From the NCBI GenBank assembly GCA_010093705.1, contig MU006118.1, positions 121,906-185,905 of the forward strand: a stretch of DNA of 64,000 nucleotides, in the 5' to 3' direction. The notes under the pieces were generated by a model. It did no database searches, had not been told where the DNA came from, and saw only the letters and a program-made list of their open reading frames with translations. Positions 1 to 64,000 of this stretch are shown in pieces. This stretch comes from Patellaria atrata CBS 101060 (Eukaryota). The stretch's first letter is position 1; the number at the start of each line of letters is the position of its first letter. A program made the position numbers and the translations under genes.

Positions 1-360
1 CCCCCCCTTCACCTTCTTTTATTTACTTTAAGGAATAGGTGTATTTCTTTTTTGATTTTTATCAGCATCAATGGTTACTCAAAAGCGCGTGGGAATCTGG
101 TATAGTAATATACCCAAAGTCTTCATACAGGGTCTTAGTAGGGCAGTATTCTTTTGATGATAAAGTATCGAGTACCGAGATTATCGACTTATGTAGGTAA
201 AGAAAAGTTTCTTTTGGTGATAGTATCACGGATCCAACTATGGATCGAGTAGAAGAGAGATTTAAAGATGAATAGCCGCGATTCAGATCCTGAGTAGATA
301 TCAAAGACAAGGTAAAAAAAAAAACATGAAGATTAACAAGCCTCATGATTTCTATCAAGG
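1..360 (-). mobile_element. possible RIP-degraded 3' end of a Ty3/gypsy-type LTR retrotransposon (chromodomain-like remnant plus polypurine tract)
   Basis: AT/TpA-rich. The minus strand reads a stop-riddled 'LPT*VDNLGTRYFIIKRILPY*' and ends in the purine run AAAAGAAGGTGAAGGGGGGG at the window edge, which resembles a PPT. Any LTR would lie outside the window. Confidence 0.35.
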
Positions 361-455
361 GAATCTGTTAGCATAGATACGAAATATATTCTGAAGCTAC
401 ATACAGTCTAACCAAGTATCGATGTCTAAAATCCATATTCAGGCGTCCATTGCAC

Positions 456-545
456 ACATCCTCAGGAACAACATCCTCAGGAATAACATCCTCAGGAACA
501 ACATCCTCAGGAATAACATCCTCAGGAATAACATCCTCAGGAATA
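456..545. repeat. 15-bp tandem repeat ACATCCTCAGGAAYA x6
   Basis: Six direct copies differing only by C/T at one position. Confidence 0.95.
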
Positions 546-1141
546 TTTACTCAGAAATATACAAAACATGTATACTGAAGCGATCCTTCTCGCTACATTT
601 CACATATCATCCAGTAGCAATCTACCCCTCACGCACGCACTACATCCCAATCACACAAAAATGCAATTCACATCACTTCAAACGTACCTTAACGTCCAAT
701 GATGAATCCAGCAAGTCAGTTTTCTCATCCGACCCGACGCTCCCGTCCCGTTCCTTCCCTTTAAGATGGCGGAATTACTTCGCTCCCGTCTCCTGTCCGA
801 CCCCGCTGTCATCCCCCACCTTTGCACTCGTAGTCAAGTCAAAGTGATGTAACCTGGTCGTGCATAGGGCGATACAAGACGGTATAAAGGGGCTCAAAAC
901 TCAATCAATCTTTTTTCTTTTTTTTTTCTTTTTTTTATTTCCCGTTCTAACTGATAAAATTTCTGACTTTCTTCTTTTGCCCATTCTAAAATTGCTATCC
1001 CCAAGGAGAGATATACCGTACCTTACCCCGCCAACCATTCCGCTGGACCCTTTGCAGCTGCTCACCTGGGACGGGGAATATCTTTTCTGTGTGTGGGAAT
1101 CGACCTGGTGCCGTGGACCTAAGGGAAGCTTACCTTTCGGC

Positions 1142-1184
1142 TAAGGTAGGTAAGGTAGGTAAGGTAGGTAAGGTAGGTAAGGTA
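1142..1184. repeat. 9-bp tandem repeat TAAGGTAGG x4.8
   Basis: Directly visible upstream of the GST gene. Confidence 0.95.
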
Positions 1185-1429
1185 TCCAGCTCCGTACCAA
1201 AAGAGCAGGTCCATCCCCGATATCCACAAAATTGTAGATATACTCCTTGCTAGGTACAAATATACAAGTACCTTTCTTCAACCGACACCGCCTGATAAAC
1301 TGTTTTATAATTCCCGGTTTCCTAACCCATCTCCTAGACCTTAATTCTTCCCTCCACCTCTCCCGTATATCTCGACTCAACTTCCTATACTCCCAAACTC
1401 CTCAATTCCTTTTTCTCCCATCTCGCAAA

Positions 1430-2334
1430 ATGTCAACATCAGAATCTCACCCCGAGGAACGCTCCCCCAAAAAGCAACGCACAGAACCGACCTACACCCT
1501 GATCTACTGGCCCTCCATCCCCGGGCGAGGAGAATATGTCCGTCTCGCGCTCGAAGCAGCCGGCGCAAGTTATATCGATCTATGCAACACCTCATCCGGT
1601 GGTGTCTCCATCCTCCAAAGCTTCTTGCGAGGGGACGACATCGGGTCGAATCCCCCGATATTCGCCCCACCTGCCTTGCAGGTCGCCGGCGAAGGGCTGA
1701 ACGGGGAGCCTCTACTCATCCACCAGACTGCTAATATCCTGCGGTACCTTGGCGGACGGTTGGAGTTAGACGGAGAGAACGAGCAAGAAGCGCTGTGGAC
1801 GGCGCAGCTTGCAATGACGGCGCTAGATGCAAACAACGAGAGCCATAATACGCATCACCCAATCGCAGTGGCCAAGTATTACGAGGAGCAGAAAGAGGAG
1901 GCGAAGAAGGTAGCGTTCGAGTTCCGTACTGTACGGGTACCGAAGTTCTTTTCGTATTTCGAGAGGGTCTTGAAATGGAACGAGGCGAAAGGTCAGGGGA
2001 AGTACCTCGTGGGGAAGAAGCTGACCTATGCGGATACGACGTTGTGGCAGGTCATGGATGGGTGAGTTATTGAAGAGAGCGGTTATTTCATGTTAAGGGT
2101 GAAGTTCTAATCGTGTACGACAGATTACACTACGCCTTCCCAATGGAAATGGCTTATCGTAAACAATCCGGAGCTTTCCCTCTGCTATTCGAAAAATTCT
2201 ATCCCGGTATCGAGAACGAGAGCGGGATTAAAGAGTACCTGGCCTCCGAGAGGCGGTTGCCATATTCGGAGGGCATTTGGCGGCATTATCTTGAACTTGA
2301 TCGGAGGGATAAGGACGATAGCAAGGAGTCATAA
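1430..2334 (+). CDS. glutathione S-transferase (2 exons; intron 2062-2123)
   Basis: N-terminal motif YWPSIPGRGEYVRLALE, then FAPPAL and QTANILRYL; C-domain YLVGKKLTYAD. The GT..AG intron joins in frame to GLHYAFP. Confidence 0.93.
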
Positions 2335-3472
2335 TGGTAAAGAGTGAATTGAAAATCATAGGAGTAGCGTAACTGCAAAGGTTTATGGACGTCATCCGTT
2401 GGGGACGGTCCAGAAATTAAGCTTCAGTTGTAATAGAATGTAGGGATCATATTAACCAGGGCGGACTTTGATGGCCGTCAAGGGAGTCTAGATCCCGCAA
2501 TCACATTGCGTACGCGAGTTCTTCCATCTCGGATTCTCAGATGCAAGTCTTTACACCCGGGGGAATCTAGCCATCTTTGATTCGATCTGGCTATCCTGTT
2601 CTGGCCATTGCTTCCTGGTTTTCTCCCATGGTTCTTCCAGCGAAAGTTCCATGGGTTCTTGAGATTTCCAGAAGTTATGTCTTATCATACAAATGACACT
2701 TTGGTATTCTTATTGTGACGTATCTCTCAACGTGGGTAAGTGGAGTGCATCTAGGAGTCTTGTAGAAGCTGCACCAGTATGATTTCTAAGGCCAGTGAAC
2801 TTTTGTCGGATAATTATTAGTCTAGACCGTGTTATTCATGTGATGCTTCTGAGATTGCGATCCATCAAGTGATACCACTAGGCCATCATTCGAAAGGAGT
2901 AAATATGCAGTGAGTGGGCCAATTCAGGTTTCACTCATCATGTTTGTTAATGTTTTCTAAGTATCTTGTCGGTAGTATTTTACATGAGAGACAAGCTTAT
3001 GGAAAGGGAACGTATCGGGACGCAGGTGAAATCTCAACACTAGTGATCCGGAAAGGAATGCTTAATGGGAGTAAGAAATCTAGAAAATGGGTATATTGAA
3101 TGGTAAACCAATACATAGTGAACATATGTATGACGCCTTGATAGAAAATCTAGATCACGAAAACAATGTGGTCTCTAGTCTGCGGCCAGCGCGCATACTT
3201 CAAGTAGGTGAGATGATATCGATAAGGGGAGGAAGAAGGAAATCAATCACCAGAAATGTTCCATCGCGGTTGTTACGGTAAAGAAATCAGAGAGTCAAGA
3301 AAATCTAGGTGGATATTCCCGTCCCGTATCTTCGATTAATATCTGAATTACTGGCAAGAGTCAGTATGAAAATATGATACAAACCCAAGTACCTTAAACA
3401 ATGCAATGCACCTCGCTGCAGATAGAAACAGAATCATCAAGTCGTCGGATATGCAGAACTTTTGAAAGAAAA

Positions 3473-5824
3473 TCATGCAGTAGGGGAATCGCAGCGCACC
3501 AACCGCGAAAAGAACTCTTTCTCTTCAGCAAGATAGTCGCTAGCGAGCTTTCGCCTCTTATGTCCCCTGAGTAATTCGGCGTCATCGGTGCCGTAACCAA
3601 AGTCTAAAAGTAACGCCCTGCCGTCTTGAGATGTGGCAACAAGCCTCCTATAATCGCTTTTTGCAGACAATATCCAGCTGGTGGTCCAATTCAAGTAATG
3701 ATTGATGTCTTCACCCGTGGTATAGTCACTGACTCGAATACTTTGATCATAAGAACCGGAAATCACTCGGTTGTTGGAGACATCGACGAACAGGGAGCGT
3801 ACAAGACCCGAGTGCCCTTTGAATTCCTTTTCGATTTCGCCAGTCTCGGTGTTGAATTTATACACCACCTGATCGTTCCCCCCGGCAAGCACATATTTTG
3901 CGTCGTCACTGAACTCAACAGCCGCGAGACCCCGGGTCTTGGACGTGAATTCCTTGAGGCATTTGCCATCCTCTAGATTCCAGAGCTTCGCCACACCGTC
4001 ACCCGAAGCAGATACCAGTAATTTTCCCCGAAGTTGAACGGCATTTACCGGCCCTCGATGACCAGTCAGCACTCTGAGGAGATTGCCAGTCTTACGTTCC
4101 CATACACAGATGTGGGTGTCTTTGCTACATGAAATAATATACTCCTTGTCGAAGCATACGTCAAGCACACCCGCATTATGCTGAGCGAGTCGGAACATTG
4201 GTTCAAAAGTCTGGATATCCCAAACGATGCAGGTCGTGTCGGAGCTACCAGTGACCATGATCTCATCATCAAACTGCAAGCAGAGGATGGACGCACTATG
4301 ATAGTCTTTGGGAATATGATAAATGCTGTCACCTTTGGGTGTACCATTCAAAGATGGATTGTTGAATTGAGTCACGCTGGGCTGAACGGGGAGACTTGGC
4401 GGGGTATTTATTACCGGTCTTGACGCGGGACCTCCGATAACCTTCATGCACTCGTAAGTGTTCATATCCCAGACACGTATTGTTCGATCCCGGGAGCCTG
4501 TAATTATCTTGTCTCTGCGCCAAAAGTTAGTATTGCGTCTTGTATGACTCTATGACGGGTTACTGACTCATCGAACTGGCAACAGTACACACTGTCAGTA
4601 TGGCCGTTGAAGTAAATGGCAGTGGGGCGTCCAAGTAACCATCGAAGTTCGATAGTCTTGCGGGCTCGATACAGTCGCTTCCAATCCTGTCCAGGGACAA
4701 TCTCTCCAATTCCATTACCGCCCATGATCACAGGCGTGGGCGTTACGTGGATCTTTGGTTGATATCTCTTGAGAAAAACTTCTCGCCAGATGTGATGTGA
4801 TGTCGCCATCACACGCCAAGTCTTAGAGACTGATTCGCATTTGGTGAGGGATTGATAGTCCAGTTGAGCAAGAACGGTAGCGAAGAGTTCAGTTGGCAAT
4901 ACGGTTGTAGGATCTATCGAGTGTGCATTAAACAATGGATCAATTGGATACGGGAACCTTTAAGTACATACCTTTCGGTTTGGTGCAAAGAAGCCCTGCA
5001 CCTTCATCGATCATTGGAACATCGTCGAGTAGGGAAGTGGCACTGTCCGAAGGTATGCCATAGTGTTTAGACATACTATCGGATTTGACCGTGGTTGTCC
5101 TTTTCAAGCTCCACAGTTTGTTGTCTCCAGCTGCCAGTGAGGTTTGTTTTTGAAATTCTTTCTCTTTCTCTTGTCTAGCTAGTGCTGCGGCTGCGCGAGC
5201 AGCATCACCCCTTCCGTAGCTCGGAGTGTTTGATGCGGTTGAGTATACTAGGTTAGAGGTAGAAGGCGGTATCGGGAGTCTGGGAGTAGGGTTATTGTAA
5301 GTTGTGACACCAGAGGGTCCAGATACGGCAGGACGACGCCCCATATACCGCTTCGATTGTTGTTGGAGAGAATGTAGGAACGATCTTGATCTCGTTTTCT
5401 GCGGCAGGGGTGCTGGATTTGGGGGCGCGAGTTGGCTGACAGGCGGTGGGAGTAGTGAAGGCCCATCTTGAGCTGGGCGAGGTGTGTAAGTTGACGGCGC
5501 GTGCTCTTTCCTATGTGATGTTGAGCGTTGCCTCTGAATCGTCCCTGCCTTTGGTTCTTTTCCGACTCGCATAAGAGAGTTGCGCTGAGCCATGAGGCGG
5601 CTTATCTGTCCGTTTACCTGTCCTCTAATATTATCTGATCGATCCTTTGTTGTTGCGCTTTGAGCCATCTCTCCAGATGCATCGGCGTGACTAGCGAAAT
5701 CTGCAACAGCAAGTGAGGTGCAAGTTGATGTTAGGTCGTCCCCTTGAAGGTCGACATGGAGCCCATCTATCTCATCGAAAATTCGAATTGTAGTTCTTGG
5801 GTTGAGCGTTCCATCAGGATTCAT
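3473..5824 (-). CDS. fwd1: F-box/WD40 protein, FWD-1/Pof11/beta-TrCP-like SCF substrate adaptor (3 exons)
   Basis: F-box LPTELFATVLAQLDYQSLTKCESVSKTW is followed by GHTDSVYCCQFD..KIITGSRDRTIRVWD and further WD40 repeats. Introns at about 4914-4971 and 4517-4567. Confidence 0.88.
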
Positions 5825-6708
5825 GAACGCGGTAACGGCTGTGTTTATTCGAGGATCGACGCGGGAGGAAAATAAGTCAATTGCTTGGGGAAATGCAGCA
5901 GACGCTTAAGACTACTCCTTTGGATTGTGCTACAGGCCAACAGCCGGCGATGTGGTCTATTCGGATATCCGCGAGCAAAGCGCGGCCAGGTTTTTGTCGA
6001 CGAAGGGGAAAGCGGTGAGAGAGTGACGGTGCAAGGTCCTGCAATCTCCTTAGGGACAAGGAGCAAACTGTGGTGGGATACTGAGACTGACGAGATAACG
6101 TCTGAGTTGTACAAAGTACAGTGCAAGGTGACTGATCGGTAGTCAGAATTACTAAAAAGGAGTGTGTAGACTCTATTGAAAGACAGGATTGTATGCAGGA
6201 TTTTCGGACTCGCTATGGGGAAGCCGGTGAATTTGTAGTAGTGTAAGAGGCTTGAGGTGTTGATCTTGTTCATCAGGCAAAGGCGGGAAATTTCTATGTA
6301 CATGTATTGTAGTTTGGGATGACACTCCACTCCACCGTCTGTGATGTGCATGATGCACAGACTTCAACCATGGGGCAGAAGACTTATTAAAACTATTTCG
6401 GCGTGTTTTGGTGGATGTTAGTTCATCTTAGAGTATTCCTCTTGACCTTGGTTAACAAAACAAAACTTTCCTTTGTTATGGCACTTCCTGTGTTTCCACC
6501 TATGCAACTAGTTCTAAAAGCTGGAACGGCTGACAACGTTCAACAATAACGAGAGGTCTCGGAATCCCCGGTAACTGATGAGATACATCATTATTGAACG
6601 ATTCATATCGACAATACGGGGAGACATACAGTAAGGTATTGCAGAACTACCATGCTGGGTAGTCCTCCAACGTAACGACCGATTATTACCGAACAAACAA
6701 CCAGAACT

Positions 6709-7227
6709 ATGCATAGACCAGCCTCTAGATCCATACCGTTCTTCTACAGATTATTCTTCTTATACATCGAACCGGCCTCCACGATCCTTGGGGCCTACTA
6801 CGCCTACTTTCAGCCGCAGATATATCTGGAGCTTACACATGCCTCCTCGGCACCATCCTCATCGGAAACAATCCCTACAGGGACTAAGGTTGTTCTCAGT
6901 CAGCTGGCAAACTTGTACCTCCTGTTTACCCTGAATGAGGGACTGGTATTACGTTGCACTTCGGATGTGCGAGTGTGGAAGACGCTTTTGTTCGGTCTTC
7001 TGGTTGCAGATCTTGGTCATCTACACAGCGTTTCTCCCCTTGGCCTATCCATATACTGGACCTTCTGGACCTGGAATGCTATTGACTGGGGAAATATTGG
7101 CTTTGTCTATCTTGGAGCATTAACAAGGGTCTCTTTCTTGATATATAGCAGTAAGAATAAGGTGGATGACAAAGATAAAAGACTGACAACTCCATCGGAA
7201 TTTGAAATCGCGAAGAGACGACGTTGA
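6709..7227 (+). CDS. small multi-pass membrane protein of a conserved fungal family of unknown function
   Basis: Intact 172-aa ORF with about 4 hydrophobic segments (FFLYIEP, QLANLYLL, LLVADLGH, WGNIGF). Confidence 0.8.
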   Translation: MHRPASRSIPFFYRLFFLYIEPASTILGAYYAYFQPQIYLELTHASSAPSSSETIPTGTKVVLSQLANLYLLFTLNEGLVLRCTSDVRVWKTLLFGLLVADLGHLHSVSPLGLSIYWTFWTWNAIDWGNIGFVYLGALTRVSFLIYSSKNKVDDKDKRLTTPSEFEIAKRRR

Positions 7228-9548
7228 AATTTTCATCATCGGAATATCTATCGCTAGAGCTAGGTTCCAAACCTTAAGACCCAATTGAAATGGAAAGACC
7301 CAAACAGCCGGTACGGTATCCACGTAACTTTGCGTCGTTACTCCCCTTGATTCGAATAGGAGATGAGAAGAGACATCGAGTGGTTGGACCCAGTTACCCA
7401 GTTCCTAAAACTACCAGCCAACCCGGTTTACCATCCAAACATCAACTTCTAGACTTCAATTTTCGGTACACCACGTCACCATCACCGTCGAGAAATCTTA
7501 ACCCAGGAAAAAACGGAACAGTGGTACAGATAATTACTGCTGATCACGCTTCCGGATCTTTCCGCTCAGAAGAGGCTGAAGCTACGATATCGCATATGAC
7601 CGAGCGGTGATCAACTTGTAGTTCTTCTAGAAGATATGTCATCTGCTGAACCTTTCTCTCTTTTCTTAGGGACGGACGGCTCTTTCCTGTAGTGGCTCAT
7701 TGAGCCTCATAATCTTAACAATTACAATGCAAGGGCTTCATCTCTCTACGATGTTTGGCTGCTGAAAATCTACCACCATCCTCACATGCGTCCTGTATTA
7801 GGTTAGACGAAGATTACCACTTCCTCGTTGCCTGTATCTCAGTATCGCTAGCAAGCACAACGTAGATTGACAGATTATTCCGAGCTTAAAGGCCGGGGCA
7901 CGCAAATTCTTTCCCCATTTCTTCCCCTCTTGGACCACTGGTCTTTTCCTGTCGATATCCGCCCTCAACTTCTCTGCAAGCTCAATATTATTGCTCCAAC
8001 CATGGATGTATGAGAGAAAAACACAAACTTTTTCCTCATCAAAACTACATATGACTCAAAGCACGACTAGCTCCGAAAGAGAACAGATCGCTCCTGGAAA
8101 GGTAGAGGACTATAAATGAGTGTGCTCGCCCGTTCTTTAGATACTCAGCATTGCACTCATCCTATTGAGCTCTTCTCCTAAGGGAAGCCCTCGAGAAATC
8201 TTGTAAGCGTAAACGGGTTCCCTTGTCTCTGGTAACTCTCCTGCCTGGACTTTGCCTCCTCCGAGAACTCCACTCTCCGAGATCTTTTCTCCAAAATTTC
8301 TTCCCTTTAGATATCATTCCCAGGGGCATCAAATTTCTTCCTCCATAATTCGTTTTCTTCAATCTGTTTCAAACCCCACTTCCCCGAACACCTCCTCTTC
8401 GGCAGAAATCCTTCTGTCTAGACTAGGAATCTCCTTGTCTTTATGCTCACTTCTTTTGAAGGCATCTTTTCGTATCTGATCCTTTAAATCTAGTTTAGTA
8501 GATATGATTGATTTATTTTAACTTATTTTTCCAAAATGCCCTTGTTTTCACTCTTCACTTAATGCCAATCTCCTCTTTCCCCTACCCTTTTCAATACTCC
8601 TTTGTCCGAAAGCTCTTTTCTCTTAGTGTGTTCTACTTAGCTGGTATCATTAATATAATGCCGCCTTTCTCTAAAGAGGCCCCTATGTCCTTGAGATTAC
8701 GCATAACGCAATTAATACAATAGACCTAGGGGCCTACAAATTCATATGATCCCCTTCAGTTGACACTCAACCTTCAGTATATTATATAATTAATTTCTGA
8801 ATCAATAGAAGATCTTAGACACATATTCAGTATAAGAGCTAGTTCAGATGACCTCATAAGGTTCCCAAGTGCTTCAATAGTAAGTTGGAGGTTATTTTAC
8901 ATCTTAGTACATACTTTTCAGACCACGTAGTGCCCAGTCCTGTAGATATATGAGAGTGAGATACGTCCGGAAGAGCCAAGAATGGATACCCCAATCGTCT
9001 GATACAATCTGTCGACAAACTTGCATAATGCAAAAGTGAGAAGTGTAATCATACCCATCCTTTTCGACTGACGACATGAGGTTTAAGGGGTTAGTCGGAC
9101 TCTGCGATCAGTAGAAGAGAAAACGCTTATAGATTATGAGAATGACAATATGCAAAGAGATTAAGGCTTATATGAGTGTCAATCTCCTGGTCTAATTTCA
9201 CTTGGGTTTGATAGTTGTTAGACGAAGTTGAGATAACCCTTTTCATGTGTCTACCACGCTAACTTGATAGAGAATTACCTAGTCGGGAAGGGGTTTCATA
9301 CCTTCACCCGCAGTCGTCTGATGGTACAAAACTGAGATATTTACTTCCGTCGAATACACATCCATGCAAGGTGCAAGAGATGTAGTTCATCAAGTAGCAT
9401 AGTAGTGGAGGAATTTACCATGATTACCTTAAATAGTGTCGAGCATCCCATCGTACTGCCTCTCGGCGAAGTGTTCATAACAACAGCTGAATCCCATAAG
9501 TATCCCAACCCCGAAGCATGCATCGCTAAGACCAGACCACTGTATTCA

Positions 9549-10592
9549 TCAGAACGTCTCTTCTTCAACCTCTCCTTCAGCCTCTGCCGGAATTTCGAAC
9601 CCCTCCTGTAATGTGTCAGCATTGGTCTCATCACCTTGAGGAGTGGTAGTCACCTCAGTTGAATAGAGAATATTCTGAATCTGCTTCAATAGCCCATCAT
9701 CTTCCTTCTCTAGCTCCGGATCCGCATCCATCGCCTGCTGAATGAGCAGCTCAATATCCCTCAGCTTGCTGAAATAGAAGTCCCGTTCCCTCTCGAGCCC
9801 GCCCACTGTCTCCTTGAGGGCTCCGATCTCCTGTTGTAAAGCTGCGGTCTGAGCACCACCCATTGGTGTACGTGTTCGTGGTGCGGCCGAGTTGCTGATT
9901 GGGGCCGCTCGTGCTTTACTTGCGGCTCCGGAGGAGGTTCGGGGTGCAGACGCTGGTGGTGCTCCAGAACCTTTCCGTCTGCTAATAGCATCATAGTCTC
10001 CGCCGGGGTAGTATTGGTCCCAGTAGCGCTTACTGAACTGGAGAAACTCAAGGTTGTCCTGCATCTTACATTTTACGAGCTGTTCGACGGGAATTATGCG
10101 GTCGATGTGATGTTTGGTAAAGCAGGCTGAGTAGGAGATATCATTAGCGCAGAACAGTGATGAGGAGGTGCTTAACCTACTTTGCAATATCTTGAAGTTC
10201 TGTAGATATGCGTATTCTGTGTTGACATTGAACTTGACCCTTCCCATTGGTATGTCCACTGGTAGACGAGGTTAGTAACAGGTGAGGGATAGTCCGGAAC
10301 GGATTATGCATACGAAAGATGCTATCAAATACTTGACATAGTGCGGCTCTATTGGACGGTTAGTGATACCGTATGCACCTAAAATTTACCTCTCCCGCGC
10401 AACGAGCGCATCCTGGAGGAGGAAATCACGTACCCAGTTCCGCACTGCTCAACTTTGGTGATATTAAGCTGGAGAAGGCTGTTCAGCCACGCGAGGAGTT
10501 CTTGTCTGTGTACGACGGACCGAGAGGTTAGGATACTGTTTGTAGGGAGAACCGCTGAAATTGCAGCCTACGGCGTACCTTGACTCGCCCAT
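9549..10592 (-). CDS. BIM1: EB1/Bim1/Mal3 microtubule plus-end tracking protein (multi-exon)
   Basis: Spliced start MGESRQELLAWLNSLLQLNITKVEQCGTG, CH domain KMQDNLEFLQF, EBH motif LERERDFYFSKLRDIE and acidic tail EEETF. Confidence 0.97.
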
Positions 10593-11029
10593 CGTGAATT
10601 ATGAGATTGATGGCGTGGGGTGATGCTTCGGGTAACAGCTAAATCGTAGCTCTTGAGAGAGTCTAAGAAGAAGCGCGTTGCAAACTTGACTTTTGGTACT
10701 GTTGTTGGGGTGATTGAAGATTGAGGTTGGATGCCGCTAAATTTTGAAGATGCCTCTATTCGCAAACTCCATCATAACCTTATTATTGCCCCGCTGGTCT
10801 GTGCACGTCGTCCCAGCGACTCGCGCCAAGAAGTAAAGTAGTACCGAAAGATAAACGGTCGCTCGGACGGACAGGATATGTCATGCATTCCGTTGTGAAA
10901 ACATCATCAATTATTTGTTCATATATCTACATCATAAAGCGCTGATCGTGTACTATCATCTCATGTCCAAGAACCGGTTCCAACTCCAAGACTCCCTCAG
11001 AAATCGCTATTCCGTTTTCTTGCTCCATT

Positions 11030-12816
11030 TCAAGTACCTTCCGGTTTTGCATAATACTCTCTTCTTGGTACACTCTCATTGCTAGGAACTGGAGATCTCT
11101 CCGTGTACTTGGGTGGTTCATTCATTGCCTTATTCCTCCTCTTCCTCTCTCCGTAGAACATGGAAACTACCCATGTCAGCCATACGATTCCGGCAACTAC
11201 ACCATAGATGATAGGCCCGGTTGTGGTGTTGTTGGCGAGTTTGAAGCCCAGGCCGCCGTTGATGATACCTAGGGTAATGGCGACACGGCCTAACCAGATA
11301 TGCGCGTATGACCAGAAAGTTCTAGCACTGTATTTCTGGAAAAGAAAATGATGAAGTATCCCAAGAAATGGTTGAAAGAAGATAAGGACAAGTAGGATAA
11401 CCCCAATAACCGGATGGTAACGATCAGTCTGGAATCCATATTATTAGCAGCAAGTTCTGTTAATGGTGTGGATATAAGCAAAGCTTACCAAGTCTGCTTT
11501 TGTCGCAATGTAGAGTCCAAGACCAGCACCCGCTATGAAGAGGAAGTACGACATTACTTGGAATGCAGCATGAACCCAAACGAGGCCGGGAAAACTGAAT
11601 ACACGGATGAGAATTCCTCCGACAGGGAAGAATATCGCGAAAGCAAGACAAGCTAGTACACCATGTGCAATGAGCATCGTCCTATCCCGGTCAGCAAAAC
11701 CACCGTTGGAAGCACCGAACACTCCGGTATTAGTAGAACCGCTGGTAGTTTCGCCATCCTCATCGCAATAGTTTGTATTATCATCGGTGTTCTCACTATC
11801 ATCATCTCCAGTACCGTAGCCATAGGATCTTTTTCCAGACCATGGTGAGCCAGTAGGCCAGCTTCCATACCGTCCACTTTGCCAGGGTCCATGCCAATCG
11901 TCACCAAATCGACTGGTCCAAGATGCCGGTGGTGTGGTTGGCCAAGCAGTGCTCCAACTATCAGGGAAGACCTTAGTTCGGTACTGTTCCGGTATATTGG
12001 AGGGATATGATGACGGCCAGTTGCTGATTAGTGATGCGGGACCTCCCGTTGTCGAAGATGGTCGAGGTACACAATTAGTTGCCGCTACTTGTCCACTGTT
12101 CGTGCTTGAGGTACCGGACCCACTTGATTCTCGAAAAGGATTGACGCTGTCTCCGCCTGTTGCGGAAGAAAATCTGAATTGGAAAGTCCCATGATCATCG
12201 TGTCGGCTAATACTTTCAGATTGGTCGTCGCTGTTGAGAGGGTCACCAGGTCTTTGAGCCCAGATGAAGGAACCAGAGTCCCCCGAGAAATCCGTATCAC
12301 CTCCTGACCATGATTCACAGTTTGAGCCTAGAAACTCATTGAGAAACGATTCGATTGGAATAGGCTCAACTTTACTCACATAGAATATTCGCTGTCATTA
12401 TACCGTTTGACACACCACTTCCTTCGAGAAGAGTTATTTGAGCATCGGAGTTGAAGTTCGGTTCACTATGACCTCGTCCCAAGCGAGGAGAAATAGTAAC
12501 ATTATTCCCGTCTGCGGAGGTGTATATGACGAAGATGTTAGCACCAGACATAGATGTGCCTTGTCCTAATGCTACCCAGGAATTCGTCGTGGGAGAACTG
12601 ATTTGGAAATAGACATCTCCACTCCCTGAAGAAGCGGTAGCATCAGGAATGTTCAAGCTGTAACAGACGTCCGTATCCGGGCATATTCTCGCAATCTGTG
12701 CATAGGTAATAGAACCTTAGTATTGTCAGTAAATCGATCATCACTGAGGCTTATACTAAGTTTATACCTAAACTCAAGAGAGCCACTATTGCTCTATTTT
12801 TGGGCAAAACCGCCAT
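11030..12816 (-). CDS. signal peptide + DOMON (CDH-cytochrome-like) + cytochrome b561 membrane protein
   Basis: DOMON motif WVALGQGTSMSGANIFVIY..ISPR. TM helices carry His ligands: AHGVLACLAF, WVHAAFQ, YHPVIG, HHFLF, AHIWLGR. The last exon ends KPEGT* at 11030. Confidence 0.9.
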
Positions 12817-13671
12817 TGACAATAACAAGTGAAAAGAAATATTGGACGAGAACTAAGATAGAGTGAGGATAAGATAGGATAGGGACTTGGTATTGGAATA
12901 TATCCTTTGTCTAGGAGACGCGTAAAAGAAGGCTGAGTTTCTTTATTCTAAGGTACCTCTGTAAGGTTGTTCAGTCACGCTGTGATTGTTATAGACCTGG
13001 ATCCTTCCGCATTCACCTCATGTATTCTCGGGCCCGCAATGAACATCAGTAATCGATGACATAGAAAGACAAGACAAATGGAAGATCATACTTCCTCCAG
13101 AATAGAAAATGCTCTGAGTAGTGATTTTCAGCTAACCCGAAGTGGGGATCCGTTGGCCGTCTGTGAAGAGCACAACGCATCCCCACGGTCGCGCAAACCT
13201 AAGGGCAATGCTTATAGACATCTGCCGCGCGTCCATACATGAAGCTTTTGAAACCTACCTGCTTATCTCTACTATACTGAGCTTCAAGCACCTAACTTGG
13301 CATTGGAGACACAGAGATGGGAGACTTTGGAAGTTGGGACGTCGATTTTGTCTTCGGGTCAACTGTTTTCTGGTGGAGGCTGAGCCATCCCCCGAATCAG
13401 ACGATGTGCATACGCTACGATGTGAAGTTTACATACTGTCATTGGTTCTCATACACAACATTCGACCGCAATAACCCGGTTCGGATAAGAGCATTGAACT
13501 ATTTCCTATGCACGCTATGATCTGCGCGGGAACTAACCCTTAGCGCTTGCAACTAGACGCGTAATGATACGTTTCAGATCATTTCACATTCCAAATCTTT
13601 CAATTTCAAAGACGCGGAATCCTTCCCTTCTTGCAACCCCTTGGTGAATGATCGAGTAACTGCTTGTATGT

Positions 13672-13694
13672 GCAGTACAGTACAGTACAGTACA
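13672..13694. repeat. (CAGTA)n microsatellite
   Basis: About 4.5 copies visible. Confidence 0.8.
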
Positions 13695-15830
13695 GTTAAA
13701 ACCAACAGCCATTGCTGCTGGATGATTAACTGTTGAGATATGCAACCAGAGTAAGAGCTTGGGTTCTATTCTACTATCTTTTCCATCTGGGATGACACGT
13801 TAACCAGCGGCACTATAACTATACATCCAATCAGCCGCTGATCTCTGGTGCGTGGACTGCACGCTGAACACCATGATTGAAGCAAGAAGCCTGGTTAAGT
13901 CTGAACAAGATGCGACTTTGTCCTTACTCCTCTCTATAGTTCTATTCGACAAATTCAGAGAACCATCACGATGATATACATCGCCTATACTTGAGCCAAC
14001 ACTACTCTTACAGAGACCGTGTGTTCTGCTCCTCCTGAATCTTGCAGCTGTACAGTACCATTGTGAAGGGTGGTTCTTCTGACTTTGTGTGACTGCCATC
14101 TCCTCAACTGAAGTACTATTATTGGCTGGGGCTTAAGGGACGTGTAAGTTGTCTGAGGCTTGGAACGTCGTAAGCCGAGCATGTATCCAACGTGCTCGAC
14201 TAGTACCGTAAGGAGAACTATACAATCTATCCTAGTTAACATGTTTGGAAAATGGCTTTCAACCAATGACAGTTTCCTAGGATTGGATAAGGTCGCAACA
14301 TACCCATATCCTCTCTGAGTTATCAAATTGTTATGCTTCGGATTCCTCGCATACTTGCTATTGTGACATTATATCAAAAAGATTATAGTCGTTAAGATAT
14401 TTCAAAATCCTCTACTTCTCATATTCGAGCTCAACAACGTCTTCACGGCCCGCTTCATATCCCATTATAGTCCATCTAGCCAGAAGCTGACAAAATTGGA
14501 CCAAACTATCTCACTGTCTTTCTATCGCACGGGGCCGCTCCCTTTAACGCAGTTTATTCCAGTCACATGTGGACCTACGTTCTTCTCTGTTAGTTCTTCA
14601 ACGTCATCCATTGCAGTGAATAGGCCGAATCTATAATTCAAAAATCACCACCAGATTGCTGCGACAAAGACACGAAAGACGCGTCGACTGACAATTCTCA
14701 TTTGGTTACGATTCTAACTTAGGACTACGGGATCGAATGATGCTATTGTATACAATTTCTCGTTCATTTGGACAGAAAATAGTTCCCGAATATATAGAGT
14801 GTTTCTCGATTTAGTAAGCTTGACTCAAGGACGCAGGACAATCTGTCAGAGCTCTGGGTAGAGTTGACTATCGTATTATTCTCAGATTAGGCTGTAATCT
14901 GCTGATCTTGAGACTCGTCGATAGCCTTCACGATGGCCCTGAGCCTTAGTATCATATGGCCGCTCCAACATATTCTTCTCTTAAACATCATGCAGAAATA
15001 ACTGTATCTCATATTGAAAAGTCTTCTCTATTTTATCAGCCAATACAGTTTCGACGCTGACAGTAATGCGCTTTAGAGCCCTACTATGATTGGGCACCCT
15101 ATCGTCACCAGCAAAACAAAAGTATGGTCGTCATGGTGGACTCTAGTGACTCCCAATCTCATCTGGGAAAGGCAACTTCATTCTATTTGTCCAATTTTCT
15201 ACAAATTATATCCAAAGGGCCGCGCTCGGTTTCATCGTTTAACCTCACTACCAAATGCCACGAACGTCGGCTTACCACAGAGATTAAAAAAACTGCTGAG
15301 CTTTGCTATTTTGTCTACGTTATAGTATTGCTGTAGATTGCCGGTGATAGTGGATTTATGGACCATGTAATTCTATATATCGCTATCTCATTTATAGTCT
15401 CTGATATGATAATGAGTCGGTCATCCTGCAGCAAAACTTAGATTTGTCAACCCTTTTATGATATTCCCTTTTTCATCAAGCTTCACTGAGGAGATCTGAA
15501 TCACACAGCTCATCGAGACGGTGACTCACAATCTTTGAAACCCCAATTTATTCATCTAGACCTGTGTTTAGGTGTATGAGAGATACATATACCCGTCGCA
15601 GCCTTTGATAAGCGGTGGGTTGACTACGGTAGTTCATGCAGCATGCTACATTGAGCTTGGTTCTTTCAGATCCCCCGCTTTACAGTTTGTTTATGGCAGG
15701 ATACTGTTTGCAACATATCAGTGATGATCCTTATAATCGGAAATTTAAATATCGCTGAAATACATTATACTCACCCCTGTTTCCAGGTACAGAAAAAACG
15801 GAACTGTATAACTAAACTAGCCTAACTGGC

Positions 15831-17016
15831 ATGCTGGAAGCTTATTGCTCTGGAACACCATACGAGGTACTGAAAACGGTTCTTCAATTTGAATTATTAG
15901 AAAGATAGTAACCTAGCATATGCAGATTGGTCTCAAACATGGGAAACTTGCAAAAGCTCCAATCGCTCGGTGCATCGACTTCTATATGGGTCTATTTGAA
16001 AAGTCTGCTAAGTTAGACTGGGACCAGGTCCAGCGAACTGCATCACAGTTTGAATCAACATTCCAAGAGAAATGGCCAACGTATCTAAAGGAGATGCAAG
16101 GTAAATGCGCTAGAATCAAAGACATGGGGAATCATAATGACCTGGCGTAAGGTATTGCTGATGGAGCTGGAGTCAAGCTCATCGATATTCTCGCTATTAA
16201 TGTCCGCACCGAGATTGCATTCGGCCTCTTTAGCGATGGCTGTACTTCCGTATCATTTATGACGGATGAAGCTAGTTATATAGCTCAGAATTGGGACGTA
16301 GGTATCCATTTGCTCAATCTCCGCGCTCTAGCTAACTGCAGAAGTGGGCAAGAGCGCAAAAGGACAACATTCTCCAACTCACCATCGAGCAAACAGGCAA
16401 GCCTACCATCAAAATCATCACTGAAGCCGGTCTTATCGGCAAGATAGGTCTCAACTCAGCCGGTGTAGGTATTTGCTTCAATGCCATCCGTGCGCAAGGT
16501 ATGGATCCCTCGCGGGTCCCTTGCCATGTCGCTCTCCGAATGGCTTTGGAATGTAGCAGTATGAATGAAGCCGTCCAAAAATTGGATTCATTTGGCGTAG
16601 CCTCATCCTCCTTCATGCTTATCGCAGATCCTATCAGTACCATTGGCTTGGAATGGTCATCCATAGATGTCCAAAAGCTGCACGCGGATTCTAAGGGATG
16701 GATTTATCATTCGAACCATTACTTGCTCGAGCACCCTGGGGTCCATGATACCCGTTGGGTAACTGATAGTCTATTCAGAATTGCCAGGATCAAGGAGCTG
16801 AGGAAACAGTTCTGTGGCGAGAAGCAGAGCATTGAGGGTATCAAGGGGATGTTGAAAGATGAGATGAACTTTCCAGCAGCAATTTGCAGAGCTGAGGAGC
16901 AAGGGGTTGAGTCCGAGACACTCTTCAGTATCGTCATGAATTTGACGAAGAAGAGAGCGGAAGTTACAATCGGACGGCCGACAGAACCGAGGGAACATCT
17001 CGTGCTTGAGTTCTGA
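15831..17016 (+). CDS. peptidase C45 / acyl-CoA:6-APA acyltransferase-like Ntn hydrolase (4 exons)
   Basis: MLEAYCSGTPYEIG..H, NVRTEI, autoprocessing site DG|CTS, AQNWDW, EAGLIGKIGLNSAGVG, HSNHYL. Confidence 0.92.
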
Positions 17017-17170
17017 TTACGGATCACCAGTTGATGTCATCAAATCTTCATTGCGAAAGCGTACATAGCTAGGAATCCAAACACCCTTCCTAAGCCTATA
17101 TCAGAATACTTGAATCACTCTCGTAAGCCATATAGTTTCAATTTCATAACCTCTAAGTCTCTGTTTCCTT

Positions 17171-17911
17171 TTACTTCTTCTCCCCCTCTCCCTCCTCCTT
17201 CTCCTTTTTACTACCCCATCCAAACCACCCTCCCGCTCCTTTCACACCAGAACTGACGCCGCTACCCACCGCTCCAACACCAGAACTGACACCACTCCCC
17301 ACCCCCTTTGCCCCACCGCTCACACTGCTCCCCACATATCCCGCTCCAGCACTCACATTTTCCCCAAAACTCTTCCCCTCCTCATCTTTCCCGCCCCTCT
17401 CGGCACGAGTAATCCCCTCCTTTGAAACAGCGTCGCCGGCAGGTTGTAAGAGGCCGCCCTTGCCGACTTGACCAGAGACGAGGGAATTGGTGGAGTCTTG
17501 GAGGGTGTCGACTTGGGATATGCCGGTGACTTTGGTCTTGTCTAGTTGTTCTGTGATAAGTGTTAGCTACGTTTTTGGGCTTAGGTAGGAGAGTTGGATT
17601 CTGGGGGAGAGTATGGGAAAGGAGCGGATGCAATGAGAATGGGGATTGGAGTGGGTGACGAAGGGAGATGAAAAGGAAAATTGGAGGAGTTTGACCGGAA
17701 GAAGAAACGGGTAGGGAGATCAAGTAGAGACGGAGAAAGAGTGGTTAGGAGGATCAAGAGGGGAAACGATGCTTAAGAAGGACGATAGCAACACACGTTT
17801 TGTAGCGTAAGAAGCTTTATTGTCCTTGCCAAAGTATGAGAGATATTTGTCTTCGATCCAGGGGACCCAGTTCTCGTATTGTTCGTTGTATTTCTGTTTG
17901 GTCCACTCCAT
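17171..17911 (-). CDS. small conserved fungal protein with Gly/Ser-rich tail (2 exons)
   Basis: Exon 1 MEWTKQKYNEQYENWVPWIEDKYLSYFGKDNKASYATK splices to QQLDKTKVTG..GQVGKGGLLQPAGDAVSKEG..GVSSGV repeats. Confidence 0.8.
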
Positions 17912-18670
17912 CTTTGAGAGGATAACTGAGTAGGATGTGCTATATGGAGAAGTTAGATGAAGTTTATAGAAGAGTTTGAGCTATTAGAATAGTACGGGAA
18001 ATCAGCGTACGTTCTCTTGTAAATTTATATCTTATGTATTTATACAAAAGAGGTTGTCGTTAGTGGAGATGGGGTGATTTAGAAGAACAGATGCACTACG
18101 GTAATAATATTCAGATAAGATAGAAAACAGTCTAAGTTGCTATATATATACTATAGACATTATGTCTGTCAACTCTGACCTCACAAGTCTACATCAGCAG
18201 GTTGTGGCTTGCGATGGGTGGTGAGGGCAATGTACGTCATATAACGAGACTCCTGGTTCACCTTGGTTGCAGAGAGCAAGGCAGCTCCCTGTTCCAGCCA
18301 CCCACCATTGAGATATTCTACATACCGCTATGTGGCTGCAAAACAACCGTCAAAATGCGCTTATTACTGAAGATTGAAACCTGATCGATGTGAATTTGAA
18401 AGCCTTGCTCGAATGGGCGCGGGAGCTCGAGATCAGCGAGAACTTTAAGCGATTCCCGAGCAAGAGATTTGTGGTACTGTACGAGTATCATAAGCTCTTT
18501 TCCTATCTCTATAAGATAGAATGTACTGTCATCTTTATAGACATCCTATATAATAGCGCCCGTTACTAGTTTGAAGGGTATATAAGCTCCTTCTACGATA
18601 CTAAGGGTAACAGAATTACAGTAAAAGGCGCTTTCATAAACTGAAAGCAGAATCAGCATGCTACATACCT

Positions 18671-21318
18671 CTATAGCTTTGGAATCAAAAACTCCTTCGC
18701 CTCCTCCTCACTAACATCTGAAAACTTCCACTGTTTCTTGTCTACTAGACCCAACCTATTCGCTCTTATCTTCCACCACACATCCTTCCTATTCCCTCCC
18801 AGCTCTCCACCGAGCACTTTCTCCTTAAGTTGGCGTAGGACATCATTATACACCACCGGCTCTTCTGAATCAACCATCTCGTTCCTTAGCACACTCAAAG
18901 CTTCAATGGCACGACCGTACCCGCTATCCCCTACGCTGTGGCGGATGTAGTCTTGGATGATCTTCGACATCTGCTTCGCTGCGTCCTTGAGGTCGGATGA
19001 GGAAGTCGTGGAAGCGAGGTACTGCTTGAACTCGGGGATTGCGTTCTCGGGAGAAATCTTACTGCGTTTGTTGCTGTTGAGGAGGGCATCGACATCGAGA
19101 CCTGATAAAGGACGTTCAGTTTCCCGGTTGCGTTTGCGACCTTTGACCTTTGGTGGAACTTTCTTGACGTCCGCAGCTTTGAGAAGGGTCGAGATAACTG
19201 ACTGTGCGTCTTCTATGAGTTCTGTAGGAGGGCCTGAGTATTTAGTCAAGATCTCACCGGGAGGTGGGATATCCTCTGCTGGGTGTACTGCTCGCCAGCG
19301 GATGGCTTGGTTTATGCGATGGAGAACGGGGGAGTAGGTATCTTCGAGAGCAGCATACTCCACGGGATTACTGGTACTTGTCAGTCAATAAAAAGGTAGT
19401 CAGAGTGACACGTACCCATCCTCATCCTTTTCATAAGTGGATAAATCCATACGATCAACATAATCGCTCATTGCTTTCATCAGATCATCATCGGGGAGGT
19501 TCCGATGTTTATAGTGCGTAGCTCCACCCACAGTCACCACTTTATCAAGTGGAGGGAATCTATAGCCACGCATATCCTCTGAAAATGGAAGCTCCACATC
19601 GAATAGACCTTCAAACTCCGGTTCAATGCAGTGTGCTAGCAGCACAATGACCGGGTCTCTCCCGGCTTTCGGAACGAGCCTAGCGATCGCGTACGTTTCT
19701 TGTTCAAACAAGGCGTGAGCCAAGGAAGAGAGTGCCATTGCAGCCTTTTCATTTGCCTTTTGAGCTACGATAATGGACACTTTTGACATGAGCATATAAC
19801 GGTCGAACTACTTTTTCCGTTAGCATAAGGATACTAGGAATAAAGCCGCTCTTTGACACAGATGTACCTTGTCGCGAGGAATGAAGCCCATGATATCAAG
19901 ACAAGCTTGTGTCTCAATTTTCAATGCCGACATATCTGACCCACTGATATGTACCGCAGTAGATCCATAAGAGTACCCCTTTTCAAGCTCGTTTTCAGTA
20001 ACCTCTTTCTTTCCTCCTGGGGCCTTCTCGTCGTTGACTTGATAAGTGCGTGCTCTATGAATAGCTGCGAGCTCGTTCTTCTGTCCGTCTTCGTCATCAT
20101 TACCATCCTGCATCGTAACGGATGATTGACCACTTGGCTCTCCGCCTGGGGCATCAGATTTGATGACGAATGAACTAGCTGTAGGAGGTTTCGCTACTGC
20201 AGTTTTCGGGTACCTCTCTACATCTATTGACAATGCGGATTCGTATTCTTCAGGATTACCAAGAGTGAGATTGCCTTTGAATGACTGAACAGGTCTGGTT
20301 GGTTTTACACGGGGAATTGCAAGCTCAGCGACAGCCTCTGCAACGGTTCCAAAGTCGCCATCACATTCTTCCACAAGATCTTTAAGGAGCTTTTCATTTT
20401 CGAGCTGCGAATATATTTAGTATGAATATGCCATTAGTTGTTAACCAGCATTGAAATGCTCACCTTTTCAGGATCTTTATTTTCTTCCTTGAAACCAAAC
20501 TCTGGATCATCAAAATCGATTCCCCTGAGAAAGTTAGGATAATAGAGCATATTGTAATCCTGAATCCCATATGTACTTACAGTATCTGAAGCCTCATATC
20601 ATCTTCTTTGATTTTAGCCACAATCCCCTCAAGACCATCAGGATCCATTTGACCACGACCGTTTGTTATCAAAACAATCTGCCTGCGGTACTTGAGTTTG
20701 CGACATTGCTCATTGATCATTTGAATTGCAATGATCAGTGCAGATATTGCTATTCAAGATCAGCATCAATAGTTTCCTGAACGATAGGAGCTGAAATACC
20801 ATCTCCCTCTTCCGTTTTGCTAGGTCTAATCAGATCTTTTAATCTACGGATATCTGGCATCAGAAACCTTGAATGTAAGTATTATATCATACGGAAATTA
20901 TTGGCCATTGCTCTTACTGGCCCAAGGGTGCGAGGACAGATATATTTTGGTAATTATCATCGTCCTCGCCATTGAGGGCATTATTAGTGCCTATTAGAGA
21001 TCAATATCAAACCCGCTTCTAGTTTATCATTTGACTAACCGTCTGTCCGCAATGCAACAACACCAACTAATAGCGTTTTCCGTCCGGTTGAGACCTTTTC
21101 ACCATCGTCATCATCTTCATCATCGTAATGCACCTTTTCAACGCGTAAAACAGAAAGAAAACAACGCAAAAGAGTTGGGACTAACCTACCGTCGTTGCGA
21201 TTCTATCCCAGATATAGTGCATCGCCCAGTCGAGATCTGTTTCTGAGCGATCGTTGTTCTTCTCTCCCATGGACTTGCCTACATCAATGATGTAGACTGT
21301 CGCCTCTTTGTCCGCCAT
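18671..21318 (-). CDS. KU80: Ku80, ATP-dependent DNA helicase II subunit 2 (NHEJ), multi-exon
   Basis: vWA start [18 protein letters not shown], then [30 protein letters not shown] and C-terminal [12 protein letters not shown]. Confidence 0.97.
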
Positions 21319-21447
21319 TGTGAAATTGAATATGATTTCAAGGCGGATGAAGGATTATAAAGAAGATAAATCTGTCGATAGACATCATTGGTAAATCCCG
21401 TACTCTTCGACCGCAAGGCAACTGTTCAGGGATAAGCTAGGTATAAA

Positions 21448-21469
21448 ACGCGAATCGCGTAGCCACGTG
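21448..21469. promoter_or_regulatory. inverted MCB-like pair ACGCGAATCGCGT plus CACGTG upstream of KU80
   Basis: Motifs are visible 130-150 bp upstream of the KU80 ATG; function is inferred. Confidence 0.4.
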
Positions 21470-22075
21470 ATCTTCCATCGCTAAAGCGGGATAGCGAGTC
21501 AGGTACGTCACTTAGGTTCTCCTCTTTACACTCAAAAGGGAACTATCCATTTTTCTATTTTTTCTTTACAGTTCACCTTCGATTATAACACTGCATCTCC
21601 CAATAATGCATGCTCAACCCTTAACAAATTGCCTAACCCACGTGTTGGGGCGACATATTCAGGCACACCTAGGATCAGAATCTCCATTGGCCACTATCAG
21701 ATCGCTTCGGCACGTAAACGTCAAGCTTGGCCGATACCGTAGACAGCTTCCTTTTCCTGCATTGTTCCCGGAGGTGATGATAAACAATCATCCAATAAAA
21801 AACACATGTGCTTCAATCGCTGTTTTTTGCCAGATGAGCTTCGTCGTGTTAAGCAACTCAAGCTCGGCTGGACAAGGATATCAATCCATGATGGGGATCC
21901 GGGAAAAGAGTACGTATAGTATGATATACACCATGGACCATGCAGCGAGGATTGTACAGGTACTGGGTAAGATGATGGGCACTATATAAGGTAGGCAATC
22001 TATATGACCATGTTGTCTTGCATTTTCCTTTTACCAGGTTATTGGGTTTTCTGAGGAACTTTAAGAGCTAGGAAT

Positions 22076-23160
22076 ATGGTTTCGAGGTCTTTCACGCTTG
22101 TGGCGGGAGCAACTGTGCTCAATGGAGTGGTGGCAAGCTTATATGGAGAGAGTCCGCTCAACCACACATGTATATTAGGTATTACAATTCCCTTCCCTTT
22201 CCCTTCAGACGTCCTTCTTCACCTTCTCCCTTTCTCCTCACCCCCATCCGTACTCCGGTCCTCACCAATGTCCACGGCCCAGACTAAGTCCATCTAGAAA
22301 AGCCTCTTCTATCTTGTCCTCCTACAAATATCTCCACCGTCGACTCTTGCTGTAGTGAAGCATTTGGAGGCCTCCTTCTCGCCACTCAGTTTTGGGACAC
22401 CTATACTGGTCTCGAAGCGCAAGGCCAGTTGCTCCCGAAGAAGACATGGACACTCCACGGCTTGTGGCCCGATTTCTGCAATGGAAGCTACACACAGTAC
22501 TGTGATCTGGGCCGACAGTATGACCCGGATCCAAGCCCCAATACGACAACCGGGACACCATCGGGGACACCGGTCATTCCCTATACAGGCCCGGATATCG
22601 GAACCTTCGTCGAGGATGCGGGGAGAGCTGATTTGAAAGGATGGATGAATAAATACTGGATTGCCCAGAACCAACCCAACCCGGATTTCTGGGGCCACGA
22701 GTTCTCGAAGCACGCGACTTGTTTTTCGACCTTCGATGTTCCGTGCTATGGGCCTCATTACCGCAAGCATGAAGATGTGATCGACTTTTTTGAGACGACT
22801 ATAATGTATTACCTGCGCCTCCCTACATACAAATGGCTCACCTCTTCCCATATCGTTCCATCCAATTCCACAACCTATTCCGTCTCACGCATCCAAAACG
22901 CGTTGAAAAAGAAATACGGGCATCTACCGTATGTTGGTTGTAGTGGAGCTAGATGGAACGAAACGGAGCAGGGACGGGGAAGTATGGATAATGGCCGCAC
23001 TATTCTCTCAGAGGTGTGGTATTACTTCCATGTTCTTGGGCGGCCTCAGGATGGGAGGTGGAGGGGAATTGATGCGACGGGGAGTGGGACGAGTTGTGCG
23101 AAGGCGGACGGCGCAGTCAAATACCTGAAAAGAACACTAGGGTCGGAATTCGAGAACTGA
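22076..23160 (+). CDS. secreted ribonuclease T2 (2 exons)
   Basis: Signal peptide, CAS I WTLHGLWPD and CAS II FWGHEFSKHATC. Confidence 0.95.
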
Positions 23161-23429
23161 GACGACCTCATGTATATCACAAAGCTAGCAGCAGTATATA
23201 TTTCCCGTCATAGCATTAGTAGAAATCATCAATGAATACAACGCTCTATTTCTTTGACCCGTAAACTAAGGATTTTCTCATACGCTAAACATTGGCCCCG
23301 TCTCCGCCGGTACATATGCGTTACTTTATACACACCGCTTATAGAATGCAGCATCAAATTCTCTTATATAGCACTGACGTTCCCGCATCTTTAACCCCAA
23401 CCGCACCCTTCCCCTACGCAAGCATTCCC

Positions 23430-24616
23430 CTACCAAATGCCCGGCAACATCGTCGCACGCCCCTTAACCTTCTCCTCCCCAAACTCCCTCGCGTACCACT
23501 CCCTCGTCCCCTTTGCCGTTATCCCCAAATTCACGATCACAAAGACTAACCCGAATAGCACCGTCCTATTCACCCACATGCCCGCCGGAGCCGCCAGAAG
23601 CGCCAGGGAGAGATAGATGATGCATTCGCAGGTATAGTGGGGGGTTAGTGTATAGGCAAAATTGGGGTGGGTAGGAAAGGTGTAAGGATTTTTGGGGAGG
23701 GAGGAGAGGTAGGCGTGAATGTCGTGTTGGAGGCCGGAGGCGAGGATGAAGGAGGGGAGGATTAGGAAAGTGCGAGCAGAGGGAACGGGGGGGATTAAGG
23801 AGAGGGAGAGTACTATGGACTTTAGGTTTGAAGTTGTAAGGGGGGTGTAGGAGTCGGCTATCGGCGGCATTGCTCGGAGGGCAGCTGGTGGAGAGTGAGT
23901 TGAAGTGTAGAAGGAGATAGGGGATGCCAGTAGGAGGTAGATGCGGAGAGGGAATTGATTGCTGTGTTGTGGTAGATGCTACTTACGGAGCCCTTCGATC
24001 CAGATAGCAATTCCCATGGACAGATAAAAGAGGAGACCTAGGACCCAGTGTCCGACCCACATAGTGGATTTGGAGGGCTTGCTCATGGAAAGGGATTCGT
24101 AGAGGCGACGTGTACCTTGCATTAGAAGAAGCAACCACGTTAAGGATACTTGTCTGAGAGACATAGATGGTCTTGAGGGACCCGAGTGGGCTGCTACGGG
24201 TGTAGAGATGATTTGGAAGAGCGAGCCATGGGTGAGAAGTTGGTAAGCCCAGAATACCGAAGAAGCCACGGAAGCAAGGTAAAAATGCTTAAACCAGCTG
24301 TGGGGTACCTGAAAATTTGCGAGGTAGTCGAGGAGAGATGTCAACACATTATTGCGTGCTGACGCAGTGTTTGCTTCTTTCTTCTGCTGAGGATCTTGGG
24401 TCGTGGTACGAGATCCATAGCTGACGAAACGGCTGGCTAAGGAGGGAATAGAGTTGATGAAAAGGATCTGACAGTGGGTAAGTTAGTTCCTCTCATTTCG
24501 TTACAGACAGGCTGATTGTCAAAGGATAGTTCTACAGTTGCAGCGGCGACGAGGAAAGATGCCTGGAGAGCTTGTGCTGGGTCAATTGCTGGATAAGCAG
24601 GAGATTCGCGGTCCAT
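23430..24616 (-). CDS. DFG10: polyprenal reductase / 3-oxo-5-alpha-steroid 4-dehydrogenase family
   Basis: FVSYGSR, QVPHSWFKHFY, QGTRRLYES, QHDIHAYL, PHYTCECIIY, NLGITAKGTREWY. Confidence 0.88.
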
Positions 24617-25513
24617 TTTCGACGCAGTTTTCTTGATAAAACCGGGAGAAGATTCTTCTTATACAGAAGTCTTGATGTAAGATCCTAAGTCGCGAAACAG
24701 TTGGTATACAGAGCGGAGATATCTGAAGATACTGTAGTTTGGTTTGGTACGATGGAAGTTGGGACGATTGGGTCAAGTAAGGTAGGTAAAAGGTATCGTA
24801 TGTAACCTTAACTCTATCGTCCCGAGTCGCATGCGCTGGAGAAAAATCTTTTCATCTCAACTTTGCTCTTTTGCTACCACTTTTACAGGACCTCAGTCGT
24901 TTCTGGTGCTATAACATCGACTCCGATTTTGATGTTTCGAGATGAGGAGGAATAATTTTCATCGGTCGAAATGCAACGCACATGAGATTATTACATTAGG
25001 TTATTAGGTACCTTATTGATTACCTATTACACTGATTTTCTGCCAAGTTGAGCTAAACTCCTTAAACTCCCTAGAACTTACACGGCAGCCACGACTACTA
25101 GGTTGCTCCTTCCAACCCCCAAAAGCGCCCAGCCCTGGAAGCCCTGGAGCCATTCGATGCCTGCCATGTTCGTTGCCAGCGCCCGAATCTTCTTCCGATC
25201 GCACTCGCAACTCTCTTTTCCACGATTCCTCACTCACACTCCTCTGCCGCCTACACCTCCATCCTTCTCGTCTTACATATCTAAATCAACTCTCTATCCC
25301 GACATTCTCGATCCAGTACTGTTCTACCATTCCATCTGTACTTATTGATCCGTATATTATCGAGTCCTCGGTCACCTTACCTCACCAAGGGCCTCTCACA
25401 CCGCTTGGCTCGCTCTGTCGCACCACGACCAGAGCTGTTCACGCCGTATAAAGGCCACACTTGGCCAGTATGAGGAGGATAGTAACGATAATACTCTTGT
25501 CAGCTCCAACGTG

Positions 25514-28500
25514 ATGACAAGTAATGGTGTAAATGGCACTACAGAGCCTCTGGAGCGGAATGGCTCACCTGCTGTTCGTCCCAAGTCACCTCCAATCCAG
25601 AGCCCTGCTGCGAACCCATCGCTGGTGCCGCCTAAATCGTCTCCTACTCTAGAAGGTAAGGATCTGGGTGTAAGGTCTCCTCTCGCCAATGGAGACCGAC
25701 CCGACTCGTCTGGTACCGATCGTGACGCTCCGAACGATTCCGAGGCGGAGACTGTTGTGCTGAACGGCGAGGAATCGCCTCACAAAAAGCAAGGAAAAGC
25801 CGTGAAACACGAGCGCGACGATGAAGATGAGGATCTCGCAAGGCGCAAGAAGATGGCTAAGTCGGAACCTGCCTCGTCTTCAAAGCACTCAGAACCAGAG
25901 AGGAGACGATCCACAGAACCTGAAAAACCTTCTTCAAAGCCTCGTCTAGCATCTGAGAAGAGCGATGCTAAGAGGAACGGGTTGTCACGGTCCGAAAATA
26001 GCGGTAACCGTCAATCAGAACCTGTCGCTGCCCGTACGTCGAAAGCACAGTCATGGAAAGGTGCAGAACCTGCGTCAAACGAACAATTGCATTCCCCTAA
26101 GACAGAACCACCCAACTCCCCAGGATCACGCACAAAGCTCCAAGAGAGGAGCTCCTCTACTGTGGAGACCAAGAAACGAAAGATCCGCGAGGAGCATCAT
26201 CTCAAAAATATTGAGCCTCCACGCCAACGGCATCGCAGTGATGGTCCTGGGAAAGATTCAGCGGTTCATAGTCTGCGAAATCAACCTACCTCTCCTCCCA
26301 CTCCGAATGGTAGACCCCATCGTAGGTCACTCTCTACTCAAACCGTCCAGCAGCCCTTGGCGCAGACACGGAAGAGGAGAGACGTGGCAAACCTCAATAT
26401 TCATGATCACGACAGATACTCTGACTCGTCCTCCGAGACCTCTTCATCGCCTAGACCGCAACACCAAGCTGTACCTCGTCTTAAGCGTTCTTCACATCGA
26501 GCGTTGACATCACCCGTACGTGGGATGCCTCCGAAAAAGAACATTGATAGGTTTGGCGCTACAAGACTGGCAAGAGACTGCGAAAAGGGTGATCTTGAAC
26601 TGGTTAAGCAGGATTTTGAGTTGGCTCCAGAAGAGCTCGATCAGGTCGACTTCGCTGGAATTGCCCCTCTACAGAAAGCAGCGTTGAATGGTCATGCTGA
26701 TGTGGTGGAGTTTTTGATCAAGAAGGGTTGTAGAACTGATTGTATGTCTAGTGATCACGACACACCACTTATTGATGCTACTGAGAATGGCCATGTCGAT
26801 GTTGTTCGTCTTTTGTTGGAGGTTGGACATGTTAATCCTCATCATCAGAATCGTAAAGGTCAGAGAGCTCTAGATGCTATTGATGAGGATAATGAGGAGA
26901 CGGCCGAAGAACTCAAAGCTCTCCTCAACGAGTACATGCTTAAGGAACCCCTTGAAGAGAACGACAGTGCTAAGTCGACAACCCTTGCACAAGCTATGCA
27001 GAGCGAATCCGCTTCCAATCTTTTGTACAACGAATACAATGTGGAGACTTTGAGGGACAAAGCGGCAGAGGGCGATGTTGGAGCTGTAGCGCAATTGATC
27101 AGTGCGGACATCAAGCCGAACAATGCTTGTGGTATCGCTGCTTCTCGAGGAGGGCATGATGATGTCTTAAGTCTACTCTTAGCAGTCGGGCTTAAAGCTG
27201 ACCCTGACCCTGCAAAACACTCTGAGACGCCGATGACTGTTGCTATCGGCAGAGGGCATCTCAAAGTCATCACACTACTTCTGGACCAAGATAATTTCGA
27301 CCCCACCCGTCGAAATAGGGAAGGTAAGACGTATTGGGAGCTCTCTGAAGAACGACGTGGGCCTCGTTGGCAGCAGGAACGGGAATTGTTAAAGTTACGG
27401 TACGATTCGCACAAGACACAAAGAAGTCCGAATAGTAGAAGGAGACAGGCAGGTCAAGCCGCAAGTTCCAGCAAGCATCTCAAAAGGGAACAGGAAGCGC
27501 CTTCCCGTATGACGAAAGTCAAGACCGAAAGTTTAGAGAACGGAAAATCTTCTGTCCCAAAGGCTGCGGAACAGGTACCCCACAAAGCAAGAGGTCGTTT
27601 AATATCCGGAAAAGAATTATCAAGAGAAAGAGAAAAGCAACGACGGCGACGGCGTGTTGCTGAAGACTCATCTGATAGTGAAGTTGAGGAGACAAAGTCA
27701 GAGCCTCGGAGAACTGCTAGCGGCTCATCAGGGAAGTCGAGCAATATGTCTCCAGAAAGCAAATCATCTCCAGTAAAGCCTCTATCTCCTGCAGAGTCCA
27801 AGGAAGACGATGATATTATGGAAGACGACCCTCCACTCTCTTCAAAACGTTCAGGCGTGCCATTGGAGAAAGAGTCGAAAAGACATCAAGCGCAGCCACC
27901 GGTCACAAACAGTCCCGAACCGGTTGCAGTAGGGCCCTCTGCAGAGGAGAGACGAAAAGCCGAGATAATCGCGGAAAAAGAGAAGGAGAAGGCTGAGAAG
28001 GCGGAGCTTGAAGCAAGGATCAAGTCGGAACAAGAAGCAAGGCTTAAGGTCGAACAAGAAGCTAGGGATAAGGCAGAACTAGAAGCCAAGAAAAAGGCTG
28101 AAGAAGAAGCAGCAGCAGAACAAGCAAGGCTAATACAAGAGAAGAAAGCCAGAGAAGAGGAGGAAGAGCGGATAAAGCAAGAGAAAGAACAGCAGGAGCA
28201 AGCACGTAAGCAACAGGAAGAAGAGTACGCCCGGCAGAAAGCGGAACAAGCTCGCCGTGAAGAAGAGGAAGCACGAGCAGCTGCAGAACAAGCTAAACTT
28301 GAATCAGAACGTCAAGAACGTGAACGGATGGAGCGAGTAAAAAGACTAGAAGCGCTTCCTCGTGCTCTCAAGCGCGCTTTGAAATTGGGTCCTAATCGAC
28401 CTCTTCACTTTCGAGGCAATGAGATGGGAATATCGGTCAATTTCCTGCCTGTCCATACGGTATCGCTCTCTGATATTGATCCAAATTGCGATCCAGCCAC

Positions 28501-28924
28501 CAAGAATGAAGCATGGATGCTCAATTTCCAAGCCGTCGGCATCCTTGGTCTTCCCGAACTAGCTCTTTCGGAATATCCCGACTGGAAGCGGAGGGACACG
28601 ACAATGCGGCACCGAGAGCGGTTTCTAGAGTCATACGACCTCGCACAACTAGCTCAAGATGTCAGGTTCCCGGTTGAGGGCACGAAAGAATTCAACCTCG
28701 GTGAGATCATGAACATCATGAAAGAGACGAGGGAGAAGTTTCTGAGCATGGAACCGCTCTTTTGGGTCAGATTCGACGATTTCGAAAAAGTTGTACCGCA
28801 TTATAACCACTTGGATGGATTGAATAGCAATATACCCACCGTTACGTGTCATGTGGATGAGGTTTCGCCTGTTGGCTGCGAAAGCTTCCTAGATGTCGTG
28901 CTAGGGAAGGCTGTAAAGACTTGA
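25514..28924 (+). CDS. ankyrin-repeat protein with coiled coil, Hos4-like (Set3 HDAC complex)
   Basis: Single ~1136-aa ORF with ankyrin repeats (IAPLQKAALNGH, DTPLIDATENGH, ETPMTVAIGRGH), a disordered N-terminus and an E/R/A-rich coiled coil. The Hos4 assignment is by architecture only. Confidence 0.85.
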   Translation: MTSNGVNGTTEPLERNGSPAVRPKSPPIQSPAANPSLVPPKSSPTLEGKDLGVRSPLANGDRPDSSGTDRDAPNDSEAETVVLNGEESPHKKQGKAVKHERDDEDEDLARRKKMAKSEPASSSKHSEPERRRSTEPEKPSSKPRLASEKSDAKRNGLSRSENSGNRQSEPVAARTSKAQSWKGAEPASNEQLHSPKTEPPNSPGSRTKLQERSSSTVETKKRKIREEHHLKNIEPPRQRHRSDGPGKDSAVHSLRNQPTSPPTPNGRPHRRSLSTQTVQQPLAQTRKRRDVANLNIHDHDRYSDSSSETSSSPRPQHQAVPRLKRSSHRALTSPVRGMPPKKNIDRFGATRLARDCEKGDLELVKQDFELAPEELDQVDFAGIAPLQKAALNGHADVVEFLIKKGCRTDCMSSDHDTPLIDATENGHVDVVRLLLEVGHVNPHHQNRKGQRALDAIDEDNEETAEELKALLNEYMLKEPLEENDSAKSTTLAQAMQSESASNLLYNEYNVETLRDKAAEGDVGAVAQLISADIKPNNACGIAASRGGHDDVLSLLLAVGLKADPDPAKHSETPMTVAIGRGHLKVITLLLDQDNFDPTRRNREGKTYWELSEERRGPRWQQERELLKLRYDSHKTQRSPNSRRRQAGQAASSSKHLKREQEAPSRMTKVKTESLENGKSSVPKAAEQVPHKARGRLISGKELSREREKQRRRRRVAEDSSDSEVEETKSEPRRTASGSSGKSSNMSPESKSSPVKPLSPAESKEDDDIMEDDPPLSSKRSGVPLEKESKRHQAQPPVTNSPEPVAVGPSAEERRKAEIIAEKEKEKAEKAELEARIKSEQEARLKVEQEARDKAELEAKKKAEEEAAAEQARLIQEKKAREEEEERIKQEKEQQEQARKQQEEEYARQKAEQARREEEEARAAAEQAKLESERQERERMERVKRLEALPRALKRALKLGPNRPLHFRGNEMGISVNFLPVHTVSLSDIDPNCDPATKNEAWMLNFQAVGILGLPELALSEYPDWKRRDTTMRHRERFLESYDLAQLAQDVRFPVEGTKEFNLGEIMNIMKETREKFLSMEPLFWVRFDDFEKVVPHYNHLDGLNSNIPTVTCHVDEVSPVGCESFLDVVLGKAVKT

Positions 28925-30920
28925 GGATGCCGTATGGCTGATGTGACTACGAGAAGGGAGGATATGTTATACATTTGTGTGGAATAGCGTATATAATAGG
29001 TATCAGTCTCGGCTGTGCTGAGGCAATAATGCTATTCTTAATCACATAACCATCATTCCTGACCATGAATATTTGTGCGTGATGTAACTTTGGACCCTCT
29101 GGAAAATGGAAGGGACTTGGTGTATCAATTAAGCAGAATCAAGTAGGCTACCAAACTGCGTTCTGCTTGTACGTTGGATTATATACTTACCAGTGATCTT
29201 ACACGCAGAACTGGGAGTAACACTATACCGGTGTGTTGCGCAGTAAGAGCGCATTATAAGCTGGGACGCAATATCCTAACGCAATGTGCGTTTTCGAGAA
29301 GCATTTAGGTAGAACGATACTCCTGCCTCGACCCCCTTTAATATGCAATCCATGTTATTTCCATGTATCTTCCCTCAGCACACTGGGACGCTAATAGTGA
29401 CCTGTTTTCCAGCAGAACTACTTCCTTGTTTCCTGAAATGGTACTTCCCCAATGTCGCTTATACCTCGATTAAGAGGAAGGAGAGCCCACAGACCTAGGT
29501 ACCATAAACACACTATATCGTTGTTTATTGCCATATATCTCATGGTACTCGTTGAAGATCTCTTAAGGCTCTTTCTTTCATGGCGAAGAGAACGAAGAAG
29601 GTTTGATGACTGCAGTGAAGGTAGCAAAGTCTCATGCTGTTGTTTACTGAGTAACCCGGCAAGAACTGTGGATCAGCTTATGGGCGCTCTCTTAAATTGA
29701 GATTCCTCTCTCTTCTTCATTCTCCCAATTTCTCTTCTCGATTATCCAGATTCTTTTCACGTTCTCCAATCCAAGTCCTCTCCTTCGACCTCGAGTCTAT
29801 TCACCCTTTTCACCCTTGAAAGTTCCCTCTGCCTTCTACTCTGTTCTCAGTTGTTGGTATATGGAGAACATCTTGCAGAAGGACGATTTCTCTCTTAAGT
29901 CTCTATGCCGCTCGACTGGCTTTGGTGTGCCACTCCGGTGCAAGGCTCGCAATGGTGACCCCATACGTGGGCGTGGACTCAGTCACAGCGTAGAAACAAT
30001 GTCAACCAGCCCTCGGTCCATTGCAGATGCGCAGACGGCGGAGTCGTGAGTTGCTCGCTAGTCTCATCATAGTCCAATGCTGATAAAAAGTTCCCATCTC
30101 CAGCGCCATGTTACAGAGGAGGATACGGTTCTCAAGGCTTCACTTCCAATGAAGAGTACCACTTTTGTTTGATATCTATTTGCAATAGATCGCATGATGA
30201 TAAGACCGTGTCACCCTTCGAAGAGAATTGAAGAGGGCGAGGGGAGGTCGAGCTCTTTAACTATTTCGTCGTCGCACCCCACTCAGCAATCTTTTGCTGA
30301 TAAACGAAATTTTTCCACGCAGGATCCAGTGTTTCGATTAGTTCGCTATCATCCGATGGTTCAAAACCGTTACTTCGATTATTCATCTTCTCCTTATTTT
30401 TGTTTTTGTTTTTGTTTTATTCCGAAACGAACGCTCGCTCCACTCTCACCCACGCAGTTCCGTATTTCGACTTGGTGGTTTTCATCTTACGTCTTCTCGC
30501 CGTTTTATTCGAATGGAGGACTTTTGGAATTGTGTGCTGGTGCGAGTGCTTAGTAAAAACTGCTTTTGAACGAAATAGATATACCCAAATGAATACCAAT
30601 TTTTAGGCTTCTTCACAGCTTTACTTTACTTTTCTTCCTAGAAATTCTGCGTACTGTTTCCAACCCCAGTAGGGATAGATACCTCTCCTGAAGATGCAAA
30701 AGCTCCAACGATCGGATTAGGATTTAGTAACTCGATTCTGTAACATAGGTGAAATATCTCTTGGAAATCAGGAGGATGAAAAGGACTCGATAGTGCTTTA
30801 AGGACAGCGATTAATAAGGGATATTCAATGAGATCGTAGGCGCGAGTCATGCACCTGCTCTCCTCGTCATCTTCTCCAAGATACTCACCATCCTTCCAAA
30901 CTACCACACACTCCATAGTA

Positions 30921-31585
30921 ATGTCAATAATGTCCTCCCCTAATATCCTCATGACCAGCGCTCCTTACCACATCCTTAGGTTCGTTTTGCTAATCCCCCT
31001 TTCCCCATCTCCCCTCCGTACATACTACAAGTAACCCCACTAACCCCATATGCACACGACAGCTACGGCACCCTCCTCGGCAGCACCATCTTCCAGTCTT
31101 TCATCGGCGGCGTCATCGCCTTCAAGTCCCTCCCCCGCGCGCACTTCGGCCAGCTTCAGGAGAAGATCTTCCCGTACTATTTCAGCCTACAGACCGCGCT
31201 ACCGATCATACTCGCCGTGACGTACCCGTCGACGACAAATGCACTCGGCGCCACCATAGCACCTGGCGGAGTCGCCGGTGTCACCTCCGCAGGGAACTTC
31301 TGGGAGGTTCTGGTACCCGTGGTGGGCATGACTGTGAGCGCGGCCGTCAACTTGGTGGTGGTCGGGCCGGCAACCACGGAGGTAAGGAGGGAGCGCGTCC
31401 ATCTCGAGACGAAAGAAGGGCGGAAGCATGAGCAGACACCGCGCAGTGCCGAGATGGAGAAAATAACTAAGCGGTTCGGCATGCTGCATGGTGTGTCTAC
31501 TCTCTTGAATCTCTGGGGCCTGGTGGAGATGGCTCGGTATGGTGTTCATTTGTCGAGGCGGCTGCAATATAGCAAGGTCTTCTAA
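30921..31585 (+). CDS. TMEM205/DUF4149-like membrane protein (2 exons)
   Basis: APYHIL|SYGTLLGSTIFQSFIGGVIAFKSLPRAHFGQLQEKIFPYYF...FGMLHGVSTLLNL. Confidence 0.88.
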
Positions 31586-31904
31586 GACCACAACGACTAA
31601 AAATGATTTCGATATCTCAGAATACAGGCTTACCGCGGAGGATGGTATGGGGTGAAGTAGGGGGATACTGCTGGTAATTGTACAGACGCTAACTGAAAGC
31701 TATCTTGACACCTATGCTAAGACGGAGACTGCCTCAGCTAACTGCTTCGGTACCTACAGCTTCGCGCCGAAAAGATGGGATATGATGATTGTGAAATTAT
31801 AGCCGTTCCTAGAAGCAGATAGTCTAGTAAATAGATAACAATGATCTTAAGGTATTCTATCGGTCATTATATCATGAAACTCCCATAAACTAACCCATTC
31901 CCTA

Positions 31905-34125
31905 TCAACCCATCTCCACCCTTTCCCTAAGCGCCTTCCTAAACCCGTCCCTAAGCCGTTCCCAAACCGCTTCACTCTCCGGCGGTCTAGGGGTTGATTT
32001 CTCGACAACCTTCACCAACCCCTCCGCGCCAACCCCCCTCTCCTTCCCATCTACATCCATCTTGGCCGCCTCCCTAACCTGCTTGTCCGCACCCTTCCTC
32101 ACCGGTCCCTTTGCGTTACTGGGCGCGATTAGGGTACTGTCGAGTAAGTCTTGCCAGCGGGCTAGGTATATTCCCGGACCTAGCTTCGTCTGGGTGGACG
32201 ACATGGTGGCCCGTAGGCGGTCGACGGAGGAGGACGACAGTCGGGCGAGGTAGGATGCGTGGGCGTCCGCGGCATCTAAAATGGCTTTGCGATCTTCTTG
32301 TGGGAGATCCAAAATTAAGGAGGAGAGAGTCTGTGTCATGGAGCCCGCGCCCTCAACAATGTCGGACGTTTCAAGGGGCGCACGGAACTGCTTCACGGCG
32401 TGGTGAGCGTACTCCTTGAACCACCCCGTCATCTCGGGTCCATTTTTCGCGATCTGGTGCAAGAACTTGTGGCTAGACGGGATGTGGCGCTTGATCAATT
32501 TCACAAAATCCTCTACGGAAGGTGCTTTAGGCTTAGAGACGGACTTCTGTTGTTCTTTCTTGCTAAACGGAGGTGGGAGCTTAGCTACTTTGATGAGATC
32601 CGTGATGAAGCTCTCCGCGTCGGTGACGGTATCGGAGAGGTCTACGGCATTATGACATGCTCTAATTATAGGATCGTACGCGGTGACGAGGTCGCGTACG
32701 GCTTGAGTAAGGTGGTCTGGAGTGGAGCGGCAGAGGATCTTGGTCAGCATGTCGCGGTCGCGGATGGAGAGTTTTAGGGAGAAGTATTCAAGTGCTAGGG
32801 TGTGTTGGTCCGCGTTTAGAGGAGTGGATACGGAAGCGTTTTCGGATATTACGGTGACAACGGATTTGGATTCGTTACGGGATTGATCGCGGGTTTGTTC
32901 ATGTGCTTCTCGGGGCTTTTTGAGATAATCGTTTATTGCATCGAGATGTTCTTTGCTCGGGGCGTCTTTTTGCCTCTCGATTCTCTCGGCGCGCTTCTTG
33001 AGCTCCGTGGTGTCCCACCATAATGTGGTTGAAATGATTCTAGTACAGGGTATCAGTGAATTTAGGATTATTTTGGGAAATCCAGGCGTGCGGTCCGATG
33101 TATAACAGCAAGATAGAGACTTTAAATAATAAAATATGGAGGGGCTAGAAATCTAAATTTCCGGAAAAAAAGTTCATTATTAGGCTAAGGATACATTCAG
33201 ATGTGTTGCATGAAGAGGGAGCATAGCCTACTGTTGCATCAAGTTCATCCCTTCATCAGGGGCTTTAGTGAGTCCGACCCAGTTAGTAAACGCGGTTACA
33301 CTTAGTTTAGCAAGGCAGAGCCGGACCATTCCATTAATCATGGTAGCAGCATTACCAACACGGAGGGTCTGTCGTATAACTGAATAGGGGATGAGTCTAT
33401 GCAGGTTTTCGGCCATGCGCAGAATGGATTGACCGTCCGGGGACAGAACGAGAGTGTAATATAGAAAGGAGGCAATACTATCTTGGTGTTAGCGGGGTTT
33501 AGCAGCGAAGTTGTGCAGGAGAGATGGTTTGGAGATCATACTTAATGACAATATACTCGTGAGCAGCTTGTACTAGACTGGTGTGATCTTCCAGCTTGTC
33601 TGTTTCTGCACCTTTCTTCATTAATTCATCAATACCATTGCCATATATCAGGCTTTGCTGGAAGTCATCCCATCCTTGGAGCACATCTTCAGCTTTCGTA
33701 ACATCGTACTCTCTCTGTTTTAGCTCTCTCTTTGGATAACCTCCGAAGCAGCCACGAGCAGGATACTCAAATATAGCCGATAAAGCGGTTGCGAGTGTTT
33801 TCCGCGACCCGATGGCACCTTTATCATAACTTTCTGAAAGCTCTGCAGCAGCAAGATCAGCAACGATACTCCTCACTCTCGTCTGCCAGAATTCCGTCGA
33901 CACGTCGCGTAATCCAGGGAGTGGTAAGGCAAATTTTGACAGTAAAGTCTGGAGTAGGGGTGAGGTCGAAACGGTGCCTTTCTCCGATTGAAATGGCGGT
34001 CCATAATGGTCTATTGCGTCCGGCCATTTGAAGTTTTCTATCTCGGAATAAGTCTCATGATGGGCAAGAATATCAAAGAGGGCTTGCGCCTGGGAGGGCG
34101 TGAGCTGGGTAGATGAAGATGACAT
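31905..34125 (-). CDS. PX-associated (PXB)/DUF3818 domain protein (3 exons)
   Basis: LTPSQAQALFDILAHHETYSEIE, LSESYDKGAIGSRKTLAT, LIPYSVIRQTLRVGNAATMING, YDPIIRACHNAVDLS. Confidence 0.87.
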
Positions 34126-34290
34126 GGAGATTTTATGAGCATGGCTACGGATAAGTTTGGGCTTTTACTTTTTTGTCTTGCATGCTCAGCCTTTCATGAT
34201 CGATGACGTCCTAACGGAAGGGTCCGTCGCTTCGGCTTCGGCTTCGGCGCATAAAAACCGTGCTTTGTCCAATGCGGGATTAGTTGCAAA

Positions 34291-34306
34291 CTAGTTCTAG
34301 AACTAG
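34291..34306. promoter_or_regulatory. perfect 16-bp palindrome CTAGTTCTAGAACTAG containing an HSE core (TTCnnGAA)
   Basis: About 165 bp upstream of the PX-associated gene ATG. Only two nGAAn units are present. Confidence 0.35.
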
Positions 34307-34556
34307 GGCAGGTACAGCCGTACAGCCGGATATATATATATATATTTCCTGTTTTATACATTTATATGGTACTGAGAGTACTTTAAAGTGCGGTATTATC
34401 AGCTAAGTGCAGTCATTAAACCTGAAATTAATTATCTTATCATGATCAGAGAGGTCTTAATGTAATGGAAGATAAGGTATCATCAAGGCGTTATAAAAAG
34501 ACAACCACATGCTCTGACTAAGCAGAAACCCCTTTTCCCAATCTCAACTCAAAGAA

Positions 34557-36490
34557 CTAAGGCTGAGCCCTTTTCAACACCTTGTCCACCATGAAGGCAC
34601 TGTAACCCAAATAACGGAGGGGATCGCACAACTTCTCGAGTTCTTCTCGCTTCATTTCCTTACTAACCTCTTCATGTTCACAGAGCAGCTCAATCAACGG
34701 CCTATTCTCCAGAGTAGCCTTTCGACAGACCTCGTAGATCACCTCGTGAGCATACTGTCTTCCTATTATTTTACCCAGTTTCATCATCACCGCTTCGCTA
34801 ACTATACGACCTCTCGTAATGGCCAGATTCGCTTTCATTCTGTCTTCATCTACCTCAAGGCCCTCGATGAGTCCTTTTGTCATCTTCAGAATATCGCATG
34901 TGAGTGTGGATATCTGTGGCAATACAATCCCTTCGATTTCACGCGAACTTGAATCTCGCTCGTGGTCCGCAATCATCGCATCGAAGAGATTAGCGCTGAG
35001 GTGTCTAACAGTGGACGCCATGGCAGTAATATGCGTACAACTGATGGGATTCATCATGTGCGGCATGGTTGTGGACGACCCCCGCTGTGAAACATACGGC
35101 TCACTGACTTCTCCCACTTCCGTCTGCATCATGGATTTAACGTCGAGTGCAAATTTGGAGCATGTAGATGTGAGTTGCGCACAGAGCGATCCAAATTCGG
35201 CAATGGAGTCTCGCTCGGTATGCCATGCTATATCTGGTACGGAAAGCCCAAGCTCTTCTGCTAATAGCCTTTGGCAATCCATTCCTAGCTCAGGGTCTTC
35301 AGGGGTTAATAGCAATGTGGCAAGAGTGCCAGCAGCACCAGAGAATTCGAGCACAAGCAGTCTTGGACAAAGATCATCCAGTCGATCCTGGTGTCGCTGG
35401 AATGTTGCCAGAATACGAGCAAGCTTAAACCCGAAGGAAATTGGGACCGCTTGCTGGAGGTTCGAACGAGCTGGCAAAGGAGTCGTTTTGTACCTTTTAC
35501 ACAATTCTTGAAGATTGGCCATGATATTATCCAGCTCAAATTGGATTATCTCGAGCGTATCTCGAAGCTGAAGAACAGTTGCAGTATCTGTCACGTCTTG
35601 GGTTGAGGCACCCCAATGAGCCCATTCCCCCAACGCAGCACGAGGTTTGACAGAATTGACCTCTTTCACTAATCATTATTTGTGAGCATTACTCTAACGC
35701 CGGATCTCCTAATCAATCACGAACCGATATGTTGGACCACTCCTACAACTGAAAAGCCGGTAAGTTCTGTTGATTCTTTTAGAGTGGCGTACGGTATGCT
35801 CCCAAATCTGTTCCCGAAAATCCCACCCCCATTTGGCGCGCAGAATTTAGCAATCTCGTCAGCCGCTTGCTGTGGTATGATACCAAGTTTGGCTTGCACT
35901 TTAGCGAGTGCCATTTCAAACTTCAGATAGTAATTTACCCTCGTCGTCTCGCCCCAAATTAAACCGGTGGAGGAGAAATGGCCCCCAAAGCCTCTGGAGG
36001 CGGTGTTTCCAAAAAGGCCAGAAGAAGTCTTCCTAGTCCTAGAGGTGCTCCCGAACGTACCAGAGGAAGCATTCCCGAAAAGTCCGGAGGAAGTATTCTC
36101 AGAAGTTCCAGTGGAAGTGTTCCCGAAAAGCCCGGACGAAGGGTTCGAGGAGGCGCTGCCGAAAAGTCCCGAGGAAGTGTTCCCGGCAGCACCGAAAAGG
36201 CTGGGAGGGTTTCCAGAAGCACCAGAGGTGTTTCCAAACAGGCCCGAGGAAGTGTTCCCGGCAGTACCGAAAAGGCTAGGAGGGTTTCCAGAAGCACCAG
36301 AGGTGTTTCCGAACAGGCCAGAGGAACCTGAAGTGTTTCCGGCAGTCCTCGAGGGAAGATTACCGAAAAAGCCCAAGGAAGTCTTCTCGGTATTCTTTGA
36401 TGAGGTGTTCCCGAAAACCCCTGATGTTCCAGAGGAAGTGTTCCCGGGTGCACCGGACGAACTATTTCCAAAACCTTCAGAAGAGGACAT
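34557..36490 (-). CDS. FG/GLFG-repeat N-terminus fused to a fumarate-lyase superfamily (3-carboxy-cis,cis-muconate cycloisomerase/adenylosuccinate lyase-like) domain (2 exons)
   Basis: Lyase motifs FEMALAKVQAKLGIIP, HWGASTQDVTDTA, ARSNLQQAVPISFG, GAAGTLA, WHTERD, QTEVGEVSEP and signature GSSTTMPHMMNP. About 13 FG motifs lie in the first ~170 aa, in the same frame. One intron at about 35670-35724. Confidence 0.9.
36171..36320. repeat. 75-bp tandem duplication inside the FG-repeat exon
   Basis: Copies 36171-36245 and 36246-36320 differ at 4 positions. Confidence 0.95.
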
Positions 36491-37496
36491 AACTTATCAA
36501 TTGTTGAAAATGACCTTGTTGGAATCAATATTGGGGTGGGATGTCATCTAGTTATACACTCAATACCCCGGTTGCGCCCCTTCATCGGTAAGCCGAGTGG
36601 CTTTCTATTCCGTGCGCGATAGGGTAAGGAAGCGCCCGTGGTGGGGCGTCGTCTCGTTCTGCATCGAAATCCATCGTAACGGAACTTTTATTTTCAAATG
36701 ATACACGGCAAAAGGTAATATGAGATCGTTATAGACAACTTTACTGCACAGTCACCTTAATAAGGTACAGTATACACTTCCCATGTTAGGCACACTCCTA
36801 TTTCTAAAGCCCCACAGCGAACCACAGGTACATATTGTACACTACGCGAAGATACTCGAATACTAGCAAGTCCCATTTTCACCACGTAAGGTATATAACT
36901 TCTCGATTCTCATTCACTGCTATTTCCAGTCTTATCTCATCAATCTGGAGAAAGGAGCGTTGTGTACCTTACCTTATACTTCTTTCCCCACCTCTCCCCC
37001 AACCTCCTGACCCTTTAGCATTGTTTCCCCTTTCCCTCAAAGTTTAGAGTACGCTTCCTCTTCCCCTCCGTTGTCACTTTCCTAGTCTACTTTTTGCGAT
37101 ATCCTTTCCTATTGCGCACCGACACGAAGCCGGCATGATCCATACATACTCTTATGGTTGTAGTGATGGAAGGATTGATCCTTGTTTCCATCTCAACCGT
37201 ACCGTACTGTCTTGATTCGCCTGTTGAATGATGCGAGAGTTCCGGAAAGGATCGTATGTCAGGCGGTAATCAGCAGATGCCTCAGTATATCATAGAGCAA
37301 CTGTTTCAATGTTGGGAAATAACTGTACGAGGAATCCTACCAAATTCACCCCTGCTTCAACAGCTCAGGCCCTGTGAAGGGAAGTCTATAAGTACTGCAT
37401 GCCCCAGCGCTTGAAAACAAGCAGAAGAGAATTGATCAAGTTTTGTCATTCCTCGAAGGTATTCTCCGAAAAGGACAACTTCGATTACTCAGCACC

Positions 37497-38127
37497 ATGG
37501 CGTCTCTCCGTGAACTCTTCATCGCCATCTGCTTGCTTCCGTCCCTGAGTCTCGTCACCACTCTTCCTATTCCTGACTATATTCCCGAGCCTGACGATCC
37601 TGGTCCCCCTCCTCCCGGTACGTCTTGATATTCATTGCTTGATGTACTTCACACTAACCTTCGAAGGTACACCACCGGAGGTGCTGCCTGCCTACGAGGG
37701 GCCTATACCCGGAGGAAGGCCTTCGAATCCACCGCATTTCCGGGTATGGATTGCGGCGATCAACGGCGTCGAAGCCCAGTACGTCACCGCCTCCGAGGAC
37801 GAGCAATGTCTAGACGACTCGCACTTCAGCTCGGGTGCAAGCTCGGCCACCTCATGCGACGATAGCAACGGCAATGTGGGCATGCCTGCTGGAACAATCA
37901 TCAATGGAAAAAAGGTCCCTATTCCTGGAATCCCGTGGAATGCCCCAGCCAAGTCTCTCAAAGGACGGCGTTGGGTTCGCGACGGCGGCTTCAAGCGCCA
38001 CGATTCTTTCGATCCCTCCGAAGGGCCGGAGCTCACCGAAGCTCAGAGGATAGAACTGAAGATGCTTGAGAGTCGCGGCTGGCACTTCGATGATGACACG
38101 GAGAGTGAAACGGAGATGGGTAGGTAA
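37497..38127 (+). CDS. small predicted secreted protein, Pro-rich, unrecognised (2 exons; intron 37618-37666)
   Basis: ACCATGG context, hydrophobic signal MASLRELFIAICLLPSLSLVTTLP, and a GTACGT..CTAAC..AG intron that preserves frame. Confidence 0.7.
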
Positions 38128-39559
38128 TATTGGAACATGGGAAAAGAAAGTCGGATATGGACATGTAATATCGGAGTATGGCAAAAGAAAAGTTGGGGAT
38201 TCATTAGGACGGAGTAAGGTTCTAGTGGAGAGGGAAACAGACAATGTATAAATGGATCACGAATTCAGCGCGAGAAGTTTGGAATGAAGGGCGCAATGGC
38301 CTCAGTGGAGGAATAGGGGTGGATTAAGGGGATCTGGTTTTGGTGAAAGTGAATGTCCAAGAGTGTTTGAATTCAGTGTACTGACCTTCTCTATCTTCTC
38401 CTCCAATTATGCATTCCCAATTGTTCTTAACTTCTGTTACTACCTAGGATGAAACGTGCACTTTCGTGCTGTATCCTCCTCGCTGTACGGGTCTGTGATG
38501 AAAAATGAGTACGCGCTATGCAACTGTAGCTGTTTGACTTACACGCTAGGGTGAGCATTCAATTATTCGGTTTTCGTATAAATGCTGTACCGTACCCGTC
38601 CAGGCCGGACTTGTACGGCGACTTCCACATCCTATCTGACCCTACCTCACGCTGTCCGTAATTATTGTCCAGTATCACCTGTACAACACTTTCAGTCCGA
38701 TTTTCGCACCGCCGGGAGCGTCCTGGTATATCAGATTTGTACCGGTCCTATGACAACCTAATAAGTGTATATGGGCGATTCCACTCCCGCTTGACTGTGA
38801 TGTCTACAGTCGAGCATTTCCCCTGATTGACATTGTGTCTATGATATGCGCATCCCTTTCCTCACTTGTTGCTCGAGTCAACCAGCTTGTCAACCTATCG
38901 TTCCTTTTCGAACGGCGTCTAGTTTATTCTGTTTCATCTCGAGCTCTCTTTGCCGTTCATCCGTAACTATCTGGTATCAGCAGATAAATCGAAGTTTTCG
39001 TTGAGTCCATCCTCCCTATTTGAGTTTATACTCGATAACCTTGGACTTCTTTACTTCAGGGGTCGCAACGACGTTGCAACTCCTGAATACCGCCTCTATG
39101 GCTGTAGCTGTCTGATGAACTTACCAGCCACGATATAAATTCCAATCTACTAACTATATGAGTAATTTGCTTATCCTCCTAAATTCATACTGCGATACTA
39201 TCCCTACCTTCAATGCGTCGTACACTCTCCAGTATACATATAAACAACTGGCAATTAATTGCGTACTGACAACTAATCCTCTCATGCTTCCTCGACCAGC
39301 AAGCCGTATGATAAAATGATTTAACTGTACTAGGTCTTCAAGTAGGACATACTGCCATTCGTAATATCTAAGATATAGCGTAGCCAATCGTTGAGAATTA
39401 TCACGCAAATGCCTTATACTACAGTGTCAGTACAATCCATCATACTCACCGTAGCTCGTACAAGCAAACACGACAGAGACTCCGTCCCAAATGCAAACAG
39501 GGGTATCACATATCGTAAAGCCTTTCTAAACCGCCCTCGAGCAATAAAACTCCTTTAAG

Positions 39560-42500
39560 TCACTGCTCAAGCTGTTCCAATTCCCTCCTACACCCCGCAC
39601 AATAAGTGTTGTACCACTCTTCCACCTTTTCTAGACTTTCACCCCCCGCTCGTATCTCCCCCTGGCTATCCCATCCCAGCGCTCGTCCCATCTGTCTACA
39701 CCTCACGTTCTCAGCCACAAGCCAATTCTCCCACTCTGCCTGCAGCGTCTCCTTTTCGATAGCGTTGACCATACGCATTGCAACTAAGAGGTTGTGTCGG
39801 TAGGCGGCTAGATGCTCGCGTGTGCGTTGTAAACGTTTTGCTGTGTATTTGGCCCCTATATCTGCGAAGGGGAAGTGGGTGATATTGGTAAGGCCAGGGG
39901 AAGTGTAGACATATAGTTCGCGAAAGCTGGTCCGACATTGTGTTTGATCGAGAGATTCTAGGTCGGAAGAGGCCGTTGCGTTGGTCAGTATTTCGTCGAT
40001 GTCATGTATATAGATGGCTTTGCTCATGATGGTATTTGGCTTGACGCCCATGCGAGACATGAAGTTGGCTGCGTTGCGCTCGTGCCACCAATCTAAACTG
40101 TCTCGGGTTGAGGTAAACAAATTAAAACTGGTGCTGAAAATGAGTAACCCGACCAGTATCGAATGCGCCGTGGTGACTTTCGATACGCTGGTAACGACCG
40201 TTACGATTAGAGAGACTATTGAAGAGATGCCGCTGCCGGCAATGGACAAAGACTCTGATATTAGGAGGGAAGCGAGGCTTCTGCTTTCCATTTTGAAGTG
40301 TTTGTTGCCTTTGGACGAAGGAATGTCTGAGGCAGCTACTTCTGCGACGTGGCCTTGGACGCCGACTTGACCGAAAATTTGAATAGCTTTACGGGTACGA
40401 CTATTGCTTCCCAGTCGAACGACTTGATCCGTAATCATTTCTGCGATATCTTTCCCTTGTAGCTGTAGATCATACGCCGCTTCTCGTTCGATAAGACCTG
40501 GTTTTGGGAAAAAAAAAAAAAGTCAATTTATAGTACACAAATATTTAGCTAGAAAACTTACCTTTGAGAATAGGTCCTTCCTTGATCCAGTCAACTCTGA
40601 CATAGATCGCGAGTTTACATCGAGATTTAGCGATATGAGTGATGACAATCTTGCTGACAAGACTGAAATCTGAGGCACTCGGGAGATACCAAGGATATTT
40701 CCTATCCGTGACCACGTAGCACAAATGATCGTTATAGACATCGATCATTTGGTAATCAACGACGTCTTGCCCGAGGTAATTCTGATATTGGAATTCTCTC
40801 CTGTGATGGCCCTTTTCGGGTTGTACCCACGGTCCTTGGACAAATCGTTGAGCGCCCTGTTCGCAATACAAGGTATGGAATACTGCGCTCTTGTCTCCAA
40901 AAAGAATGTGAAAAAGAGCTTTCGCGCTGACATCAAGATCCTTATCTACAACTACTGAAGTCATTCCTTCGGGAGCGTATACAACCGGATGAGCCGGAAG
41001 TCTGAACTTCGTGGCATTTCTGCTAACAATGTGCGCAGGTGTATCAAATAAGTTCCCGTCTATCCGAAGACTAGCTTTGAGGTCTTGACCTCCCCTTCGT
41101 TCGTTCCCATCAATGGGAGTATTGACAGAGACATCTTCCCAGCTTTCCATACTTGGACTATCTGCGTTTTCATCTGCTTCCATCTTGATCAAGGCCTTCA
41201 AGATGTCCTCGATGCTACGAGGAGTCGACGAACGAGAATTGCGCACAAGATAATTGAGACGACGCTGCAGTAACTTGAGCGGTTCAAGAAAAGTCTTGAT
41301 GGTGACACGTGTCGAAACATTCTTCTTGTGTTCTTCGTCAAAGTGAAGAAACAGAAAGTCGCAGTCTTTGCCCGGAGCTGCTGTGACTTCTTCGATATCT
41401 GATAACCGAATGCCTGTAATCAAGACAAGGCCAAGGTGGTTGCTGTAGAAGAAGATCTTGCTGGCAGTAACATAGACTCTACCGGGAAATTCCTGCTGGT
41501 CGTTCGGATTCCATGTGGCCCTAAAAACAAGGAGAAGCTTTTCCTCTCGTGTAACTTCGGGGAACAGCATTCTGAATTGCGCGTCTTGTGCTCTCAGGGG
41601 CAGTGGGTAGTAATTCGGAAAATCATCGGTGACTATAGTGGGTCGTTGAGCTTTAGAGGGATGTGTTCCCAAGCTCATGGTCTTACGATGTGTGGGTGTA
41701 GCAGTATTCTTGACCTGTTTTTCAGGGGGGCCAACGTCACCTTCCACCGGTACGTCGCCCGTACTCTCAATCGGAAGAGAAGCAGGGCTAGGAGGTTGAG
41801 AGATACTCCGTTCATGGATAAATCGAAGTTCACCGCGCTCAATACGGTTGACAGAACCCCAATGTGTCGAACCCCAGAGATTCGCCATAATACCGCTGGG
41901 AACTCCTCCGTTGCCCTGACCAAGCCCAACCCCACGTTCACCGCTCACAACAACAGCAGTTTTGCTTAAATTTGTGGCAGCGGGTGGATTTGCTAGAGTG
42001 GACGGAGCCAGAGTGCTTGTGGGCAAATTCATTGCTGGAGCAAGCTTATCATTGTCTATATTAATTGTAGGCGGAGGAACTGCTGGGCCAACAGGAAGGA
42101 TGTTGTGACTAGCAGAAATGAGACTGGCAATGCCGCCCCCTGAGTTCGACGGAGTACTGGCATGGGCGGTCAGTTGTGGGCCTGCCGTTGACTTCCTGTG
42201 AAGGTCAAGCTTCTGAATAATTCTTGCTGCGTGCTCTCGGGTACTCTCTCCTTCTCTCTCAATCGTAGCACGGCGGTTGGTAACATCAAAGCTAGTTCGA
42301 GCAGCAAGACTTCCCAGCCCTTCACGATCCGTCACAGAAAGTGTTCCTGCTCTTTCAATGGCGTGAACTTCGTCACTACCATGAGGGGCATGACCATCAG
42401 CTGTTCTCGCAGCAAATTCGGGAGCGACGGGTTGAGTAATTGCGAAAGCAGGATCCACTGAAGTTCCCGTTAAAGTAGCATCTGTACTGCCAGGATCTTC

Positions 42501-43798
42501 CAGAGCTTTACGTTTGGCTACTTCAAACGCCGAGATCCATTCCATCAGCTCTGACTGGATTTCGGCTTGAAGAAGTATGGTGGTATCTTTTGTCTTTACT
42601 TCGAAACAGAACCTCCGTTCCTCCTGGAATGCGGGTCGAATGCTGCAAAGAAGCACACCAATCTTTTCCGATTCTTCAACAGCTCCAGACCTTAGACCAT
42701 GAACTAACCATCCAAATATACCATTCTTGACGAAAAACCATCTCCTTACCCACACAGTCCTTGCGGGTTTGCCTGTGATTGTTCTCTGGAACAACCAACC
42801 TTGCTTCTCCGACTTTTCAGTTTGCGTCTTCGCTGGAGTATTCAGATTCGGAGTCGATTGGGCACCGGAGCCAATATATGGAACTGTGGATGCAGCATAG
42901 TCGTCTAATTCTCTGGATGGGCGGACAATTGATTCTGCACTTTCCTCAATTTGCTTTCTTGCTAAATGTAGTTCCCGCTTGAATGTGCGTTCCCCTTCTT
43001 CCATCTCCTTACACCATCCTCGGACACGCTCCATCTCGGTGGAAGCTTTAGAGAAAGATGCAGACGTAGATTCCCGCGCACTCTTGAGGTCCTTCCATTG
43101 ATCCGCAAAGATTTTCACTAGCAGTTTATCAAGAGTCGCCCTGACCTGAGGTGCCATAACTGTGAAGTCCATGGAAGCTTTGAGATAAGACTTTCTCGCC
43201 TCGTGAAGCTGGAAAGCGTCTTCACGTAATGAAGAAGCTTCTTTAGTCTTTGGTTGACCAGAGAAACGGGCTACAACGCCGTCATAGTATTTCTGTGACT
43301 GCTCAAGTGTCTTTCGCGTCTCTCTTAATGCTCTGAGATCATTCATGAGGAACGCTTTTATAGGATCTACGACGGAGGTCTCCACACGGCGCATACCACG
43401 AAAAGTATAAGACCAAAATTCTCTTGCTCCTTCCCCAAAGCGCTTTGTTGCCAGTAGAGTGTAGTCATGGTCTAATACAGCCTCAGAAATTTGCTGTGGT
43501 GGTGTCGATTGGGAGAGGAAGCTGTTCACGAGGGTTTCAAGACCATTAACCTCCGTAGCAAGTTTACTTGCAGCTTTGATATAGTTCTCTAGCCATTTTT
43601 CGATTATATCCACTTGTTCGCTGAAATGAATAGCTGTTGCGCGGAAAGTTGGGCTGTCTAGGGCGGCTTCTTTCAATCCAACAGGGCTACATCCTCATTA
43701 GAGGGAATACTCAAGATATAGGATCTGATGTCTTACATCAAGCTCAGAGGCCTGTCAACAGGTGTGAGGGAGGGTTGCTGAGATTTCGGGTCATCCAT
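39560..43798 (-). CDS. SIP3: Sip3/Ysp1/Lam BAR-PH-GRAM-VASt sterol transfer protein
   Basis: PVGLKEAALDSPTFRA (BAR), KQGWLF..WVRRWFFVKNGIFGWL (PH), QEFPGRVYVT (GRAM), SAKALFHILFGDKS (VASt) and a C-terminal TM segment. Confidence 0.92.
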
Positions 43799-44320
43799 TC
43801 TCGCAATTCTAACTGCTCTATATAAATGATGCAATAATTTCGAACCAAACCTGGGGGAAGAATATAAAGATTACGGCAGAAACCGAGACCGCTCCAGCAG
43901 ATAACGAAGAAGAACCCGGTGAGCTAGCATAAAAAGGACGTTGTAGAAAGCACCGGTACGAAGTTTTGGTAACAGAACCTAAATGATGTTGAGTGAGGTT
44001 ATACTGTACGTAGCTCCGGTATGATATGGGCTCCTTGGGTGCCGCTGACGGAGCGTCAGGGGAAAGGGGGGGGCAGTTCGTACAGTTCAGGGTCCATAGC
44101 TAACTTTAGTCTCCTTACCTTATCGTCCGAGCTTTGGTTCTTTATGGTCCCGGACGTTCGAGTCGCGACCTTGAGGGCACAACATCAAAACAATCAAAAA
44201 GCTCTAAATATTCTTATACAGCTCTTCCACTCGGACCCCTAGCAGGACGAATATTAATCCACTAGATCTACCTTCCATTCACGTTTGAAAGTCCCTACAA
44301 CCCAATTCCTCTCCCAAACC

Positions 44321-44333
44321 CGCGTCAACGCGT
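44321..44333. promoter_or_regulatory. tandem MCB elements CGCGTCAACGCGT
   Basis: Perfect ACGCGT plus a CGCGT immediately 5' of the Whi5/Nrm1-like gene. Confidence 0.5.
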
Positions 44334-44342
44334 CACCTCACA

Positions 44343-45563
44343 ATGTCAACACCAACTTCTCAAAGATACATCACAGAAGACTTTTTAACTTCCAAACCCA
44401 CCATGGAAAGTCCTACAAAGTTTCAGGGGAGACGTATTCTCGGAGAACTTACTCCTAACGCACGAATCGTGTCTCCAAAACCCTACAAAGCGTCTGATGG
44501 GAAGATCACATCAACTCGCTGTTTGAGCCCATTGAAGCAGGTCCATAGCATATCTAGCTTCTCACCTACGAGACCTGGAAGTCCACAGCGAGGGCTAGAG
44601 GAATCAGCCTCGTTCCCGGGGAGAAAGAGGTCGTTTGCTGAGATGGGTGGACGCGGATCGAGGGAAGAGACCCCCAGAGCAAGTCCGTTCAAGCAGACCT
44701 TTAATGCTGCTATAATGGATGAGACCATATCTCCTGCTCCAGTGGATTTTCATGTATGGCTCGCTCTTGAGCTTCCCTTGATGCTTATCGCTTACTCGAT
44801 CTTAGGCTGAAATTAAGGACCAAGATGATGTACCGGATGATGTATCCTCCACCGAAGAAGATGAATTAGAACCTGAGGACGAAGAACAACAACAACATGA
44901 TTCTCAACAGACCAACATCTCATTTGCCTCTCTTATAGACTACGACGCGGCTAATTCCTCACAACACACCCAGGACGCGTCGATAACGCCAGCCTCGAGC
45001 ATCAGCAAGAGTGGCATTCTCAAATCGGTCAGTAAAGTTACAAAGTACAAGGTGAAATGCAACTAACCATTCCTTTTCTTTAGCAAGCCGAAACTCTCCG
45101 CCTCCGTTTACGCGTCGCTATGTATAAAGTCAAAACGCAGCAGACAACCACTCCAATAGATGAGCTCAAAATAAGCCCTGCGTTACTTGAGATTTACCAA
45201 CCGTCACCCACTCTACGCTCCGAGCCTTCTCAGGAAGAGTCAAACTCTTTAGGCGATGATCAGTCATCCTCTCCATCTAAATCTAAAAGCACCTCAACCT
45301 CTTCGTATCCTAAGCTTCTCCCAGCGCCTATCCTCTTACCAACTGCATACTCCTCCAGATTTATCACAGGAACTTACCTTCCTTCCTCGCCGCCAATACC
45401 TGTGACACCGGCAACACGGCGATCCACTGATGGGGAAACACTAGAAACACCTACGGTCAACAACGGTTTGAAGCTAAGTGCGGATGTGGAGAAGGATTTA
45501 ACGAGCAGTGTAGTAAAGGGGCAGGCTGCGAACGGTTTGCTGGAATTGATGCATGCGGCGTAA
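44343..45563 (+). CDS. Whi5/Nrm1-like G1/S transcriptional co-repressor (3 exons)
   Basis: D-box-like RILGELTPN, many S/T-P CDK sites, GTB motif LRLRLRVAMYKVKTQQ and C-terminal LTSSVVKGQAANGLLEL. Confidence 0.82.
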
Positions 45564-46142
45564 TGTAACACAACGGGATTAACTTTTATCATCTACGCGG
45601 TTGGGTTCTGAATGAAAAGGATAGTTCGATTCTTGTATATATTTGTTAGGATGTTTGTTGTGTAGATAGGGTGATATCCTCAGTTAATGTTTCCCTCCAA
45701 CCTAAGCGTGTGTACTATTCGTTGAGCGGGCGTTTGATTTGAAAAAGTATTTGTATCTCTTATTACTAAGGTAAGTAAAGCATACCTAAGGTAAGGTGAG
45801 ATGGTGCTTCCTGATGCTCTAATAATGTACCTTCGTCATAAAGCTGATCACGTTACTTAAGGTGACCTCTTCTCAGCCTTATGTGTTTGTTCGACTCCCC
45901 TTCCGCTTTAGGTTTCTTATAAGGAAGTAAGCAATTCACCCTAAACATTTTCGGGCAGCTGCAACAGGAGTGAAACTCTTGACCACCTCAGTGATTTCGT
46001 CGACTCTTACATTCCATTCCCGTCGTCCTACGAAGTTGCTTGAACGTTACCTTAGCTCGTATCGTAGTACTTACGTCTCGAAGGACAATAAACGCCAAAA
46101 TTGCTGCTCCTAATAAGGAACCTCCGGTAGATAACGGTAACG

Positions 46143-46879
46143 ATGTCACAAAAGACAATGAATAGCGCAAATTCTCGGAGTAAGTTCCCACTTCTATTTA
46201 CCACTACCATACAATCATATCTGAACGGACCAAGCTACCTCAAATCCCGTATCATCTCCGTCGTGGTCTGCTCCAGTCAACCAGCAACCTTTCATCTCCG
46301 TTCTTCCCTTATGGTTCAGGAATCTGACCGTTTCCGCAACGCTCTCAACGGTAACTTCAATGAATCCGAGACGGAAAAGATCGATCTCAGTGACGAAGAC
46401 CTCCAGCCGTTCGGCTACTTTGTGGATTACCTTTACCGTGAGACGTGGTTGCTTGATACCAACACCAAGCATCCATCTGAGAATCTGATACTCACGCGGC
46501 TCTACCTCTTAGGAGAGCGACTCCAGGCAAGCTCATTCCAGGCAGTCGCCCTACGCAAATTCGGGACAACGTTCAGGGGGAGCGTCGTTCTTGATGACCA
46601 GTCAATTTGCAATTTACTTGAGATTGCGTGCACTGAGCTTCCGCAACGTGTGCAGGAAAACCCACTTCACGCGCAAATATATTGTACGCGGTTTACAAGC
46701 TCACATCTTTGCAGAAGTTCCCAGCGTTTCGTCAACTGTTGAGGGAGTATCCTAAGATTGCGGCTGAAATTGCGGTACGCGCAGGTGCGACTCTAGAGGG
46801 TCAACCGAGCTTAAAGACAGTTTTTTCAGAGACGAAACAGTCCGACAGGTTTACTCCTGAGAGCTTGTATGAGACGTGA
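46143..46879 (+). pseudogene. BTB/POZ-domain protein with an apparent 1-bp deletion near 46684
   Basis: BTB motifs FHLRSSLMVQESDRFRNALNGNFNES, IDLSDEDLQPFGYFVDYLY and LYLLGERLQ. Sense continues in another frame (YAVYKLTSLQKFPAFRQLL) with no intron in between. Confidence 0.65.
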
Positions 46880-48237
46880 AGTTAGGTCGTCCTATATGGA
46901 TTGTTGTTTGATATTTGATACTGTTGAATATGGGAACATAGAGGTACAATTGTTCAGAATTCACCATTCATGTGTAATTTTTTTTTCGCATGGATTCAAC
47001 CATACTCATTGCGACCCTATTTCCTTTCCGTGGTACCATTATTTGCAATATTGAAGCATCAGCCTGTAGCCACAGTCACCTCCTATTGAGGTCTCTCTTA
47101 TGTCAACTCAGGGATAGAGAGTCCAAAATATTGGGAGAAATGAAAGCAAAAAACTCAACACGTTATCCGGAGAAGTAGGGGATAGGGAACCCATCTTTCG
47201 AGAATTTTACTTTACCGCCGAGTTCACGTAAACCTAAAAATTGGTTGACAGAATTTTCTAAAAGAAATCGCCCGTTATTTAAGCTATGCAAAAATTAGAG
47301 GTTCGAGAATTTGAGTTGGATGTAGGTATACTCCCTTGGACAGAACCCGTGAATCGTTCCCATCCCCTGACTCCCAGGAGGTTCCCTTCCTTTCCATAGC
47401 GACCATCCCCTTGAAATACTTTAAAGCTCTAGAATATCTTTCTGCATAGTAGAAGAGACACATTCTTGCAGTCTTGCTCCACCCTTAATAACCCTCTATT
47501 GCTCTTTTAGATCCCGAAATATCATAGACGGTAATCTGTTCATGAAGATAAATTCAGCTACAAAACGTGAATGTCTATCTCATGGTGAATCCTGGAAAAC
47601 GGAATTTTTGAGTACCGACCGTAATTATGTAAAATACACTCAAGGTGAGTACGCTGATACTTTTTCTTGAATAGATCCCCGTACAAATTATATACTTTTA
47701 CTTTCGTGCATCATCTTTGTCAAATGTGATAGCGGACGTAGAGTAGAAATAGCCATTGTACGTTGATTCCATCATAACGAAGTAGGCTATAGAGCGTATA
47801 AGGGGCCAACATTCATTTCGAAATAGTATGGATAAAAGAACATGAGGGTATTGACGAGTTGATTTAAGGTTCTCCAGTCGTTCTAACGTTGCACGTGATC
47901 GACCCCTTCCATATCTATTTAGGCGCACAAGTTTCCATCTCGTTTTGCACATATACCAGGGTTAGCTCCAATATGTTCATCGCTATATATTCAAGTGAAT
48001 GACCGAAGTGGAAAGATGGCTATACTGAACGTGCAGTTACAATTCACGCATTTTGAGCTATCCCGTGTTGGAGGGTGACGTCAAAAAGAGGAGCTCGAAG
48101 CGAGCTCCTTAGATACAAGTAGGAACAGCTCGTACGCTACGATTTCAATCCCTCCGCCATCTCAATAGAAAAGTAATTCAAGCCATCCAAAGCTCTCACT
48201 CAAAGTAAAATAACTCCATCTAGGACCAGACATCAAT

Positions 48238-49039
48238 ATGGCCGATAATCCACCTGTCCGAATTGGTGTTCGTCTTGCCCAGACGGTTGGCATCACCACT
48301 ACAGCTTTCTTAGCTGGTACGTACACACTAGCCGATTCATCAATAATGCTTCAGACGAGTATAATGCTGACAACTGTGGATGAGTTAGGTCAGCTTGCTG
48401 GTATCAGTTTCTTGACCATCCCGGCTATCATGGAAGCCCCGTCACCATTGGCCGTGAAGCAATATCAGAAAGTCCGTAACAACTCACTCCCTTATACGCC
48501 ACTTTTGGTGGTCGTCTCTTCGGCACTGTTTGGATATTTGGGGTATCACAAATGTAAGCTTCCGGCCTGGTTGGGTTGGACCTGTTTGCATCCCAGGTCG
48601 ATTGGGGAAGATCGAGAGCTAGGGATAATATCGGAAGTATCATGTCTGACTTATCTCTGCAGACCACCGACACTCCACCGATGAACCCGGCCTCGTTACA
48701 TCTGGAAGGCTGTTCATCACCGCGGCCGTCTTCGTCTTCTCTATTATCCCATATAGCATCCTCACAGTTGAGCCCGTTGACCACAAGCTTGAGAATAAGG
48801 CTGAAACCCTATCCACGGCCTCTCTGACTGACAACTCGACTGAAGCTGGAATCCATTACCAAGATACGGTGAAGGGACTTCTTGACAGATTTGCTACCAT
48901 GAACTTGGGTAGGGCAGCGATTGCTTTTGCCGCTGCCGCGATGGGAACGTGGGGCGCCATTGCCCACCATCACTCTGCGCATTTAACAAGCGTTGGAAGT
49001 CTTCACTTTGCAACTGGAGCTAACAGGATGGGTCACTAA
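48238..49039 (+). CDS. DUF1772/anthrone oxygenase-like membrane protein (3 exons)
   Basis: AQTVGITTTAFLAG|..SFLTIPAIMEAPSPLAVKQY, IIPYSILTVEPVDHKL and LLDRFATMNLGRA. Confidence 0.85.
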
Positions 49040-49060
49040 GTGAGAAATTGGTCTCGGAGG

Positions 49061-49087
49061 CAATGAGCAATGAGCAATGAGCAATGA
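49061..49087. repeat. (CAATGAG)x4 tandem repeat in the 3' region of the DUF1772 gene
   Basis: Directly visible. Confidence 0.85.
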
Positions 49088-50728
49088 TTGTTGAAGGTGA
49101 GAGTGAATGAATGGCGTTTGAGAAGTACGAATGTTTTTACTCCCCTTACTAGCTCTATCAAATATGACTTGTACTGTACTGCAGCTTTTCCAGGGGAAAC
49201 AATACTCCGACATCCAAACTTGTTACACGTTCGTGGGAGAGTACTGTACCTTAATACCTTACCCCTTCCCTTACCCGTACCTTACAGAAGCAAATGAACA
49301 AGTGTGAAGTAAGGTAGGCTGAGAGACGGTGCCCCGCACCATCTACTCTAAGGTTAACCGCGGCCATGAACAAACATTTCTTTTTTTTCTCATCTCTTAG
49401 AAATACCTTAAGCCTCACCACCGAAGTACAGGAGTACGGTACATTCCCATTAGCTGTACAGTTTACGGAAGGATATATCCAGCAGTTGACTGGCTTTCGG
49501 CTGTCTCCACCACCACACGATTGATACCAGTTACGGTGTGCATACTAGCGTACGAGTATCGGATCGGGTAGTTCTAAAGATTATTAGTTTAGATATATCC
49601 ATCCATACCTTACCTTACGGGATACTGGTAGGTAGGTATGGTTTATCTTAGACCCTTCTAGGCAAGCTATGCATGAGACAAAGACGACGGAATTACCACC
49701 ATCTAGGCGCAGATATCTCTGTTTTCTGACTGGCCCGGCTCTCCGTACCCAATCCATTATTCTTGCATACAGGAAGAAAAGAAAAGCCCGCGTGGTCTTT
49801 TGGAGACTCACCCGCATCCACGGTCAGGTTGTGCCGCTAGCACGGGTTGAAAGTTGCAGGTATGCAGTATTCAGCATTGTTTTGCTGTAGTAATGGTATT
49901 ATCATAACTTAGAGGGGTCTATGCAACTGGTCTTACACTGGCTTTTTTTTTGCCCTGCATATTGTATACTTGTCAGCGTCTGTCCCGGGTACATACAGCC
50001 CTTCAGGGGGAACGATATAGGGAGAAGAAGGCTGAATGCAGAACTTGAGGAGTCTCTTTAAAGGGCCGGAACTTCAACATGATCTGTCTCTCCCACGTTG
50101 TCTGTCCCATCGATTCCACGCGACCAAATTCTTGCGGAAAAAGTGTCTTACCATACTCTCAGTACTGTACGAGTAGGGGGATCATCGGATCGGTGAGTGG
50201 TGATCAACCTTTCGGTCTCGTGCCCGGGGGCTTTTGGCAATTGGCATCCACCACCAGAACTCCCTGATTGCGAGCTTGGCTCCGATAAGAGCCGACACCC
50301 ATCCCCCGCCAGCTCATACAAACAATACACAGCTACATCTGCTCGTACCGTCGTCTTAACATTCGCTTTCTTCCCTTTTGCACACATCAATTTCATTCAC
50401 TTCTTCATACTGGTTCATGTAGGAGGTAAGTTCAGACATATCCCCTGCTACATTCGGGTTCTAATCTAGTTCAACTGTGTGCTGATGACATTTCCCCACC
50501 TTAGCAATTCCGCGGCCAGCTAGAGGCCCCCGAGCTGTCTCCGCGATCCGTATACCACTCATAACACGGCTGAAGCTACATTGCTTTCTTCCTCTGTAGC
50601 TCATTGAGCTTTTCGAACACTCAGTTCTGCGTTCAATAGCTTCGCAAATCGATATCTATACTACACCCTGAGCAGACGTCCTGCATACCAACCGCGTCGG
50701 ACGCATTTACCCCTCCGTTGCAGGAAGC

Positions 50729-52843
50729 ATGGAAGGAATCACGCCTCTTTCCATCGATGCCGTAGTGCATACCTCTGGAAGTGTCACTCCAACTAGTCCC
50801 TATTTACCCATTTCAGATGCTATACCAATTCAAAGACCTAAGATGAGAGGTCGGGATCGACTCTTTCAAAGTCTACAGCGGATATCCTCGTCACCTTCAT
50901 TGGCAAAGATGGGAAGAACGCCGTCCACTGGATACAGAGGAAGTGGAAAGGGGTCTATCTCCTGCGTTTCACTCTCATCCTCACCCTCCTCTTATGGTCA
51001 TTCCTATAACAGCTCATATTCGTCGGGATTTTCAGCTGGGTTCTCTACCGCTCCAACGTCGGTATCGAGTACCCCTGGACCCGATACCCCTTATTACGAT
51101 TCTAAGACCCGAATACGGACTGTTGCCCCTGGATCTACAGTAACATCTGTTCCTCTTCCGCCAGAGCTTCGTCCAGGCTCTAGATCTAGTCTAGATGACA
51201 TCGAGGAAGACTACTTTTCCAGACCTGTCAAAAAAGTCAGACAACTACAGAAACGACCCAACCTCAACTTCTGGAAGGATATGCCACCGGAAATCCGCAT
51301 GCACGTCCTCCAGTTTTTGAAGCCCAAGGAGATCGTTCGTTGTTCTTCAGTGTCCAAAGCATGGCATGAAATGTGTTTCGATGGTCAATTGTGGGCCAAT
51401 CTAGATGTATCTCAGTACTACCGGGAAATCCCCGCGCCTGCTTTGGTTAACATCATCACATCCGCAGGACCATTCGTACGGGATCTGAATCTTCGAGGTT
51501 GCGTCCAACTTCAGGAGAAATGGAATGTTAAAGGACTTGTGGACGCATGTCGGAATCTCGAGAACTTCTCTTTGCAAGACTGCCATATTGACCGGACTTC
51601 GATCCATTGTTTTTTGTTACAGAACTCCCGACTCATGCACATCAATCTCTCTGGATTAGGTGGAGCTACCAATTCGGCTATGAAGATTATAGGCCAACAT
51701 TGCCCAAAGGTCGAGTATCTGAACATTTCATGGTGCGAAAATATTGATACTCGCGGGATTCGGAAGGTCGTCGAGGGCTGCCCTGATCTCAAAGATCTTC
51801 GAGCTGGCGAAACAAAGGGATGGGACAATGTTGATTTCGTGCTTGAGATCTTCAAGCGGAACACTCTGGAGAGATTACTCCTTAACCACTGCGACAGCCT
51901 AACAGATGAAACCCTCACAACTCTAATGACCGGAGTGGATAGTGAAACAGACGTCCTCACAGGTCGCAAAATTGTCCCACCCCGAAAACTCAAACACCTG
52001 GACCTCACCCGCTGTCGGAGTATCACAGACGAAGGGCTCAAATCCCTCCCCCACAACGTTCCCCACCTCGAAGGACTGCAACTCGCCCACTGCCCCTCCG
52101 TCACGGACCTCCCTCTAATTGACCTCTTCCCCACAATCCCCAACCTCACTCATCTCGATTTAGAAAGCCTCGAGGAGCTCACCAACGCCACACTCCAGGC
52201 TCTGGCCACATCACCCTGCCATACCACCCTCACCCACCTCTCAATCTCCTACTGCGAGAATCTTGGCGACGCAGGCATGATCCCGGTCCTCAAGTCTTGC
52301 TCCTACCTAGAGGGTCTCGAGATGGACAACACCCGTATTTCTGACCTTGTCCTCACCGAAGCAGCCGCTATGTTGCGAGCCCGGAATCGCGGTGCTCGTG
52401 GCCTTACGGGATCTATGAAGCCAACTGTTGGGTTGAGGATCGTAGCGTACGACTGTGCAAACGTAACTTGGACAGGCGTGCGCGAAATTTTATCCCGCAA
52501 CGCCGAAGTGATGCGGCATGCCCCTGACTTGGCCACGCCTACACATCCGCGCGAAATAATTTCCCTCCGCTGCTTTTACAGCTGGCAGCAGACCGTGGAC
52601 GAGCATACGAAACGCGTCATGCGAGGCCGGTGGCAGGCCGCGAGGGATCTGGAGCGGAAATGGGCGAATTGGATGATGTTGAATGAGGAGGCGGGGGTGG
52701 GTGGGGCGAACAGTCGAAGAAGGAGACGGAGGGCGAGAGAGGCGAGGGAGGCGCATAGGGATGATGTTGAGGAGGAGACTGGGGTAGGAAGGGGAGGTAG
52801 GAGGAGAGCGAGGAGTGGACCAGGAGGGTGTGTTATTATGTGA
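50729..52843 (+). CDS. F-box/leucine-rich-repeat protein (FBXL2/20-like) with C-terminal CaaX
   Basis: F-box MPPEIRMHVLQFLKPKEIVRCSSVSKAW, FDGQLW, cysteine-containing LRRs, ending GGCVIM*. A probable 5'-UTR intron lies at about 50426-50504. Confidence 0.93.
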   Translation: MEGITPLSIDAVVHTSGSVTPTSPYLPISDAIPIQRPKMRGRDRLFQSLQRISSSPSLAKMGRTPSTGYRGSGKGSISCVSLSSSPSSYGHSYNSSYSSGFSAGFSTAPTSVSSTPGPDTPYYDSKTRIRTVAPGSTVTSVPLPPELRPGSRSSLDDIEEDYFSRPVKKVRQLQKRPNLNFWKDMPPEIRMHVLQFLKPKEIVRCSSVSKAWHEMCFDGQLWANLDVSQYYREIPAPALVNIITSAGPFVRDLNLRGCVQLQEKWNVKGLVDACRNLENFSLQDCHIDRTSIHCFLLQNSRLMHINLSGLGGATNSAMKIIGQHCPKVEYLNISWCENIDTRGIRKVVEGCPDLKDLRAGETKGWDNVDFVLEIFKRNTLERLLLNHCDSLTDETLTTLMTGVDSETDVLTGRKIVPPRKLKHLDLTRCRSITDEGLKSLPHNVPHLEGLQLAHCPSVTDLPLIDLFPTIPNLTHLDLESLEELTNATLQALATSPCHTTLTHLSISYCENLGDAGMIPVLKSCSYLEGLEMDNTRISDLVLTEAAAMLRARNRGARGLTGSMKPTVGLRIVAYDCANVTWTGVREILSRNAEVMRHAPDLATPTHPREIISLRCFYSWQQTVDEHTKRVMRGRWQAARDLERKWANWMMLNEEAGVGGANSRRRRRRAREAREAHRDDVEEETGVGRGGRRRARSGPGGCVIM

Positions 52844-53352
52844 GTCCATTATTAGGTTTGGGCTGAGGGATAACTGTCAGTAAGTGTCACTTAGTAGTAG
52901 GAGTATATCGGTAGATTTAGCGGGAAGGTTGCATTTCTGGGTCTATCTAGGTCGGGTGTCGGGTACCTTCCTTTCTTGATACACGCCATTTTGGGTTAGG
53001 GAGCTTCGTTCAGATTCTTCGGCGTCTACTCTATATGGATTTGTGCTTTTTTTCTCTTCCACTCATTAGGCGTCTATGGTTGCATAACGCGCCTTCGATC
53101 TTTAGACTACTTAGATTGGGTTTGGATGACGGTGACTGCATGGTACATGGGCTCTACGCTAGTCAGCACAGCAATGCTTCGGTAGCATTTACAGAGTATA
53201 TATCCCATACTAAACCATATCGTTACACTCCATAGTATCTGGTGTCTTCATTGCGTAGGGTATGCCTATAGAAATGGCTTATCGTCCCACAGTACGTTAT
53301 TTATCAGAGAGACCTGTTTACAAAGTGACCGTACTGTACAGTGCGAAACGAG

Positions 53353-53638
53353 TGAATTGTAAAAAAGGAGCCTACTATATAAAAGGGTTCTCTGTATAAG
53401 AGAAGTGAATTATATAAGAGGAGCGTATCATATAAGAGGGGTATACTGTGGAAGAGGAGTGTACTGTACGAGAAAACTATACTATATAAGAGAAGTGTAT
53501 TGTAAGAAAGCTCGTACTGCATGAGCAGAGTAAACTCTCTAAAAGGAACGTACTGTACTAGGGGATCGTACTGTATTGGAGGATTGTGCTATGCAGAAAG
53601 AGTGTACTGTTCAGAAGGACCCAACTGTATTCAAGGGG
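53353..53638 (+). repeat. degenerate 18-bp tandem array (~16 units; consensus near TGTACTGTACAAGAGGAG)
   Basis: Units start at 53353, 53371, 53389, 53406, 53424, 53442, 53460, 53478, 53496, 53513, 53531, 53549, 53567, 53585, 53603 and 53621; two units are 17 bp. Confidence 0.8.
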
Positions 53639-53859
53639 GAAGTTTTTTTTGGACGTAAGTTGTATTCAAAGAGGAAGTTAGATGAAATAACCTGGCCGGT
53701 ACTCAATTACAGAGTTCCGGTCGTAGCTAAACGCGTTAACTCAACCACCTCAGTCGCAGAATACGAGAGATTTAGTAGGAGTCTAGTATAAATATGTTGC
53801 GCAACGTATGAATTGTGCTTGGGGATGCGAACGTTTGTTCGTCGGAGATTAACTAGCTA

Positions 53860-55158
53860 TTATTTGACTCCAGGCAGAATCCACCCACACAAGTCCTCTC
53901 TAACATCGAATTCGTCGATCTCACGCGCCGGTTTCTGTCTTCTACCATCTACGTCTGATTTCAACTGATGAGCCTGCTGCTCCAAACTGGCTCTGCCCCT
54001 GACTCCACCAGGTAGATTATTAAACTTCCGTGAAGAACTTCGTTGGTGGTTTTCATGTCTAGAGAAATCCGATGAGCGGTTTCTCCTATGTGTCCTCGGA
54101 TCACTGTCGCTGAAAGATGCACTATCGTCTCGTATGGGCGTTTCCTCGGGACGTGGCTGGCTGTATGGTTTATATTTGTCACCCCAACCGTCACCGCCTG
54201 CAAAAATATCTTCGATGCATTCGTCTGCTTTGAGTTCGCCGGGTTGGGCGGCCCAAGAGGCGGTTAGTGTACGCCGGTACATGTCTTGTAGCTCCCCTGT
54301 TTCGCGCGATTTGCTGCTTAAAGAGGGGATATCTGGAAAGGTCGTTAACAACGGTTTAGATAAAAATCCGATAGGCTACTCACGTCCGGGATCATCCGAT
54401 TCCGCTTGATCGCCGGTCATTATACCAGCGATTCCGCCGAAAACGGGTGCTGTTTTCAGAGGAGGTCTGGAAACATCTTTAGTCTATCCGTACCTTTACA
54501 ACAGGAGGCTAACTTACGCTACGAAGTTTCTATCTCCCTCTATCTGCTTCATAAAAATGCTGATCTTGAGAGTGCTGTTTATCTTGCTGTCCTGCATGAG
54601 GTATCTTCGACAGATGCCATCCTCTCCCTCTGCCTCACTGGGTTCCACATATTCGGCGAGATTAAGCTTCACGTGGCCTAGTATAATCCTTTCTCCTCTA
54701 CCCCCAGCCGAGTACTCCTGGATAACTTCAAAGTGTACGATAGACTCTTGCAATAAGCCGTTCTTGTCAATGGTCAAGCGGATTGGGACACGCTTCTCGT
54801 AGTCATATACGACCTTGTGTTCTTTGATTGGTAACTTTTCTGTGCGCCCACGGTGTTCTGCCGCCGCAGAATGGGGTAGATGCCATTTAATAAAGGATGT
54901 GCCCGAGACGAGGGGAACATTGTGAAGGTCTATTATCTGGATGGTATTAACTACAAGCCCAATGGGGAGACTCCAGGGTGCGAACCTTGAGATGTAACTC
55001 GAATTTAGGCTTTTGCTATCATTAGCTTTGCAATCTTCCAACAGATATTGGTACGAAGCTTACTCGTCGGTTCTTAGGAACTGCTATAGTCAGCGGGTTG
55101 GTTGCGAAAGAGACGTTCAGAGTCTCTCGTAGAGACATGGCTCACCGAATGCTTGCAT
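53860..55158 (-). CDS. NT-C2 (EEIG1/EHBP1 N-terminal C2) domain protein (6 exons)
   Basis: Spliced MQAFVPKNRRPKFELHLKIIDLHNVPLVSGTSFIKWHL, LGHVKLNLAEYV and RRYLMQDSKINSTLKI. Confidence 0.9.
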
Positions 55159-55435
55159 AATTGTAACTCTAACAATTACATGATTACGCTGTGATATATA
55201 TCGCAAACACGAGGGACCCCTCCGCTGGGTCCGTCAGGCCGCGATTCGATACAGTATTGTAAATGGATGCGAGGTGATGTTTCTTCATCATCATCCGGAG
55301 CTCTCGGTAGAGCTACAGTAGTTCTACCGGAAGCGGACGCTGATCCCCCAAGGCCGGCATCGATCATTCTTCCACATGCAACGACCTCAGCGAAGAAATC
55401 ATTGATCTATCATACTAACAGACTAGATTAATACG

Positions 55436-56822
55436 ATGGCAGTAACGCCGAATGCGATAGCGGATTGTGTTCTGTCAACATTCGATAGCCTCCCCGCCAA
55501 ATGCAAACCACGACCTCGATATGACAACGCCCGCGAATGGACTCCCCTAAGTGGTATCGTTCTATGTAAAGGTCTCTCCATTAGCCGCAAAATCCCCATG
55601 TATAAAGGCTAAGTAAGCTACTAGATGGAGAGATGTTGACTTGCGTGGCTCTTGGGTAAAACTGCATTTATACCGGTCAGCAACCCTCAGCTGATTATCA
55701 TTCACAGCACTGGTGCGAAATGTTTGCCGTTGTCGAAGATTCCCCGGGCTAAGGGTACCATACTACACGATTGGCATGCAGAAGTTCTAGCTATACGATC
55801 CTTCAATCTATTTCTCATACAGGAATGCGTACATCTTCTGGATGGAAAACAACAGTCAGATTTCATCAGACGCCGTACCGATACTGAAATCACAAAATCT
55901 GCCTTTCAGCCTTTTGAGATCAACGACAATATCGAAATTTACATGTACTGCTCCGAGGCGCCATGCGGCGATGCAAGTATGGAATTGGTCATGGGAGCAC
56001 AAGACGATCCCACTCCATGGGCGTTCCCGCAACCAGCACACTTATCTGTCTCTGGAGGTATCTCTACCGAAAATTCAACTATATTGAGTGGTCGAGGATA
56101 TTTCTCAGAGGTGGGTATAGTAAGGCGTAAACCATGTGTGTTGACAGTCGGACAGGACTAGCAATCTCTTTTGAGTTGACGATCATACAGCTCGCCCTGA
56201 CGCACCCCCTACCCTCAGTAAATCTTGCTCTGACAAACTTGCTTTGAAGCAATGTACGTCTCTGCTAAACTGTATTACATCTCTCCTTTTCCATCCCGGA
56301 AATGCGTACATCTACATGCTAGTGTTACCTAGCTCTCAATACGTCCCGAAAGCTACTGACCGGGCATTCGGTCCAGATGGACGTATGCTGGGCATAAATG
56401 ATGCTCAAAGGATTGGCTGGCCGGATGGTTATTCTTTTCGTCCGTTTGCCATGAAAACAACAGAACGTGAATTCGCCTGGTCTAGACGTAATGGCGAAGG
56501 ACGAGAGATGATTCCATGCAATTTGAGTGCTGTGTACACTCCTTACTGTCAAGAGACTCTAGTTGGAGGCGTGCTACAGGGAAGGAAACAATCAGATTTC
56601 CGCGCTGCTAGTCGAACGTCTCGAAGGGGTTTGCTGCAATTGCTCCAGAATCACCATTCTCTACGGCTTGTTTTACCGAAGGGGTCAATTGGCTTGAGTT
56701 ATACTGATCTGAAAAACTCTAGTTATGTTTGCGAATGGCGAAAGGTCAAGGATGATGTGAAAGCTAAAGCACTCAGGGGGTGGGTGTCAAACCAGAAAGA
56801 CGAGGCCTGGAGTTTGAATTGA
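55436..56822 (+). CDS. TAD1: tRNA-specific adenosine deaminase (ADAT1/Tad1), multi-exon
   Basis: TGAKCLP, LHDWHAEVLAIRSFN, EAPCGDASM, RRKP|RPDAPPTLSKSCSDKL. Confidence 0.93.
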
Positions 56823-56926
56823 GGTAACAAAACACCATCAGATCATATACGGAGCCCCTTAGATGCATAAGTATAGTTAAACCCTGAGGAACATCTTTAA
56901 ATAGTTGCTGTGAGGTCAAATATAAA

Positions 56927-56934
56927 TCACGTGA
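56927..56934. promoter_or_regulatory. TCACGTGA (Cbf1-type E-box) upstream of cysteine dioxygenase
   Basis: Perfect octamer about 440 bp before the CDO ATG; function is inferred. Confidence 0.35.
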
Positions 56935-57369
56935 GCGTAAAGGATCACTGCGAGTTGTCCGTGGTTTGAAGCGGCTGCAGCCAGTCATTCTGAAGTTTAC
57001 CCACTCTTGATAACGCCAATCTTAAGAGTTGATTGAGGATTGAGCGGAGCATACAATCACACCTCAGTCATTAGATATTCTTACGGAACAGGTAAGAGAA
57101 GACAAGCCCAACGCTAATTAACCCTTGAATGCTCCTCCCTTCACTCCGTCAGCTTCTACCGGGCCTTGAATCGGTGACCATATTTAATAATTGTGTATCT
57201 CTCACACGATCTGCTTCCAATCATGTGCTCACAAGTTTTCATGTCTCTCACCGTCACTTTTTGAAGGATATCAATCCATGCGTCTGACGTTCTTATATCT
57301 CCACTTCCTTACCCGCTTTACGTATCCTTCTTCCGAATTTCTATACCATAACTCTACCATTCTATTATC

Positions 57370-58089
57370 ATGGCGTTATCTACCCAAACCGATAAATTTG
57401 ATGCATTCCATCAGTTGGTAAAAGATCTCAGTAATATTTTGGGTCCATCATCAGGTATTGACTCGGAAGATGTCAACCCTGAAGATATCCAGGAGTTGAT
57501 GAAAAATTACACATCCACCTCATCTGAATGGGCACCATACGCATTCTCAGATACTACCAGAGCATATACCAGGAACCTCGTCGACAAGGGAAATGGAAAA
57601 AGCAACTTGGTATTTTATCCTCAACATTCTAGTTGCGACGATCAGATACTGATACCTATCGCAGCTTGTCCTCGTATGGTCCCCTGGTCGAAGCAGCCCC
57701 GTACACGACCACGCCAATGCCCATTGTATCATGAAGGTCCTCCACGGTTCTCTGAAGGAAACTCTGTACGACTGGCCAGATCCAACCTTAACAGCCCCCT
57801 TGAAGGTCAAACGTGAGCGCACGCTTCAGTTAAACGAGGTCTCCTACATGGCAGACACGCTAGGACTACACACAATATCCAACCCTGATCCCGACAACAT
57901 CGCTGTCTCTCTGCATTGTAAGTCTTTTCATTGAGCAAGGAGTTCATCAAGCATGCTAAAGGTCTCGAACCAGTGTATACTCCGCCGAATGCTGAGTTTT
58001 ATGGCACTCTCACCTTCAACAAGGAGACAGGGCACTCATCTCACATCAAACAATGTCAATTCTTTTCCGAACGAGGACACAAACTGTGA
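57370..58089 (+). CDS. CDO1: cysteine dioxygenase (3 exons)
   Basis: [42 protein letters not shown]: His triad and Cys/Tyr crosslink motifs. Confidence 0.96.
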
Positions 58090-58487
58090 TTGAGATTTTG
58101 CTTGAGATTTTGCTTGAGGTCTCGTGGCTTTTTATTAGGCAAGCATGCTCTTGGTTTGAATGTTATGGCCGCTTAGCTTCAGCTTCTGGCGCCTTTCTTT
58201 GGATATTCGGAGTACGGGGGAGTTGCCTTTACACATAGGTTGTCCGAACTACTTTAGGATGTACAGTAGACTAACTCTGTAATCATAATGAATATCTTCA
58301 CTCACCAGATAATTGAAGGATCAAGAGATGTGCTGTCGTAGATGTGCCAAAATAGAGATACTCGCTTAGATCGGCCCAGGGTACCCTTGTCAGATGGCTG
58401 CATGATGTTTACCATCTTATCGATAACAGAAAGGAGGTGAATATATAACTATACGACAAATACGATAAATGAATCCTTACACCACAG

Positions 58488-61400
58488 ATGCAATCGGTGC
58501 TCTCTGAACTCGCGGCCAGTACCTCTCAATGGTCGTGGGTCACGGTACCTGTGGCCTTCTTCGTAACATCCTGTATCTCAACAACCAAAACGCCTAGTCG
58601 GCACTCCCTCCTCATAAACGCGATTTCGTGGGCGTCCATATGGGCATACGGCGTTGTACGAGCAGGAGTACGGACGACCTCCGACGATGAACGTAGGAGG
58701 AACCTAATATGGGTATCTGGCGCGTTATACGGACTTGCTTTGGCGTGTACAAGAGCGGCAATAGATGATGAGGGCGTACGGTGGATGAAGGTTATGACGC
58801 TGAGCCCTTCCTATCTTTATTATGGTAGTTAACACTTCAACAGTGCCTAATACCTGCGTTCGTTTACCTCTTCTCCCAATTGAACCTGAAATCTTTCCTC
58901 AATTCATCGAGCCATGAAGAATCAAAGCAACCAGAAAGCCCCCACCCATATGGAGCGAGATCACTGCTTACGGTTTCCACAATATGTTCTGGAGTTGTTC
59001 TGAATACTCCTTATATTACATCACCATCCGCGCTTCTGGGGCTGTGTTCGACCCTAACTCTAGCCCTATCTTTCGTCGTCCTCGAGTCTGGGTTTGCTGC
59101 ATCCCCTGAAGAGAAGTATGGTGGAGCAGGCGGTTTCGTCCTTGCGAACGGTTCCTTTGCATATGAGCGGCGGACACAAGGCTCCAATTCGAAACGGGGC
59201 GCGTTCTACCTATGTATAAGAGACTTCGCCGCAATCGTTGTTCTAGTTTGCGGAGCATCGACATGGATCATGGAAAGCCATACTCTGGACGGATTGACTT
59301 GGTCTGACGGGTTGCGCAAGCTGGATCCAAAGACAATCGAGCTGAACCCAGAGCTTGCGGACCTTTCTGGGCAATGGAAGCTGGAACAGTTGGTCGTGAA
59401 TGCCTTCAGGGGCTTTTGGGCGACTATCTTCACCACGGCGACCAATGCATTACTGATGCTAGTAGTCTCCCAACAAAAATCTTTGAAGACTAGTTTAATC
59501 GTTCTAGCAGCAGTGCTTGCTGCATTTTTGCCCTCGAATCTCGGAATATCTCAACTCTGGTTTACACTGCTTACTCTTACTTCAGGATATGCTTTCTTCT
59601 CAAGCGAAGCTGCATCCTCGCCCGTGAAAGGGTTTGGGGGAAGAAGATTGAATGCAAGAAATATTCTTACGTTTCTCACCGTAACATCGGTTGCCTCACT
59701 AGTTATGGGCGTTTCTCGCAAATCAACTGGGATCACCATGTCTGGGTTAGCGATACCTACAAGCTATATAGGAACCCCTATATCGCCCCTCGAGCCTATG
59801 GAATTGTCCGATAAGAAAATTCATCCTATTGAATATCTCATTGCGAAGTCTGAAAAGAGCTTTCAGGAGACCCTTTCAAGACAGTCACAGACTCTAGACC
59901 AAGCTGTAAAAGAGTATAAGAGACGGTATCAGATGAATCCGCCACCAAACTTTGATCGTTGGTATGAGTTGGCTAAGAGGAAGAACGTGGTACTTATCGA
60001 CGAGTTTGACTTAATCCATGAACTTCTACTCCCGTTCTGGGCTCTCAAACCGTCCACTCTTAGGTCTCGAGTGCGGGAAGCACTTGGAATGGACGGTAAT
60101 TCTCTCATAGCCCTAACCATCCGCGAAGGGCAAGCGGTGAAAGTCGAAGGCGGCCCTGACTGGCAACAGGCTGCAACGCTAGGAATGGTCAAAGGCTTTG
60201 TACAACATTTGCCAGATATAGATTTGGCCTTTAACATCCATGACGAACCACGTATCGTCGTTCCTCACGATGAGCTTGCTCGTTATGTGGAAATCGCAAA
60301 GACGAAAAATATCCCGGCGTCTTTTTCGCAAAAGCGGCCACAGAACACCTTCTCGGCTCGTCCTGATGATATGAATGACGGTCGAAGGATCTTAGAGTAC
60401 AAAACTAGCCGCTTCAACGTCTTTGCGCATCAGTCTGTTTGGTCAACCTCTAGATTGTCATGCTCGCTTGACAGTCCGGCACGTTCCTACGAAGAAACCA
60501 GCTCCGACAATAAGACTATGTATGCTTTGGGTGAGCTCGGCTTCATATACAACCATACAGCCATGTCGGATATCTGCAACTCTCCTTCCTTACGTCACAC
60601 CCTCGGATTCTTCGACCGACCCAATGCGTTCAATGTCGCCCACGATCTCATCCCCATATTCTCCCAGAGCAAAGTAAGTAGCTTTCAGGATATCCTATAT
60701 CCCAGTCCGTGGTACTGGTTCAACATGGTCTCTTACAACGCCACCCGCGCCAAGGACTGGGACAAGAAGGATAACACAGTATATTGGAGGGGAACAAATA
60801 CAGGAGGTTATAGCAAGTATGGTGCATGGCGCCATCATCATCGACAGCACTTCGTCGCCAGCGTCAACGCCCCTGACACAACCCGCATCTTAACCAACCT
60901 TGGAACCGCAGTTGCACCCGTCTGGAATGCCCAAGAGGTCCCAAGACAAACCTTCAAGGACCTAATAGACGTCAAATTCACGGATATCGGACAGTGTGAC
61001 GACATTGACTGTGCTCAACAGCGCGAATTCTTCCGCTTAACGGATCCAACAGATATGCAGGATGCATGGTCCTATAAACACTTGGTTGACCTGGACGGCA
61101 ACGCTTTCTCCGGCCGTTTTTATGCGTTTCTAAAGAGCAAGTCTGCGGTGTATAAGATGGCGGTTTTCAGGGAGTGGCATCAGGAGTGGTTGAGGCCGTG
61201 GATGCATTATGTGCCCCTTGGCTTTGACGGGGGCGAGTGGATGGAGACGTTCAGGTATTTCGCGAACGAGAACAAGGGCGAAGACTTTGCGGAGAAGTTA
61301 GCGCTAGGAGGGCAGCAGTGGGCTAATGCCGTCTTAAGGAACGAAGATATGGAGGTTTGGTTTTTTAGGCTGCTTTTGGAGTATGTGGTTCCCCTTTTGT

Positions 61401-61489
61401 GTTTGAGTAAGAGAAATTTCTAACCTAGTGATAGGTATGGAAGACTCGTTGATGATAATAGAGAGATCATCGGATATGGCGGTCCTTAG
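58488..61489 (+). CDS. CAP10-like glycosyltransferase family 90 with multi-TM N-terminus (3 exons)
   Basis: YKRRYQMNPPPNFDRWY, DLAFNIHDEPR, PIFSQSK..FQDILYPSPWY, YWRGTNTGG, DLDGNAFSGRF, WFFRLLLEYGRL. Confidence 0.93.
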
Positions 61490-62288
61490 ATACTCTTTCT
61501 GGGAGGATGTACCATATGGGATAACAGGGCAGGATTGATGCGGCGTTAAGGCGTACAGTACAGCATTTATAGCTGAGGGTCCTGGGTACATAGAGGAACT
61601 CGACGATTGTATTGTACAGACGATGACACTAATTATCGCCTATCATATTACTTCCACAGTTAACTGGTTGTTACATACAGCAGTCTTCTAGTTAATACCA
61701 ATACCTGGCTCTATCATCCCGGCTAGAACATTGACGATCACTCTAAAGAGCAGATCATCCGAACGAATCATAATTATTCCATCTTTAAACTACAACTATT
61801 CCTTACTGATTCTTTTTATCTTCCTATACTTCGGCCTAAAGAAGCGAATCTCGCATCTATACTGTTCAATATATGTACTATCTAGAACCGACGAACAGAG
61901 ATGAAAGAGGTCATCACGATTTGACGTTTTCGCTACAAAATATGTTAACTAGTCCACTTTGATAGCTCCACACCCCGAAAGAGGTGAGCAAACAAAATTT
62001 ATCATATCTGATTTGCTTAGAGATACAACCCTTTGGGACCAAACATTGCGAAGTTGGCCAGACAACTTCTGGGCATACGTCATCTTATTCCCGTTCTCAG
62101 GGAGAAAAAGAGAACCTCCCTGACCAGATACCTTACCTTATCTACTTTGAATTTTATTCTCCTTTAGAAACCCAGCTAGCATCTCACGCTTATGCAAAGC
62201 TCTACATCCCCTGTCCACCATTTCACTGATTTCCTTTCTCTTCAATCATAGAGCACTATTATAAGGGTAGTAGTAGCAGATATCAACC

Positions 62289-64000
62289 ATGGGTAAACAG
62301 TAAGTACTGAAATGTTCAGACAGATCCCAAGCAAACATGTCTAATGAGTCTCATAGAATTGGGGGAGCATTTATCAAATTTCCTGAGACTGCTAAAATAG
62401 CAAATGCCGTTAAGGATAAAGGAGTCTCTGTGAGTAATCCTAAAGCATATATACTAGAATATCGAGACTTATCAAATCTAGGAGCTCATCCACCAATGGA
62501 AAGAGGGGATGAAAAAGAAGGGCTATCCTGCCCGTTGGGGTGATGAGGTGGAACAGTTATGTACCGTATGCATCCCTTACTTGTGACTAATAGTACTAGG
62601 TCGAATACATGATTCTCAAGTTTGACGACACTAACGAGAGAGTGGAGGTAACGTTGGAACAAACTACTATCCTAAAGGGGCTTGAAGAAATGGTCGATGC
62701 AGCCATGGAGAAAGGTCGCCCAGTTTCGCAGCAAGAGTACCAGTTCTACCTACAATTACAATCACGATGTTTTCTAATTTGAAAGCAGTCCTGGGGTCAC
62801 GGCTGGTTATACACCTGAATTTGCTGCTTATATGGTCGAGTCAGAGCCAAATTCACCGTATGGAAGCTCCGTTAGTGATTTATTGAAGGTTGAAACGAAC
62901 ATGTTCCAGAGGTGTGACCTTCTAGTACTCGAACGCGGCATAAACTAACAGTTCACCGCTAGACGCAAGGCTATAAAGGCTCATGCAGATACCGGCTCCT
63001 GGCCGTTCACCTTATCTATGTTCCCAGGGCTGAAGGCTGATTATAATTCCAAAGATCCTAGTGAACTGGAAATCGACGAACCATTAGCTAGCCAAGAAGT
63101 GCGTTTCAAAGCTGCCGACAGCAATATCAGAAGTCGACGGAACGATGAGGGGGTTGCTAAGGTTCCACTCTTCGTAGATATTAACACTCTTTCCTCGAAA
63201 GGGTCATTCCCCTCGTATATTGATACAGACACAAAGTCAGTACTTCTACAAGATGAAAGCATTCTTTTCGGTCCTGGACACTGTGGCTTTCAGATTACAT
63301 TTGGAGCAGCAGACGAAGATGATGCTCGGCGGTTACATGACCAGTTAATTCCGCTGGGTCCTGTCATGCTGACCTTGACGGCATCCACTCCAATATACAG
63401 GGGCTTCCTTGTCGATACTGATGTACGTTGGAAGCAAATCCAATATTTCGTTGACGATAGAACGAAGACTGAAAGGGAACAAGAGGCGAAGACGGATTAT
63501 GATGCAGTAACAGGTCCGAGGTGGTCCACTAACAACACTTACATTGCTAATGACCCACGTCTTCATCCTGAGCATCAGAAATCCCAACTCCAAGTGAATG
63601 AGCAAGTTCAAAGGAGGCTCGAAGAGGAAGGAATGGACTCTATTCTCGCGAAGCATTTCGCTCACGATTTTCTACGTGATCCGATAGTCATGTCTGAGGA
63701 GGACATTAAGGAACATAGTACAAAAGACGAGGAGCCGGCTCTTCCGAACGAATCCCACGATGCTAGTGTGGGTACTGATCATATCGATGCTATCGAAGGG
63801 ACTTTGTATCCGCACGTCAGATTCAAGGTTCCGCCTGCTAATGACCCGAGGATCGGATACCGTGTTGAGTTTAGGCCGATGGAGACGCAGTTCACGGACT
63901 TTGAGAATGCTGCGTTATCTATATTTTTGAGACTGCTGACTCTGGCGTTGAGAAAATCCGATAAGGATATGTATGTTCCGTTGCGGGTTGTTTATGATAA
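62289..64000 (+). CDS. divergent glutamate-cysteine ligase catalytic-subunit-like protein (5 introns; runs off window end)
   Basis: Spliced WGDE|VEY, PEFAAYMVE, NIRSRR, LTASTPIYRGFLVDTDVRW, DDRT, HFAH..RDP, VRFKVPP, GYRVEFRPMETQFTDFENAA. It is absent from the ORF track because it is truncated and spliced. Confidence 0.9.

What the first reader, a model, noticed from the sequence alone, without database searches (positions are those of the whole stretch)
34557..36490. Nucleoporin-like GLFG-repeat domain fused to a fumarate-lyase-family scaffold
Seen: the first exon encodes ~170 aa of Ser/Gly/Asn/Thr-rich, nearly uncharged sequence with about 13 FG motifs (GLFGN x5, GLFGS, SLFG x2, GVFG, GFFG, GTFG, GFG). 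It runs in frame, with no intron, into the CMLE/ASL helix (IWGETTRVNYYLKFEMALAKVQAKLGIIP), and a further GGGIFGNRFG sits inside the enzyme domain. Known: GLFG repeats typify Nup98/Nup100/Nup116, bind karyopherins and phase-separate, and fumarate-lyase superfamily proteins are homotetramers. Inference: a tetramer displaying four FG tails could act as a nuclear-pore- or karyopherin-interacting or condensate-forming protein built from a metabolic enzyme. I do not recognise this architecture as described.
Basis: partly seen in the sequence, partly recalled or inferred. Interest (0 to 1): 0.85.

Follow-up and report, generated by a model that had tools for sequence, protein, structure and literature searches.

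The report
Lyase gene with home-grown FG-repeat tail
A wood-rot fungus carries an enzyme gene whose own short N-terminal peptide has been copied over and over into a nuclear-pore-like "FG repeat" tail, an unusual one-off whose expression and function remain untested.

Summary
On the minus strand, a two-exon gene (36490..34557, one 56-nt GT..AG intron) encodes 625 aa. Residues 1-~172 are an S/G/T/N-rich, nearly uncharged tract with 13 FG motifs. It runs in frame into a Tad1/CMLE-type class II lyase (best solved match: Ustilago trans-aconitate decarboxylase). The organism is Patellaria atrata CBS 101060. Its public gene model is a 459-aa "partial" protein that omits the tract.

It is not a fusion with a nucleoporin piece. 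The last FG unit aligns with the family's native N-terminal S-x-[IL]-F-G-N peptide, so the tract looks like an in-frame amplification of that peptide. Repeat copies keep one codon register. They vary about twice as much at third codon positions, which favours translation.

The enzyme core folds confidently but has lost the SS-loop Lys and two Trp that matter in Tad1. It deviates at 20 of 143 near-invariant columns (median 1).

No other FG-plus-lyase protein turned up in two protein searches or in 68 metagenome loci. No RNA data were available, so nuclear-pore, karyopherin or condensate roles are untested.

Verdict: a real, apparently unique variant of a known enzyme family, of moderate interest.

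The parts
34557..36490 (-). Whole gene: two exons and one intron, 625-aa product
   Evidence: Spliced CDS is 1878 nt. The junction HI-V-KEVN matches the public 459-aa model P0003.
35725..36490 (-). Exon 1 (766 nt): Met1, the FG tract, and the first ~85 residues of lyase domain D1
   Evidence: Met occurs only at residues 1 and 193 of the exon-1 product.
35975..36490 (-). FG tract, residues 1-172: 13 FG motifs, S/G/T/N-rich, predicted disordered
   Evidence: counts and shuffles. (PF13634, E 1.5e-14). (no secondary structure, pLDDT 29-38, single-sequence model). (excess variation at third codon positions in this frame).
36168..36326 (-). 75-bp tandem duplication, 2.1 copies, 95% matches; encodes SSGLFGNTSGASGNPPSLFG[T/A]AGNT twice
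   Evidence: Public DNA contigs break here (36206-36310) but flank it without differences.
36063..36146 (-). 24-bp tandem units, 3.5 copies, 72% matches
35996..36028 (-). Last FG unit (residues 155-165, TSSGLFGNTAS); aligns with the family's native N-terminal D-S-x-I-F-G-N-x-x-S-T peptide
   Evidence: S157 and F160 fall in invariant columns. (S-x-x-F-G in 54 of 103 homologs, FGN in 42).
35798..35836 (-). About 10-aa FG-bearing insertion (PNGGGIFGNRFGS) in a D1 loop; shares an exact 12-nt word with two tract units
   Evidence: gap in all homologs and in Tad1. (3 exact matches in 64 kb, all in this gene; shuffles mean 0.28). (pLDDT below 50 at P0003 residues 60-64).
35669..35724 (-). Intron, 56 nt, GT..AG, with a CTCAC branch-like site
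   Evidence: Removing it reproduces P0003.
34557..35668 (-). Exon 2: rest of the lyase (Lyase_1 and ADSL_C domains) plus the stop codon
   Evidence: PF00206 2.7e-32, PF10397 6.6e-21. (Tad1 chains at about E 1e-109).
35049..35081 (-). SS loop, GSSTTMPHMMN (residues 452-462); the conserved Lys is Met and the next Arg is Met
   Evidence: Tad1 SS-loop definition from PMC11880804.
34929..34958 (-). Catalytic-centre segment RDSSSREIEG (residues 493-502). The Arg360 equivalent is kept; T362S, W365R and W369G (Tad1 numbering).

Best explanation
This is a lineage-specific variant of the fungal Tad1/CMLE2-type class II lyase gene of Patellaria atrata.

Origin of the tract. The family's own short N-terminal peptide (S-x-[IL]-F-G-N-x-x-S-T) was amplified by in-frame tandem duplication of 24- to 75-bp units. 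The result is a ~170-residue, uncharged, disordered tract with 13 FG motifs. It resembles a GLFG nucleoporin domain by convergence, not by descent. One unit was also copied into a surface loop of domain 1.

Translation. The tract is most likely translated whenever the gene is expressed. Met1 is the only AUG that gives a complete enzyme domain.

Enzyme core. It keeps its fold, the two SS-loop serines and the catalytic Arg. It has lost the SS-loop Lys and the Thr/Trp/Trp that move on substrate binding in Tad1. It therefore probably no longer performs the ancestral reaction, or performs it poorly.

Inferred, not shown. The product would be a tetramer carrying four cohesive FG tails (about 52 FG motifs). 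Its most likely physical behaviour is multivalent self-association and affinity for other FG phases and transport receptors. Whether the cell uses that behaviour is unknown.
For: Architecture. ORF, splice and motif counts. Pfam hits PF13634, PF00206 and PF10397.

Family. Tad1 chains at E about 1e-123 by sequence. Foldseek TM 0.87/0.92 to 9h3i. AF2 mean pLDDT 85.7, pTM 0.87.

Origin from the native peptide.
- MAFFT places the last unit on the homologs' N-terminal motif, with S157 and F160 invariant.
- 54 of 103 full-length homologs have S-x-x-F-G there. The homologs have 14-82 residues (median 21) and 0-2 FG before the first helix; the window has 177 residues and 13 FG.
- The FG-part database hits that carry an organism name are from distant taxa (Theileria, Anaeromyces); most have none.

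Coding constraint.
- All DNA-defined repeat copies share one codon register, and all their spacings are multiples of 3.
- Third-position diversity is 0.53-0.56, against 0.14-0.31 at positions 1 and 2 (Mann-Whitney p 0.0003-0.004).
- pN/pS among 12 units is 0.37 in the FG frame, and 0.56-1.75 in the other five frames.
- Met occurs only at residues 1 and 193, and no consensus intron can remove the tract alone.

Not plain decay. The enzyme-part ORF stayed open in 2 of 400 neutral simulations at 20% amino-acid divergence and in 0 of 400 at 30%. The excess branch length is about 0.24 substitutions per site.

Active-site remodelling.
- The protein deviates at 20 of 143 columns that are at least 97% conserved. 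The median is 1. The only higher value, 25, belongs to P0081, whose first ~115 residues look mis-modelled.
- The changes include Q297H, K298M, R299M, Y306H, T333S, G334S, P335S, W336R and W340G (P0003 numbering).
- In Tad1, S320A and R360A abolish activity, S321A leaves 3%, and T362, W365 and W369 mutants lose much activity (PMC11880804, passages read).

Uniqueness..
Against: - No transcript or peptide evidence exists. The only runs found were DNA.
- The public annotation models the gene without the tract, and as partial at both ends.
- The third-position signal is shared in part by one antisense frame (pN/pS 0.56). The three repeat families tested overlap, so their p-values are not independent.
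- The units were chosen by their FG motif, which biases that test. Searches were run to avoid this.
- The overall rate acceleration is only moderate. Root-to-tip distance ranks 12 of 104. Two relatives with similar branch lengths keep their active sites.
- The native-peptide origin rests on a short motif. I could not search the P. atrata genome for a nucleoporin source.
- About a third of the GN-type units lack F, by my reading of the translation, so selection on FG itself is not shown.
- The uniqueness claim is limited: gene models often drop such tracts, and the DNA-level check covered mostly bacterial-like loci.
Confidence: 0.6

Rival explanations
1. A gene on its way out. Constraint on the enzyme was relaxed, its active site is eroding, and a slippage-prone minisatellite in the 5' coding region expanded neutrally. 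Because the unit length is a multiple of three, the frame stayed open by accident. The nucleoporin look is only a by-product of amplifying a unit that contains F-G-N. The protein has no new function and may not be made.
For: - Loss of the SS-loop Lys and two Trp; 20 of 143 near-invariant columns changed.
- An extra insertion in D1.
- The public model is partial and lacks the tract.
- The repeat DNA is open in four of six frames.
- The gene sits among unrelated housekeeping genes, not in a pathway cluster.
- It is a singleton in the databases.
Against: - The 625-codon ORF and its intron signals are intact.
- Neutral simulations almost never keep the enzyme ORF open at the observed excess divergence: 2 of 400 at 20%, 0 of 400 at 30%.
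- Repeat copies differ mainly at third codon positions in the FG frame, and every copy spacing, including the irregular ones (36, 42, 54, 105, 195), is a multiple of 3.
- The core folds with pLDDT 85.7.
- No second, canonical Patellaria copy appeared among the best 120 hits of a canonical Dothideomycete query. This weakens the 'redundant duplicate' version of this rival. It is weak evidence, because only annotated proteins are searched.
Confidence: 0.25
2. One reading: the tetramer with four GLFG-like tails is a working nuclear-pore- or karyopherin-interacting, or condensate-forming, protein that the cell uses (a moonlighting or recruited enzyme scaffold).
For: - The tract passes the Pfam FG-nucleoporin threshold. 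It is uncharged, with mean FG spacing of about 13 residues.
- A 52 x 12-mer GLFG domain is reported to phase-separate at micromolar concentration and to admit transport receptors (PMC8245513, abstract and passages read).
- The active site is remodelled while the ORF is kept, as expected if the scaffold rather than the chemistry is under selection.
- Tad1 is a homotetramer (PMC11880804).
Against: - There is no anchoring domain, GLEBS or autoproteolytic domain.
- The tract has 13 FG motifs in about 170 residues. As recalled, not checked in any call, bona fide GLFG domains are several-fold larger.
- No ortholog carries the tract, so there is no evidence of conservation.
- Expression is unknown.
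- Selection on the FG motifs themselves is not shown.
Confidence: 0.1
3. The tract is not part of the protein. Transcription or translation starts downstream (a non-AUG start or an unrecognised splice), and the public 5'-partial model is nearer the truth.
For: - The public model begins at residue 163 and has no Met.
- Openness of this low-complexity DNA is uninformative.
- No RNA data exist.
Against: - There is no AUG between residue 1 and residue 193, and residue 193 lies inside the conserved first helix.
- No GT..AG candidate with donor and branch consensus removes the tract without also removing D1 helices.
- A stop lies two codons upstream of Met1, so Met1 opens the frame.
- The first residues after Met1 again resemble the native start (M-S-S-S-E-G-F-G-N against M-T-S-V-Q-D-S-L-I-F-G-N).
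- Codon-position pattern in the tract.
Confidence: 0.1

Closest known systems
Ustilago maydis trans-aconitate decarboxylase Tad1 (PDB 9H3I, 9H4E, 9H4G, 9H4H)
   Same: Best solved relative. Sequence E about 1e-123 over residues 16-458 of the public model. Foldseek TM 0.87/0.92 at 43-47% identity. Same three-domain helical lyase fold. The SS-loop serines and the Arg360 equivalent are kept.
   Different: The window protein has K327M, N328M, T362S, W365R and W369G (Tad1 numbering), a 10-aa FG-bearing insert in D1, and a ~170-aa FG tract in place of Tad1's ~50 N-terminal residues that precede D1. It does not lie in an itaconate cluster.
Fungal '3-carboxy-cis,cis-muconate cycloisomerase / CMLE2 / L-aspartase-like' proteins (about 455-470 aa; Chaetothyriales, Coniosporium, Cryomyces and others)
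   Same: Nearest sequence relatives, 57-69% identical over exon 2. Same domain pair. The same native N-terminal S-x-I-F-G-N motif, which I take to be the seed of the tract.
   Different: None of 103 full-length relatives has more than 2 FG or more than 82 residues before the first helix. All those inspected keep GSSSTMPQKRNP and HERSTGPWEIEW.
GLFG nucleoporins (Nup98 / Nup100 / Nup116 / Nup145N type)
   Same: GLFG and related FG motifs separated by uncharged S/T/N/G-rich spacers. PF13634 hit above the cut-off. The top non-self hits of the tract carry PF13634, and most also carry PF04096.
   Different: No PF04096 autoproteolytic or NPC-binding domain and no GLEBS. The tract is much shorter. It appears to derive from the enzyme's own N-terminus. 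NPC localisation is untested.
Delta-crystallin (argininosuccinate lyase recruited as a lens structural protein)
   Same: It belongs to the same superfamily (delta-crystallin chains appear; the Tad1 paper lists it as a member). It is a precedent for a fumarate-lyase-fold tetramer used for something other than catalysis. That delta-1 crystallin is enzymatically inactive is recalled, not checked here.
   Different: Delta-crystallin has no repeat tail. Its recruitment works through expression level, not through an added low-complexity domain.
Engineered perfectly repeated GLFG domain (prf.GLFG52x12; PMC8245513)
   Same: It shows that simple GLFG 12-mers with uncharged spacers are enough for a cohesive, receptor-permeable phase (abstract and passages read). 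Four tails of 13 FG on a tetramer would present a similar number of motifs per particle.
   Different: It is a designed single chain of 52 repeats. Here the valency would come from an oligomer that has not been shown. The units are irregular, and about a third lack Phe (my reading of the translation).

Membership tests
Aspartase/fumarase (fumarate lyase) superfamily, Tad1/class II CMLE branch | Lyase_1 (PF00206) plus ADSL_C (PF10397) domains | tested here: met
   E 2.7e-32 and 6.6e-21, both above the curated cut-offs; best NCBIfam hit is NF006554, E 4e-108 at 362 bits, which is below that model's 595-bit equivalog cut-off.
Aspartase/fumarase (fumarate lyase) superfamily, Tad1/class II CMLE branch | Three-domain, mainly helical fold | tested here: met
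   AF2 pLDDT 85.7, pTM 0.87. Foldseek top hits are Tad1 9h3i (TM 0.87/0.92), then 3c8t, 1re5, 1q5n and CreD.
Aspartase/fumarase (fumarate lyase) superfamily, Tad1/class II CMLE branch | SS-loop signature GSSxxPxKxN (as given in PMC11880804) | tested here: not met
   The window has GSSTTMPHMMN. Both serines are kept but the Lys is Met. The Lys is at least 97% conserved among 103 homologs.
Aspartase/fumarase (fumarate lyase) superfamily, Tad1/class II CMLE branch | Catalytic Arg (Tad1 R360) and the mobile Thr362/Trp365/Trp369 | tested here: inconclusive
   The Arg is kept. T362S, W365R and W369G. Tad1 mutants at these positions lose much activity.
Aspartase/fumarase (fumarate lyase) superfamily, Tad1/class II CMLE branch | Homotetramer with shared active sites, and catalytic activity | not testable with these tools
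   A tetramer of 4 x 459 residues exceeds the complex tool's size limit.
GLFG-type FG nucleoporins | FG-repeat region of low charge with GLFG motifs | tested here: met
   PF13634, 55.1 bits against a cut-off of 32.2; 13 FG motifs and 10 of 175 residues charged.
GLFG-type FG nucleoporins | NPC-anchoring part (autoproteolytic Nucleoporin2 domain PF04096, GLEBS or other scaffold-binding region) | tested here: not met
   no such family at E up to 0.01 in either exon product. The tract leads straight into the lyase.
GLFG-type FG nucleoporins | Common descent with nucleoporin FG domains | tested here: inconclusive
   The last unit aligns with the lyase family's native N-terminal motif. Named database hits of the tract are from distant taxa. 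The P. atrata genome could not be searched for its own nucleoporin genes.
GLFG-type FG nucleoporins | Location at the nuclear pore and binding of transport receptors | not testable with these tools
   Needs microscopy and binding assays.

The most novel reading that the evidence does not exclude
A cohesive FG-repeat domain was born de novo from an enzyme's own N-terminal peptide. The cell now uses it: a tetrameric ex-lyase with about 52 GLFG-type motifs enters or seeds FG phases (the nuclear pore barrier, or cytoplasmic FG bodies) or soaks up transport receptors. That would be a natural non-nucleoporin FG particle and a snapshot of how FG domains can arise.
Probability: 0.1. Interest if true: 0.8.

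Novelty: new variant of a known kind. Interest (0 to 1): 0.42.

Why it matters
If the tract is translated, this is a datable example of a nucleoporin-like FG domain arising from a few codons of an unrelated protein by in-frame repeat amplification. It sits on an oligomeric scaffold whose active site is being remodelled at the same time.

That bears on two questions: how FG domains originate, and how many FG motifs on what valency are enough for pore or condensate behaviour. It would also give a small natural test object for those questions.

If the gene is silent or decaying, it is only a curiosity of repeat instability, plus a reminder that homology-based gene models drop such tracts.

Tried and rejected
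- RNA evidence. The run search listed no RNA holder. The two runs that hold the stretch behave as DNA. Their contigs cover the gene with no differences and break only at the 75-bp repeat. This says nothing about expression.
- Own genome. None is held. I therefore could not search P. atrata for a canonical paralog at DNA level, or for its nucleoporin genes.
- Canonical paralog at protein level. A search with a canonical Dothideomycete homolog (P0097) listed no second Patellaria protein among its best 120. This is suggestive only.
- ESM Atlas with the tract. No usable hit.
- Earlier findings of this scan. Nothing by place, sequence or words.
- Metagenome loci. 80 loci were fetched. Most are 47-52% identical in one uninterrupted block, so they are probably bacterial; three (L001, L003, L059) are 56-61%. 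Of the 68 loci with at least 300 nt upstream, none has more than 4 FG in any stop-free upstream segment. This is a weak control for tracts missed by annotation in fungi.
- Intron that would remove the tract. The only in-frame GT..AG candidates (donor at +430, acceptors at +742 or +748) would also delete the conserved D1 helices. Rejected.
- Strong rate acceleration. The long terminal branch (0.458 against a median of 0.10) is largely due to sparse sampling. Root-to-tip distance ranks only 12 of 104. I rest the argument on the deviations at conserved columns instead.
- Apparent sister P0081. Its first ~115 residues look like a mis-modelled N-terminus, and it keeps the canonical loops. It is not an ortholog with the same changes.
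- Pathway context. The neighbours are a Ku80-like gene, RNase T2, an ankyrin protein, a PX-associated protein, a BAR-PH-GRAM-VASt protein, and Whi5-like, BTB and F-box/LRR genes. There is no aromatic-catabolism or itaconate cluster.
- Complex prediction. Not run: a tetramer exceeds the size limit and no eukaryotic karyopherin reference is offered.
Full report
**What is there**

The finding's coordinates hold a minus-strand gene. The ATG is at 36490, and a TAA lies two codons upstream in frame. Exon 1 runs to 35725. A 56-nt GT..AG intron occupies 35724-35669. Exon 2 ends with the stop at 34557. The spliced CDS is 1878 nt, or 625 residues.

Composition is S 44, G 37, T 22, N 17 and F 15, with only 10 charged residues. 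Ten thousand shuffles of the same residues gave a mean of 3.2 FG and never more than 10. Pfam's Nucleoporin_FG model matches at E 1.5e-14, above its cut-off. Exon 2 carries Lyase_1 and ADSL_C.

The tract continues without stop or intron into the conserved first helix of the lyase. An extra FG-bearing stretch sits inside domain 1.

**Whose gene, and how it is annotated**

The exon-2 product is 100% identical to a 459-aa NCBI protein, [quoted passage not shown]. That model starts at residue 163 without a Met, ends four residues short of the stop, and uses the same splice. The public annotation therefore omits the tract.

Two DNA runs of what appears to be the same organism cover the locus without a single difference. 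Their contigs break only inside the 75-bp tandem repeat, as expected for short-word assembly. I see no sign of misassembly. No RNA run was on offer.

**What family the enzyme part belongs to**

- The best solved relatives are the Ustilago maydis trans-aconitate decarboxylase Tad1 chains (E about 1e-123). [quoted passage not shown]
- An AlphaFold model built with 67 homologs has mean pLDDT 85.7 and pTM 0.87. Foldseek puts Tad1 first, with TM 0.87/0.92.
- The nearest sequences are fungal proteins of about 455-470 aa from Chaetothyriales and rock-inhabiting fungi. They are only 57-69% identical.
- The neighbours in the window are unrelated housekeeping genes, so there is no pathway cluster.

**Where the FG tract came from**

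The canonical relatives begin M-T-S-V-Q-D-S-L-I-F-G-N-I-L-S-T, followed about ten residues later by I-W-S-D. MAFFT aligns the last unit of the tract (T-S-S-G-L-F-G-N-T-A-S) onto that native peptide, and the Ser and Phe fall in invariant columns.

I compared 103 full-length homologs, taken from the 119 other proteins listed; the 16 shorter than 440 aa were dropped. Of these, 54 have S-x-x-F-G at this place (F-G-N in 42). They have a median of 21 and at most 82 residues before the first helix. They carry 0 FG (45 homologs), 1 FG (57) or 2 FG (1) there. The window protein has 177 residues and 13 FG. The residues right after Met1 (M-S-S-S-E-G-F-G-N) again resemble the native start.

At DNA level the tract is built of degenerate 24-nt units, plus a 75-bp duplication at 95% identity.

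This fits compositional convergence.

My reading is that the tract grew by in-frame amplification of the enzyme's own N-terminal peptide, not by fusion to a nucleoporin fragment. I put this at about 0.7. The motif is short, and I could not search the P. atrata genome for a possible nucleoporin donor.

The 10-residue insert in domain 1 shares an exact 12-nt word with two tract units. That word occurs three times in the 64-kb window, all in this gene, against 0.28 expected. The insert looks like an ectopic copy of a unit. It falls in a loop with pLDDT below 50.

**Is the tract coding?**

Openness is not evidence here, because the repeat is open in four of six frames. Better evidence comes from several directions.

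1. Register and spacing. All copies in each of three DNA-defined repeat families share one codon register. All copy spacings, including the irregular ones (36, 42, 54, 105, 195), are multiples of three.
2. Codon positions. In those families, diversity at the third codon position of the FG frame is 0.53-0.56, against 0.14-0.31 at positions 1 and 2 (Mann-Whitney p 0.0003-0.004). The families overlap, so these are not independent tests.
3. pN/pS. Among 12 FG-centred units, pN/pS is 0.37 in the FG frame. It is 1.1 and 1.75 in the other sense frames, and 1.0, 1.5 and 0.56 in the antisense frames. Those units were picked by their FG, which biases the test. Leaving out the F and G codons still gives more variation at third positions (p 0.012).
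4. Start codon. Met occurs only at residues 1 and 193, and residue 193 lies inside the conserved helix. Met1 is therefore the only AUG that yields a whole domain 1.
5. Splicing. No candidate intron with donor and branch consensus removes the tract alone.

The one antisense frame that shares third positions (pN/pS 0.56) has no ATG start and no partner domain. I take the FG frame as translated with probability about 0.75, given that the gene is expressed at all.

**State of the enzyme**

The window protein deviates at 20 of 143 alignment columns that are at least 97% conserved among the other 103 sequences. The median deviation is 1. The only higher value belongs to P0081, whose first ~115 residues look mis-modelled and which keeps the canonical loops.

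The changes cluster in two functional segments:
- The SS loop reads G-S-S-T-T-M-P-H-M-M-N instead of G-S-S-S-T-M-P-Q-K-R-N.
- The catalytic-centre segment reads H-E-R-D-S-S-S-R-E-I-E-G instead of H-E-R-S-T-G-P-W-E-I-E-W.

In Tad1, the paper I read in passages (PMC11880804) defines the SS loop as GSSxxPxKxN. It reports that S320A and R360A abolish activity, that S321A leaves 3%, and that T362, W365 and W369 mutants lose much activity.

Here the two Ser and the Arg are kept, but the Lys, the Thr (now Ser) and both Trp are gone. I infer that the ancestral reaction is lost or much weakened, or that specificity has changed.

The overall rate is only moderately raised. Root-to-tip distance is 0.70 against a median of 0.47, rank 12 of 104. 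Within its 48-tip clade it is 0.55 against 0.31. Two relatives with similar branch lengths keep their active sites. The point is therefore where the changes fall, not how many there are.

**Decay or new role?**

If the excess divergence (about 0.24 substitutions per site) had accumulated neutrally, the enzyme ORF should be broken. In simulations it stayed open in 37 of 400 runs at 10% amino-acid divergence, 2 of 400 at 20% and 0 of 400 at 30%. The fold is predicted with confidence.

A search with a canonical Dothideomycete homolog listed no second Patellaria protein among its best 120. This may be the only family member in the annotated proteome.

I therefore favour a translated protein under some selection (0.6) over a decaying gene (0.25). 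Without RNA, peptides or a second Patellaria genome, this is inference.

**How it would work**

- Shown: the sequence features above.
- Established elsewhere: Tad1 and its superfamily are homotetramers. Simple GLFG repeats with uncharged spacers are reported to form cohesive phases at micromolar concentration and to admit transport receptors (PMC8245513, abstract and passages read).
- Inferred: the product would be a tetramer with four disordered tails, about 52 FG motifs per particle, with mean FG spacing of about 13 residues. It would be prone to self-association and to partitioning into FG phases.

A single-sequence AlphaFold run gives no secondary structure and pLDDT 29-38 for residues 1-180. 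This is weak evidence for disorder, because single-sequence models are poor in general.

Nothing here shows nuclear-pore localisation or karyopherin binding. No anchoring domain is present. I give a cell-used pore, karyopherin or condensate role about 0.1.

**Is it known, and is it unique?**

- No protein combining PF13634 and PF00206 appeared among 10 hits of the exon-1 product against proteins longer than 450 aa. One hit was the gene's own partial model and nine were nucleoporin-like.
- The exhaustive HMMER search of 1.84 billion representatives gave 113 hits. Thirteen match only the tract. One hundred match the lyase N-terminus, reaching back into the tract end in four. I inspected nine of those hundred, including the four whose match began before residue 160. 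They have 0-1 FG and leader-like N-termini.
- Among the best 120 homologs of exon 2, the longest is 524 aa.
- A full-text search listed no paper holding "FG repeat" together with any of the lyase terms among the 10 shown of 38. A search for the species listed nothing about this gene among the 10 shown of 26.

Caveat: annotation pipelines drop such tracts, as happened here. My DNA-level control covered mostly bacterial-like loci: of 68 loci with enough upstream DNA, the most FG in any open upstream segment was 4.

**Verdict**

This is a real, apparently unique variant of a known enzyme family. The nucleoporin likeness is genuine at the level of sequence physics, but it is most likely home-grown. 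The functional reading is open. Interest is moderate.

Noticed in passing
window 35959-36551, both strands: The repeat DNA is open in four of six frames. One of these is a + strand frame that encodes P-E-E-V-F-P-type repeats (194 aa, GTG start). It shares third codon positions with the FG frame and shows pN/pS 0.56.
   Followed up: partly
window 36206-36310: Public short-read contigs of the same organism break at the 75-bp tandem duplication. A 32-nt piece shared by both copies has about 1.6-fold depth, which fits two copies. Copy number was not verified by a spanning read.
   Followed up: partly
homologs P0004, P0046, P0052, P0055, P0079, P0082 and fragments: Several family members carry 25-80-residue Arg/Ser/Leu-rich N-terminal leaders that look like mitochondrial presequences, while most begin directly at M-T-S-V-Q-D-S. 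The family's location may differ between lineages.
   Followed up: no
P0081: The first ~115 residues of this public model do not match the family and look like a mis-predicted exon or frame. This creates a false long branch next to the window protein in the tree.
   Followed up: partly
loci L002-L080: Many metagenome contigs encode uninterrupted relatives, 47-52% identical, that share the fungal-type SS-loop word S-S-S-T-M-P-Q-K. The fungal clade may have close bacterial relatives.
   Followed up: no
window 34330-34347: An (AT)n microsatellite lies in the 430-nt spacer between the lyase stop (34557) and the start (34125) of the next minus-strand gene, a PX-associated (PXB/DUF3818) protein.
   Followed up: no
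window 18671-20416 (-), 22288-23160 (+), 25349-28924 (+), 39560-43694 (-), 50672-52843 (+): The neighbouring genes are ordinary: Ku80-like, RNase T2, an ankyrin/KRIT1-like protein with DUF7593, a BAR-PH-GRAM-VASt lipid-transfer protein, and an F-box/LRR protein.
   Followed up: partly
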